Shown here: positions 1 to 38,837 of the stretch, piece after piece
How positions within the stretch are numbered: the first letter of the stretch is position 1
Layout of the letters: each line of letters opens with the position of its first letter
NCBI GenBank assembly: GCA_964479835.1
Contig: CAYZRE010000003.1
Span: 1-38,837 of the forward strand
DNA: 38,837 nucleotides
Reading direction: 5' to 3'
Origin: an uncultured Candidatus Saccharibacteria bacterium
GTDB lineage: Bacteria > Patescibacteriota > Minisyncoccia > 2-02-FULL-40-12 > GWA2-44-9
Position numbers and translations under genes: made by a program
The notes under the pieces: model-generated
What the model was told of the DNA's origin: nothing
The model's input: the letters and a program-made list of their open reading frames with translations, nothing else
Databases searched by the model: none

Positions 1-1
1 G

Positions 2-1030
2 AGAGACGACATACGCATCGTCACGACAAAAGCATACTTCTGGCACTCACACTACCCGCTTATCGGGGGAATTCTCAAATGCTTGATGCCGGGAATCGGC
101 CGCATCCTGAAGCGCAACTCCCGTCCCGGAGATGTCCTGTTCACAGCCACTGAACCGAATCTTCTTTCGACGCTTTACAATGCTATTCTTGCCCGTCGGT
201 ACGGCCTCAAGCATATCATCTATACAGACCAGAATGTGTCGTATCGACAGAGGCTAACGGGCCTAAAACTTCGCTTTGTTGAGTGGATTGTACGGACCAA
301 TGTGGCGATGGCGGAAAAAGTGGTCTGTAGCAACCGCAAGGCCCTTCAGATTCTATTAGGGTACACTGTGGACACGAACAAATTCGTGCTCATTCCTCAA
401 ACAGGTGTAGATACATCCCTTTTCCATCCGGAGGCGACGGGGACTTGGCGATCAGAGTACGGTCTCCAGGACAAGACAGTGTTTGCATTTGCCGGCATGC
501 TGGAGGTTCGTAAGGGCATTATGGAGGTGATATCCGCATTTTCTGATGCGCGTAAGCAGGCGTCTGACATCGCTCTGGTATTTGTTGGGTTCGGGCCGGA
601 AAAATCCCGCGCCGAGGCATATGCCGCCGAGCACAACTTAGGGAATTCGGTTGTGTTCATTGATTTTGTTCCGAATGAAGAGTTACCGCGCCTGTTCAGT
701 TTCATTGATGTGTTCGTGTGTTATTCTCTGCCCTATCAGGGATGGGAAGAACAACTTGGCTATAGCATGCGGGAATCTCTGGCATCGGGCATTCCGGTCA
801 TCTCAACACGCACCGGCTCTATCGACGAAATCATCATTGATGGATCAAATGGGATTCTGGTCGAACCCTATGACCATCACGCGCTGGTGATGGCGATGGT
901 GAAGCTTGCCAGTGATAGCCGGTTGCGTTCGGAGATGGGTCACACTGCTCGCACATATGCGACGGAACACTTTTCCTACGAGGTCATTGCCTTGCGGTTG
1001 GAAAAGTTTTTCGACTCACTCATCGCATGA
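2..1030 (+). CDS. Glycosyltransferase family 4 (GT-B), 5'-truncated by window edge
   Basis: Frame is open from position 2 (RDDIRIVTTKAYFW...), upstream of the listed ORF start at 83. GT4 C-terminal motifs FAGMLEVRKG, EQLGYSMRESLASGIPVISTRTG and NGILV. Confidence 0.9.
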   Translation, partial: RDDIRIVTTKAYFWHSHYPLIGGILKCLMPGIGRILKRNSRPGDVLFTATEPNLLSTLYNAILARRYGLKHIIYTDQNVSYRQRLTGLKLRFVEWIVRTNVAMAEKVVCSNRKALQILLGYTVDTNKFVLIPQTGVDTSLFHPEATGTWRSEYGLQDKTVFAFAGMLEVRKGIMEVISAFSDARKQASDIALVFVGFGPEKSRAEAYAAEHNLGNSVVFIDFVPNEELPRLFSFIDVFVCYSLPYQGWEEQLGYSMRESLASGIPVISTRTGSIDEIIIDGSNGILVEPYDHHALVMAMVKLASDSRLRSEMGHTARTYATEHFSYEVIALRLEKFFDSLIA

Positions 1031-2172
1031 AACCCTCCCTCGAAATATTCTATGTGCTCAACGCCCGGTGGCCGACCATCCGGGCCTATGGTCTTCAGGT
1101 GGCCAAGACATGCGAGGGCTTTAAGCAGGCGGGTACCCCTGTCCACCTGGTAGTGCCACGCCGAACCGAGTATGAACAGACAAAAGGTGCGGACCCCCTC
1201 GTCTGGTACGGCATCCGGGACCGGTTCCGGTTCACCTACCTTCCTTCGCTGGATGTCCTGCATCTGGGGTTCGGAGGGAAGATTGCTTTTGTTGTCCAAC
1301 AGACGCTGTTTGGTCTTCTGGCCGCTTGTGCGCTGATGTTCAAAAAAGGCGTCATCTACTCCCGTGACCAGTTCACTCTATATCTGTTGAGTTTTTTTAG
1401 GCGCAGCATTTTTTGGGAGGTGCATCGGTTTCCGGAGGATACCGGCGCACTCATGTACCGCCAGCTCATGGCCCGGGTTTCGGGTATCGTCTGTATCAGC
1501 GAAGGTCTCCGCAAAAAATTTCTAGAGCAAGGGGTTTCGTCTGCTAAACTTCTTGTCGCTCCCGATGGCATTGATACCGCAGAGTTTGAGATTTCTCACA
1601 GTCAGCTGGATGCCCAGCAGGAACTGGGCCTCGATTCTTCAAAGCATATCGTGATGTACACCGGGCACTTATTGGAATGGAAGGGTGTGGAGACACTAGT
1701 CGCTGCGGCTCAACTACTGGACGACCGTTTCCAGATTGTTGTCGTCGGCGGAACTGACCGTGAGGTAGCCCGACTGAAGAGCTCTGGCGGTGCCGGTAAG
1801 GTGCATTGGGTACCGTTTCAGCCGCACGCCCGTATACCGCTCTGGCTACGGGCCGCGGACACTGTTATCCTGCCTAACAAGCGGGATGGTGGAATCTCGG
1901 AGTTCTATACCTCTCCGCTGAAGATGTTCGAATATATGGCGGCGGGTAAGTGTATCGTCGCTTCCGACCTCCCCTCTATCCGCGAGGTACTCAACGAATC
2001 CAATGCCATTCTGGTTCACCCCGATGACCCGCGGGCACTGGCGGAAGGCATCACGCGCTCGGCCCAGGAGGAAGAGGCGTCGCGTGCGCGGGCCGAGCGC
2101 GCACGGCAGGATGCCGAGCGTTATACATGGATAAAGCGCGGCAGGGCTATAATAAACTTCATAACGCAATGA
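1027..2172 (+). CDS. Glycosyltransferase family 4
   Basis: YTGHLLEWKGVE, SPLKMFEYMAAGKCIVASDLP. ATGA overlap with the upstream stop. Confidence 0.92.
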   Translation: MKPSLEIFYVLNARWPTIRAYGLQVAKTCEGFKQAGTPVHLVVPRRTEYEQTKGADPLVWYGIRDRFRFTYLPSLDVLHLGFGGKIAFVVQQTLFGLLAACALMFKKGVIYSRDQFTLYLLSFFRRSIFWEVHRFPEDTGALMYRQLMARVSGIVCISEGLRKKFLEQGVSSAKLLVAPDGIDTAEFEISHSQLDAQQELGLDSSKHIVMYTGHLLEWKGVETLVAAAQLLDDRFQIVVVGGTDREVARLKSSGGAGKVHWVPFQPHARIPLWLRAADTVILPNKRDGGISEFYTSPLKMFEYMAAGKCIVASDLPSIREVLNESNAILVHPDDPRALAEGITRSAQEEEASRARAERARQDAERYTWIKRGRAIINFITQ

Positions 2173-2819
2173 GCTGGCTTACAGAAAAAATATCGCGGGA
2201 CAGACTCGATGTTCTTGTGGCGCCACACGCAACGAATCAGCGAACGCTCGAGGTGGGCTCTTATGGCAGGCCTCGGTATGGTCGTTTTTTCTCGAACCGT
2301 ATCGGTATCGATATTCGTGAGGGTCCCGGTGTCGATCGCGTCGCGAATGTCTATGAACTTCCATTCCGTGAAGGCGAGTTTGATGTTGTTCTCTGCATGG
2401 TCATCTTGGAACATCTTAAAGAACCGGCGCGAGCAATTGCCGAGATGAGGCGGGTCCTAAAACAGGGGGGTCGCATTATCGTGTCAGTACCATTCATACT
2501 TCCAATGCACGACACTCCCGGGGATTACTGGCGGTTTACCAAGTATGGCCTCCAGTACCTCTTTGCAGATGGTTGGAATATTCAAGAGCTCAAAGGTGAA
2601 ACCACAACCCAAGAATCACTTGCTGTCTTTCTGCAACGGTTATCGTATCAGACAAAAGCAAGGTTCAATGGTCCGACGAAGCTCTTTCTCCTGTTGATGG
2701 CGCGGTTATTATCGGTAATGCCAAACATGTTTCCACATGTCTTTGGTAATATACAAAAAACGATAGATGAACCGGACGCATTTGCAAGCAGTTTTTTCCT
2801 AGTGGCAACAAAATCCTAG
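2169..2819 (+). CDS. Class I SAM-dependent methyltransferase (Methyltransf_11-like)
   Basis: LEVGSYG motif I, LPFREGEFDVVLC..ILEH, H..PGDYWRFT. Start placed at ATG 2169, which overlaps the upstream TGA. Confidence 0.88.
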   Translation: MSWLTEKISRDRLDVLVAPHATNQRTLEVGSYGRPRYGRFFSNRIGIDIREGPGVDRVANVYELPFREGEFDVVLCMVILEHLKEPARAIAEMRRVLKQGGRIIVSVPFILPMHDTPGDYWRFTKYGLQYLFADGWNIQELKGETTTQESLAVFLQRLSYQTKARFNGPTKLFLLLMARLLSVMPNMFPHVFGNIQKTIDEPDAFASSFFLVATKS

Positions 2820-2822
2820 CCC

Positions 2823-4442
2823 GTGCTCACTTCGCTTGAGACCATCCCAAAAGACCGCACCCTCTCCTACGATCTCTGCATCATCGGTACGGGTCCCGCT
2901 GGTATTACGCTAGCAACCGAACTGGCGGATTCGGGTATGCGTATCTGTATGCTGGAAAGTGGTGGTCTGCAAAAAACTGCGCGTGGCAATGAGCTCCGGC
3001 GGGTAGTGAGCACCGGAATCAGCATCAAGGAGCACTCCCGTGAGCGCGCCGTCGGGGGGACATCAACAACATGGTCGGGCCTGTCATCCGCACTGGATCC
3101 TGTCGATCTGGGCCCACGGTCATATGTGGCTGCTTCGGGCTGGCCGCTTCTATACGAAGAACTCCGTTCCTATTGGGAAGTCGCTGCGCTGCGGTATCGT
3201 TTTCCTGCGCATCCCCTATTCCGAGCGTTCAAGAATTTACGCAATCGAGGTAAACTACAGCCTCGATGGGAGAATATCAGCGAGAAAGTTTTTTTAGCTC
3301 CCGCGGAGCCCCCGCGTTTTGGAACGGAATGGAAAGGAACATTCCAGCGTGAGAATGTGGATGTAGTATGCCACGCGACGGTTACGAAGCTCTGTGGTGC
3401 GACGGGGCGAGTGGACTATGCGGTGGTCGTATCTGATACGAAGGAGCAGTACCGTATTCATGCGAAGGTATTTGTGCTCGCTGCGGGCGGGATTGAAAAT
3501 TCACGGCTTCTCCTGGCATCGGGCATGGGCAACGAGCATGACCAGGTGGGGCGATATTTTATGAACCATCTGAAGAATAATTACGGTATTATTACACTCC
3601 ATACACCACTCGGAGATTGCCCATACTACTTCGGCTGTTTGAGTGATGGATTTGCGGGCTATGCCGGGCTCCGGCTTTCCGAAGATGTCCAACGGAGCCG
3701 GGGAGTGCTGAACTCCTATGTTCGACTGGAGCCGCTTTTCCCATGGTCCGGCAACGATGGCGTCGCAAGTGCTGTTTTTTTATTCAAGCAGATGGAGAGT
3801 GTATTTCGGGCGTGGAAGAAAAACCAATCGGGGAAAGTAGTGTCACTCCGTGATTACGCAGAAACGGGCGACGACACACCGCTCCAGGAGTCCTCGCCAG
3901 GGAGGGCAACGGCAAAAGCCGTGTTTTCTGTCATTGCACATATGTCGAGCGTGGCGCGATACATGTATGCAAGATTGGTCTCCAAGGAGTCGCCACTAAT
4001 CCGTTCGATTCGCGTAAGAAATTTCATGGAGATGGAGCCATGTGCGGAGAACCGAGTGATACTCGGCGAAACCCGAGATGTGTATGGGCAACTCGTTCCA
4101 CGAGTACACCATGTACCGAGTGCACTGGATCGCCAATCGTTAATCGAACTACACCACACGCTCGACAAAGAAATTCGTGCGCAAGGAATAGGAGTGCTCG
4201 ATAGCAAGCTGGATTCTGTGTTACCATGGCCGATTAATCAAGATTCCAGCCACCACCTCGGAGGAACCCGCATGGGGGTGGATCCGATGACTTCGGTGGT
4301 CGACCCGAACCTGCGCGTGCACACTGTGGATAATCTTTACTGTGCTGGTGGGTCGGTGTTTCCCACAAGCGGGTGTGCGAATCCGACATTTACGATATGC
4401 GCGTTATCCATTCGGCTTGCAGAACACCTTCGAAAACAATGA
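2823..4442 (+). CDS. GMC-family FAD-dependent oxidoreductase
   Basis: GTGPAG dinucleotide fold, VGGTSTTWSG, VLAAGGIENSRLLL, VGRYFMNH, HHLGGTRMG, FPTSGCANPT. GTG start. Confidence 0.92.
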   Translation: MLTSLETIPKDRTLSYDLCIIGTGPAGITLATELADSGMRICMLESGGLQKTARGNELRRVVSTGISIKEHSRERAVGGTSTTWSGLSSALDPVDLGPRSYVAASGWPLLYEELRSYWEVAALRYRFPAHPLFRAFKNLRNRGKLQPRWENISEKVFLAPAEPPRFGTEWKGTFQRENVDVVCHATVTKLCGATGRVDYAVVVSDTKEQYRIHAKVFVLAAGGIENSRLLLASGMGNEHDQVGRYFMNHLKNNYGIITLHTPLGDCPYYFGCLSDGFAGYAGLRLSEDVQRSRGVLNSYVRLEPLFPWSGNDGVASAVFLFKQMESVFRAWKKNQSGKVVSLRDYAETGDDTPLQESSPGRATAKAVFSVIAHMSSVARYMYARLVSKESPLIRSIRVRNFMEMEPCAENRVILGETRDVYGQLVPRVHHVPSALDRQSLIELHHTLDKEIRAQGIGVLDSKLDSVLPWPINQDSSHHLGGTRMGVDPMTSVVDPNLRVHTVDNLYCAGGSVFPTSGCANPTFTICALSIRLAEHLRKQ

Positions 4443-5500
4443 ACATCTGCATTCTCGCACACGATGACAATCCGAAGGGTGGCGGTGGCCGTTATGCGGG
4501 GCAGCTTGTTGCGGCATTGCAACGCCGTGGCCACCAGACGGTGCTTCTTACGGAGGTCGGGGGCGCACTGCCAATCCTACGCCGAAAAATAGGTATTATC
4601 GGCGCAGCGTTTCGTACCATCCGGTATCTGCGAAAGTGCGATATCATCCACGCCCTCGATGTATATCCAAACGGTGTTATCGCGTGGCTGGCGAACCTGA
4701 TCACGCATAAGCCACTCATTCTTACGGTACATGGGACATACTCAATAGCACCTTTGAGTAGTCCGTATCTCGGATGGCTGGTGCGGCGTATTTATAGTTC
4801 CGCTGATTTGATTGTTTCGATTAGCTCTTATAATGTCTCACGTATTCGCGAGCGCGTTCCCGATGCGCATATCATTGTCATTAACCCGGGGATTGTCACT
4901 TCCGAGCATCAGCAAAACAAAACAAAAACCGAAATTCCTCTTCGTATCATTTCGGTCGGCGGATTAAAAATGCGCAAAGGATACCACATCTCAATTGAAG
5001 CATTTGCACGGGCTCGCGAACGAATTCCGGGCCTGCAGTATGTCATTGTAGGTGATCAGCGAGATGTGCCGTATTTCTTGCGTTTGCAAAATCTGGTTAA
5101 CAAATATGGACTACAGGATGCCGTCATCTTCCGCCAGCATATTACCGAAGAAGAACTTAAAAAAGAATACCATCGCGCAGGGCTGTTCATTCTCTTGTCC
5201 GTGAATGAAGAAGACCACTTTGAAGGATTTGGTCTCGTATTCCTCGAAGCTGCCATTTCGGGATTGCCAGTTATTGGCACGCTCGGCAATGGCATTGAGG
5301 ATGCAGTGAGTTCAGAGAATGGCGTTCTTGTACCACAACGGGATGCTACGGCAGCTGCCGATGCCATCATTAATATTCTGAGTGATGAGTCGCGATGGCG
5401 TGCAATGTCGGAGGCAAGTATTGCTTGGGCACGGCAACACGACATGGATTCGGTCATCTCTCAATATGAGCAGGCCTACAGGTCTATTCTGCGCTTATGA
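4439..5500 (+). CDS. Glycosyltransferase family 4
   Basis: SVGGLKMRKG, EGFGLVFLEAAISGLPVIG. Start at ATG 4439 (MNICILAHDD), an ATGA overlap. Confidence 0.92.
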   Translation: MNICILAHDDNPKGGGGRYAGQLVAALQRRGHQTVLLTEVGGALPILRRKIGIIGAAFRTIRYLRKCDIIHALDVYPNGVIAWLANLITHKPLILTVHGTYSIAPLSSPYLGWLVRRIYSSADLIVSISSYNVSRIRERVPDAHIIVINPGIVTSEHQQNKTKTEIPLRIISVGGLKMRKGYHISIEAFARARERIPGLQYVIVGDQRDVPYFLRLQNLVNKYGLQDAVIFRQHITEEELKKEYHRAGLFILLSVNEEDHFEGFGLVFLEAAISGLPVIGTLGNGIEDAVSSENGVLVPQRDATAAADAIINILSDESRWRAMSEASIAWARQHDMDSVISQYEQAYRSILRL

Positions 5501-6399
5501 CGAGAAACATATGTATTATCGATGGCAATGGGGGACGCCTTCTCACCGAACAGTTCGAGTGGCGGTATCTACGATGTCTGCAATGCGGTCTCCGCTGGGT
5601 TGCCAATACCCCGACCGCAGAACAGCTCGGGGAGATTTATAGTCCGGTATCGGGCTATCAACGGCACCATGCGCGACAGGCGGTTGACCGAGCAAACCCG
5701 CACTATCGAATGTTGATACATCTTGCTACGCAAACGAAACCGTCACCGGCGCGTGTGCTCGATGTGGGGTGCTCGGCGGGGGATGTGGCGGTGCCACTTC
5801 TGGAGCGCGGATACATTGTCGATGGTATCGAACCGAATGCGACGACGGCCGTCGTCGCATCGGGGCGTGGAGTCAATATCGTCGGTGCCGATATCGATAA
5901 TCTTCCCGGCGATGTGCAGTATGACCTGATTATCGCGTCAGAGGTCATCGAACATGTGCCCGAACCCGATGAGTTCCTAGCGCGTATTCGTCGGGGGCTT
6001 GCGCCTAACGGGGTACTCATCCTCTCAACCCCTAATACCGCGAGCTGGTTTGCGCGCATGACCGAACGCGTTTCTCCTCTCGTCGGCGTTCCGGTTTCCT
6101 ATCTGACAGCTCCCTACCACCTCACCTACTTCAATCCGCAGACACTCCGCATGCTCCTCTCCAAGCACGGACTTCGGGCTGACAAGTTCCGTTTCCGACC
6201 CGGGCCCGGGCTTCGCTATGAACTTGGTAACCTTCACCTCTGGGGAGCATTCAAACGCAATCGAAGCGTCGGCTCGTTCATTCGGATGTTGTTTGGGTTC
6301 TCGGTCACCACTATACTATGGTGCATTGACCGTATCGCCGTGGCGGGGAGTATTCCGGGATTCCAAATGTATGTGATAGCATCGGTAGTGGATGTCTAA
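5497..6399 (+). CDS. Class I SAM-dependent methyltransferase with N-terminal Zn-ribbon-like segment (Methyltransf_23-like)
   Basis: CLQCG, VLDVGCSAG, YDLIIASEVIEHVPEP, L.PNGVLILSTPN, HLTYF. Confidence 0.88.
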   Translation: MTRNICIIDGNGGRLLTEQFEWRYLRCLQCGLRWVANTPTAEQLGEIYSPVSGYQRHHARQAVDRANPHYRMLIHLATQTKPSPARVLDVGCSAGDVAVPLLERGYIVDGIEPNATTAVVASGRGVNIVGADIDNLPGDVQYDLIIASEVIEHVPEPDEFLARIRRGLAPNGVLILSTPNTASWFARMTERVSPLVGVPVSYLTAPYHLTYFNPQTLRMLLSKHGLRADKFRFRPGPGLRYELGNLHLWGAFKRNRSVGSFIRMLFGFSVTTILWCIDRIAVAGSIPGFQMYVIASVVDV

Positions 6400-7120
6400 T
6401 GCTCACATGACTTCTCGAATCACCATTATCATTCCGACATATAACGAAGCGCAGAACATCACACCTCTGCTTGCATTAGTCAGAACGGCAGCCCCGAGCG
6501 CCGCTATTCTCGTTGTCGACGACTCCTCACCTGATGGGACAGCTGAAATAGCACGCAGACATGCCGTCGGTGAAAGCGCGGTGCAGGTGCTTATCCGCGC
6601 ACAGCGTCAAGGACTCGGAAAGGCGTATGAGCATGCGTTCCGATTTGTTCGTGATGCTGGTGGGACGGATTATGCGCTGATGATGGACGCTGATTTCTCA
6701 CACAATCCGAAGTACATTCCGAAACTTCTTGAGTACGCCTCTCCTGGCACGGTAGTTATGGGCTCTCGGTATGTTGGCCATGGCTCAGGCACCCGTGGTT
6801 GGGAATTATGGCGGCGGATATTAAGCCGCTTCGGGAACCTCTACTGCCGACTAGTGACTGGTCTTCCGGTCCATGACTGCACGGCGGGATTTATGCTGGT
6901 CCCGGTGCACTATCTGACCGATACTCTCTTGTCGCAGCTGGATTCATCCGGCTATGCGTTTCTCATGGAGCTCAAGTATCTGTTATGGAAGTCGGGAGCG
7001 CAATTTCGTGAAGTACCAATTGTTTTCGCTAATCGTCGGGAAGGGGAATCAAAGATATCCAATCATATCATCGGAGAGGGACTTATGGCGCCGTGGCGGA
7101 TGATATTTAAACGAAGATGA
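6392..7120 (+). CDS. GT2 polyprenol-monophosphomannose synthase-like (DPM1/Ppm1-like) glycosyltransferase
   Basis: IIIPTYNEAQNI, VVDDSSPDGT, MDADFSHNP, GSRYV, DCTAGF, GYAFLME, NRREGESK. Alternative start at ATG 6407. Confidence 0.92.
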   Translation: MSNAHMTSRITIIIPTYNEAQNITPLLALVRTAAPSAAILVVDDSSPDGTAEIARRHAVGESAVQVLIRAQRQGLGKAYEHAFRFVRDAGGTDYALMMDADFSHNPKYIPKLLEYASPGTVVMGSRYVGHGSGTRGWELWRRILSRFGNLYCRLVTGLPVHDCTAGFMLVPVHYLTDTLLSQLDSSGYAFLMELKYLLWKSGAQFREVPIVFANRREGESKISNHIIGEGLMAPWRMIFKRR

Positions 7121-7968
7121 AGAATTGTATTATTTGCGACCGCGACGCGTGCGTACCGTCACACCGACAGGGCGCGTTCACCTATGTCCGTTGTACCGCA
7201 TGCGGGACATTCGCGCTTCGGCCCATGCCCGTCGATACGCGCGACCTCTATAGCGACGATTACTTCTCGGGAGCGACTCGTGGGTATGGTTATGTTGACT
7301 ACGCATCGGACAAGGAGCCAATGCGTCCGGTGTTCAATCGCTTTATGAAGCGCATTGAAGTTCGTCATCCTCGTCACGGTGCTCTCTTAGATGTGGGTGC
7401 AGCCGACGGGTTTTTTACTCTGTTGGCACAAGAACGCGGGTGGCGGGTATCGGGTGTTGAAGTCTCTGACGCTGCAGCATCCCGTGCACGCGTTCGGGGG
7501 CTGGATATTCAAACCGGCGGTCTGGACGCAGTGCCGACCGGGAGTCGTTTTGATGTTATCACTCTCTGGGATGTCATCGAGCATATTCCCGATCCGGTGG
7601 CCGCAATGGCTCGCGTTAGAGACCTCCTAGCCCCTGGTGGCACCGTGGTACTTACGACTCCTGATGCTGGGAGCGTCTGGGCGCGGCTGATGGGGCGGCG
7701 ATGGCACGCATTCGTGCCACCAGAACATGTCTGCTTGATGGGCGATACTGCACTCCGAGCTTTAGCTAGTCGAACTGGATTCAGGGTGCTGGTTTCAGAA
7801 GGTATATCAAAACGGTTCACCGTCGCATATGTGCTCTCAGTGGTTAGGCATTGGTTGGGGCGGGGAGCCGTGCAGTCATCTTGGTTAGCAGGCAGTGTAC
7901 TGGGAAGAATACCATTACGAATCCCGATTAGAGATAACCGTTTTATGCTGCTCCAAGCCGATGTCTAA
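7117..7968 (+). CDS. Class I SAM-dependent methyltransferase with N-terminal CxxC...CxxC Zn ribbon
   Basis: CIIC...CTAC, LLDVGAADG, FDVITLWDVIEHIPDP, TTPD, PPEH. Confidence 0.88.
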   Translation: MKNCIICDRDACVPSHRQGAFTYVRCTACGTFALRPMPVDTRDLYSDDYFSGATRGYGYVDYASDKEPMRPVFNRFMKRIEVRHPRHGALLDVGAADGFFTLLAQERGWRVSGVEVSDAAASRARVRGLDIQTGGLDAVPTGSRFDVITLWDVIEHIPDPVAAMARVRDLLAPGGTVVLTTPDAGSVWARLMGRRWHAFVPPEHVCLMGDTALRALASRTGFRVLVSEGISKRFTVAYVLSVVRHWLGRGAVQSSWLAGSVLGRIPLRIPIRDNRFMLLQADV

Positions 7969-10411
7969 ATTATCGCCACTAATGCAACGGCGCCTGCTCT
8001 CCTGGGGCGTATTTCTGTTGCCAGTTGCTGTTCTATCGTTCATCTTCCGGAGTACATTGTTCGCTTCGGCGATTCCGTCCCATCTCGATGTACTTTTGAA
8101 CTACATGCCTTACTACCACTCAATGGCTGCCGGCGGTGCAGTCGTGAAGGCCGGTATCATCTCCGGATTCCCGATACTGTTGTCTGTCTCAACAACCTGG
8201 TTCAATCCGCTCAACACCTTCCTTTTTCGGTTCGTTGATGCCTTCGACGCGTTCAGATTACTCGATATCTTCTACATACTTGGTGCATATGCAGTGACAT
8301 ATGGCTTCGCACGGCATCTTAAACTCTCGCATGCCGCGTCAGCACTTGCCGGACTCGTCTATCTCTGTGCAGGGCAGGTGATGCTTTGGAGTGGAACCAT
8401 CATCATCGCGGGGTACTATATCGTGCTTCCTGGTACCGCGTGGCTGTTAGCCGTTGCCGCAGAACGCGCCGGCTGGCGGCGACTTACAGCATGCGTTGCG
8501 GCAGGTGTGTTGCTAGGGCTTGGTTGGCGTATGGGTCATGTACAGTTTCTTATCTATGCACACGGGTTCGTTGCTGCATACTGGCTATATCTGGGGTGGC
8601 GTGCCCGTGCAACATCCAGCGCGTACCACTGGCTCCGTTGGGGAGCGCTCATGCTCCTCATGTTCACGATATCATTCGCGGTCGGCGCCGCGCAGATTCT
8701 GCCAATCCTTGAGTTCGTCAGTGTGACTGATAGGTCTGGGGGTGTATCTCTCCCCATGGCTTTTGCGCATGCCTACCTACCGTACCATTTGATTCACTAT
8801 CTTCTGCCATCGTTCGCACTGCCGGAACCCTTTCCGTACCGGACGGCCCTGCAAAACTACCTCGGTATCATTCCGCTGGCGCTGCTCATCATTGGGGCAG
8901 TGAATGCTCGTTCGGTAATTCGCCGATATCCGCAGGGGGCATTCTTCTTGGGTGCCGGACTCTTTTGTCTGCTGGCATCAATCCAATATTCGCCGATTGT
9001 CTACCTATTTCATATACTCCCTTTCCTGAAGACATTCCGGGAGGCCCCACGCATCATGTTTGTGGGTGATTTCGTACTCGCTCTCTTCATCGGGTACACT
9101 GTTGACTACATTGCCGAACACCGAGCCCAAATGGACTTACAGCTTCAGCGATTCTGGAGCTACGCCGTCCGTCTACTCGTGTGGGTTGTCGCACCGGTGG
9201 TTATTTTGGCAACACTTCTGCGGACCGTGTTGTTTGCCCAAGTTGAGGCACTCGCGCAACAGTATTTTATACTGTACCAATTGCCGAATCTGCGCGGCGG
9301 GTATTCGAAGGAGCATTATCTTGCCGTTCTGCACGACCGACTTGTCCAGATGATTGGTCAATTCAGTTTGACCGACTGGAATATTGTCGTCCTGCTTGTC
9401 GGCCTGTGTTCACTCCTGTGGCTGATACGCAGCGGCGTGACTGGCCGCAAGTTCGTTGTGTACGCGCTCTGCCTGACCGCTCTGAATTTCTCTTTGCAAT
9501 ATGTGAACCGATTGCATGCGATTGACCGCCAGTCGTACCTGACACCACCAGCGACCGCGCAATTCATTCTCGCAGAGGAAGCGAGTAACTCCGAACCGTT
9601 TCGTATCTTCGCGCCACTCAATGACACCGCGCTCTTCGACGAATCAACGCGATGCCGGTTCCCTAAATACAGCGGCTGGGATATCTCGACAGACGAATTC
9701 GCGCTTCGACGCGAACTCCTGGAGCCCAACCTGCCCCTGCTCTACGGTCTTGAGTCGGCCGACGGTTACGAACCATACATGCCGTCGCGCACGGCTGATG
9801 TTATCGGATACGCCGGCTCCCGGTTCGATGACGCTAACCGGTTCGGAGCCAATCCAAACAGGCAATCTGGTACCATTGCTGACAATCTCGGTCTCTTCAC
9901 GCGCCGGCTGAATGTGCTCCGCATGATGAATGTGAAGTATGTTGTTTCACACTACCCATTATCATCGACCGAATTAACGCTTCGGCAATCAACAACGGTT
10001 GGCGCCTGTGAGTCGTCAGTGTTCATTTATGAACTCACTAAGCCATGGCCGCGCTACTTCGTTACTGATACTATAATTGGCGCAAACGGTGCAACCGAGT
10101 CGCAGAGATTCATCGACACCATGAACCGTATCGCGAGCGCATCGGCTCCGATTGCCGTCTTCGACGAGGACGCAGTGCCACCTTCACGGCTGCGTTCTAC
10201 GCAGGTCGTGCATCCTCAATTATCAGGGGATACCATGACATTCAATGTAATTGCATCGCATCCATCGGTACTCGTAGTCGGTAACCAGTGGCTACCGGGC
10301 TGGCGCGCGACCGTTGATGGCATACAAGCGGCTATTCGTCGTGTAAACTGGATGTACATGGCAGTTGAGGTGCCACAAGGTGCACATATGGTTATACTGC
10401 GCTATCAGTAA
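7961..10411 (+). CDS. YfhO-like multi-pass membrane protein (putative GT-C glycosyltransferase)
   Basis: Many TM helices, GHVQF, TDRSGG, YLGIIPL, and a C-terminal LVVGNQWLPGWRATVDG...VNWMYMAVEVPQGAHMVILRY typical of YfhO. Start placed at ATG 7961. Confidence 0.78.
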   Translation: MSKLSPLMQRRLLSWGVFLLPVAVLSFIFRSTLFASAIPSHLDVLLNYMPYYHSMAAGGAVVKAGIISGFPILLSVSTTWFNPLNTFLFRFVDAFDAFRLLDIFYILGAYAVTYGFARHLKLSHAASALAGLVYLCAGQVMLWSGTIIIAGYYIVLPGTAWLLAVAAERAGWRRLTACVAAGVLLGLGWRMGHVQFLIYAHGFVAAYWLYLGWRARATSSAYHWLRWGALMLLMFTISFAVGAAQILPILEFVSVTDRSGGVSLPMAFAHAYLPYHLIHYLLPSFALPEPFPYRTALQNYLGIIPLALLIIGAVNARSVIRRYPQGAFFLGAGLFCLLASIQYSPIVYLFHILPFLKTFREAPRIMFVGDFVLALFIGYTVDYIAEHRAQMDLQLQRFWSYAVRLLVWVVAPVVILATLLRTVLFAQVEALAQQYFILYQLPNLRGGYSKEHYLAVLHDRLVQMIGQFSLTDWNIVVLLVGLCSLLWLIRSGVTGRKFVVYALCLTALNFSLQYVNRLHAIDRQSYLTPPATAQFILAEEASNSEPFRIFAPLNDTALFDESTRCRFPKYSGWDISTDEFALRRELLEPNLPLLYGLESADGYEPYMPSRTADVIGYAGSRFDDANRFGANPNRQSGTIADNLGLFTRRLNVLRMMNVKYVVSHYPLSSTELTLRQSTTVGACESSVFIYELTKPWPRYFVTDTIIGANGATESQRFIDTMNRIASASAPIAVFDEDAVPPSRLRSTQVVHPQLSGDTMTFNVIASHPSVLVVGNQWLPGWRATVDGIQAAIRRVNWMYMAVEVPQGAHMVILRYQ

Positions 10412-10415
10412 GCTC

Positions 10416-11027
10416 ATGGCCTATTTCCACGATACTCGTGAGCGTCTCATCGCGCACAGAAATAGTATGCTTGGAAAAGTGCTAGATTATGGCGCGGGTG
10501 GTGGGAAAAATCGGTTGCTTTTAACGCCGAATCAGGGGGTTTATGTTGCCTTCGATTTAACCCCACCGATAGATGGAGTTGTTGGCGATGTTCATTCTGC
10601 CCCCTTCGCTGATTCAAGTTTTGACGTCGTTGTCTGCAACCAAGTACTGGAACATGTTCCAAGACCGACAATCGTGGTTCGGGAAATATACCGACTTGTA
10701 AAACATGGCGGGCTCGTTTTAGTCACGGCTCCATTTATGTTTCCCTATCACGCCGATCCCGGTGACTATTTTCGGTACTCTCAATCAGGTCTGAGCGAGA
10801 TATTTCGCGAAGCCGGTTTTTCGATTATCGACGCGGGCACGATTGGGGGTCCCGCTTCTGTGGTTTCGGATGCCATCCGTATGACAATCGCCAACCCATA
10901 TCAAAGAAAACCGTCTGCCATGCGTAGAAGAGTAGTCCGATATGCGGACGCCATTGCTCGGAGAGTGAACCGGATGTGGAAGTCAGATATCATATACACC
11001 AACGCGTATGTCTTGGCGAAAAAATAA
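10416..11027 (+). CDS. Class I SAM-dependent methyltransferase
   Basis: VLDYGAGGG, PFADSSFDVVVCNQVLEHVP, YHADPGDYFRY. Start at ATG 10416. Confidence 0.88.
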   Translation: MAYFHDTRERLIAHRNSMLGKVLDYGAGGGKNRLLLTPNQGVYVAFDLTPPIDGVVGDVHSAPFADSSFDVVVCNQVLEHVPRPTIVVREIYRLVKHGGLVLVTAPFMFPYHADPGDYFRYSQSGLSEIFREAGFSIIDAGTIGGPASVVSDAIRMTIANPYQRKPSAMRRRVVRYADAIARRVNRMWKSDIIYTNAYVLAKK

Positions 11028-11673
11028 TATATTTATCGGACAGCCGGATCGCATGTCGCTCAAGCGTGCTGTTGTCTCATGCAAGCAATATTTGCGTGGC
11101 GCCGTGCTGGATGTGGGCGCGGGTCCCGCGGACCGCTACGGGCACCTTGTTGACGGAGTCCTCACAAGAATGGACATACGACCAGGTGACGATATCGCGT
11201 TGGTCGGAACCGTTGAAGCCATCCCGGTACCCGATAGTTCATTTGATGCGATTCTCTGTACACAGGTGATTGAGCATGTGCGGCAACCATGGCGTGCACC
11301 CAAGGAATTTTTTCGTATCCTGAAAGCCGGGGGACATGCGGTTATCACGGTGCCACAGCTCAATGAACTACATGAGGAGCCACACGACTACTTTCGATAC
11401 ACAAATCATGGAATTTCTTCCCTATTTGTAGACGCAGGATTCGTAGTCGTCAACATCGTCCGCCGTGGGGGCGTGTGGTCATCGCTTGCGCAGATTATGA
11501 TTCGATATTTGACCGATTGTTTCGGTATGTACAATCGAGCAATTCTTGGTCGCGTTTTTGGTCGTCTGGCGACACTGGCGGCCAGAGTTTCACTGTGGTT
11601 GGATGCTCGTGATACATCCCGGGCTGGATGCAAGCACGCATTGGGTTGGTGTATTGTGGTGATGAAGCCATGA
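11008..11673 (+). CDS. Class I SAM-dependent methyltransferase
   Basis: VLDVGAG, SFDAILCTQVIEHV, LHEEPHDYFRYT. Confidence 0.88.
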   Translation: MSWRKNNIFIGQPDRMSLKRAVVSCKQYLRGAVLDVGAGPADRYGHLVDGVLTRMDIRPGDDIALVGTVEAIPVPDSSFDAILCTQVIEHVRQPWRAPKEFFRILKAGGHAVITVPQLNELHEEPHDYFRYTNHGISSLFVDAGFVVVNIVRRGGVWSSLAQIMIRYLTDCFGMYNRAILGRVFGRLATLAARVSLWLDARDTSRAGCKHALGWCIVVMKP

Positions 11674-12818
11674 AGATTCTTATTTTATCTGACGACCATC
11701 CCGACCTTGAGCTTGGCGGTGCCGGGCGCATCGCACACCAGTCCGCGCAGTGGCTGGCGGCGCGCGGTCACGAGGTGTGGTTCGTTGCCGCAAGTGCTGA
11801 TATGTCCCATATCGGAACACAAGAAGTTGACGGCCTTCACTCGCGAATTGTCTACATCCCAAAAGTGAGAGTGCCCTTTCTGCGGACGCTGTATTCGTGG
11901 CCAGGTGTTCGGGAGGCGCGTCGCATTGCGCGGGAAGTGAAGCCCGATGTCATTCACGCGCACGGTGTCCATCGGATGTGGTCGTTTGCGGTTCTGCGGG
12001 CAGTTCGACCGTTGACTCGGCGACTCGTGTGGACCGCGCATGATGTGATGTCGGTTTCTGCGACAAAGGCGCACCAGGATAAGAAGCCACAGGGTTTTTC
12101 AAATCGTATCCGTGTCTGGTGGACCCGCAAGATGGTACAAAACACAGACAAGGTGCTGGCTGTCAGTAATGCGCTTGGCCGTTATCTCACCGGCGCGGGG
12201 CTTCATTCGAATATTTTAACGCTTCACAATGCCATTGATGTGATGACATGGGATGAAATCAGGTGCGAACAGAGGTCCTTGTTCCCGAAGCATTCAGTAC
12301 TTTTGAGCGGTCGTATGAGTGGCACCAAAGGCGTGTATGTCGCCATCGATGCGATGCGACAGGTAAAAATCCGTTTGCCAGATGCAACACTCATACTTGC
12401 TGGCGGCCCAAAGTCGGCTATCCAAAAAGCTGTCGCGTATGCAGCCGATTCGTCGCTGATACAAATAGTCGGCCAACAGAATCATGAAAACATGAAGTGT
12501 CTGATGCAATCGTGCGCTCTCGTCATGACACCCTCAACATATTTGGACCCATTCCCGACGGTGAATCTTGAGGCAATGGCGGTAGGGATACCGGTTGTGG
12601 GTACGAAGTTTGGTGGAACACCGGAACTGGTTGTGGACGGTGAAACGGGCTTCATTGTTGACCCGTCAGACGCGCAGGCATTTGCAGACGCTCTGACGAA
12701 GATTCTGACCGATGAGAATCTGCGCGCGCGCATGGGGGCCGCGGGGCGGAACCGTGTCCTTGAGAAATTCAACGCACAGTCGTACACTGATGCGCTGCTG
12801 AACATCTACACACTATGA
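11670..12818 (+). CDS. Glycosyltransferase family 4
   Basis: N-terminal ELGGAG, SGRMSGTKG, DPFPTVNLEAMAVGIPVVGTKFGG. Start at ATG 11670, an ATGA overlap. Confidence 0.92.
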   Translation: MKILILSDDHPDLELGGAGRIAHQSAQWLAARGHEVWFVAASADMSHIGTQEVDGLHSRIVYIPKVRVPFLRTLYSWPGVREARRIAREVKPDVIHAHGVHRMWSFAVLRAVRPLTRRLVWTAHDVMSVSATKAHQDKKPQGFSNRIRVWWTRKMVQNTDKVLAVSNALGRYLTGAGLHSNILTLHNAIDVMTWDEIRCEQRSLFPKHSVLLSGRMSGTKGVYVAIDAMRQVKIRLPDATLILAGGPKSAIQKAVAYAADSSLIQIVGQQNHENMKCLMQSCALVMTPSTYLDPFPTVNLEAMAVGIPVVGTKFGGTPELVVDGETGFIVDPSDAQAFADALTKILTDENLRARMGAAGRNRVLEKFNAQSYTDALLNIYTL

Positions 12819-13531
12819 CACGAGAATTCTATGATCGTATGAGCGACCACTATTCCCGCGACCGGTACCTCTCAGGTATCACCAATGCGGTCCAGTACTC
12901 TTACGCGCAAAGATTGAACATCGTTCGCGTGTTTGCGCGTCGCGCGCTCATGGGTACGACGCATGCCCGTATTTTGGATGTGGGAACTGCCGACGGGTAT
13001 GTGCTCCGGCGTATTTATGATGATAATGCCAGTCACATCGCTGCGATGGTTGGCAACGACATCGCCCCGAAGATGTTGGAGGAAGCAAGGCGTCAATCGA
13101 CCGGCTATCCGGTAACGTTTGTCTTGCGAGGTCAGGAACCTGCCGGTGAGTACAATCTTCTGATGGAAATTGGCGTTCACATGCCAGACCCACAAGCGGA
13201 AATTGAATGGATAGTGGAGCGTGTGAATCATGGCGGCTACGCCATCATCACAGTGGCGAACCGCTACTCATGGTATTCACGGCAGAAACTCCGCAATAAA
13301 CCATATATAGTGGATTATCGTACATTTCAAGAATACGAGCATTATATCGCGAGCTCGTTCGATATTTTGGAGAAGCGAACCCTCGGCATTTTTATACCCA
13401 AACTGTGGGTACTGCCGTCGTTCTTTGCACGACTTATTCAGACTGTCGCGGAGTGGATTATAGAGCGGTTGGCGCCCAACACCATGCACGAGCGTGTCTA
13501 CTTGCTTCGGCTACGCGCACCGCGTTCGTAG
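12815..13531 (+). CDS. Class I SAM-dependent methyltransferase
   Basis: ILDVGTADG, GNDIAPKMLEEA. Confidence 0.8.
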   Translation: MTREFYDRMSDHYSRDRYLSGITNAVQYSYAQRLNIVRVFARRALMGTTHARILDVGTADGYVLRRIYDDNASHIAAMVGNDIAPKMLEEARRQSTGYPVTFVLRGQEPAGEYNLLMEIGVHMPDPQAEIEWIVERVNHGGYAIITVANRYSWYSRQKLRNKPYIVDYRTFQEYEHYIASSFDILEKRTLGIFIPKLWVLPSFFARLIQTVAEWIIERLAPNTMHERVYLLRLRAPRS

Positions 13532-14775
13532 AGGAATAGGAGAGCGCTTAAGATGAATAGCATGCTCCAGGTGATGGTATTTTCGGCGACTGCACCCCAG
13601 ATGCCATAACGGGGGATGAGCGTTGCAGCTAGCGCAAGGGCGACGATGTCGGGAATCAGACGAAGCATATACATACGTTTAGTTTGCCTACGCACAAAAA
13701 TTCCTGTCCCAAAAAGGGTTATGCCGGGAATAAGGATAAGCCCGAGGGCATAGATGCGGGAGTACATGACAGCATCAAGGTATGCAGGAAAGAACAGACG
13801 GTACAGGTAGGGTGCGGCTACCCAGTATGCGGCCACTGCCAGTACGGCCGCGGCGGTCAGCCGGAGCGTCTTGTCCAGAATACTGCCCCGAAGGTCTTCC
13901 GATGGCGTTGTGCTGAACTTTGGAACGGCAATATTTAGAAAGCTTTTCATGATACCCCTGATTTGTTCGGGGAAGGCAATGGCAAATGCGTATAAAGCAA
14001 GAGGTGCGGCTCCGGCGCCGTGGAAGACCCAGAGCTTATCGGCCTGCACGGCTGCAACACTGATAACGCTCATAAAACTCAAGTGGCGCCCAAACGCGAT
14101 GGCGTATTCATCAACAGTATGGTTGGGGTGCAGTCGGTACCGCATGTAACCGTAGGTAAGCGCCGCGCCGATTAGCGAACCCGCGAAGTAGGCCAGTACA
14201 GTTGCGGTGACAGAACGCCAGATGAGAACTGCAGCGGCGACCGCGACGACGGTACACGCTTGTGATGCCAGGGAGATGGCTGTGCCTTCACGGAACAACT
14301 TCTTGCCCGCGTAGAATCCCCCGGCGATATTGAGTGTTGAGGTAAGCGGAAGTATGAGCGCGGCGGCTGCAAATGAAAATGCAAGCGTGAAGTTTGAATG
14401 GTATGCGTAGTATGCGGCAGCTGCGGTACCGGCCAGCGTGAGTATCCATGACCATCGCCACTGCAGGCGCATTGCCCGACCGATTGTACCTTCGTGTCCG
14501 CGGGCAACCGCCTGTATCGCAGCGGACGACAGTCCGGACAGCGACAACGCTCCCAGCACACTGACAGCCGCGAGAACAAATTTATACGAACCATAGAGTT
14601 CGCGTGAGGTGAAGTTCGCAAAGAAGACGGCAAGAAGAAATGAGAGCGCCATGCCTCCGATGTGACCGACTGTCACCCAAGTTCCACCACGCGCGACATA
14701 CAGCATATCGGTTCGCGCGTACTGCTGACTCCAAAGGACCCAGCTTCGGAGCGTGTTCTTGACATCTTGAATCAT
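13498..14775 (-). CDS. Wzx-like oligosaccharide flippase (MOP superfamily)
   Basis: About 12 TM helices, ELYGSYKFV, DKLWV, LALYAFA. Start at ATG 14775 (MIQDVK), supported by an adjacent promoter. The listed upstream extension to 15069 overlaps the opposite gene. Confidence 0.8.
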   Translation of the reverse strand: MIQDVKNTLRSWVLWSQQYARTDMLYVARGGTWVTVGHIGGMALSFLLAVFFANFTSRELYGSYKFVLAAVSVLGALSLSGLSSAAIQAVARGHEGTIGRAMRLQWRWSWILTLAGTAAAAYYAYHSNFTLAFSFAAAALILPLTSTLNIAGGFYAGKKLFREGTAISLASQACTVVAVAAAVLIWRSVTATVLAYFAGSLIGAALTYGYMRYRLHPNHTVDEYAIAFGRHLSFMSVISVAAVQADKLWVFHGAGAAPLALYAFAIAFPEQIRGIMKSFLNIAVPKFSTTPSEDLRGSILDKTLRLTAAAVLAVAAYWVAAPYLYRLFFPAYLDAVMYSRIYALGLILIPGITLFGTGIFVRRQTKRMYMLRLIPDIVALALAATLIPRYGIWGAVAENTITWSMLFILSALLFLYERGARSRSK

Positions 14776-14784
14776 CGTGTGTGT

Positions 14785-14813
14785 AGTATACCTCATTTCG
14801 GGATTGAATTCAA
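14785..14813 (-). promoter_or_regulatory. Predicted sigma70-type promoter of minus-strand flippase
   Basis: TTGAAT (14813-14808), 17 bp spacer, TATACT (14790-14785). Confidence 0.65.
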
Positions 14814-14825
14814 TCTGGTACGATA

Positions 14826-16163
14826 TTGAGCGTGATTCCATTCCTTCGACGCATGTCCGGACACCCATTCGTACGTGGCGCACTGCAATTCCAGCTTGGC
14901 TCCGTGGGGGCCATGTTGGTTCAGGCGATTGCCGGTGTTGTGTTGGCGCGGCTACTGGGGCCACATGAATATGGCCGTTTTGCGATTGTGATGTCGATGG
15001 CTGCCGTGGGGAGTGTGCTGTTGGGCGCGGGAGCGGCCGATGCCATGGCTCCGGTGTTGTCTCGCGCACATCACAGCGGTGACGATACGGGCGTGCGGGA
15101 CGCGATTCTTTTTTTAGGGAAATTTGTTCTCATCACCGCGGCAATCGTATTCGTCTTTGGACTTTCCATACCCGCGCTTGCGGGCCACTTCTACGGCGAC
15201 CGTATGCTCGGTTGGTTCGCATTCGCGGTGCTCATGGCATCAGCGGTGTCCACGGTGTTACTTACGCCCACCCAGTTAGCTCTCCAGGTATTCGGACGCA
15301 TTGGCAAGCTATCGGCGCTGACATTCGCTGACCAGACAATTCGGCAGGGCTTCGTTGTCGGACTTGTGCTCGCAGGACTTGGTGTTGCCGGTGCCTCGCT
15401 CGGACATCTTATCGGGGCGCTCGTTGTGCTTATGGCATCAGCCGCGTTCTGGTGGCGCTTGCGTCAGGCGTGGCCTCTGGTGCCGTCAATCGACTCGCTG
15501 TGGAAAGATGTTCCGGACACAGGACGACAGTATATCCGTCCCACGCTGTGGGTCTTAGCGGATCGCAATCTTGCGATGCTCTATGGTGCAGCACCCGTAG
15601 CACTTGCAGCGCTTTTCTTGACGGCTACCGATGTATCCTATTTCAAAATTGCGTTGGGATGGGTCACATTGGCGCTTGCGGTGTTGAGTCCCGTGTCGGT
15701 ACTACTGAATACTGAGCTCGCCCGGATTCAAGTGCAGCAACCTCTATATCTGCGCGCGCGGTTTATCCGGATTACTGGAGTTGCTGTCGTTGCGTCAGCT
15801 TTCGTGACGGGTATTGCCGCGCTTATTGCGCGTCCGGTCTTTCAGATATTATATGGGGCACAATACGCCGCAGCCGTACCTTTAGTGTATTGGCTAGTGC
15901 CATTTGGTGCATTGTTCGGTCTGGGTGTCGCGTTGGGGCCGATGTGGCGAGTCATTAATAAGGTAAGGGTGAGTATTGTCATAAACATAGTTGTGCTTTG
16001 TACGGGCGTGCCGCTGGCTCTGCTTGCTATGCGGCATTGGGGGGTACTGGGTGCTGTTGCAATGGTGACCGCTTGGTACACATTTTCGCATGGAGTGTCG
16101 CTTCTTTATTTGTTTCGTCATCTACAGGGCGAACATATTGCCTCATCAGCGCAGACCCTATAA
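14826..16163 (+). CDS. Wzx-like oligosaccharide flippase (MOP superfamily)
   Basis: LARLLGPHEYGRF, multi-TM, YGAQYAAAVP, WGVLGA. The true start may be GTG 14832. Confidence 0.82.
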   Translation: MSVIPFLRRMSGHPFVRGALQFQLGSVGAMLVQAIAGVVLARLLGPHEYGRFAIVMSMAAVGSVLLGAGAADAMAPVLSRAHHSGDDTGVRDAILFLGKFVLITAAIVFVFGLSIPALAGHFYGDRMLGWFAFAVLMASAVSTVLLTPTQLALQVFGRIGKLSALTFADQTIRQGFVVGLVLAGLGVAGASLGHLIGALVVLMASAAFWWRLRQAWPLVPSIDSLWKDVPDTGRQYIRPTLWVLADRNLAMLYGAAPVALAALFLTATDVSYFKIALGWVTLALAVLSPVSVLLNTELARIQVQQPLYLRARFIRITGVAVVASAFVTGIAALIARPVFQILYGAQYAAAVPLVYWLVPFGALFGLGVALGPMWRVINKVRVSIVINIVVLCTGVPLALLAMRHWGVLGAVAMVTAWYTFSHGVSLLYLFRHLQGEHIASSAQTL

Positions 16164-16175
16164 TATGGGAAGGCC

Positions 16176-18476
16176 ATGAATAACGAACCCGGACTGGCAA
16201 AGTGGCTGCGCTGGCTGATTTACGCCAGCGCGCTTGTGCCGCTAGTCATTTTCAGCCAGTACATGTCACCCTTCCACTTCGGGAAGGTGGTGGTGTTGCG
16301 CAGTATTGTGCAGGTGATGGGCGTTTTGTACCTCCTACTCATCTGGCGCGATCGTAGCTATCTGCCCAAGAGCCATCCGATTCTGTGGGCCTTTGTGGCG
16401 TTTACCGCCGCATTCACGCTTACGAGTATTACTTCGGTAGCCTCGATGCAGAGCTATTGGGGCACGCTCGAGCGCATGGGCGGCCTGTTTACCTTTTGGC
16501 ACTATCTCGCCTTCTTTATCATGATGGTGTCGGTTTTGCGTACACGGCGAGATTGGCAGATTCTTTTAGATATTATGATTGCCGTTGGAGTTGCATCAGC
16601 AATCTATGGCTTCCTGCAGAAGACCGATTGGTCATTCATTCTCGGTTCCGGTAATCGTCAGCGTATCTTTGGGACCATCGGAAATCCGGCGTTGTTCGCA
16701 GGGCATCAGATTCTGGCTGCATTTTTGGCACTGACACTTTCATTCATGCAGCGCACGGCAAAGAACTGGCGCATCTGGTACCGGATTGCGGGTGGCATGA
16801 TGCTATTAGCGGCCATGTCTACTGCGGTGCGCGGTTCGCTCGTTGGTATTGTAGTTGGTGTATTGGTGTGGGCATTGCTATGGAGTACTCTCGACCGCAG
16901 TAGGAAGGCGAAAACTGCACTTTTGACCGGCCTGTCCGGGCTTGTTGTTTTCGTTTTTCTGGCCATCATGCTGCGCGCCACCCCACTCGTACAGAACTCG
17001 CCGTATCTCACACGCATCACTGATTTTTCCAGCAGTACATTCACCGTAAAAACGCGCTTCTGGGCATGGTCCGCCGGCCTGAAGGGATGGAGTGAAAATC
17101 CCAAGACAGTGCTGCTTGGTTGGGGCCCGGAGAACTTCAATGTTCCGTTCAGCAAATACTTTAATCCAAAATTCTTCACCGGGCCGGGCGCGGAAACATT
17201 CTTTGACCGGGCGCATAACATGTTCATGGAGGTGCTGGTGACTATGGGACTGGTGGGATTGCTCACCTACATCAGTATTTTTGCGACCTTGTTCTGGGTA
17301 TTAGCAAAGATGATGCATGCGCCCGGGGACGGACGGGTGATGGGGATTGGTTTTACTGCCATGACGATTGCGTACATCATCCATAACTGTTTTATCTTCG
17401 ACACTTCTGCGAACTTTCTCACATTCTTCATGCTGTTGGCTTACGCGATGCATGTGTCCGTCCATGGAATGGACGGAAGTGAAAAGTTTCAAGTGCAAAA
17501 TGATAAATTGCGGAGAGCGAGGAGGGTTCCGTGGTCTGGGCTACAGGTCACAACTGCACTTGTACTTGGCGTTGTTGTGATGATTACTGTGTACGCGACG
17601 AACGTTCGACCGACGAAGGCGAACTACGCATCAACACGCGCCATCATCGCCGGCTGGCAGGGAGATTGGGTAGGTGCAGTCAACAAATACCGAGAAGCGA
17701 TTGATTACGACACCCCCGGACGCTATGAATTCCGGCACCGATTCGCCCAGTATCTGCTCGAGTTAAGCAGTTCGACGGATATTTCAAAGGTTCCAAACTT
17801 TACCGAGGTTACCCTGCAGGCGATTTCAGACATACAGAATAATGTTGCCGAAAATCCCCAGGACTATTTACCGCACCTCTATCTCTCGCGGCTTTATCTC
17901 ACATTGGGCAAAGAAAGTTCCAAGAGCCCATACAACGACACGGCACTCCAAGAATCCGCCAAAGCTTTGGAGATCAGCCCGACATTTGTGCGCACATACT
18001 ACGAAGTCGCGCAGGCATATCTGAACAAAGGAGATGCCCAGAGCGCGTTCATCTGGTTTGAAAAAGCAGCGAAACTGCAACCGGATGTCGGAACTACCTA
18101 TTGGTATATGGGTACGGTCAGATATCAAATTGCCGCGAAGACCGATGATACGGCGGGCCTGAAGGAGGCCGTCGGGTATTTCAGTACCGCACTGGAAAAG
18201 GGGCACTCACTTACCGAAAACGATGCAAAAATGTTAGTGAATGTTTTCCTAAAGGTAGACGACATGAATGGCGTTATAGCGGTATTCCAGCAATTGACCG
18301 CCGGTTTCCCGACTAATTCTCAGTATTGGAGATCGCTGGCGGAGGCGTACGCGAGAGCCGGCCGCACACAGGACGCAATCGCAACTTCTCGCAAACTCAT
18401 CGAGTTATTCCCGAATGACGCTCAAGTCAAAGCCGATGCCGAGAAGTTTATTCGTTCTCTCGGAGGAAGTATCTAG
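16176..18476 (+). CDS. O-antigen ligase/Wzy_C-family membrane protein with C-terminal TPR repeats (possible oligosaccharyltransferase)
   Basis: GTIGNPALFA, TAVRGS, RFWAW, GWGPENF, DRAHNMF, followed by TPR-like helices (ALEISPTF, AAKLQPD). Confidence 0.85.
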   Translation: MNNEPGLAKWLRWLIYASALVPLVIFSQYMSPFHFGKVVVLRSIVQVMGVLYLLLIWRDRSYLPKSHPILWAFVAFTAAFTLTSITSVASMQSYWGTLERMGGLFTFWHYLAFFIMMVSVLRTRRDWQILLDIMIAVGVASAIYGFLQKTDWSFILGSGNRQRIFGTIGNPALFAGHQILAAFLALTLSFMQRTAKNWRIWYRIAGGMMLLAAMSTAVRGSLVGIVVGVLVWALLWSTLDRSRKAKTALLTGLSGLVVFVFLAIMLRATPLVQNSPYLTRITDFSSSTFTVKTRFWAWSAGLKGWSENPKTVLLGWGPENFNVPFSKYFNPKFFTGPGAETFFDRAHNMFMEVLVTMGLVGLLTYISIFATLFWVLAKMMHAPGDGRVMGIGFTAMTIAYIIHNCFIFDTSANFLTFFMLLAYAMHVSVHGMDGSEKFQVQNDKLRRARRVPWSGLQVTTALVLGVVVMITVYATNVRPTKANYASTRAIIAGWQGDWVGAVNKYREAIDYDTPGRYEFRHRFAQYLLELSSSTDISKVPNFTEVTLQAISDIQNNVAENPQDYLPHLYLSRLYLTLGKESSKSPYNDTALQESAKALEISPTFVRTYYEVAQAYLNKGDAQSAFIWFEKAAKLQPDVGTTYWYMGTVRYQIAAKTDDTAGLKEAVGYFSTALEKGHSLTENDAKMLVNVFLKVDDMNGVIAVFQQLTAGFPTNSQYWRSLAEAYARAGRTQDAIATSRKLIELFPNDAQVKADAEKFIRSLGGSI

Positions 18477-18504
18477 CTGATAGCTTCTAGCTGTGAGCTG
18501 TGAG
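18475..18504. repeat. 7-bp-period AGCT tandem array (left flank of four-helix-bundle gene)
   Basis: AGCT at 18475, 18482, 18489 and 18496, then AG at 18503. Confidence 0.9.
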
Positions 18505-18518
18505 GGGGGATGGAATAT

Positions 18519-18872
18519 CTACGCCCTCAGCCGACTAATCATAGTCGCGAGCATCTTTTGGACCTCTTCGAGTAGATTAAAAGTTTTTTGCGACTCACCG
18601 ATTAGAAATAATCGATTTGCCAACAATAGTTGTGTTTCAAGTTCAGCCGCAGATCCATACGCAATTCTTAAGAACTGACTAAAATCCTTTGCGGTACTGC
18701 GCATTCTACCTTCAGCGATATTCGAAGCAATAGAAACTGCTGCTCTCCGCATTTGACTGGTGAGGCCGTAGAGCTCTTCTCTCGGAAGTTTTGCAGTAAC
18801 CCGATAAATCTCCTCGGTAAGTTCAAGGGATTTTTGCCATACGATGAGGTCTTTGAATGATTTTGTTATCAT
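18519..18872 (-). CDS. Four-helix-bundle protein (23S rRNA IVP / S23-like family)
   Basis: SFKDLIVWQKS, P.EE.YGLTSQMRRAAVSIASNIAEG, F...AYGSAAELETQL is a textbook family signature. Confidence 0.93.
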   Translation of the reverse strand: MITKSFKDLIVWQKSLELTEEIYRVTAKLPREELYGLTSQMRRAAVSIASNIAEGRMRSTAKDFSQFLRIAYGSAAELETQLLLANRLFLIGESQKTFNLLEEVQKMLATMISRLRA

Positions 18873-18880
18873 TTTCTATA

Positions 18881-18912
18881 AGCTAACAGCTATCAGCTCA
18901 AAGCTTAAAGCT
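18881..18912. repeat. 7-bp-period AGCT tandem array (right flank, inverted relative to left)
   Basis: AGCT at 18881, 18888, 18895, 18902 and 18909. Confidence 0.9.
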
Positions 18913-20278
18913 ATCTACCCGCGCGGCGGAGAGAGATACTGGCTGTCTTGAGGACGATTGCAACGTCCAGTGCCAGTGACCGGTGCTTGATGTAGTACAA
19001 ATCGTATTGAAGTTTCTGAGCGGCATCCTGGACCGAAGAGCCGTATGGATAGTTTATTTGTGCCCAGCCGGACAGGCCCGGTTTGATGAGATACCGCTCG
19101 CGATAAAATGGGATTTGTTGGGTGAGCTGTGCATCGAATTCTGGTCGCTCTGCTCGCGGGCCGACCAATGACATATCGCCGCGTATGATGTTCCACAATT
19201 GTGGAAGCTCATCCAATCGTGTTTTGCGCAAGAACTTTCCGATTGAAGTGATGCGCAAATCATTCTTATCAGCCCAGACGACACCCGTGGTCCGTTCGGC
19301 ATCAGGAACCATGCTTCTGAACTTTACCAGGGTAAACGGTTTGCCGCCGCGCCCGGTGCGCTGTTGGTGGATAAACGGATATCCTGGTGAGCTCAACCAT
19401 ATTGTCAGTAAGATGAACGGCGTCAAAATAATTGTCGGCACGCCCAGCACGACTGCCGCGACGACATCCATGACGCGCTTGAGTGTGTCGAAGGATTTCT
19501 TGGAACCCTCGGACATGTTGTCCAGAAACCACGCCTGATTAATTGCTCCCAACGGTACACGACCGGTGAGATGCTCGCTCATAGAGGCCAACGATGTGAA
19601 ATCAACTTGGCGCGAGAGTGCACCGTAGAAAAGGCCGACAACCTCGCTCATCTGATAGGCCGCAGGGCTGATGACGACCGTGTCGATACCGCTTTCCGCG
19701 ATGTACCGATCGACGCTTTCGAGGTCGTCGATAACCGGCCAGCGGACGCCACCGTCAATCAGCGGTAACCCCTCCTGGCCCAGGCGCACTAACGCACTGA
19801 CACGATAGCCCAGTTGCGGGTTGTCGGTGACAAGTGTCGCCAAATCCAACGATTCATTGTTAAGCCCCACGATAAGCAGTCGTTCCTTGGTGCCTTGGGC
19901 GATGACCTTGTTGTAGAGGTACCGGGTTCCCGACATGATGCAAGCGAATACGACCAGAAAAAGGAACAGATTTAATTTGGGCGTAATGCCGAAATAGGGG
20001 ATGAGATAAAAGAAGAGTACCGAGGCAATACTTGCGACCAGCATGGCCTGTCCCAGGCGTGTGAAAAAATAGCGGTCGTTGCGCATCATGCGCCGGTTGT
20101 ACAGATTAGAGATATAGAGGGCCAACAGCCACACGAGCAGAAGTAACGAGAAAGGGGTGCTGTGAACGCCCCACTGACTTTGCCACGTATCTTTCCCGTG
20201 GCGCACCAAAAGCAGGAGTGCCAAAGCGCCGTAGAATGCGACGAGGTCGGAGGCGATGAGGGTGAGCTTCTTGAGCAT
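18911..20278 (-). CDS. Polyprenyl-phosphate glycosylphosphotransferase (WcaJ/WbaP-like priming sugar transferase)
   Basis: N-terminal TMs, then KRVMD, KFRSM, DLRITSIGKFLRKTRLDELPQLWNIIRGDMSLVGPRAE, KPGLSGWAQI and YDLYYIK. Confidence 0.93.
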   Translation of the reverse strand: MLKKLTLIASDLVAFYGALALLLLVRHGKDTWQSQWGVHSTPFSLLLLVWLLALYISNLYNRRMMRNDRYFFTRLGQAMLVASIASVLFFYLIPYFGITPKLNLFLFLVVFACIMSGTRYLYNKVIAQGTKERLLIVGLNNESLDLATLVTDNPQLGYRVSALVRLGQEGLPLIDGGVRWPVIDDLESVDRYIAESGIDTVVISPAAYQMSEVVGLFYGALSRQVDFTSLASMSEHLTGRVPLGAINQAWFLDNMSEGSKKSFDTLKRVMDVVAAVVLGVPTIILTPFILLTIWLSSPGYPFIHQQRTGRGGKPFTLVKFRSMVPDAERTTGVVWADKNDLRITSIGKFLRKTRLDELPQLWNIIRGDMSLVGPRAERPEFDAQLTQQIPFYRERYLIKPGLSGWAQINYPYGSSVQDAAQKLQYDLYYIKHRSLALDVAIVLKTASISLRRAGR

Positions 20279-20287
20279 CGTCTTACT

Positions 20288-20316
20288 ATTATATAGCAGA
20301 ATATGTTAATAGTCAA
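20288..20316 (-). promoter_or_regulatory. Predicted sigma70-type promoter of sugar transferase
   Basis: TTGACT (20316-20311), 17 bp spacer, TATAAT (20293-20288). Confidence 0.75.
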
Positions 20317-20356
20317 TTTTCCCCTGAAGATGGCAGTAGACCCCATCCGTCCTATT

Positions 20357-20365
20357 TGATATACT
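20357..20365 (+). promoter_or_regulatory. Predicted extended -10 promoter
   Basis: TG-a-TATACT, ending 7 nt before ATG 20373. Confidence 0.5.
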
Positions 20366-20372
20366 CGATGCA

Positions 20373-22088
20373 ATGAGGCGCATGTATGCACCTGTTCTGT
20401 GGTTTGCCATTTCGGCTGTCTTTGCGTTACCCGCTTCTGCCGATACACTAGGACAAACGCAGACATTCCGAGTGAACTCCTCTTTTGATGCATTGGGCGC
20501 AACCACTGCGTCTTTCACCTTGCGGGCAGTAGGCCAATACGGATATTTCTACATTGACAACCGGTATTGGGGAGCTTTGACTTCAGCTGAAGAGAGCCAG
20601 TTCGGTACGAACCTCAACGCACTCTCGGCCCAGTTCGATTCGACTATCTACCCCCGTATCACCTCGTTCTATGGTAGCGAGAACACGCCCGGTATCGATT
20701 CAGACTCGCATGTGGTTATGGTGATGGAGCGACTCATTGCGGGCAACGGCGGATACTTTGAAACGATTCACAATTACACCAAAGACCGCGCCCCCGACAG
20801 CAACGAACAGGAAATGATATATGCGAATGTCGAAAGCGTTCTCATCACGACGGGGAAGACATATGTGGCGCACGAGTTTCAGCACCTGACCTCCTTCAAT
20901 CAGAAAGAACTGCTCCGGAATGTCCAGGACGATGTATGGCTCAATGAAGCGCGGAGCGAATACGCAATTACGGTCTCGGGGCTCAGTGATCCCTATGCGG
21001 GCAGTACGCTCCAGCGACGCGCGCAGTCATTTGTCCGTACGCCCTCGGACTCGCTGGTTGAGTGGCCGAACACTTCCTTGGATTACGCCATCGCGTCCGT
21101 GTTCATTCATTATCTCGCAGACCGGTACGGGCAGGCCATCGTTGCCTCGACCGCACGAACAAGGGCGGCCGGTATCGTGGCAATCGACGAGTGGCTCTCA
21201 CAGAACGGCAAGGCCGAACGGTTTGGCGATATATTTTCTGACTGGATGATTGCGTCATATCTCAATGATCGGGGCGTTGATCCGCGTTACGGCTATGAGC
21301 GCGACGGACTGCGCCAAATACACGTAGCTCCGGTCGTAAGTGCGCGTCTGGACGGCACCAACGAGAGTTCTGACTATTCTGCATCGTTGAAAGAGTGGCA
21401 GCCGCTTTGGATTAAGAACGATGTATCGGCTACCGGTGGTACGGCCAATATGAATGTGCGCATCTCGGGGTCAGCCGATGCCCTATGGCGGGGCGCGGTC
21501 GTTGCGCAATATCGCGACGGCAGTAGCCGTGTCATACCGTTTCTGTCGGTGTACGGTGGCGCTGATGTCGTAGTCCCCACGCAATCGAACGGTTCTCAAA
21601 TTTCCTCCGCAACAGTTGCGGTTGCCCAGGGAATCAGTCAATCGGTCATCAATCGTAGCATCGTCGAAAGATCGGTAACGGTCACCATGTCGCTCGCAGA
21701 GATTCCCGGTGCAATCGCCACGCCGTTGCCTCAATCTTCACAGCCGATAAATGGTGATTTGATTCGTCGCCCCACAGAGGCAGAGATTTATGTGGTTTGG
21801 GGTCCATACCGCCGCTATCTGCCGCAAGGTGTGTTGAAACTGTATGGCTTCGAGAACCGCCCGGTGGCGGAAGTGACGAACGAAGTGTTTCTCCGATATC
21901 AGACCAGTAACTATGTGCGCGAAGACGGGCAGCAAAAAGTGTATGCCCTATGGCCTGATGGTACGAAGCACTGGATGCACATCACTGCGGCCCAGTGGGA
22001 CGCCTCCCTCCGTGATTGGGGAGCGATCTTTGTCGTCAACAGCGCTGAAATTGCGTGGTATGACACTGGCCCTGACATCACTCGCTAG
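20373..22088 (+). CDS. Secreted HEXXH zinc metallopeptidase (M30/immune-inhibitor-A-like) with short C-terminal repeat-like domain
   Basis: Signal peptide ending ..ALPASA, GYFYID, AHEFQH followed by WLNEARSE, and C-terminal GDLIR...IYVV...RR and VREDG..KVY...DGTKHW segments. Confidence 0.7.
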   Translation: MRRMYAPVLWFAISAVFALPASADTLGQTQTFRVNSSFDALGATTASFTLRAVGQYGYFYIDNRYWGALTSAEESQFGTNLNALSAQFDSTIYPRITSFYGSENTPGIDSDSHVVMVMERLIAGNGGYFETIHNYTKDRAPDSNEQEMIYANVESVLITTGKTYVAHEFQHLTSFNQKELLRNVQDDVWLNEARSEYAITVSGLSDPYAGSTLQRRAQSFVRTPSDSLVEWPNTSLDYAIASVFIHYLADRYGQAIVASTARTRAAGIVAIDEWLSQNGKAERFGDIFSDWMIASYLNDRGVDPRYGYERDGLRQIHVAPVVSARLDGTNESSDYSASLKEWQPLWIKNDVSATGGTANMNVRISGSADALWRGAVVAQYRDGSSRVIPFLSVYGGADVVVPTQSNGSQISSATVAVAQGISQSVINRSIVERSVTVTMSLAEIPGAIATPLPQSSQPINGDLIRRPTEAEIYVVWGPYRRYLPQGVLKLYGFENRPVAEVTNEVFLRYQTSNYVREDGQQKVYALWPDGTKHWMHITAAQWDASLRDWGAIFVVNSAEIAWYDTGPDITR

Positions 22089-22140
22089 TCGCTGCGCTCA
22101 GGTAGGCACTCACAGATTTTGTGCCACCTTCGCTCCGCTT

Positions 22141-22258
22141 GGACCGCCGGATTCGGCGGTCTTCTGCGTTGTCGGCTCCGGTGCTCCCTCGTCGTACATG
22201 AGTACGCCTCGGTTTACTCCTCGCCGCCGTCTTGAATCCCATCCGAATACGGCGGTCC
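22141..22258. repeat. 118-bp element with 16-bp terminal inverted repeats (MITE/REP-like)
   Basis: GGACCGCCGGATTCGG (22141-22156) vs reverse complement of 22243-22258, GGACCGCCGTATTCGG: 15/16 identical. Central CGTAC-ATGA-GTACG hairpin. Confidence 0.5.
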
Positions 22259-22456
22259 TGGGAAAGAGTGCTCGCTCTGCGCCTCGCGGTCATCTCAAAA
22301 TCAGCAGTCCAGGGAGAATCCCATGAGAGCGACAGACTGCCCTGGTATCCCAGCGAGGGGCTTCGGAGCGCGACGGCGCGAGAACGAGATGCTCCGTCAG
22401 AAGACGGAGACAGCGATACCGAGTCGGGATATCGGGGCGGTAGGGAGCGATACGGG

Positions 22457-22479
22457 AACGGCTCATTGAATGAGCCGTT
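22457..22479. repeat. Dispersed palindrome AACGGCTCA-N5-TGAGCCGTT, copy 1
   Basis: Loop TTGAA. Stem identical to copies at 25614 and 32207. Confidence 0.85.
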
Positions 22480-22487
22480 TATGCGAC

Positions 22488-22515
22488 TTGAAAAAATCGT
22501 CGAAAAGAGTAGCAT
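22488..22515 (+). promoter_or_regulatory. Predicted promoter of hpf-secA
   Basis: TTGAAA (22488-93), 16 bp spacer, TAGCAT (22510-15). Confidence 0.5.
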
Positions 22516-22524
22516 GTTCGTAGC

Positions 22525-22857
22525 ATGAATATTAGTATCCACGCGAAGAACTTGGAGCTGAACGCTCCTTTGCGGGCATTCATTGAAGAGAAAATGGCTG
22601 ATATCGAGCATTTGCTTGGCGATATCGGACCCTCCCAGGTGCAGGTAGAAGTTGGTATCCCGTCCCAACATCACCATTCGGGTGCCATCTACTACGCCGA
22701 AGCGAACCTTACTATCGGCGGCCAACTGTTACGGGCCGAGGCGACGAACTATGACCTGCACTCGGCTGTCGTCGATGTCAAAGACGAGCTAAAAGTACGG
22801 ATAAAGAAGTTCAAAGACAAGCTCACCGAAGCCCAGCGCCAGCCCTCGTCCGAGTAA
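22525..22857 (+). CDS. hpf: Ribosome hibernation promoting factor HPF/RaiA, short form
   Basis: MNISIHAKNLEL...LRAFIEEK, AEANL.I.G..LRAE, DLHSAVVDV.DEL. Located upstream of secA as in many bacteria. Confidence 0.88.
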   Translation: MNISIHAKNLELNAPLRAFIEEKMADIEHLLGDIGPSQVQVEVGIPSQHHHSGAIYYAEANLTIGGQLLRAEATNYDLHSAVVDVKDELKVRIKKFKDKLTEAQRQPSSE

Positions 22858-22894
22858 TACAGCCCGTTGCTCCTGCTGTGGCGCACTCAATAGT

Positions 22895-25630
22895 ATGTTA
22901 GAATTCCTCTCAAAAATTTTTCCTGACGCCAATGCCCGAACGATTCGGTCATTTTCGTCTGCCGTAGAGCGCATCAACGCATTGGAACCGCGCATGCAGG
23001 CGTTGTCTGACGACGAGTTACGCGGGCTGACACCGGCGCTGCGTTCCCGTCTCGCGGGAGGCGAAACGCTTGATGATATATTGCCGGAAGCGTTTGCCGC
23101 AGTGAGGGAAGCATCGAAACGTAAATCAGGAAAGCGCCACTTTGATGTCCAACTTATTGGCGGCATGGTTTTGCATCAGGGGAAAATCGCACAGATGTCC
23201 ACGGGTGAAGGAAAAACACTGGTGGCGACTCTGCCGGCGTATCTGAATGCACTGGAGGGCAAAGGGGTGCATGTTATTACGGTGAACGATTATTTGAGCA
23301 GGCGTGACGCGACATGGATGGGACAAATTTATGATGCGTTGGGCGTCAGTGTCGGAGTGCTCAACCATGATGCGTCGTATCTCTACGATCCCTCGCATGT
23401 CAGTCCTGCACAGCAAGAAGCACTTGATGACGAGCGCGATGCTACCGGTTCGTTCCGCGTGGTGCACGAATTCCTGCGACCGGTAGAACGCCGTGTTGCC
23501 TACGAAGCGGATATTACTTACGGCACCAACAACGAGTACGGATTTGATTACCTGCGCGATAATATGGCGATGTCGGTTGATGCGATGGCACAGCGCCCCC
23601 AGGATACCCATCATTTTGCCATCGTTGACGAGGTAGACTCCATTCTTATCGATGAGGCACGCACGCCGCTTATCATTTCAAGCCCCGACGAAGAATCGGG
23701 ACAGCTCTACGCGGCGTTTGCCCGCATTGTGCCGCACCTCAAGGAGGGCGAGGATTTTAATATCGACGAAAAGCTGAAGGCGGTCAGTATCACCGATGCC
23801 GGTATCGACAAAGTGCAGGGCCGGCTGGGTATCGCCAATATCTATGAAGAGGGCGGGGTACGCTATGTGCACCACATGGAGCAGGCGCTCCGTGCCCAAA
23901 TTCTGTTCCGGCTTGATAAAGACTATGTGGTCAAAGACGGCGAGGTTATTATCGTCGATGAGTTCACCGGCCGACTGATGCCCGGACGCCGCTGGTCTGA
24001 TGGTTTACACCAGGCCATTGAAGCGAAAGAGAATGTGAAGGTTCAACGCGAGAGTCGTACGCTGGCAACGGTGACATTCCAGAACTATTTCCGTCTGTAC
24101 AAAAAACTGTCAGGTATGACCGGTACCGCCCGCACTTCCGCTGAAGAATTCCACAAAGTATACACACTGGATGTTGTCGCCGTGCCGACCAACAAGCCGA
24201 TGATACGAGCAGACCTCACCGACCGCATCTACAAGAACGAGGCAGGGAAATTTCGTGCACTGGCGACCGAAATTAAACGACGCAATGAGACGGGACAGCC
24301 GGTTCTCGTCGGTACGGTTTCGATTGAGAAAAACGAGATGCTGTCACTCCTGCTTACCCGCGCGGGCGTTCGCCATCAGGTACTCAATGCAAAGAATCAC
24401 GAACGGGAAGCGGAAATCATCGCGCAGGCCGGACGGCTTGGTGCGGTCACGGTCGCAACCAACATGGCCGGACGCGGTGTCGACATCATCTTGGGCGGGA
24501 ACCCGTCCGATGAAACCGAAGCAGCCAAGGTACTCCAGTTGGGCGGGCTGTGTGTCTTCGGCACGGAGCGGCACGAAGCACGGCGCATCGACGACCAACT
24601 CCGCGGTCGTGCCGGTCGTCAGGGTGATCCGGGCGCGAGTCAGTTCTTTGTTTCCACAGAAGACGAGTTGGTGCGCGTGTTCGGTGGAGACCGACTGACG
24701 AACATCATGACCACGCTGGGCGTGACCGATGAAGATGTCATTGAGAATCGGTTGGTCTCGCGTTCGATTGCGCAAGCACAGAGCCGCATCGAAGGCCGCA
24801 ACTTCGATTCCCGAAAATATGTGCTGGAGTATGACGATGTGATGAATAAGCACCGCCAGACTGTATACAACCTACGCCGCGAGGTGCTCACATCGTCAGA
24901 CAACAAAGACCGGGTTCTGGATTATCTGCACACGCAGATGCGCTCGCTGGTGTATGCGCATATCAATCAAGAGACAGGCGAGTTCGACAGGGAAGAAATT
25001 GCCGAGGCATGTCGCGCTATTGCTCCGTTTGATGAATCATTGCACCGCACCCTGACGGCCAAAGCCGCCGAGGGCGCGTTCGGAGCCGCTAACCCCGATG
25101 AGCTTGTGGCATACCTGCAGGACGAAGTCGAGCGTTTGTATGAAGCGCATGAACAGCAGATGGGGGATACGCAAATGCGTGCCATTGAGAAGGCGATTAT
25201 CCTGCGTGCCGTGGACGATGTTTGGGTGGACCACATCGAAGCCATGGAGCACCTGCGCGAAAGCGTGAGTCTGCGGGCCTACGGCCAGCGCGACCCGCTC
25301 GTCGAATACAAGATTGAGTCACAACAAATGTACGCGACGCTCATGGACACTATTGCCGGACGCGTGGCGGGCATCATCTTCAGAGTGCAAATGACGGACC
25401 CGGCATCTGGTACTGGCCAGGAGAAAAAAAGAACCCTGCAAGAACAGCGCCCCGATATTACCGGCGACGAAGCAATCGCAAAACTGGATACCAACGACAC
25501 CGCCGCATCTGAAGTCACCATTCACTCCGACCATGTCGGTCGCAACGACCCCTGTCCCTGCGGTTCAGGCAAAAAATTCAAGAAGTGCGGACTCCTGGAT
25601 ACCGAGGAGCACAAACGGCTCACTCAATGA
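22895..25630 (+). CDS. secA: Preprotein translocase ATPase SecA
   Basis: MSTGEGKTL, TVNDYL, YGTNNEYGFDYLRDN, IVDEVDSILIDEARTPLIIS, ATNMAGRGVDI, QLRGRAGRQGDPG, and a C-terminal SEC-C motif. Confidence 0.99.
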   Translation: MLEFLSKIFPDANARTIRSFSSAVERINALEPRMQALSDDELRGLTPALRSRLAGGETLDDILPEAFAAVREASKRKSGKRHFDVQLIGGMVLHQGKIAQMSTGEGKTLVATLPAYLNALEGKGVHVITVNDYLSRRDATWMGQIYDALGVSVGVLNHDASYLYDPSHVSPAQQEALDDERDATGSFRVVHEFLRPVERRVAYEADITYGTNNEYGFDYLRDNMAMSVDAMAQRPQDTHHFAIVDEVDSILIDEARTPLIISSPDEESGQLYAAFARIVPHLKEGEDFNIDEKLKAVSITDAGIDKVQGRLGIANIYEEGGVRYVHHMEQALRAQILFRLDKDYVVKDGEVIIVDEFTGRLMPGRRWSDGLHQAIEAKENVKVQRESRTLATVTFQNYFRLYKKLSGMTGTARTSAEEFHKVYTLDVVAVPTNKPMIRADLTDRIYKNEAGKFRALATEIKRRNETGQPVLVGTVSIEKNEMLSLLLTRAGVRHQVLNAKNHEREAEIIAQAGRLGAVTVATNMAGRGVDIILGGNPSDETEAAKVLQLGGLCVFGTERHEARRIDDQLRGRAGRQGDPGASQFFVSTEDELVRVFGGDRLTNIMTTLGVTDEDVIENRLVSRSIAQAQSRIEGRNFDSRKYVLEYDDVMNKHRQTVYNLRREVLTSSDNKDRVLDYLHTQMRSLVYAHINQETGEFDREEIAEACRAIAPFDESLHRTLTAKAAEGAFGAANPDELVAYLQDEVERLYEAHEQQMGDTQMRAIEKAIILRAVDDVWVDHIEAMEHLRESVSLRAYGQRDPLVEYKIESQQMYATLMDTIAGRVAGIIFRVQMTDPASGTGQEKKRTLQEQRPDITGDEAIAKLDTNDTAASEVTIHSDHVGRNDPCPCGSGKKFKKCGLLDTEEHKRLTQ

Positions 25631-25636
25631 GCCGTT
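25614..25636. repeat. Dispersed palindrome AACGGCTCA-N5-TGAGCCGTT, copy 2
   Basis: Loop CTCAA. Contains the secA last codons and TGA stop. Confidence 0.85.
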
Positions 25637-25685
25637 AATTCTGGGCGATTTTATATAATACTGAAGCTATACAGGAGCGGCATGG

Positions 25686-26189
25686 ATGGCGTATACTGAA
25701 GACATGCGAAAGGAGGGATTCTTACGCAATTTTATCTTCGGTGTCGAAGACTCGCTGGTTTCGACCGTTGGGTTTGTGTCCGGCATCGCCGCCGCTTCTG
25801 TTGAGCGCAACACGCTGTTACTATCAGGTGTCGTCCTCGTGTTCGTGGAGGCTTTCTCCATGGGTATCGGCAGTACATTATCCGAGGAGTCTGTGCAAGA
25901 AGCACGCACCCGGCGGAGCGCTCGTTGGGGAGTATCGGTCGCAGGGGGGTTTGTCATGTTTGTCTCATATATCTTGACGGGTCTTTTCGTGCTTTCTCCG
26001 TACCTCGTCAGCGATGTCTCTCATGCACTTTTGCAGTCAATCGCCCTGTCTCTCGGACTTTTATTCCTTCTTGGTGTCGTGTCAGCTAAGATCACCGGTC
26101 TTCCGATACTTCGTCGGGCGTTTCGGATGATGATAGTTGGTGGGCTGGCAATTCTGTTGGGTATCATCGTAGGACATCTTATGCTCTGA
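25686..26189 (+). CDS. VIT1/CCC1 family metal (Fe/Mn) transporter
   Basis: LRNFIFGVEDSLVSTVG, EAFSMGIG..LSEE. TATAAT at 25654 and an AGGAG RBS upstream. Confidence 0.9.
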   Translation: MAYTEDMRKEGFLRNFIFGVEDSLVSTVGFVSGIAAASVERNTLLLSGVVLVFVEAFSMGIGSTLSEESVQEARTRRSARWGVSVAGGFVMFVSYILTGLFVLSPYLVSDVSHALLQSIALSLGLLFLLGVVSAKITGLPILRRAFRMMIVGGLAILLGIIVGHLML

Positions 26190-26190
26190 C

Positions 26191-27093
26191 ATGCCACAAC
26201 AAGTGCTCATTATCGGCGCCGGAGCCCTGGGAACCGCGCTTGGGAAGATCATGCCGAAGGACCACACGCAAGTGGCTTTTTGGGATATCGATGAGGCTAA
26301 GTGCGGAGGTCCGAGACAGCCGCTGGAGACGCTTGTGCCGGCCGCTGATTTTATATTCATGTGCATCCCCAGTTGGGCGATGCGCCCCTCGGTGTCGCAA
26401 TACTCCGCTCTAATCAAGCCAACGACCGTGGTGGTCTCTCTCGCGAAGGGCCTTGAATCACCGACTGCAAAAACAATGTTCGAGGTGTGTACCGAAGTAC
26501 TCCCGCCAAACCAGCCGGTGGTTATCATGGGAGGCGCTATGCTGGCATACGAAATCGGTTCAGGTCTCCCGGGCATGGCGGTCATCGCCGCCATGGATGA
26601 TGCGGTGGCCGCAAATCTCATGGCGTTATTTAATGGGTCTGTGTTGCAACTGTCCTGGTCAAGCGATGCGCGTTCAGTTGCCATCGCCGGCGTACTGAAG
26701 AATGTGTATGCCATCATGCTTGGTATTGGCGACGGTCTGGGCTTGGGCAGTAACACGCGAGGATGGTTATTTGCACAGGCGGTTCAGGAAATATTGGAAA
26801 TAGGCAGACTGATGCATGCTGATCCGCTGGTTCTCTTGTCTGTGGCAGGCATCGGAGATTTAGTCGCGACGGGCCTGTCGCCCCAATCGAAAAATCATAC
26901 TGCCGGCGTCCAGCTGGCGCAGACAGGCCGCACGGCTCTGGAATGTGAGGGTATCATGTCATTCCCATCAGTACTGCAGTCAGTGGGACAGCGTCCTAAT
27001 CTACGGCTCCTGAACGCCATCGAAGCTATTTTGTTACGAGGCCAGAATGTCCGCATCGTAATACAGGACCTCATATACAAAAAAACATCGTGA
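26191..27093 (+). CDS. gpsA: NAD(P)H-dependent glycerol-3-phosphate dehydrogenase
   Basis: IGAGALGTALG, VSLAKGLE, GVLKNVYAI.LG..DG..LG.N, GIGDLVAT. Confidence 0.88.
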   Translation: MPQQVLIIGAGALGTALGKIMPKDHTQVAFWDIDEAKCGGPRQPLETLVPAADFIFMCIPSWAMRPSVSQYSALIKPTTVVVSLAKGLESPTAKTMFEVCTEVLPPNQPVVIMGGAMLAYEIGSGLPGMAVIAAMDDAVAANLMALFNGSVLQLSWSSDARSVAIAGVLKNVYAIMLGIGDGLGLGSNTRGWLFAQAVQEILEIGRLMHADPLVLLSVAGIGDLVATGLSPQSKNHTAGVQLAQTGRTALECEGIMSFPSVLQSVGQRPNLRLLNAIEAILLRGQNVRIVIQDLIYKKTS

Positions 27094-27195
27094 TCGTGAA
27101 CGAACCTGTGGACTACTGCATTTGTGAGATGTGTCTCTCGATGAGATAATACAGCAGACCTGTCTGCGCAGACAGGATTGAAGGGAGGTGGTTAT

Positions 27196-27390
27196 GTGAA
27201 ATTCGCAAAAATCGCCTGGTGGCTATTGGTGATCGGCGGCCTGAACTGGGCCCTCGTGGGTTTGTTTGGGAAAGATCTGTTTTCACTCATAGGATTGGAC
27301 TTGAGTTCGTGGTTGGCACGGCTCGTGTACCTTCTTGTTGGTATTTCCGCACTGTACGCACTGTTCGGAAAAAAGAGCTCGTCCCTCTAG
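27196..27390 (+). CDS. DUF378 family small membrane protein
   Basis: LLVIGGLNWALVGLF..DL...I.G......RLVYLLVGISALY. GGAGG RBS before GTG 27196. Confidence 0.88.
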   Translation: MKFAKIAWWLLVIGGLNWALVGLFGKDLFSLIGLDLSSWLARLVYLLVGISALYALFGKKSSSL

Positions 27391-27408
27391 GACGGGTTTT
27401 TATTATGA

Positions 27409-27445
27409 GCGGAAGGCCCCGAGAGGGGGCTTTCTGCGTTTTTTT
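27409..27445 (+). terminator. Intrinsic terminator after DUF378 gene
   Basis: GCGGAAGGCCCC-GAGAG-GGGGCTTTCTGC stem followed by a T7 tract. Confidence 0.75.
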
Positions 27446-27655
27446 ATGCAAACAAATGCGGAAATGCGTCGTTCCGACGCGAGAGATATCTTCTGTAGGC
27501 CCTCGCGCATATGCGCTTGGGCACGAATAGCCGGCCATATTTACAGAAGAAGAGCGGCTATTCGTCAAGGTTGCGTCATAGTGCCGGCCCGTATACGATG
27601 CCGCAGTCGAACACCCAATTCCATGAAACGAGCCGCACAAAAAGACTTGACAGTT

Positions 27656-28078
27656 ATGCCGAAAAGCGGCGATTCGCTTGTTGATTGGGTGTTCCGTCAG
27701 TTTGTGCTCGTTCTGCAGAGCGAACGGGTCAGGGTGACCCGCAAGAAGCGTTTGGTGAACCCCGACGACCCCCACCGGAAGGTTATTCGCGGCCTTATGG
27801 ACCCCGATATTCACCCGTCGGGCAACTGGGTGCAAATCCTTATCAATCCTGCCAAGAATACCCACAAGAGCCGCAACGAAGAGGTAGAGACACTTATGCA
27901 CGAGCTCGCGCATGTCATCTTGCCTCGAAGTGGAGAACGCTCGATTCTCTCAATGGAAGGTTTGTTGGCACGCCGGTTTTCATCCGCACAGCGCCGGTAT
28001 CTGAAATCATTCATTCCGAAGCATGAAGTGAAACATTACCCGCGTCTTGGTGTTCTTGGGCGTGTTGCCACTGCTTAG
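27656..28078 (+). CDS. Hypothetical small protein with HEXXH motif (ImmA/IrrE-like metallopeptidase motif)
   Basis: ETLMHELAHVIL. Start uncertain (ATG 27623 or 27656). Confidence 0.55.
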   Translation: MPKSGDSLVDWVFRQFVLVLQSERVRVTRKKRLVNPDDPHRKVIRGLMDPDIHPSGNWVQILINPAKNTHKSRNEEVETLMHELAHVILPRSGERSILSMEGLLARRFSSAQRRYLKSFIPKHEVKHYPRLGVLGRVATA

Positions 28079-28129
28079 AGGCGGAGTATAGTGAGGGTGC
28101 TACCCGCTCACTGACAATCGGAGGCAGAA

Positions 28130-29212
28130 ATGAAGAACCGTCTGAAGAAGGAGTCTTTGGTTTCACTCATCGCCGGCCTCGCGCTGGCAGCGTTCGTGAT
28201 CCCCTGGTCATTTTCGACCATCAGCAAGTCCAACGAACTCCTGCGACAGCAGCAGGAGATGCTCACACCACTCGCCCCGAGCACCCAAGGGATTGCTGTT
28301 GACGAGAGGACACTCGACGAGCAGTTCGCGCGCGCCAAGGTTGCCGAGCGTGACCCCATCGCGATTCACCGACCCGTGCATCTCGCCCGGGCGTCCGAGC
28401 CGTCCCGCTCTGCGTACTCTATCGTGCCCCAGGGTTCATCGGAGCTTGTGCCGCTGGACGGGTGGGTCGACCAGCCCAACAAGGACCGGCCAGGCCGCCT
28501 GCACACGAATCTCAAGTGGCGCTGGGCCAACAAAGCAAAGCCCAGACCTAGTGGTACGGGCAAGGTCAGCGACGCGGAGCCGATGCTCGATGAGCCTCCG
28601 AACACCCGTTTCGAACCCGGGTACATCATGGTCGCCTGGTCCGGCACGGATGACCGAGCACAGGAACATGCCAAGCCCCGCGACGACAAGCAGACGAAGA
28701 CTGAGCGCAAACGCGATACGCCGCCTCCGAAGGCTCGCGAGGGCGAGCAGACAAAGACGCAGGCGCCCGCAGACCGCAGTGACGCCCAGCGTCGCCAGCC
28801 TCAATCCACGAACGACGGCCGCCGTGACCGCGACAACAACGGCGACCGCAGCACCAAGACCGATGCCCAGAGGCGTCAGCCGAGACCGAACGGCAACTAC
28901 GATCGGTACAGCTGGCGCAAGTACGACGGGCGATCTCATGGGGCTCGTGACCGCTTCCCGCGCTCCTACGGTGGCTCGCGCTATTTCGACCGCCGCTTCT
29001 ACCGCGGCAACCTGTTCGGCTCGCACGACCGTCTCTGGTACAGCTACCGGAACGCATGGCGCCTGTTCTACTGGCCCTATCCGTATGCTCCTTTGTACGG
29101 CTGCGGGTGGTACTTCGTTCCTACGGATCGCGTGCTCGTGTACGACCCGTACTCTCGTGAGGAGTACTGGGAATACACAAACTACGAACGGGCCTACCTC
29201 TGCTTCGACTGA
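28130..29212 (+). CDS. Hypothetical membrane-anchored protein with low-complexity charged linker and Tyr/Trp/Arg-rich C-terminus
   Basis: TATAGT -10, GGAGG RBS, N-terminal TM, consistent C-ending codon bias, downstream terminator. Confidence 0.7.
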   Translation: MKNRLKKESLVSLIAGLALAAFVIPWSFSTISKSNELLRQQQEMLTPLAPSTQGIAVDERTLDEQFARAKVAERDPIAIHRPVHLARASEPSRSAYSIVPQGSSELVPLDGWVDQPNKDRPGRLHTNLKWRWANKAKPRPSGTGKVSDAEPMLDEPPNTRFEPGYIMVAWSGTDDRAQEHAKPRDDKQTKTERKRDTPPPKAREGEQTKTQAPADRSDAQRRQPQSTNDGRRDRDNNGDRSTKTDAQRRQPRPNGNYDRYSWRKYDGRSHGARDRFPRSYGGSRYFDRRFYRGNLFGSHDRLWYSYRNAWRLFYWPYPYAPLYGCGWYFVPTDRVLVYDPYSREEYWEYTNYERAYLCFD

Positions 29213-29229
29213 GCGCACAGTGCGCTTAC

Positions 29230-29265
29230 TCCCTTCCGTCCTTGCGGCGGAAGGGATTTTTCTTT
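29230..29265 (+). terminator. Intrinsic terminator
   Basis: TCCCTTCCG...CGGAAGGGA followed by TTTTTCTTT. Confidence 0.75.
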
Positions 29266-29309
29266 ACTCTCATCACGGCTCGTTCAAAAGCCGGAAAGGA
29301 GAGAGTGCC

Positions 29310-30722
29310 ATGGGCGATCGGAGCCTCTTTAAGCGGTGCGTGCTCAAAACGAACGGAATGCTCGTTGTGAACTGGGCGAACCGATTTGCCAATGTCTCCG
29401 GAGTCGGCGTTGCGGTGGGGTGCGCTGATGACCCGTCTTGGTTGGACGGTGCTGCACATCTGTGGGAGCACATCGTCTGTCGTCGGAGTAACACCTACGA
29501 CGACCACCAGGTCAACCTCATGCTCGAGCGCTACTTCGGCGGTTCCGATGGTATGGACATCAACATCTGCACGACATGGTTCTACACGTTCTACGGGCAC
29601 TTCGATTTGCGCCGTCGCGCATACCTGAAGGACACCTTCCCGCTCATGGCGACCATGGTACGGGATGCGGTCATCGAGGCGCACAACAATCGCGAGAGCG
29701 ATGTGCGGCTCTACGATCTCAAGGGTCTGCTCGTTGAACGCGGAGCTGTACGCAACGAAACGGCACTGTATCGCGATGACCTCGGCCGCCGTATCAGCGA
29801 CATGTTGCACTACGAGCTGTACCGAATCAATCCGGTGCGACGACCGGGCGATGCGGATATCGCTCAACTGCGCAAGGTGACCAAAATCGGCCGTCTGAAG
29901 CAGTGGGCCGCCGGCCACTACGTACCGGAGAAGATGTTCGCTATTTTGGGAGGTCCGACCCAAAAGGATGCACTGGAGCTGGTTGCCGAGGCGGGTCTGG
30001 ACCAGCTCAAGCCCTATAAAGGCGTTGCGTCCGAATACGACGGCAGTGACGACATGCCGCAACTCACGGGCGTGCGGGACATCGTCATCGATCGGGCGGG
30101 TATCCATCAGACCCATGTGGGTTGGGCGTGGCCGACCGAGTCGTTTCTAACCGAGGACGGCCCTGCGTTGGAGGTCCTCGCGCGTCTGATGAAGATGCGC
30201 ATGGAGTGCTCGCTCCGCGAGGAGAACACGGACATCGATGCCGGTGTCTACCATCCCGCAGTAGCTTGGTATGCCTCCAAACATCACGGCCTCCTGGAAG
30301 CCTGGTTCTCAAGTGTCGGCGGTACTTCGTATATTGAGCAGGCCGAGGCGCTCGTCACGGACATCTGCGGACATCTGCGCAGTGACACAAGCACGGCCTT
30401 CGCTGAAGAGGTTGAGGCCATCCGCCACAACGAGATGGACACGTTGGACTACGAGTGGCTCTTTGACCATGGCGGTCTCTGCGAACGCATCGCGACGCAC
30501 ATCTCTAACGGCGACCGCGAGCTCATTCGTCTGGACTCGCTTCGTCACCGTATGGCCAAGGTGACCCCGGAGGATGTCCGGGCGGTGGCGAACAAGTACC
30601 TCACCACCGAAAGGTATGTGCGCGCACTCATCCGTCCGGTTTTCGTCCCGCAGGATGTCCACGACCGGGCGGCACCCGAGTTCCAGCAATACCTCAAGTA
30701 CCTTCTGCGTCCTGCCGAGTAA
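29310..30722 (+). CDS. M16 family (pitrilysin/insulinase-like) zinc peptidase
   Basis: Inverted zinc motif HLWEH (HxxEH), INICTTWFYT, LLVERGAVRNE, VTPEDVRAVANKYL. Start at ATG 29310 with an AAGGAG RBS, not at the listed 28293. Confidence 0.85.
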   Translation: MGDRSLFKRCVLKTNGMLVVNWANRFANVSGVGVAVGCADDPSWLDGAAHLWEHIVCRRSNTYDDHQVNLMLERYFGGSDGMDINICTTWFYTFYGHFDLRRRAYLKDTFPLMATMVRDAVIEAHNNRESDVRLYDLKGLLVERGAVRNETALYRDDLGRRISDMLHYELYRINPVRRPGDADIAQLRKVTKIGRLKQWAAGHYVPEKMFAILGGPTQKDALELVAEAGLDQLKPYKGVASEYDGSDDMPQLTGVRDIVIDRAGIHQTHVGWAWPTESFLTEDGPALEVLARLMKMRMECSLREENTDIDAGVYHPAVAWYASKHHGLLEAWFSSVGGTSYIEQAEALVTDICGHLRSDTSTAFAEEVEAIRHNEMDTLDYEWLFDHGGLCERIATHISNGDRELIRLDSLRHRMAKVTPEDVRAVANKYLTTERYVRALIRPVFVPQDVHDRAAPEFQQYLKYLLRPAE

Positions 30723-30741
30723 TCGGCAGGACGTTTCTTTT
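30708..30741 (+). terminator. Intrinsic terminator overlapping M16 stop
   Basis: CGTCCTGCCGA-GTAA-TCGGCAGGACG (11 bp) followed by TTTCTTTT. Confidence 0.8.
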
Positions 30742-30761
30742 ATTCGTGTTAGACTTTCTCT

Positions 30762-32207
30762 ATGGAGCAAAAGCAAAAATTATCAGCTACGCACTTCTAT
30801 AAGTTCTTCCAGTGTCCTCACTGGATTTGGTACGACATTTACGCCGACAGCTCAAAGAAGCACGAGACCTCGCCGCTGTTGGATATCATCTACAAAGGAA
30901 AGATGCAGGATGCGGCCGGCTCGCTGGGAGCGCACAAAAAATTCGAAGAGCTCAAACCCGAACAGTACCGCGACCTGGAGGAAGCATACTTAGCAACATT
31001 GGCGCTGATGAAGCAGGGCAAGAACATCTACCACGGCGTGCTGATGACCGAAGATTGGGTGGGGATGCCGGATTTACTCGAAGCTCGGCCGGGCCACAGT
31101 TCGCTGGGCGACTTCCAATATGTTGCCTACGATGTCCAGCGCAATCTCGAACTCAAGGACGAGCACAAATTCCCACTCGTGTTCTACTCTCTTATCTTGG
31201 AGAAGATTCAGGGTGTGCGGCCTACTGAAGCATTCGTTATTGACCCGCAGGGCCATGAGCGGTCGTTTCTGGTGGGAGACTTTGTATCCCAGTTCCACAC
31301 AACACGCGCAGACATCGAGCGCATCCTCGCGGGCGATAAGCCGGCGCCGTTTCTGAAGTCCAGTTGCAAACGAACCCCGTGGTATTCGTTGTGCCTGGAG
31401 GGAACCGAGGGCTGTAACGATGTATCACTTATCTACCGGCTTTCGCAGGCCGACCAGCGACGCTTGTATGGCATCGGCATTCACACGGTCGCCGAACTTG
31501 CCGCCGCCGATGGCGACGACCTGCGCGGCAAACTGGAGGACTGGCAGTATGACAAAATCGTCCGGTTCCAAAATCAGGCACGCGTGCTCATGAGCGGTGA
31601 ACCACTCATCATCCGCAAACCGATGTTCCCACAGGTGCAGTATGAGGTTTTTTTCGACATCGAATCCGACCCGACCAGGGATGTTGATTATTTGTTGGGC
31701 ATGCTCGTACGCGACACGAAGTCGAACAAGGTGTTTTACTACCATCTGATTGCGGAGAAGCCGGAAGATGAGGCGGCGATGTGGGCAAAGTTTCTTGATG
31801 AGTTGGCAAAGTGGGAAGACTTCGCCATCTATCACTATGCGTTCTACGAGAAAATGGTATTCGATCGACTCGCTCTGCGGCACGGAGTCCCGCCGCTGTT
31901 GGCGCAGAAGTTCCACGAACACTCCGTTGACCTTCACCAGAAGACTATTGATTCAGTCGTGCTCCCGCTCTACTTCTACACACTAAAGGATGTGGCGAAG
32001 TACTTGGGCTACGCCTGGAGCGATGCCGAGGCCGGTGGCGCCGAGTCGGTCGTGTGGTATGACACATGGCTGCGCACCGGCGATCGCGCATCGCTCGACC
32101 GCATTATTCGCTACAACGAGGACGATGTTCGCGCCACCATGCTTCTGCGCGACTGGCTTGCCTCTCAAAAGCCCTCTAAGGGCAAGGCCGAAAAACTCGA
32201 AGAGTAA
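30762..32207 (+). CDS. TM0106-family RecB-like putative nuclease with C-terminal RNase H-like domain
   Basis: GMPDLL, HhH-like YGIGIHTVAELA, FFDIESDP, YHY..YE, VDLH, YTLKDVAKYLGY.W, YNEDDVRAT. Confidence 0.85.
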   Translation: MEQKQKLSATHFYKFFQCPHWIWYDIYADSSKKHETSPLLDIIYKGKMQDAAGSLGAHKKFEELKPEQYRDLEEAYLATLALMKQGKNIYHGVLMTEDWVGMPDLLEARPGHSSLGDFQYVAYDVQRNLELKDEHKFPLVFYSLILEKIQGVRPTEAFVIDPQGHERSFLVGDFVSQFHTTRADIERILAGDKPAPFLKSSCKRTPWYSLCLEGTEGCNDVSLIYRLSQADQRRLYGIGIHTVAELAAADGDDLRGKLEDWQYDKIVRFQNQARVLMSGEPLIIRKPMFPQVQYEVFFDIESDPTRDVDYLLGMLVRDTKSNKVFYYHLIAEKPEDEAAMWAKFLDELAKWEDFAIYHYAFYEKMVFDRLALRHGVPPLLAQKFHEHSVDLHQKTIDSVVLPLYFYTLKDVAKYLGYAWSDAEAGGAESVVWYDTWLRTGDRASLDRIIRYNEDDVRATMLLRDWLASQKPSKGKAEKLEE

Positions 32208-32231
32208 ACGGCTCATTTGGTGAGCCGTTTA
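32205..32231. repeat. Dispersed palindrome copy 3 (TAAACGGCTCA-TTTGG-TGAGCCGTTTA)
   Basis: 11-bp stem beginning at the TAA stop of the nuclease gene. Confidence 0.85.
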
Positions 32232-32247
32232 GGTCTATGAGCTGGAT

Positions 32248-32276
32248 TTGACAAGAGTGAGCGATATTGTCATCAT
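32248..32276 (+). promoter_or_regulatory. Predicted secDF promoter
   Basis: TTGACA (32248-53), 17 bp spacer, CATCAT (32271-76). Confidence 0.45.
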
Positions 32277-32298
32277 GAGCGGCGTCAGAGAACCTCGC

Positions 32299-33597
32299 AT
32301 GGCACGAAATTCCAAAATTCTCTTCGGTATCATTCTCGTCTCGCTCGTACTGTTTGTCTTTGTGGCTCCAAATTGGGTCAACGGCGCGACGGGTGCGCTC
32401 AACAGTGTATTTCCGAAGTGGATGATTAAAATTCCCGCCGTCGGCGAGAAGCAATTTATACTCGGACTGGATTTACTTGGCGGCGCACACCTGCTCTATC
32501 AGGCTGATTTCTCCGGTATGGCTCCCGATGTGGATAAAGCATCGGCGATGCAGGGTGTTCGAGATGTCGTGGAGCGTCGTGTCAACTTCTTCGGCGTTTC
32601 CGAGCCGACGGTCCAGGTGTCCGGAACCGACCGTCTTATCGTAGAAATCGCGGGTGTGACCGATGTGAATCAGGCCATCAAACTTATCGGCGAAACGCCG
32701 TTCTTGGAATTCAAGGAGCAGGGCGTTCTTCTGGACGCAGAGGCATGGGTGTCCACAGGACTTTCGGGCAAACAGCTCAAGCGAGCTTCGGTGACATTTG
32801 ACCCACAGACTCGCAAGCCGCAGGTCGCGCTGGAGTTCAACGACGAGGGGACAAAGCTTTTTGCGGCCATCACGAGGCGCAATCTTGGCAAACCGGTGGC
32901 TATCCTCTTGGACGGAGCTCCTATTAGCGCCCCAGTTGTGCAGAGCGAGATTACCGACGGAAGCGCGGTGATTACGGGGACATTCGGTGCAGCGGAAGCA
33001 AAACTGCTGGCAACGCGTCTCAATAGCGGCGCCCTGCCCGTTCCCATCAAGCTCATTTCTCAACAGACTATCGGCGCCTCCCTTGGCCAGCAGTCTCTGC
33101 GTAACAGTTTACGCGCCGGCATATGGGGACTTATCCTGGTCGCATTGTTCATGGTTTTTTTCTATCGTTTGCCCGGTGCGACTTCTATTTTGGCGCTTGC
33201 GGTGTATCTGCTCATCACGCTGGCGGTCTATAAGGTATTGCCGGTGACGCTGACACTCGCGGGTGTGGCGGGGTTCATCCTATCGCTGGGCATGGCATTG
33301 GATGCTAATGTACTTATTTTCGCCCGCATGAAAGAGGAGTTATCTGCCGGCCGACCGCTCGGGATGGCATTGACGGAGGGATTTCGCCGGTCATGGCCGT
33401 CCATCCGTGACAGCCATGTGACCGCGTTCATCAGTGCGTTTGTTTTGTATGTGTTCACCACATCCATTGTGCGTGGGTTTGCGCTTACCTTGGGTATCGG
33501 GGTTATCTTAAGCTTGTTCACATCGATTGTTGTAACCCGTAGTTTCCTGCGCGCATTCGCGGGTCGCTTGGGGCAGTATCGTTGGCTGTTTTCCTGA
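32299..33597 (+). CDS. secD: Protein translocase subunit SecD
   Basis: LGLDLLGG, V.ERRVNFFGVSEP, IVEIAG, AILLDG, L.SGALP, TLTLAGVAG, GMALDANV. Start placed at ATG 32299. Confidence 0.96.
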   Translation: MARNSKILFGIILVSLVLFVFVAPNWVNGATGALNSVFPKWMIKIPAVGEKQFILGLDLLGGAHLLYQADFSGMAPDVDKASAMQGVRDVVERRVNFFGVSEPTVQVSGTDRLIVEIAGVTDVNQAIKLIGETPFLEFKEQGVLLDAEAWVSTGLSGKQLKRASVTFDPQTRKPQVALEFNDEGTKLFAAITRRNLGKPVAILLDGAPISAPVVQSEITDGSAVITGTFGAAEAKLLATRLNSGALPVPIKLISQQTIGASLGQQSLRNSLRAGIWGLILVALFMVFFYRLPGATSILALAVYLLITLAVYKVLPVTLTLAGVAGFILSLGMALDANVLIFARMKEELSAGRPLGMALTEGFRRSWPSIRDSHVTAFISAFVLYVFTTSIVRGFALTLGIGVILSLFTSIVVTRSFLRAFAGRLGQYRWLFS

Positions 33598-33598
33598 C

Positions 33599-34492
33599 AT
33601 GAAACACATCTACACCAGTATGTTTGTCATATCGATTGCCGTGTTTGTAGCGGCGGCGGTCGCGTTGATGGTGTATGGCTTAGATTTCGGTGTCGACTTT
33701 ACGGGCGGGAGTATTCTGGAGGTTCAGTTCTCGGAGCGGCCTGCTACCGATGACATTACCGCTGTACTTACTAACCTGAACCTGCCGGCACTGCAGGAGA
33801 TTTCGGTGAGCCCCAGCGGCGACCGGGGGGCCCTCATCCGTAGCGGGCCTCTGACCGAGGAGGAGCACCAGGAAGTCTTACGCCTTTTAAACGAAGCTTT
33901 CCCGGACGCCAAAATGACCGAAGCGCGATTTGACTCTATTGGCCCCGCGGTCGGCGCAGAGCTGCAGCGCAAGAGCGTCACGGCAATCATTATTCTTCTG
34001 GTGGCGGTGCTTGTGTATATCGCATGGATGTTCCGGACATTATCGCGCTCGCTATCTCTTTGGGCGATGTCTGCCGGTACATTACTTGGTCTTGCCCATG
34101 ACATCATTATTCCGATGGGCGTCTTCGCGGTACTCGGCCATTTCATGGGTGTACAGATTACCGGCATCTATGTTGCGGCCATCCTGACCATTCTAGGATA
34201 TACCGTTTCTGATAAGGTTGTTATTTATGATCGCGTTCGCGAGAACCTTCTCCGCGGCTCCAAGGAGCCGTTGCCCGATGTGGTTCATCGAAGTGTTATG
34301 CAGACATTGGTCCGTTCTATCAATAACACCCTAGTTGTTATCCTGTCGTCCCTGGCCGTCTTCTTGTTCGGCGGGGAAAGTATCAAGTATTTTGCGTTAG
34401 CGTTAATGCTCGGCATTGGCCTGGGGGCTTACTCGTCGATTTTCGTCGCAGCGCCAATCCTCGTGTGGATGGGACGGCGTGGCGGGCGATAA
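33599..34492 (+). CDS. secF: Protein translocase subunit SecF
   Basis: GLDFGVDFTGG, IGPAVG.EL, HDIII, LTILGY...D.VVIYDRVREN, RSINNT, GAYSSIFVA. Confidence 0.96.
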   Translation: MKHIYTSMFVISIAVFVAAAVALMVYGLDFGVDFTGGSILEVQFSERPATDDITAVLTNLNLPALQEISVSPSGDRGALIRSGPLTEEEHQEVLRLLNEAFPDAKMTEARFDSIGPAVGAELQRKSVTAIIILLVAVLVYIAWMFRTLSRSLSLWAMSAGTLLGLAHDIIIPMGVFAVLGHFMGVQITGIYVAAILTILGYTVSDKVVIYDRVRENLLRGSKEPLPDVVHRSVMQTLVRSINNTLVVILSSLAVFLFGGESIKYFALALMLGIGLGAYSSIFVAAPILVWMGRRGGR

Positions 34493-34569
34493 AGGTCGTT
34501 GACAGCCCGGTTCGTTTCGGGTAATGAAGAGTCAGTGTCCACTGGCGGGAAAGCTTCAAGGGGAGGAGC

Positions 34570-34598
34570 TTGACTGAATTTATATTAATTGCTACTAT
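34570..34598 (+). promoter_or_regulatory. Predicted sigma70-type promoter
   Basis: TTGACT (34570-75), 17 bp spacer, TACTAT (34593-98). Confidence 0.65.
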
Positions 34599-34613
34599 AT
34601 AACCCAAATCCCC

Positions 34614-35675
34614 ATGGCGATTATCGATATCAAAAATCTGACCAAGACAGTTGCAGGACTGGTCAAAACACTCAACCCGCGCAATCGGGACATCGTGTCG
34701 CGTCGGTTCGGTCTCAAGAGCGGCTCCAAGGAAACGTTGGAGTCCATCGGAAAGAGTTACGGCATCACCCGCGAACGGGTGCGCCAAATCGAAGAATTCG
34801 CTCTGGTCCAGTTGACCAAAGCTGCCGCAGAAAGCCGCGAACTGGCCCGTTTTTCCCTTTCTGCAAAGGAGTTTATTGCGAAAGAGGGGGGAGTCATCAA
34901 GGAGCGTGCATTATTCAAGATGGTGTCCGGTTCCGACAAGGATTCCGTTGCCAATGCCTCGCTGGTATTTGCACTGACCTTGGAGAAGGAATTGACCCGC
35001 TTAGCTGACAATGATCATTTTCATGCATTTTGGGCCCGTGATACACGCACACTGGAAGCATTTCGCGGACAGGTCGCCGCTCTCGTGTCGGCACTCACCG
35101 GTCATGGTTTAGTCCTTCCGTCAGCGAAGCTGGTGTCTTTGGCACAGGAAAAAACGGTCGTCGCGTTGGACGGCTCCGCATTCAATGAGAAACACCTGGC
35201 GACCGTTTCAGCTATCTGCAAGGATTTGGGGAGTAACATCTTCGGTCAGATGGGATTGACTCACTGGAGTCAGATTCGTCCCAAGGGTGTCCGTGACAAG
35301 GCCTATTTGGTCATCCGTCAGGCGGGCGCTCCCCAGCATTTCAGTCAGATTGCCAAACTTATCAATGTCGCAAAGTTTGATGCGAAAAAAGTCAATGTGC
35401 AGACCGTCCATAACGAGCTTATCAAGGACAGTCGTTTCGTACTGGTCGGCCGTGGCATGTATGCACTGGCCGAGTGGGGCTATAAATCCGGCACGGTCAA
35501 AGATGTGCTTGTGGATATTCTCAAGACCAACGGTAAGCCTCTCCAGCGTGCGGATTTAGTCGCCAAGGTAGGCGCGGTACGCATGGTGAAAGAGAATACT
35601 ATCCTTCTGAATCTGCAGGATTCCGGAACCTTCGCCAGAGACGAGGACGGTCACTACCACCTGCGCAAGAAATAA
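34614..35675 (+). CDS. Sigma70 region-4 HTH fused to HARE-HTH/RNA polymerase delta-like winged-HTH domains
   Basis: RDIVSRRFGL...TLESIGKSYGITRERVRQIE (sigma4 signature), then TVHNELIKDSRFVLVGRGMYALAEWG. Confidence 0.75.
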   Translation: MAIIDIKNLTKTVAGLVKTLNPRNRDIVSRRFGLKSGSKETLESIGKSYGITRERVRQIEEFALVQLTKAAAESRELARFSLSAKEFIAKEGGVIKERALFKMVSGSDKDSVANASLVFALTLEKELTRLADNDHFHAFWARDTRTLEAFRGQVAALVSALTGHGLVLPSAKLVSLAQEKTVVALDGSAFNEKHLATVSAICKDLGSNIFGQMGLTHWSQIRPKGVRDKAYLVIRQAGAPQHFSQIAKLINVAKFDAKKVNVQTVHNELIKDSRFVLVGRGMYALAEWGYKSGTVKDVLVDILKTNGKPLQRADLVAKVGAVRMVKENTILLNLQDSGTFARDEDGHYHLRKK

Positions 35676-35712
35676 AACAGAGTATCCGGGCCAACAACCG
35701 GCGGGTCAACGG

Positions 35713-35738
35713 AAGGTCTCTTTACGGGGGCCTTTTGT
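35713..35738 (+). terminator. Possible intrinsic terminator
   Basis: AAGGTCTC-TTTACG-GGGGCCTT with a short T-tract. Confidence 0.5.
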
Positions 35739-35778
35739 GCTTCTGTGGTATAATTTCTCTAGAACACATCTCACACAC

Positions 35779-37107
35779 ATGGTGGATATTTCTGTCATTC
35801 TCGAGTGGCTTGGGCGGGGATCCTCGCTGGTTTTTGAGTATTGGTGGGCATGGCTGCCGCTGGTACTGGCAATGATGGCGTACTCCTCATGGATGGGATA
35901 CCAGAAGGCGAAGTATATTGCCGGCATGAAATGGACACTTCTGGAAGTTATTCCGCCACCGGAAATCCTTTACAGCAGCCCGAAAGCCGCCGAGAACTTT
36001 TTCGCGGGTCTGCACGCTAGCTACGGTGGCGGTGTTAAATGGAAAGAACAGGTATTCGGCGGCAAGATACCGGACTCGTTTACCTTGGAGATAGTTTCCA
36101 ACGGCGGGCCGACACATTTTTTTGTCCGATGCACAGAAGGTGCGCGTAATATGGTGGAAGCACTTATCTTCGCGCAATATCCACAGGCAGAGATCCGAAT
36201 CGCCGAAGATTATGTAAATTTACTTCCCGACGAGTTCGACCCCACACAGTACGATGTGTCCGGTACCGAGTTCGTATTTACCCAGCCCCCCGCATATCCC
36301 ATCAAGAGCTGGACGGAGTTCGAGGAGGCGGGCGGCAAAGACGAATATGCGCGCCTGGACCCGTTGGCGCCGCTGTTGGAAATCATGAGCGCGCTTCAAC
36401 CGACCGAATATCTGTGGCTCCAATATGTTATCCGGCCGACAGGGGGCGATTGGGTCAAAGCCGGGAAGGCGGTTGTCGACAAGCTCATCGGTCGCGAGGC
36501 AAAGCCGGCCCAAGAACCATTCCTTCTGATGGTGTTTTCTCTGCCGTTTAAGCTTATCGGGGCACTGGTGGGCGCATTTATGGAGTCGCCCACTGTGGAG
36601 GAAAAGAAAAAAGAAGAAAAACCATTCAGTCTCCAGAGTCTCACACCCGCGGATAAGTTGGCACTTGAGCAGATACAGGTAAAACTCTCGAAGCTTGCGT
36701 TCAAGGCATGCATTCGTGTTTTTTATGCGGCACGCAAAGAGGCATTTAACGGCGCGCGAGCCGCAAGCGTAAATGCAATGTTCAAACAATTGTTCCACAA
36801 TAATATGAATACCTTCAAACCCGGACCGGGGACAAAGGACAAAGGATTACTGCCCTGGATATTTCCCCATGATAAGGGTTTTTTCACGGAGGAACGGACG
36901 ATGAAAAAGAAAAAACGCATGTACGGTTCATATCGCAAACGGGCATTCTCGCTGCCACCGACAAATCCGAAAGAATTTTCCATTATTCTCAACACCGAGG
37001 AACTGGCGACGCTGTGGCATTTGCCGAGTTTGAATGTAAAAGCGCCGCTGATGCCACGCGTGCAGTCGAAGAAAGGCCAGCCTCCCGCAATGCTCCCAAC
37101 CCGCTAA
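35779..37107 (+). CDS. Conserved hypothetical membrane protein associated with VirD4/HerA-like ATPase
   Basis: N-terminal TM, LLEVIPP, FTLEIVS, QYPQAEIRIAEDY, YPIK, ILNTEELATLWHLP. TG-extended TATAAT at 35749. Start at ATG 35779. Confidence 0.75.
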   Translation: MVDISVILEWLGRGSSLVFEYWWAWLPLVLAMMAYSSWMGYQKAKYIAGMKWTLLEVIPPPEILYSSPKAAENFFAGLHASYGGGVKWKEQVFGGKIPDSFTLEIVSNGGPTHFFVRCTEGARNMVEALIFAQYPQAEIRIAEDYVNLLPDEFDPTQYDVSGTEFVFTQPPAYPIKSWTEFEEAGGKDEYARLDPLAPLLEIMSALQPTEYLWLQYVIRPTGGDWVKAGKAVVDKLIGREAKPAQEPFLLMVFSLPFKLIGALVGAFMESPTVEEKKKEEKPFSLQSLTPADKLALEQIQVKLSKLAFKACIRVFYAARKEAFNGARAASVNAMFKQLFHNNMNTFKPGPGTKDKGLLPWIFPHDKGFFTEERTMKKKKRMYGSYRKRAFSLPPTNPKEFSIILNTEELATLWHLPSLNVKAPLMPRVQSKKGQPPAMLPTR

Positions 37108-37110
37108 ATT

Positions 37111-38703
37111 ATGCCTGAAAACCCTGACAACGATGTCGTGCTGTTCGGAAATACCGAGTTCCGGAACTCGGTATCGAACTTCGGCATCAAGCTCGACGAC
37201 CGACGCCGGCACATGTATATCATCGGAAAATCCGGTATGGGCAAATCGGAGCTGTTGAAGACGCTGGCGATTCAGGACATCCAGGACGGCCGAGGGCTCT
37301 GCTTCATGGACCCGCACGGCGATGCGGTGTTCGACCTGTTGGATTATATTCCTCCCGAGCGCGTCAAAGATGTCATTTTCATCAACCCTGCGGATATGCA
37401 GTATCCGGTCGGGTTTAATGTCATGGAACAAGTCGGTTTTGATCAGCGCCATCTGGTCGCCGATGGCATGATGGCCGTGTTTAAGAAGATTTGGGAAGAC
37501 GCATGGTCGGCGCGCATGGAGTACATTCTCAACAACACAATCCTGGCCCTTTTGGAGGCCCCGGGCTCAACACTTCTGGGCATCAACCGCATGCTGGCGG
37601 AGAAAGAATACCGCAAACGCGTCGTTGACCAGGTCACCGATAGTGAAGTGAAGGCATTTTGGACGCAGGAGTTTGCAAAATACAGCGACAAATTTGCCAG
37701 CGAGGCGACTGCGGCAATTCAGAACAAGGTTGGACAGTTTGTATCAAATTCGCTGATACGAAATCTGGTCGGACAGGCAAAATCGACCTTCAATATGCGC
37801 GAAGCGATGGACCAGCGAAAAATTATCCTGGTGGATATTTCCAAGGGGCGTATTGGTGAGGATGCCAGTCGCCTGCTGGGCGCCATGATTATCACCAAGA
37901 TTCAATTAGCGGCGATGTCACGCGTCGATATTCCCAAGTACGAACGCGCCGATTTTACACTCATTGTGGATGAGTTTCAGAACTTTGCCACCGCATCGTT
38001 CGCCAATATTCTCTCGGAGGCGCGTAAATTCAATCTCTCCCTCATTGTCGGACATCAGTACATCAAACAACTGGATGAGAAAGTCGCGGAAGCGGCATTT
38101 GGTAATGTGGGGACTATTATCTCGTTCCGTATCGGAGCCGAAGACGCGGAATTTTTGGAAAAAGAATTTGCGCCGGAGTTCATGGCGACCGATATCGTGA
38201 ATCTTGGGTTTCGCCAAATCTACCTCAAGCTGATGATTGACGGAGTGACCAGTCACGCGTTTTCAGCCATGACGATGGATACACCGTCAAAACCGGAGCA
38301 CAGCACCCGCAGTGAGGTCATCGAGTATTCCCGTACGATGTATTCGCATCCGCGTGCCGAGGTGGAGGCGGCAATTGTCGCCTGGCGGGCTCCCATCGAA
38401 CCACCGCACCCAACCGCACCGTTTCCGTCGCAGTCTGTCGGGCGGCCACCCCAGCGCCAGGAGGCGCCGGCACCCCGACCCGCCACGACACCTCGACACG
38501 ACAATCGACCGCCGAAAAGATTTGACCGGCCTCCGCAACGCTCGCCGGGGGCGCCGTTGGATGCGCTTAAGAGCGAACCCGTTGATTTCAAGGGTCGAAC
38601 TAGCGAACCGGAAAAACCCCCGCATGCGACCGGGACGAGTATTCCCTCGGTTTCCAATCAGGATCTCAAGTCCCTCATCGCAAAAGCATTGGGGAAAAAA
38701 TAG
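37111..38703 (+). CDS. VirD4/TrwB/HerA-like (DUF87-type) P-loop ATPase, type IV secretion coupling-protein-like, with Pro-rich C-terminal tail
   Basis: RRRHMYIIGKSGMGKS (Walker A), MDPHGD, LIVDEFQNF (Walker B), ILSEARKF, GNVGTIISFR. Confidence 0.88.
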   Translation: MPENPDNDVVLFGNTEFRNSVSNFGIKLDDRRRHMYIIGKSGMGKSELLKTLAIQDIQDGRGLCFMDPHGDAVFDLLDYIPPERVKDVIFINPADMQYPVGFNVMEQVGFDQRHLVADGMMAVFKKIWEDAWSARMEYILNNTILALLEAPGSTLLGINRMLAEKEYRKRVVDQVTDSEVKAFWTQEFAKYSDKFASEATAAIQNKVGQFVSNSLIRNLVGQAKSTFNMREAMDQRKIILVDISKGRIGEDASRLLGAMIITKIQLAAMSRVDIPKYERADFTLIVDEFQNFATASFANILSEARKFNLSLIVGHQYIKQLDEKVAEAAFGNVGTIISFRIGAEDAEFLEKEFAPEFMATDIVNLGFRQIYLKLMIDGVTSHAFSAMTMDTPSKPEHSTRSEVIEYSRTMYSHPRAEVEAAIVAWRAPIEPPHPTAPFPSQSVGRPPQRQEAPAPRPATTPRHDNRPPKRFDRPPQRSPGAPLDALKSEPVDFKGRTSEPEKPPHATGTSIPSVSNQDLKSLIAKALGKK

Positions 38704-38737
38704 GCGCCTACGGTATAGGCGGCAGGCTGCCCGTGCC

Positions 38738-38766
38738 TTGAAAGGACCCTAAAAGCGTGGTATTTT
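38738..38766 (+). promoter_or_regulatory. Predicted tRNA promoter
   Basis: TTGAAA (38738-43), 17 bp spacer containing TG, TATTTT (38761-66). Confidence 0.55.
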
Positions 38767-38782
38767 GAAATTCGCCCGACAT

Positions 38783-38837
38783 CCGCCCGTAGCTCAGTTG
38801 GTAGAGCTGCTCCCTTTTAAGGAGAAGGTCGCTGGTT
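38783..38837 (+). tRNA. tRNA-Lys (anticodon UUU), 3'-truncated by window edge
   Basis: CCGCCCG-TA-GCTC-AGTTGGTA-GAGC D-arm, CTCC/GGAG anticodon stem with loop CTTTTAA (TTT at 38816-18), AGGTC variable loop, start of T-arm GCTGG-TT. Confidence 0.9.

Follow-up and report, generated by a model that had tools for sequence, protein, structure and literature searches.

A four-helix-bundle gene between inverted heptamer arrays, a putative small cassette inserted at the boundary of two convergent glycan-synthesis genes

Introduction

Intervening sequences (IVSs) of 23S rRNA that carry an open reading frame (ORF) are reportedly treated in the Coxiella and Leptospira literature, including work by Ralph and McClelland from 1993. 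Small and transposase-free, the Correia/NEMIS elements of Neisseria have inverted ends and are inserted at the borders of genes, with which they are co-transcribed; their hairpins are processed by RNase III. They do not code for protein, number hundreds of almost identical copies in a genome, and show defined terminal repeats as well as a TA duplication. The cyanobacterial STRR sequences represent another class, that of intergenic heptamers repeated in tandem.

The 23S rRNA IVS of Coxiella burnetii (located in helix 45) carries two to three tandem copies of the heptamer GACAGAT directly before the start codon of its S23p ORF, and RNase III cleaves its 28-bp terminal stem in vitro (Warrier et al. 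2016, PMC4990558). This IVS has no transposase and is regarded as selfish or once mobile, and its S23p protein was reported as probably untranslated (PMC4990558). Intergenic heptamers were described in Xanthomonas (GGGAATC) and Nostoc (GGGGA(C/T)T), where they lie less than 50 bp from stop or start codons and follow a stop with their G-rich strand, and about 70 'convergent' inverted pairs are present per Xanthomonas genome (Rehm et al. 2015, PMC4692102). An intergenic heptamer of Beggiatoaceae is TAACTGA (MacGregor 2015, PMC4679880).

In this study, a gene of the S23p family enclosed by two inverted heptamer arrays was analysed in a 38.8-kb stretch of DNA (referred to as the window).

Results

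Organization of the cassette

The cassette and its neighbours comprise the following features:

18474-18913, minus strand: whole cassette (arm, spacer, ORF, spacer, arm), 440 bp, with ends approximate to +/-9 nt
18879-18913, minus strand: upstream arm (relative to the ORF), five 7-nt units (TAGCTTT, AAGCTTT, GAGCTGA, TAGCTGT, TAGCTTA)
18873-18878, minus strand: spacer between the last upstream-arm unit and the ATG, 6 nt (TAGAAA on the minus strand)
18519-18872, minus strand: four-helix-bundle (4HB) ORF, 117 aa, 23S rRNA intervening-sequence protein (S23p) family, with the motif RxxxSxxxNxxE
18505-18518, minus strand: spacer between the ORF stop and the downstream arm, 14 nt
18474-18504, minus strand: downstream arm (relative to the ORF), which on the plus strand reads TAGCTGA, TAGCTTC, TAGCTGT, GAGCTGT, GAG
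16176-18476, plus strand: left neighbour, outside the cassette, Wzy_C (O-antigen-ligase-like) and TPR protein, 766 aa
18911-20278, minus strand: right neighbour, sugar transferase (Bac_transf) of 455 aa, located upstream of the cassette ORF and running in the same direction

Re-reading of the sequence confirmed the arrays as described in the first-pass annotation: AGCT recurs exactly every 7 nt, and the arrays are inverted to each other and start at the TAG stops of both neighbours. The stop of the Wzy_C/TPR gene (TAG, 18474-18476, plus strand) is supplied by the downstream arm and that of the Bac_transf gene is the first TAG of the upstream arm (reverse complement of 18911-18913). Both arrays contain AGCTGATAGCT (the left one on the plus strand, the right one as the reverse complement). 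Tandem Repeats Finder reported a period of 7/14 at both, and an inverted-repeat search recovered 22-nt arms (18479-18500 and 18894-18915) with 86% complementarity (19/22). All five matches to AGCTN3AGCTN3AGCT in the window fall within the two arrays, and 100 shuffles gave none. The AT-richness noted earlier for the ORF was reproduced (37% and 42% GC for the lines at 18560 and 18620); GC content reaches its minimum in the cassette (42.7% vs 54.0% in the remaining window), and 0 of 342 other 440-nt segments were that low.

No second copy of the cassette was found within the 38.8-kb window. A profile search of the neighbourhood, which consists of glycan-synthesis genes, detected no recombinase, transposase or reverse transcriptase in or adjoining the cassette, and Rfam detected no rRNA in the window, its sole match being a partial tRNA.

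The encoded protein

The window protein matched PF05635 (129.4 bits, cut-off 33.8, E 7.6e-38, residues 7-109 of 117), TIGR02436 (126.1 bits, cut-off 24, E 6.3e-37) and NF008911 (147.4 bits, cut-off 137). Its segment R43-AAV-S47-IAS-N51-IA-E54 fits the motif RxxxSxxxNxxE, whose columns are invariant or almost so in the family alignment and which is part of GxxRxxxSxxxNxxE (PMC3936711). The protein is homologous by sequence to XCC0516 (PDB 2GSC, E=3e-23), a pentamer in its crystal (5 chains in the entry), and also to 2RLD. The background given there, that this family is encoded in 23S rRNA IVSs with RNase III-cut stems and resembles Avd proteins, was correct. An identity as DGR Avd itself was rejected, as the scores of the Avd models fall under both cut-offs (PF22296, 22.4 bits, cut-off 40; NF033474, 21.5 bits, equivalog cut-off 80) and the neighbourhood is without a reverse transcriptase.

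Empty sites and lateral arrival

The suggestion that this is a small, transposase-free mobile cassette, for which an empty site in relatives had been proposed as a check, gained support from two kinds of loci. Five relatives (L220, L221/L222, L361/L362, L363 and L364/L365) have an empty orthologous site, at which the stops of the two convergent ligase and transferase genes overlap or are 14 nt apart, and none of the five retains array remnants. Locus L219 holds the same cassette at the same site, 96% identical at the DNA level, between flanks (the Wzy, Bac_transf and next genes) that share just 74-77% identity with those of the window. Identity jumps sharply at the array ends, from ~75% to >92%, and reaches 94-97% in the arms and ORF (96.8% in the downstream arm and 94.3% in the upstream one), with 92.9% in the 14-nt spacer; orthologues of the left neighbour (Wzy_C/TPR) are 66-81% identical. 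Where the amino acid is conserved between the window and L219, the codon differs in 8.8% of cases in the 4HB gene, compared with 45-46% in the flanking genes, and silent-site divergence is ~5x lower in the cassette than in its flanks.

These alignments identify 18474-18913 as an insertion placed exactly between the stops of two convergent genes, and date the cassette as far younger than the surrounding genome, so that its arrival was by lateral movement. Either the same site was hit in two diverged lineages or the cassette passed from one lineage to the other. The 4HB genes of the window and L219 differ by 10 synonymous and 3 conservative changes, which shows the ORF to be under purifying selection. 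Judging from the homologue searches, cassette movement is rare, because neither a second copy in the window nor a near-identical cassette at any other site was found and identical 4HB proteins always share one genomic context. Comparison of the cassette ends with the empty sites and L219 revealed no convincing target-site duplication. Register shifts by heptamer slippage, which had also been envisaged, were not borne out: the number of units is equal in the window and L219, and the arrays of one other cassette are invariant over 8 contigs.

Flanking arms across the family

Periodic inverted flanks, for which the first-pass annotation had proposed a test, proved to be present at 4HB loci elsewhere. 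Among 174 non-redundant homologous loci from many phyla (arms called at complementarity z>4), 134 (77%) have complementary arms, compared with 1 of 162 displaced controls (0.6%); in ~23% of family members no arms were detectable. The design of a gene with inverted arms thereby extends, on the sequences compared, to about three quarters of the family and to many phyla. The period is 7 nt in 98 loci, 8 nt in 21 and 9 nt in 8, the median arm measures 30 nt (usually 4-5 units), arm complementarity averages 88%, and the median outer-to-outer length is 455 nt vs 440 in the window.

Unit sequence varies among cassettes, even within one metagenome bin (L007 vs L026), while the protein core is highly conserved; the arm sequence was found to differ from cassette to cassette, yet within any one cassette the two arms always match. 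Arms of the AGCT type follow the protein phylogeny (64% vs 51% identity), with a nearest-neighbour concordance of 25/31 against a background of 23%. At orthologous sites, both arms change in concert (L035 vs L066; GGGAATC in Xanthomonas vs GGGATTC in Dokdonella).

The upstream gene is co-directional in 100 of 125 loci (80%) and divergent in 12, and the ATG of the next gene lies a median of 13 nt past the arm; the surveyed cassettes are seen to occupy gene boundaries, mostly following a gene of the same direction and in many cases with the next start codon only a few bases away. The arms are arranged as X...rc(X) in 105 loci vs 16, and the first arm has at least three TAG in 54 loci and at least three CTA in 7, so that the arm met first on either strand is the G/T-rich version, commonly with TAG. 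Recurring with a 7-nt period, TAG closes all three reading frames.

The cassettes are not specific to glycan loci, and elsewhere sit in accBC, tkt, ahcY-metF, ABC-transporter and cas operons. The XCC0516 gene, with GGGAATC arms, lies between accB and accC in Xanthomonas, and the accB-accC cassette is conserved across Xanthomonas, Luteimonas and Dokdonella. In most syntenic pairs, the cassettes co-diverge with their flanks, i.e. show long vertical residence; at one site (L258 vs L260), the cassette was replaced (ORF 67%, flanks 87-92% identity).

Heptamer arrays are also common without the 4HB gene, which the first-pass annotation had not foreseen, and solo TAGCTTN arrays are found in many phyla. 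A 4HB gene is present on the same stretch in 3 of 119 TAGCTTN-array loci (one being a weak match), in none of them within ~680 nt, and ~12% of these arrays have a nearby inverted partner.

Transcription and RNA folding

The 6-nt spacer is too short for a promoter of the cassette ORF, and neither a sigma-70-like site on the minus strand nor a clear Shine-Dalgarno sequence was found. No intrinsic-terminator-like site (hairpin with a T/U-run) was detected within 18300-19100. The Bac_transf gene is the likely source of cassette transcription. Folding of the minus-strand transcript, which had been proposed as a check, paired the two arms in the predicted minimum-free-energy structure (471 nt, -139 kcal/mol, z=-2.8); the predicted fold of the arms alone has -32 kcal/mol (z=-3.3). 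G.U-compatible arm mismatches number 139 on the strand antisense to the gene vs 90 on the mRNA strand (p=0.0015), and this excess off the mRNA strand is not as predicted by selection for an mRNA stem. By analogy with the rRNA elements, and given the predicted pairing of the arms and the 80% of family members that follow a co-directional upstream gene, it is plausible that the cassette acts as an mRNA-level IVS, with arms pairing in the transcript and cleaved by RNase III.

Discussion

We consider it probable (at roughly 70%) that 18474-18913 is one copy of a widespread, small, laterally inserted cassette whose transcript is processed at an RNA stem. The cassette would be transcribed by read-through from the sugar-transferase gene, and its TAG arrays would provide a clean stop to translation of both neighbours. 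Pairing of the arms in the transcript would give an imperfect stem of ~25-35 bp with the ORF looped out; by analogy with the same architecture in Coxiella 23S rRNA, this stem may serve as a substrate of RNase III, and such cleavage would let operons and rRNA tolerate the insertion. The 4HB protein (Avd-like, and pentameric in the XCC0516 crystal) probably works on nucleic acid of the element itself, in its maintenance or movement.

The lateral insertion would also be compatible with an element that works at the DNA level, in which case only the RNA-processing part of the above would have to be replaced. The arrays, as terminal repeats, would then form a hairpin or cruciform when the DNA is single-stranded, and a host or trans-acting enzyme would use them for integration, excision or gene conversion from arm to arm; any RNA stem would be incidental. 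This is a tentative possibility, favoured by the wobble asymmetry towards the non-mRNA strand, by the concerted arm changes (which need sequence exchange between the arms), by the precise boundaries and lateral transfer of the cassette, and by the existence of gene-less inverted array pairs and solo arrays (see also PMC4692102). It is weakened by the lack of a recombinase or transposase in or beside the cassette and of a clearly found target duplication, and the difference in arms between cassettes, even in one bin, makes a sequence-specific trans-acting enzyme unlikely; moreover, the sole experimental precedent, that of Coxiella, concerns RNA. A reverse transcriptase could instead have copied the stem-bounded transcript together with the Avd-like protein, the units arising by reiterative, telomerase-like copying. 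The family is indeed homologous to DGR Avd, a reverse transcriptase cofactor (with weak matches to PF22296 and NF033474), and both the 7-9 nt units and the G-rich strand resemble telomeric repeats. Such RNA-borne movement is nevertheless very improbable: it is purely an analogy, the neighbourhood has no reverse transcriptase, the Avd equivalog score stays far below its cut-off of 80, and an A-to-N mutagenesis pattern and a TR/VR pair are absent.

Two further explanations may be considered. The gene may be a long-resident host gene with cis-regulatory repeats, whose patchy presence reflects loss rather than gain, and whose arrays are iterons, operators or RNA sites bound by the pentameric 4HB protein, autoregulating or insulating the flanking cistrons. 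The co-divergence of most syntenic pairs with their flanks, the placement kept between accB and accC, the purifying selection on the ORF and the typical 4-5 units per array, together with the pentameric state of the 2GSC protein, speak for it. We regard it as unlikely in view of the five-fold lower silent divergence from L219, the five empty sites with stops overlapping or nearly abutting and without array remnant, and the cassette replacement between L258 and L260; wholly different units beside a conserved protein core also argue against sequence-specific recognition. The arrays could, finally, be a mere bidirectional terminator or low-complexity sequence unrelated to the ORF, as the convergent genes and the self-complementary AGCT cores might suggest. 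This is contradicted by the comparative data and scarcely credible, as there is no hairpin with a U-run, the arms stand ~400 nt apart on either side of an ORF, the gene and arms recur in 134/174 loci with unrelated units and mostly between co-directional genes, and the arrays are missing from the empty orthologous sites.

Among known systems, DGR Avd and the 4HB family share a homologous four-helix-bundle fold and, as homology suggests, a pentameric assembly, and PF05635 is the commonest family beside DGR reverse transcriptases. Unlike Avd, which is accompanied by such an enzyme and by template/variable repeats, the cassette has neither in its neighbourhood, and its Avd scores are far under the cut-offs. 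With Correia/NEMIS elements the cassette shares small size, absence of a transposase, inverted ends and a position at a gene boundary; it differs in encoding a conserved protein under purifying selection, in being single-copy in the window, and in having arms of tandem units that differ between cassettes, with no clear duplication. A MITE of this kind was rejected, since the cassette is protein-coding and single-copy in the window and no near-identical copies were found at other sites. The arrays themselves are head-to-tail 7-nt units abutting gene ends, like those of the STRR/GGGAATC type, and the XCC0516 arms are exactly the Xanthomonas GGGAATC repeat. Unlike the cassette, most published intergenic heptamer arrays have no gene between or beside them; they were read as G-quadruplex or regulatory elements, and the 4HB gene goes unmentioned there (PMC4692102, PMC4679880).

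The closest known relatives of the cassette are the ORF-bearing 23S rRNA IVSs. The cassette sits between protein-coding genes (Wzy_C/TPR and Bac_transf), whereas 23S IVSs lie in an rRNA helix (25 or 45); its heptamer unit differs from that of Coxiella and its arms, unlike those of 23S IVSs, double as the source of the neighbours' stop codons. Cleavage by RNase III is experimental for the Coxiella IVS and only inferred for the cassette. Both encode a protein of one family (S23p/PF05635), are of similar size (428-444 nt in Coxiella vs 440 nt), and combine stem-capable terminal inverted repeats with tandem heptamers before the start codon and no transposase.

Organization of the cassette

The window carries a glycan-synthesis locus (YfhO, GT4, methyltransferase, flippase, ligase-like and priming transferase genes, then secA and others), and the names under which the left-neighbour orthologues are recorded point to Patescibacteria (CPR). 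Within this locus, a small gene for a four-helix-bundle (4HB) protein lies between two short-unit repeat arrays, hereafter called arms, as follows:

16176-18476, plus strand, left neighbour (Wzy_C+TPR gene)
18474-18504, left array, read on the plus strand as TAGCTGA TAGCTTC TAGCTGT GAGCTGT GAG
18519-18872, minus strand, 4HB ORF of 117 aa; PF05635 (23S_rRNA_IVP) 129 bits, TIGR02436 ('four helix bundle protein') 126 bits
18879-18913, right array, whose reverse complement reads TAGCTTT AAGCTTT GAGCTGA TAGCTGT TAGCTTA
18911-20278, minus strand, right neighbour (Bac_transf sugar transferase gene)

Both arrays are as the first-pass annotation had read them and, also as it had claimed, each convergent neighbour uses the outermost TAG of the adjoining array as its stop codon. 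The motif AGCTN3AGCTN3AGCT occurs 5 times in the 38.8-kb window, each time within the two arrays, and 0 times in 100 shuffles. The 7-nt periodicity was detected by Tandem Repeats Finder, and a repeat search found an inverted pair of 22 nt with 86% complementarity between the arrays. The GC content of the 440-bp cassette is 42.7% vs 54.0% elsewhere, the lowest of any 440-nt segment in the window. A homologue of the encoded protein, XCC0516, has been crystallised (2GSC, E=3e-23).

Three other features of the window were recorded. A 571-aa ORF without a Pfam match (20373-22088) lies beside the sugar transferase gene, and its position and size (570-598 aa) are kept in the related contigs L219-L221 and L364-L365. 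Proteins with an RNase_H_2 superfamily domain and a TrwB-like type IV coupling-protein domain are encoded at 30762-32207 and 37111-38703; these may be part of a conjugation-like apparatus, with no link to the cassette. A partial tRNA gene (38783-38837; Rfam RF00005, 34.4 bits) is truncated by the window end.

Insertion and age of the cassette

Contigs of relatives were fetched by means of left-neighbour orthologues (66-81% identity). In one of them (L219, 81%) the same three genes are present, with the 4HB gene in between, while in others (L220, L361/L362 and L363, 78-79%; L221/L222, 75%; L364/L365, 70%) the site is empty. At the empty sites the convergent stops overlap by a few bases (e.g. 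CCT-TAG-CGA, with TAA on the opposite strand) or are separated by 14 nt, and no array remnants were found at any of them. The L364/L365 contigs carry a different, distant PF05635 gene (2084-2452) one junction upstream, between the flippase and Wzy genes, with arms that are at most weakly periodic.

The comparison of the window with L219 is summarized below.

Table. Divergence between the window and the filled site of relative L219
Region; nucleotide identity; codons differing among those with a conserved amino acid
Wzy gene; 76.6%; 46%
Left arm; 96.8%; -
4HB ORF; 96.3%; 8.8%
Right arm; 94.3%; -
Bac_transf gene; 74.2%; 45%
Following gene; 77.2%; -

Sliding identity to L219 rises and falls at the outer array ends. 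The high identity of the arms and ORF, together with the low silent divergence, indicates that the cassette is far more recent than the split between the two hosts. Among the 13 changed codons of the 4HB gene, 10 changes are synonymous and 3 conservative, and the ORF is under purifying selection. No high-identity tract extends into the flanks past ~9 nt, and this speaks against ordinary homologous exchange. The pattern reflects either two entries into the same site or a site-directed passage between the two lineages. The cassette in the window encodes a protein, was acquired laterally and has matched inverted arms; it sits exactly where the two neighbouring genes end and provides their stop codons. 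The earlier idea of a mobile, transposase-free cassette gains support both from the empty sites in relatives and from the L219 copy, which is far more alike than its flanks.

No target-site duplication could be established at the junctions of the window and its relatives. A direct repeat, TATCTA, present at the two junctions in the window was considered as such a duplication and rejected, since it lacks conservation in L219 and would imply neighbours without conserved stops; a TA or TAG(C) microhomology at the insertion point is possible. Near-identical copies at other sites were not found in genome and metagenome collections or by exact-protein look-ups. As for a defence or phage role, there was no PADLOC or PHROG match and no tblastn match in phage genomes.

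Gene and arms across the protein family

Homologous loci were drawn from one-genome-per-species and metagenome collections, with the gene placed by profile and near-duplicates dropped, which left 174 loci with both flanks. Scoring by exact 21-nt self-matches undercounted arrays, because some cassettes have 8-9-nt spacing and some ORF calls extend into the arrays; k-mer chains and local alignment were used instead. When the upstream flank was aligned locally with the reverse complement of the downstream flank (significance at z>4, flanks displaced by 300 nt as the control), complementary arms were present in 134 of the 174 loci (77%) vs 1 of 162 displaced controls, so the periodic inverted flanks noticed in the window recur in its homologues. 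The dominant period within arms is 7 nt in 98 loci, 8 in 21 and 9 in 8, and the median length is 30 nt for an arm and 455 nt from outer end to outer end. The units are highly diverse among cassettes (TAGCTTN, GTGAGTG, TAGGTNN, CAGTGNA, GGGACAA, GGTTTTC, GGGAATC and others); despite this diversity, both arms within one cassette match.

AGCT-type arms track the protein phylogeny, with an identity of 64% within the class vs 51% between classes and a nearest neighbour of the same class in 25 of 31 cases (background 23%), which indicates that gene and arms evolve together as a unit. Comparison of orthologous sites shows that the two arms of a cassette have changed together (GGGACAA in locus L035 vs GGAATYA in L066; GGGAATC in Xanthomonas vs GGGATTC in Dokdonella), and such change needs DNA-level exchange between the arms. 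An invariant protein core alongside unrelated units speaks against recognition of the unit by its sequence.

The family comprises 23,484 clusters at 50% identity (E<=1e-3), and its hosts include CPR, Gammaproteobacteria, Clostridia, Bacteroidota, Acidobacteriota, Planctomycetota, Actinomycetota, cyanobacterial plasmids and Methanophagales archaea. In most syntenic pairs the cassette diverges in step with its flanks, which points to long vertical residence; younger cassettes occur in some pairs (L006/L011, 81% vs 60%), and in one pair (L258/L260) the cassette has been replaced (ORF 67%, flanks 87-92%). The register shifting by slippage that had been proposed for the heptamers was not seen, the arrays being unchanged over 8 contigs of one cassette (P0099). 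Identical 4HB proteins always share one context and this, together with the unchanging arrays, suggests that cassette movement is rare. On plasmid gamma of Nostoc PCC 7120 (L358, 598-948), a family member lies beside an ISL3 transposase with 7-nt arrays (ACTTCAA... upstream, CTTCTGC... downstream); these look direct, not inverted, and may be an exception to the inverted-arm rule.

Position relative to neighbouring genes

In 100 of 125 loci the upstream gene is co-directional and ends at or in the upstream arm (divergent in 12); both neighbours are co-directional in 64 loci, and the downstream gene is convergent, as in the window, in 29. The ATG of the next gene lies a median of 13 nt past the arm. 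The arms follow the order X...rc(X), X being the G/T-rich version, in 105 loci vs 16, and at least 3 TAG occur in X in 54 loci (CTA equivalent in 7). As the arms are inverted repeats, this X-first polarity holds on both strands, and translation from either side runs into stops, all three frames being covered at a 7-nt period. TAG is the stop codon of 51 of the 100 upstream genes that end at an arm.

A specificity for glycan loci was not borne out, as other examples split unrelated operons. The XCC0516 cassette separates accB and accC in Xanthomonas, Luteimonas and Dokdonella (loci L262-L266, gene at ~1501-1900), with arrays of the GGGAATC / GATTCCC type between the accB stop and the accC start (in Dokdonella the unit is GGGATTC in both arms); the accC ATG abuts the downstream array directly and a Shine-Dalgarno sequence is not visible in these loci. 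Other cassettes split the two halves of transketolase, ahcY/metF, the ATPase and permease of an ABC transporter, and cas6/cas4 on the Anabaena sp. 90 plasmid pANA02 (L360, gene 601-969; GGTGACA/GGGAACA upstream, CTGTCAC downstream).

At the transketolase locus, a 58-nt tandem duplication upstream of the gene at ~2501 comprises the upstream array and the 5' end of the annotated ORF; it is a population polymorphism, with some contigs carrying it (L350, L353, L355-L357) and others lacking it (L351, L354). In several CPR lineages (L004, L024, L048, L061, L071, L073, L231-L234) the same conserved gene is immediately preceded by a cassette; the product of this gene begins MQFKVPQF...EDKIFGP and is tentatively taken to be a PrgI-like protein of a conjugation/type IV-like system, and the arm units vary by lineage.

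Proposed transcription and predicted pairing of the arms

A scan found no promoter-like or terminator-like site in the cassette on the strand of the 4HB gene. A promoter within the arrays, with TAGCTT resembling a -10 hexamer, was rejected, as it would lie at inconsistent distances from the ATG in different loci and the scan was negative; the last unit is only 6 nt from the ATG of the 4HB gene. Transcription would reach the cassette from the sugar-transferase gene that lies upstream. The arms pair in the fold predicted for the 471-nt transcript (z=-2.8), and for the arms alone -32 kcal/mol is predicted (z=-3.3), the helix consisting of AGCU cores broken at the variable positions. Such pairing would probably also take place within the transcript, and the stem may be cleaved by RNase III, by analogy with Coxiella, which would explain tolerance of the element inside rRNA and essential operons. 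An intervening sequence (IVS) acting at the mRNA level, as first suggested for the window copy, is plausible.

A comparison of G.U- and A.C-type mismatches speaks against a simple mRNA-stem model, as its outcome was in the opposite direction: in the 134 loci with arms, G.U-compatible mismatches numbered 90 on the mRNA strand vs 139 on the opposite strand (p=0.0015). This asymmetry may be due to mutation bias, or it may be the opposite strand that folds, in the form of single-stranded DNA or of antisense RNA.

Arrays without the gene

Arrays are poor markers of the gene. A search across genomes with TAGCTTNTAGCTTNTAGCTT, i.e. (TAGCTTN)3, returned 119 loci from many phyla, only three of which had a 4HB gene on the same stretch; one of these genes was a weak match and none lay closer than ~680 nt to the array. 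Among 91 testable arrays, 11 (~12%) had an inverted partner 10-223 nt downstream with no gene between, 5 showed the opposite arrangement and the rest were solo. Long solo arrays of up to ~16 units occur in Acidobacteriota, Vibrio, Alcanivorax, Chryseobacterium, cyanobacteria and CPR (L100-L218), mostly in intergenic regions near gene ends (e.g. L141 17-127, L145 1546-1628, L135 6411-6472). A common unit for the solo arrays and cassette arms of one genome is found in Xanthomonas; L141 and L152 gave no support for it. The occurrence of heptamer arrays is thus wider than that of the 4HB gene, which itself is almost always enclosed by a pair of arrays.

Interpretation and significance

To our knowledge, the family has been without a known function since 1993. 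We propose, with a probability of roughly one in four, that 4HB genes with inverted short-unit arms represent the autonomous members of a class of prokaryotic mobile elements that is very widespread and so far unrecognised. These would insert exactly at gene boundaries (including those of essential operons, and rRNA helices) and be neutralised in RNA by arm pairing and RNase III, as a bacterial mRNA 'intervening sequence'. The small pentameric protein, similar to Avd (the accessory protein of diversity-generating retroelements), would make, homogenise or move the arrays, and gene-less arrays and inverted pairs (Xanthomonas GGGAATC, cyanobacterial STRR, TAGCTTN) would be non-autonomous relatives or footprints. 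If excision at the RNA level is true, it would show how bacteria tolerate operon insertions without splicing.

The interest lies more in the family-wide syntax exposed by the window copy than in the copy itself: a huge family receives a defining genomic arrangement (a gene with inverted heptamer arms, located at a gene boundary), lateral insertion is directly evidenced, and loci such as XCC0516 between accB and accC of Xanthomonas offer tractable models. Three literatures that are apparently unconnected in searchable papers, i.e. those on rRNA intervening sequences, bacterial heptamer repeats and Avd-like proteins, are hereby joined.

Comparison with known systems

Zhang et al. described 18 family members in cas loci and proposed a functional link (PMC3936711). 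Since the same placement is found in many unrelated operons, insertion between cistrons is a simpler reading, and these members are a warning against guilt-by-association. Rehm et al. reported ~185 GGGAATC arrays per Xanthomonas genome, ~70 convergent pairs included, located <=50 bp from stops or starts and interpreted as G-quadruplex motifs (PMC4692102). These repeats are exactly those that flank XCC0516, but the 4HB gene is unmentioned in that paper.

Within the freely searchable full-text literature, only a paper on Coxiella links the family to heptamer repeats, and the gene-plus-arms arrangement as a general rule is apparently unreported. The family name derives from ORFs in 23S rRNA intervening sequences. 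The Coxiella IVS is 428-444 nt long, its terminal stem of 28 bp is cleaved in vitro by RNase III, and two or three tandem GACAGAT heptamers, their number varying by strain, precede the start of the S23p ORF, which is probably untranslated (Warrier et al., PMC4990558). It has the same architecture as the window cassette in another setting, and the latter is an IVS-type S23p element outside rRNA.

Follow-up and report, generated by a model that had tools for sequence, protein, structure and literature searches.

A dispersed palindromic repeat, mostly at gene ends, in divergent Patescibacteria

Three copies of one palindrome in the window

The window, by which we mean the whole stretch of 38,837 nucleotides that was analysed, belongs to a Patescibacterium with affinity to Yanofskybacteria and Paceibacterota, and the nearest named relatives of its SecA belong to Candidatus Yanofskybacteria and Paceibacterota. 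On the plus strand it carries hpf, encoding a ribosome hibernation factor of the S30AE family (22525..22857, Pfam PF02482), then secA (22895..25630, with Pfam SecA domains) and, further on, the gene of a TM0106-family RecB-like nuclease (30762..32207, PF13482 and TIGR03491) and secD together with secF (32248..34492, assigned by Pfam). Around these genes we found exactly three exact copies of the palindrome AACGGCTCA-N5-TGAGCCGTT, none of them assigned to a strand, against 0.04 expected from dinucleotide shuffles; a count of three was reached in none of 100 such shuffles of the window. Tolerating up to three mismatches revealed no fourth copy in the window, and the 9-mer half-site occurred there nowhere outside the three palindromes. 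A degenerate fourth copy had been proposed at 29275-29293. The sequence is present, with just a 5-bp CGGCT/AGCCG stem and an 8-nt loop inside a minus-strand ORF, and we did not count it as a copy, since it was not recovered at three mismatches or fewer.

Copy 1 (AACGGCTCA-TTGAA-TGAGCCGTT, 22457..22479) lies upstream of hpf; its RNA folds at -16.8 kcal/mol and can alternatively close as a 10-bp stem with a 3-nt loop. Directly after it, 8 nt on, comes the promoter-like site of hpf-secA (TTGAAA-N16-TAGCAT, 22488..22515, plus strand), which the alignment showed to be conserved in three to four relatives, L114, L117 and L118 among them. Copy 2 (loop CTCAA, 25614..25636) overlaps the last codons of secA, whose 3' end is built from it: it encodes the SecA end K-R-L-T-Q-stop, with the TGA stop (25628-25630) inside the right arm, and it overlaps the next predicted -35 element. 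Copy 3 (TAAACGGCTCA-TTTGG-TGAGCCGTTTA, 32205..32231) has an 11-bp stem around the 9-bp-arm core (32207-32229) and folds at -20.6 kcal/mol. The foot of its stem is the TAA stop (32205-32207) of the nuclease gene, the core begins at the last base of this TAA, and the TTGACA ahead of secDF stands at 32248, 18 nt on. The identical stems, the positions of the copies, the longer stem of copy 3 and the relation of each copy to stops and promoters were thus as the initial annotation had described them, as was the shortness of the U-tracts compared with the clear terminators of the same window. Indeed, the three hairpins (-14.6 to -20.6 kcal/mol) are followed by short T-tracts, with 4-5 T per 8 nt counted from GTT, whereas the ordinary intrinsic terminator at 27409..27437 (plus strand) has a unique GC-rich stem and a T7 tract, and those at 29230-29256 and 30707-30734 have long T-tracts as well; these three fold at -24.3, -19.8 and -24.1 kcal/mol, respectively. 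Because their T-tracts are weak and the same genome has strong ordinary terminators, intrinsic termination at the window hairpins would be moderate at best.

Anatomy of the element

We looked at the copies found in other genomes together with those of the window. All share an invariant core with two-fold symmetry, (T)(A)AACGGCTCA-Y-NNN-R-TGAGCCGTT(T)(A), and the complete unit reads (A/T-rich)-T-A-AACGGCTCA-Y-NNN-R-TGAGCCGTT-T-A-(A/T-rich), with invariant 9-bp arms and a free centre (65 distinct loop sequences in 72 copies). Half-sites occur almost solely in pairs (26 of 28, 28 of 30 and 6 of 6) separated by a 5-nt gap, with few gaps of 4 or 6 nt, and degenerate copies are few. No stem has a bulge or any other imperfection, and each copy is a single hairpin. 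As a control, 114 ordinary perfect hairpins from 80 unbiased loci showed no comparably recurring stem; none was found at more than three loci, and those that did recur were generic A/C-rich runs. Outside the core, the flanks are A/T-rich and differ from copy to copy, yet they are complementary to each other, and they are inverted complements, not direct target duplications. In the DASPGX genome the complementary extension past the core averaged 3.9 bp, compared with 1.2 bp in within-genome shuffles, and the other groups were similar. The only conserved positions in the flank logo were -2, where T stood in 75%, and -1, where A stood in 54%. A pyrimidine occupies arm position 10 in 83% of cases and 78% of the loops have the Y...R form; the first and fifth loop positions form a Watson-Crick pair in 43%, with 36% expected. 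Since the position-10 pyrimidine is symmetric and independent of pairing, it suggests that each arm is recognised as DNA rather than constrained as RNA.

Distribution across Patescibacteria

A scan of public genomes placed the palindrome at at least 111 loci, more than half of the matches listed being from Patescibacteria. Sampled pieces of single MAGs held at least 13 (DASPGX), 15 (JABIPD) and 12 (JAYEGB) copies, and among the matches listed at least nine Saccharibacteria MAGs carried it. The core was identical in Paceibacterota, Yanofskybacteria, Jacksonbacteria, Saccharibacteria, Kazan and other MAGs, with host GC contents from 0.31 to 0.62; an M16 peptidase common to palindrome-bearing genomes is only 33-44% identical between most of them. 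In 1.1 Mb of unbiased Patescibacteria-related loci we found a single copy. The palindrome is therefore multi-copy in deeply divergent Patescibacteria of several classes, and the proposal that it was specific to one lineage did not hold. We found no description of the palindrome in the literature, and no copy matched an Rfam family at an E-value of 10 or better.

Gain and loss among close relatives

The orthologous secA and secD loci were then compared, a check that the initial annotation had called for. No copy was present in five syntenic relatives with a SecA 90-96% identical (L112-L116) or a partial match (L118), and L117, with a SecA 92% identical, had copy 1 only. Its ortholog (L117:47-69) is identical at 18 of 18 stem bases, while 3 of 5 loop bases have changed and the flanks have diverged by about 23%. 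At this same position, 8-10 nt before the conserved hpf promoter, L114, L115 and L118 have a terminator with a GC-rich stem and a T6 tract, which copy 1 replaces base for base. Copies 2 and 3 were found solely in the window, with no counterpart in the compared relatives. Where copy 2 is missing, SecA ends as ...EEHKRLTGRR* (L117) or ...EEHKRRAGAK* (L115), or terminates earlier (L112 and L114). As 9 of 11 positions of the copy 2 left arm align to codons already present in L117, conversion or decay would fit its origin better than a clean insertion. Copy 3 is absent from L112, L114, L115 and L117, where the nuclease gene ends in ...GAATAG-GG...; this would fit an element that went in at the stop codon's TA and left TAG-G behind it. 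In JAYEGB and a Kazan MAG alike, ndk is followed by a copy; the flanks of the two copies are unrelated and their loops differ in size. Copies thus come and go on the timescale that separates close relatives.

Placement at gene ends

The copies lie mostly between genes or where a gene ends, and none was seen inside a gene other than at its end. The median distance from the upstream stop to the copy was 38 nt, and many copies were within 40 nt. The stop codon overlapped the element in 5 of 41 co-directional cases (three through the TGA of the right arm, two through TA-A); in the window, copy 2 likewise contributes the stop codon of secA, and copy 3 adjoins that of the RecB-like nuclease gene. 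Co-directional, convergent and divergent spacers held 41, 10 and 7 copies against a background of 327, 82 and 75, which is about proportional (ORF calls were crude and the divergent cases are tentative). When copies were oriented by the upstream gene, downstream T was no more frequent than upstream A (3.8 versus 3.9). Both results indicate that the element is without direction-specific adaptation. Tails are strong in AT-rich hosts: in the AT-rich relative L123, a copy after murB is followed by TATTTTTTATT, and Jacksonbacteria copies have TATTTT. That each copy in the window stands just ahead of a promoter, as the initial annotation emphasized, is the look expected of a gene-end element in a compact genome. 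Their clustering around the Sec genes is not meaningful either, since the first 22 kb of the window are almost without intergenic space.

The genes next to copies elsewhere encode aminoacyl-tRNA synthetases, GTPases, NDK, RecA, RF-1, TGT, a ligase and others, with no enrichment of Sec or hpf. The 110 neighbouring proteins covered 122 Pfam families, none of which occurred in more than three proteins, and SecA was the neighbour in one of the 110 cases.

Interpretation of the palindrome

Altogether, the hairpins belong to a dispersed REP-like palindromic repeat family of Patescibacteria, which we consider probably to work as a bidirectional terminator or 3'-end hairpin and to be spread by copying. 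Copies stand at or just past gene ends, sometimes rebuilding the final codons and the stop codon, and a transcribed copy would fold as a stable hairpin. Between transcription units, this hairpin may act as a bidirectional terminator or as a stem-loop protecting the 3' end. Since copies are gained and lost between close relatives, new ones would be made by copying an existing one, via insertion or templated conversion, and not by the slow evolution of each terminator, and a sequence-specific reader could keep the exact sequence constant. Like ordinary bidirectional intrinsic terminators, the palindrome comes after a stop and before the next promoter, forms a stable stem-loop and has A-/T-rich flanks in AT-rich hosts, and copy 1 occupies the exact site of the relatives' canonical terminator. 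Ordinary terminators have unique stems, whereas this stem recurs, and its T-tract is weak in the GC-rich genome of the window. Mycobacterium tuberculosis has a conserved terminator-like hairpin motif, TRIT, which also consists of repeated hairpins with a conserved stem at gene 3' ends and which is genome- or genus-specific, unlike the palindrome, which spans several classes of a phylum-level radiation. The same difference sets it apart from the catalogued bacterial stem-loop families (PMC2267715), with which it shares repeated hairpins, a conserved stem and a location at gene 3' ends, some of those families having no U-tails.

It is rather unlikely that the palindrome is instead the recognition signal of a sequence-specific machine common to Patescibacteria, either an uptake signal of the competence apparatus that works only as inverted pairs, a functional counterpart of the Neisseria DUS, or the target of a dedicated hairpin-binding factor for termination, processing or recombination. 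If true, such a shared machine would explain why neither a GC range of 31-62% nor protein identities of only 33-44% have altered a letter of this 18-22-nt sequence, whose loop and flanks are free to drift.

There is also a small chance that the element is a strict REP, that is, a palindrome moved as single-stranded DNA by a RAYT (a Y1 HUH transposase of the IS200/IS605 type) encoded elsewhere in each genome, element and transposase spreading horizontally among Patescibacteria. The description as REP-like was justified in that the palindrome is short, dispersed, multi-copy and mostly outside genes; at about 20-40 nt, with many extragenic copies per genome, it does resemble the REPs and REPINs of Enterobacteria and Pseudomonas, which are short palindromic DNA in tens or more copies per genome, intergenic and often just past stops, form mRNA hairpins able to stabilise or terminate transcripts, and vary in copies between related strains. 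The patchy presence of an identical sequence across lineages and even between close relatives, the apparent insertion of copy 3 at a stop codon and the copy-specific paired flanks, which show that hairpin formation matters, all agree with such a mobile element. Two hallmarks of REPs were, however, not found. The first is the GTAG-type 5' tetranucleotide, which was not present in the flank logo, and the stems are perfect where REP palindromes are imperfect. The second is the RAYT, or other IS200-type transposase, that had been suggested as the thing to look for. No RAYT or Y1 transposase was found in about 0.5 Mb around the copies or in the window, neither a Y1 transposase nor a recurrent neighbour gene among the 110 adjacent proteins, and clustering 481 proteins all against all brought up no RAYT or other driver gene; tblastn with an IS200 TnpA sequence as query, which is a weak test, gave no match in the Patescibacteria loci. 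Moreover, the copies are single hairpins with a free loop, not REPIN doublets or BIMEs, and their flanks are not the direct duplications of a target. REPs are normally species- or genus-specific, whereas this core is common to genomes with mostly 33-44% identical housekeeping proteins.

We think it improbable that the arms themselves are a DNA-uptake signal for Patescibacteria competence, comparable to the DUS of Neisseria or the USS of Pasteurellaceae, with inverted pairs gathering at gene ends and doubling as terminators. Patescibacteria depend on DNA uptake, and the core is constant irrespective of genome GC content, both of which would agree with such a signal. The architecture also matches that of DUS-pair terminators, which have invariant arms of 9-11 nt, an A-rich 5' extension giving A- and T-tails, the '+-' orientation only, long stems and poor T-tails (PMC1852404). 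In the same way, the palindrome has identical arms at many terminator positions, an A-rich extension that forms terminator tails, one pair orientation and T-tails weaker than those of ordinary terminators. Genuine uptake sequences, on the other hand, are lone 9-12-mers over-represented on both strands genome-wide, coding regions included, at about one per kb or some 1,000-2,000 per genome. In N. meningitidis only about 24% of the roughly 1,900 DUS are paired (PMC1852404). The palindrome is present in tens per genome and once in the 1.1 Mb of unbiased loci, its half-site is almost never single, it is wholly absent from close relatives, and it has no intragenic copies except at gene ends. Nor did we find any description of an uptake sequence in Patescibacteria in the literature.

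A slim chance is left for a duplex site bound by a symmetric homodimeric protein, perhaps one of the nucleoid or of a boundary, one that works as a roadblock-type terminator, or one that regulates globally. The pairing-independent, two-fold symmetric preferences at arm position 10 and at -2 argue for it, as does the lack of any strand or direction asymmetry. Exact 9-bp inverted repeat arms conserved across phyla have a precedent in the CIRCE/HrcA operator, which, like the palindrome, has perfectly matching inverted 9-bp arms around a free spacer (9 nt in CIRCE) in very distant bacteria. CIRCE is confined to chaperone promoters in one or two copies per genome, however, whereas the palindrome is generic, gene-end and multi-copy. 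A spacing of 4, 5 or 6 nt would be unusual for a dimer on duplex DNA, the complementary flanks indicate a folded hairpin and not a duplex site alone, the neighbouring genes have no common function, copies stand at varying positions relative to promoters, and they intrude into coding 3' ends.

Finally, an operator co-regulating protein export (secA and secDF) and hibernation (hpf), as suggested by the initial annotation from the copies that flank these genes ahead of predicted promoters, is hardly credible and was rejected by the criterion which that annotation itself had set: the many copies in other genomes adjoin unrelated housekeeping genes with no Sec link, the hpf-secA and secD loci of close relatives have neither copy 2 nor copy 3 and mostly no copy 1, and the offsets to the -35 vary from overlapping to 8 and 18 nt.

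A structured region ending at copy 1

The region just before copy 1 (22089..22456, plus strand) is conserved, highly structured and non-coding. It is homologous to L117:8938-9168 plus L117:1-46, where no gene was called, and matched no Rfam family. Its fold has a z-score of -4.8, and an alignment of the two sequences contains eight compensatory pairs. As its 3' end is copy 1, this region may encode a non-coding RNA for which the palindrome would be the terminator.

Three identical palindromes in the window

The pattern AACGGCTCA-N5-TGAGCCGTT was matched exactly three times in the window, at 22457-22479 (copy 1), 25614-25636 (copy 2) and 32207-32229 (copy 3), with TTGAA, CTCAA and TTTGG as respective loops. 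The three identical stems described in the initial annotation were thus recovered, while dinucleotide-preserving shuffles gave a mean of 0.04 matches and none of 100 reached three. No fourth copy was detected in the window, even with three mismatches allowed, and the 9-mer arm is absent from it outside the palindromes. The placement reported for each copy was also found: copy 1 lies 8 nt before the -35 of the hpf-secA promoter (TTGAAA-N16-TAGCAT), copy 2 encodes the K-R-L-T-Q end of SecA with the TGA stop provided by its right arm, and copy 3, whose stem reaches 11 bp (32205-32231), begins on the final base of the nuclease gene's TAA stop. The supposed degenerate copy at 29275-29293 was rejected as a family member and not counted, as it has only a 5-bp stem with an 8-nt loop and lies inside an ORF. 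When folded as RNA, copies 1, 2 and 3 gave -16.8, -14.6 and -20.6 kcal/mol, respectively. Three ordinary terminators of the window gave about -20 to -24 kcal/mol and have unique GC-rich stems and long T-tracts; the T-tracts that follow the palindromes are weak, in a host genome that is GC-rich.

Gene content and host of the window

A cluster of glycosyltransferase and methyltransferase genes for surface polysaccharide occupies 83-20278. It is followed by a metallopeptidase-like gene, hpf, secA, a VIT-family gene, gpsA, three ORFs of unknown function, a TM0106-type RecB-like nuclease gene, secD, secF, and sigma-factor-like and type IV secretion coupling protein-like genes. The best named relatives of the SecA protein (at most 79% identity) belong to Candidatus Yanofskybacteria and Paceibacterota, and the only sequencing run containing the window DNA is a permafrost metagenome. 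On these two grounds, the organism belongs to the Patescibacteria, or candidate phyla radiation. The three ORFs between gpsA and the nuclease gene (27335-30116; 247 aa, 360 aa and, on the minus strand, 296 aa) are lineage-specific and gave no significant match and no informative domain with Pfam and NCBIfam.

Several other features of the window were recorded. Two adjacent paralogous ORFs lie on the plus strand (35737-37107 and 37111-38703), of which the second is similar to a type IV secretion coupling protein (TrwB/VirD4, TraG-D_C, HerA-like ATPase); homologues were found at two other Patescibacteria loci, L038 and L059. A free-standing '23S rRNA intervening-sequence protein' gene (PF05635; 18519-18872, minus strand) stands at the edge of the polysaccharide cluster and has homologues at two Saccharibacteria loci. 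The promoter predicted for secD (TTGACA-N17-CATCAT, with a TG upstream) reaches the first in-frame ATG (32248-32280), and the TTG at 32248 that starts the longest secD ORF is the -35 hexamer itself; the secD transcript may be leaderless or very short-leadered. Finally, the 5' part of a tRNA gene (38783-38837, plus strand; Rfam tRNA, 34 bits, not reported by ARAGORN) is cut by the window end.

The palindrome family is enriched in Patescibacteria

Patescibacteria are a very large and mostly uncultured radiation with tiny genomes, and to our knowledge almost nothing is known of the punctuation of their transcription units or of their mobile DNA. Public genomes were scanned with one genome per species (596 Gb), giving at least 111 palindrome loci, more than half of those listed being in Patescibacteria. 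Metagenome-assembled genomes (MAGs) with many copies are DASPGX, from Paceibacterota (at least 13 copies in 12 pieces), JABIPD, from Jacksonbacteria (at least 15), and JAYEGB, another Patescibacteria MAG (at least 12). At least nine Saccharibacteria MAGs have the palindrome, and Yanofsky-, Zambryski- and Jorgensenbacteria, Kazan and others are also carriers among the matches listed. The GC content of the Patescibacteria carriers listed ranges from 0.31 to 0.62. Between most carrier genomes, a common M16 peptidase is only 33-44% identical (60% for one pair), and this occurrence of the same core in distant Patescibacteria contradicts the earlier description of the repeat as lineage-specific.

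As a control, 80 SecA-anchored metagenome loci (1.1 Mb) chosen blind to the motif hold one exact copy. Their 114 perfect hairpins include no comparably recurrent stem, the most frequent being generic A/C-rich runs at three loci at most. Taken with the multi-copy Patescibacteria carriers, these near-empty control sets indicate a real family with strong enrichment in Patescibacteria. Its distribution is patchy: some lineages carry an expanded set, whereas most have few copies or none. Variant-stem 'dialects' were considered and rejected, as close relatives and the 80 unbiased loci show only unique terminator stems; an association with phages was dismissed, the viral collection giving only three matches and no enrichment.

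Outside Patescibacteria, only single loci were found among the matches listed, and two groups of these are conserved, apparently orthologous hairpins. The first, in Enterobacterales (Serratia, Yersinia, Buttiauxella, Photorhabdus and Brenneria; L006, L011, L014, L024, L030, L044, L056, L065, L074, L084, L099, L102 and L103), is present once per genome near genes of 123 and 138 aa and is flanked by A- and T-tracts. The second, in Comamonadaceae and related bacteria (L001, L009, L016, L018, L035, L036, L043, L047, L049, L061, L071, L075, L086, L090 and others), has a CAATG/CATTG loop, usually adjoins a 168-aa gene, and is also present once per genome. In these proteobacterial copies, the same 9-bp stems are kept across genera and the loops vary. 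The remaining matches are scattered singletons, close to what would be expected in 596 Gb from chance together with terminator-like palindromes.

Presence and absence among close relatives

Contigs with SecA 90-96% identical to that of the window show the syntenic order hpf-secA-...-gpsA-...-RecB-like nuclease-...-secD. The gene after secA is a VIT-family gene in the window but a P-type ATPase gene in the relatives L112-L116, and where the window has the three ORFs of 27335-30116, syntenic relatives have other genes (one for a DUF378 protein, small ORFs and, in some contigs, one for an M16 peptidase). Gene content is thus variable in the stretch from copy 2 to copy 3. The palindrome is absent from L112-L116 and L118, which have unique terminators instead. 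L117 alone carries copy 1 at the orthologous position, with all 18 stem bases identical to those of the window, whereas the loop is TGCAG instead of TTGAA and the adjacent flanks are about 23% different. This conservation of the stem amid diverged loop and flanks indicates that its sequence is under constraint. At the same position, L114, L115 and L118 have GCCCCCTTCCC-GTTG-GAGGGGGGC and then TTTTTT, 10 nt upstream of the conserved promoter of hpf; the palindrome thus occupies the slot of an ordinary terminator.

Copies 2 and 3 were found only in the window. SecA ends in ...EEHKRLTGRR* in L117 (AAACGCCTAACG...TGA) and in ...EEHKRRAGAK* in L115; the left arm of copy 2 overlaps the pre-existing K-R-L-T codons, with 9 of 11 bases matching, and its right arm constitutes the new stop. 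At copy 3, the relatives read ...GAA-TAG-GG... and the window ...GAG-TA[AACGGCTCA...TGAGCCGTT]TA-GG..., the junction expected if the element had inserted at the stop codon's TA. Copy 3 fits a TA target-site duplication of the IS630/mariner type, but this is not the rule, since flanks are generally inverted complements (for example TC...GA) and not direct repeats. JAYEGB and a Kazan MAG, whose M16 peptidases are 60% identical, each have a copy downstream of ndk, and the two copies have unrelated flanks and loops of different length. The genomes DASPGX and DATJZE were tried as a filled/empty-site pair and rejected as too divergent.

Anatomy of the element

In the Patescibacteria loci among the matches listed, the arms nearly always occur in '+-' pairs, separated by 5 nt and in a few cases by 4 or 6. 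Loops are highly variable (65 distinct in 72 copies listed). With both arms pooled, the half-site of the matches listed reads A-rich (-7 to -4), T at -2 (75%), A at -1 (54%), AACGGCTCA, and a pyrimidine at +10 (83%). Loop positions 1 and 5 are C..A in 17 copies, T..A in 16, C..G in 12 and T..G in 11 among the matches listed; they are Watson-Crick in 43% versus 36% expected for independent arms, so the +10 pyrimidine is not a product of pairing. Outside the core, the flanks are copy-specific yet complementary (AAATATTT; AATCTT/AAGATT; CAAATTTT/AAAATTTG; ATAAATC/GATTTAT); the resulting perfect stems reach 18 bp, and one Saccharibacteria copy is embedded in a 73-bp palindrome. Mean stem extension among the matches listed was 3.2 bp versus 0.77 bp in flank shuffles, and within single genomes it was 3.9 versus 1.2 bp in DASPGX and 4.9 versus 2.2 bp in JABIPD. 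In four of five groups, at most 1 in 2,000 shuffles reached the observed value; the extension in JAYEGB fell short of significance (P = 0.08). Internal mismatches are nearly absent from the extended stems, and G-T/A-C wobble positions are too few in such near-perfect stems to tell RNA from DNA.

Direction-specific adaptation as a terminator was rejected: T content downstream equals A content upstream, without excess, and when loops are oriented relative to the upstream gene, T..G and C..A ends are equally frequent (7 versus 8). The element is symmetric in every respect measurable. Since the base preferences are symmetric and independent of pairing, they suggest that each arm may be read as DNA by something sequence-specific. 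The copy-by-copy pairing of the flanks shows that either the folded form matters or the flanks are made palindromic by hairpin-templated synthesis. Altogether, the element is therefore a two-fold symmetric, sequence-specific core combined with a copy-specific requirement for a longer hairpin, or a mechanism generating one.

Larger repeats containing the palindrome were observed in Saccharibacteria (L031:625-750 and L082:5904-6122 of the same MAG; L048:540-589; L053:5780-5819; L041:4829-4860). One is a unit of about 95 nt that includes a nested outer palindrome, AAAACGGCTTTG...CAAAGCCGTTTT, and has a further, degenerate hairpin close by. Tandem arrays of single arms also occur in this group (AAACGGCTCAT three times; GAGCCGTT twice).

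Placement and probable role

Gene orientation around the copies was taken from simple ORF calls. Among the matches listed, 41 intergenic copies have co-directional neighbours, 10 convergent and 7 apparently divergent ones, a mix close to background, and 8 appear 'inside' ORFs, several of which are probably spurious. In each divergent case, Pfam left one flanking ORF without domain support. The median distance from the upstream stop to the copy is 38 nt, and 5 of 41 copies overlap the stop codon (matches listed), either by the TGA of the right arm (offset -17, like copy 2) or by TA-A (offset -1, like copy 3).

The most likely reading is a REP-like dispersed palindrome with a putative role as a terminator or 3'-protecting hairpin. 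New copies would be made from existing ones and would settle at gene ends, where, in either orientation, the hairpin formed in the transcript would act as a terminator or shield the 3' end. Copy 1 supports a terminator role, as it sits in the slot of the relatives' ordinary terminator and closes a conserved structured non-coding region; so does the presence, in AT-rich hosts, of canonical A- and T-tracts on the flanks, as at the murB copy of L123, an AT-rich relative, which is followed by TATTTTTTATT. Counting against this putative role are the weak T-tracts in the GC-rich window genome and the symmetry between the two directions. Marine metatranscriptome contigs cover a Jacksonbacteria locus too sparsely to bear on it, and searches for RNA runs at two other loci gave none of use. 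The REP-like character proposed initially stands for size, copy number and location, but the element lacks the conserved tetranucleotide and imperfect stems of REPs and is not species-specific. Moreover, neighbour clustering and Pfam scans found no transposase, Y1/RAYT included, in the window or among the genes beside the copies; tblastn with an IS200 TnpA query, a weak test, was negative in the Patescibacteria loci. Rfam returned no family for the hairpins at gathering or E-value thresholds.

The closest resemblance is to the paired uptake sequences of Neisseria and Pasteurellaceae, which likewise have identical arms of 9-11 nt, an A-rich extension forming tails, one pair orientation and weak T-tails (PMC1852404). 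However, the element lacks the thousands of single copies that define uptake sequences, and nearly all its arms are paired, versus about 24% of meningococcal DUS (PMC1852404). Literature searches with either 9-mer returned only unrelated papers (primers and similar), and those on uptake sequences or REP/RAYT in Patescibacteria nothing relevant.

Contrarily to the other proposal of the initial annotation, the element cannot be classed as an operator of Sec and hibernation genes. Its neighbours are ordinary and diverse: they encode GTPases, aminoacyl-tRNA synthetases, tRNA-modification enzymes, SMC, elongation factors, NDK, RecA, TGT, ligase, PolA, RF-1 and BipA, and the 110 neighbour proteins among the matches listed comprise 122 Pfam families, each in at most three, with SecA occurring once. 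Nor is the palindrome conserved at the orthologous hpf-secA and secD loci, where L112-L116 and L118 have no copy and L117 has copy 1 only.

A palindrome of 23-27 bp that is the same in distant classes, labile in close relatives and able to rebuild gene ends implies either a horizontally spreading micro-element or a conserved sequence-specific reader so far undescribed. It marks gene ends in carrier genomes, explains some altered C-termini such as that of SecA, and may be a site where assemblies break. It is also a concrete bait for pull-down and a candidate terminator or uptake signal for new Saccharibacteria genetic systems.

A candidate structured RNA upstream of copy 1

Between the metallopeptidase-like gene and hpf, a GC-rich non-coding stretch of about 370 nt (22089-22456, plus strand) is conserved in L117, where it is split over both contig ends and no gene was called in the counterpart. 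Its fold z-scores against shuffles are -4.8 and -4.7 on the two strands, the two-sequence alignment contains eight compensatory pairs, and Rfam gave no family match, raiA included. This looks like a candidate unannotated structured RNA just upstream of hpf, with the palindrome as its 3' hairpin. In L117 (a Logan contig of 9168 bp), the end (8938-9168) meets the start (1-46) inside this conserved region without gap or overlap, so that in the assembly graph the 9.2 kb running from hpf-secA to the nuclease gene join back onto themselves; a tandem duplication, a circular form or flanking repeats could account for this.
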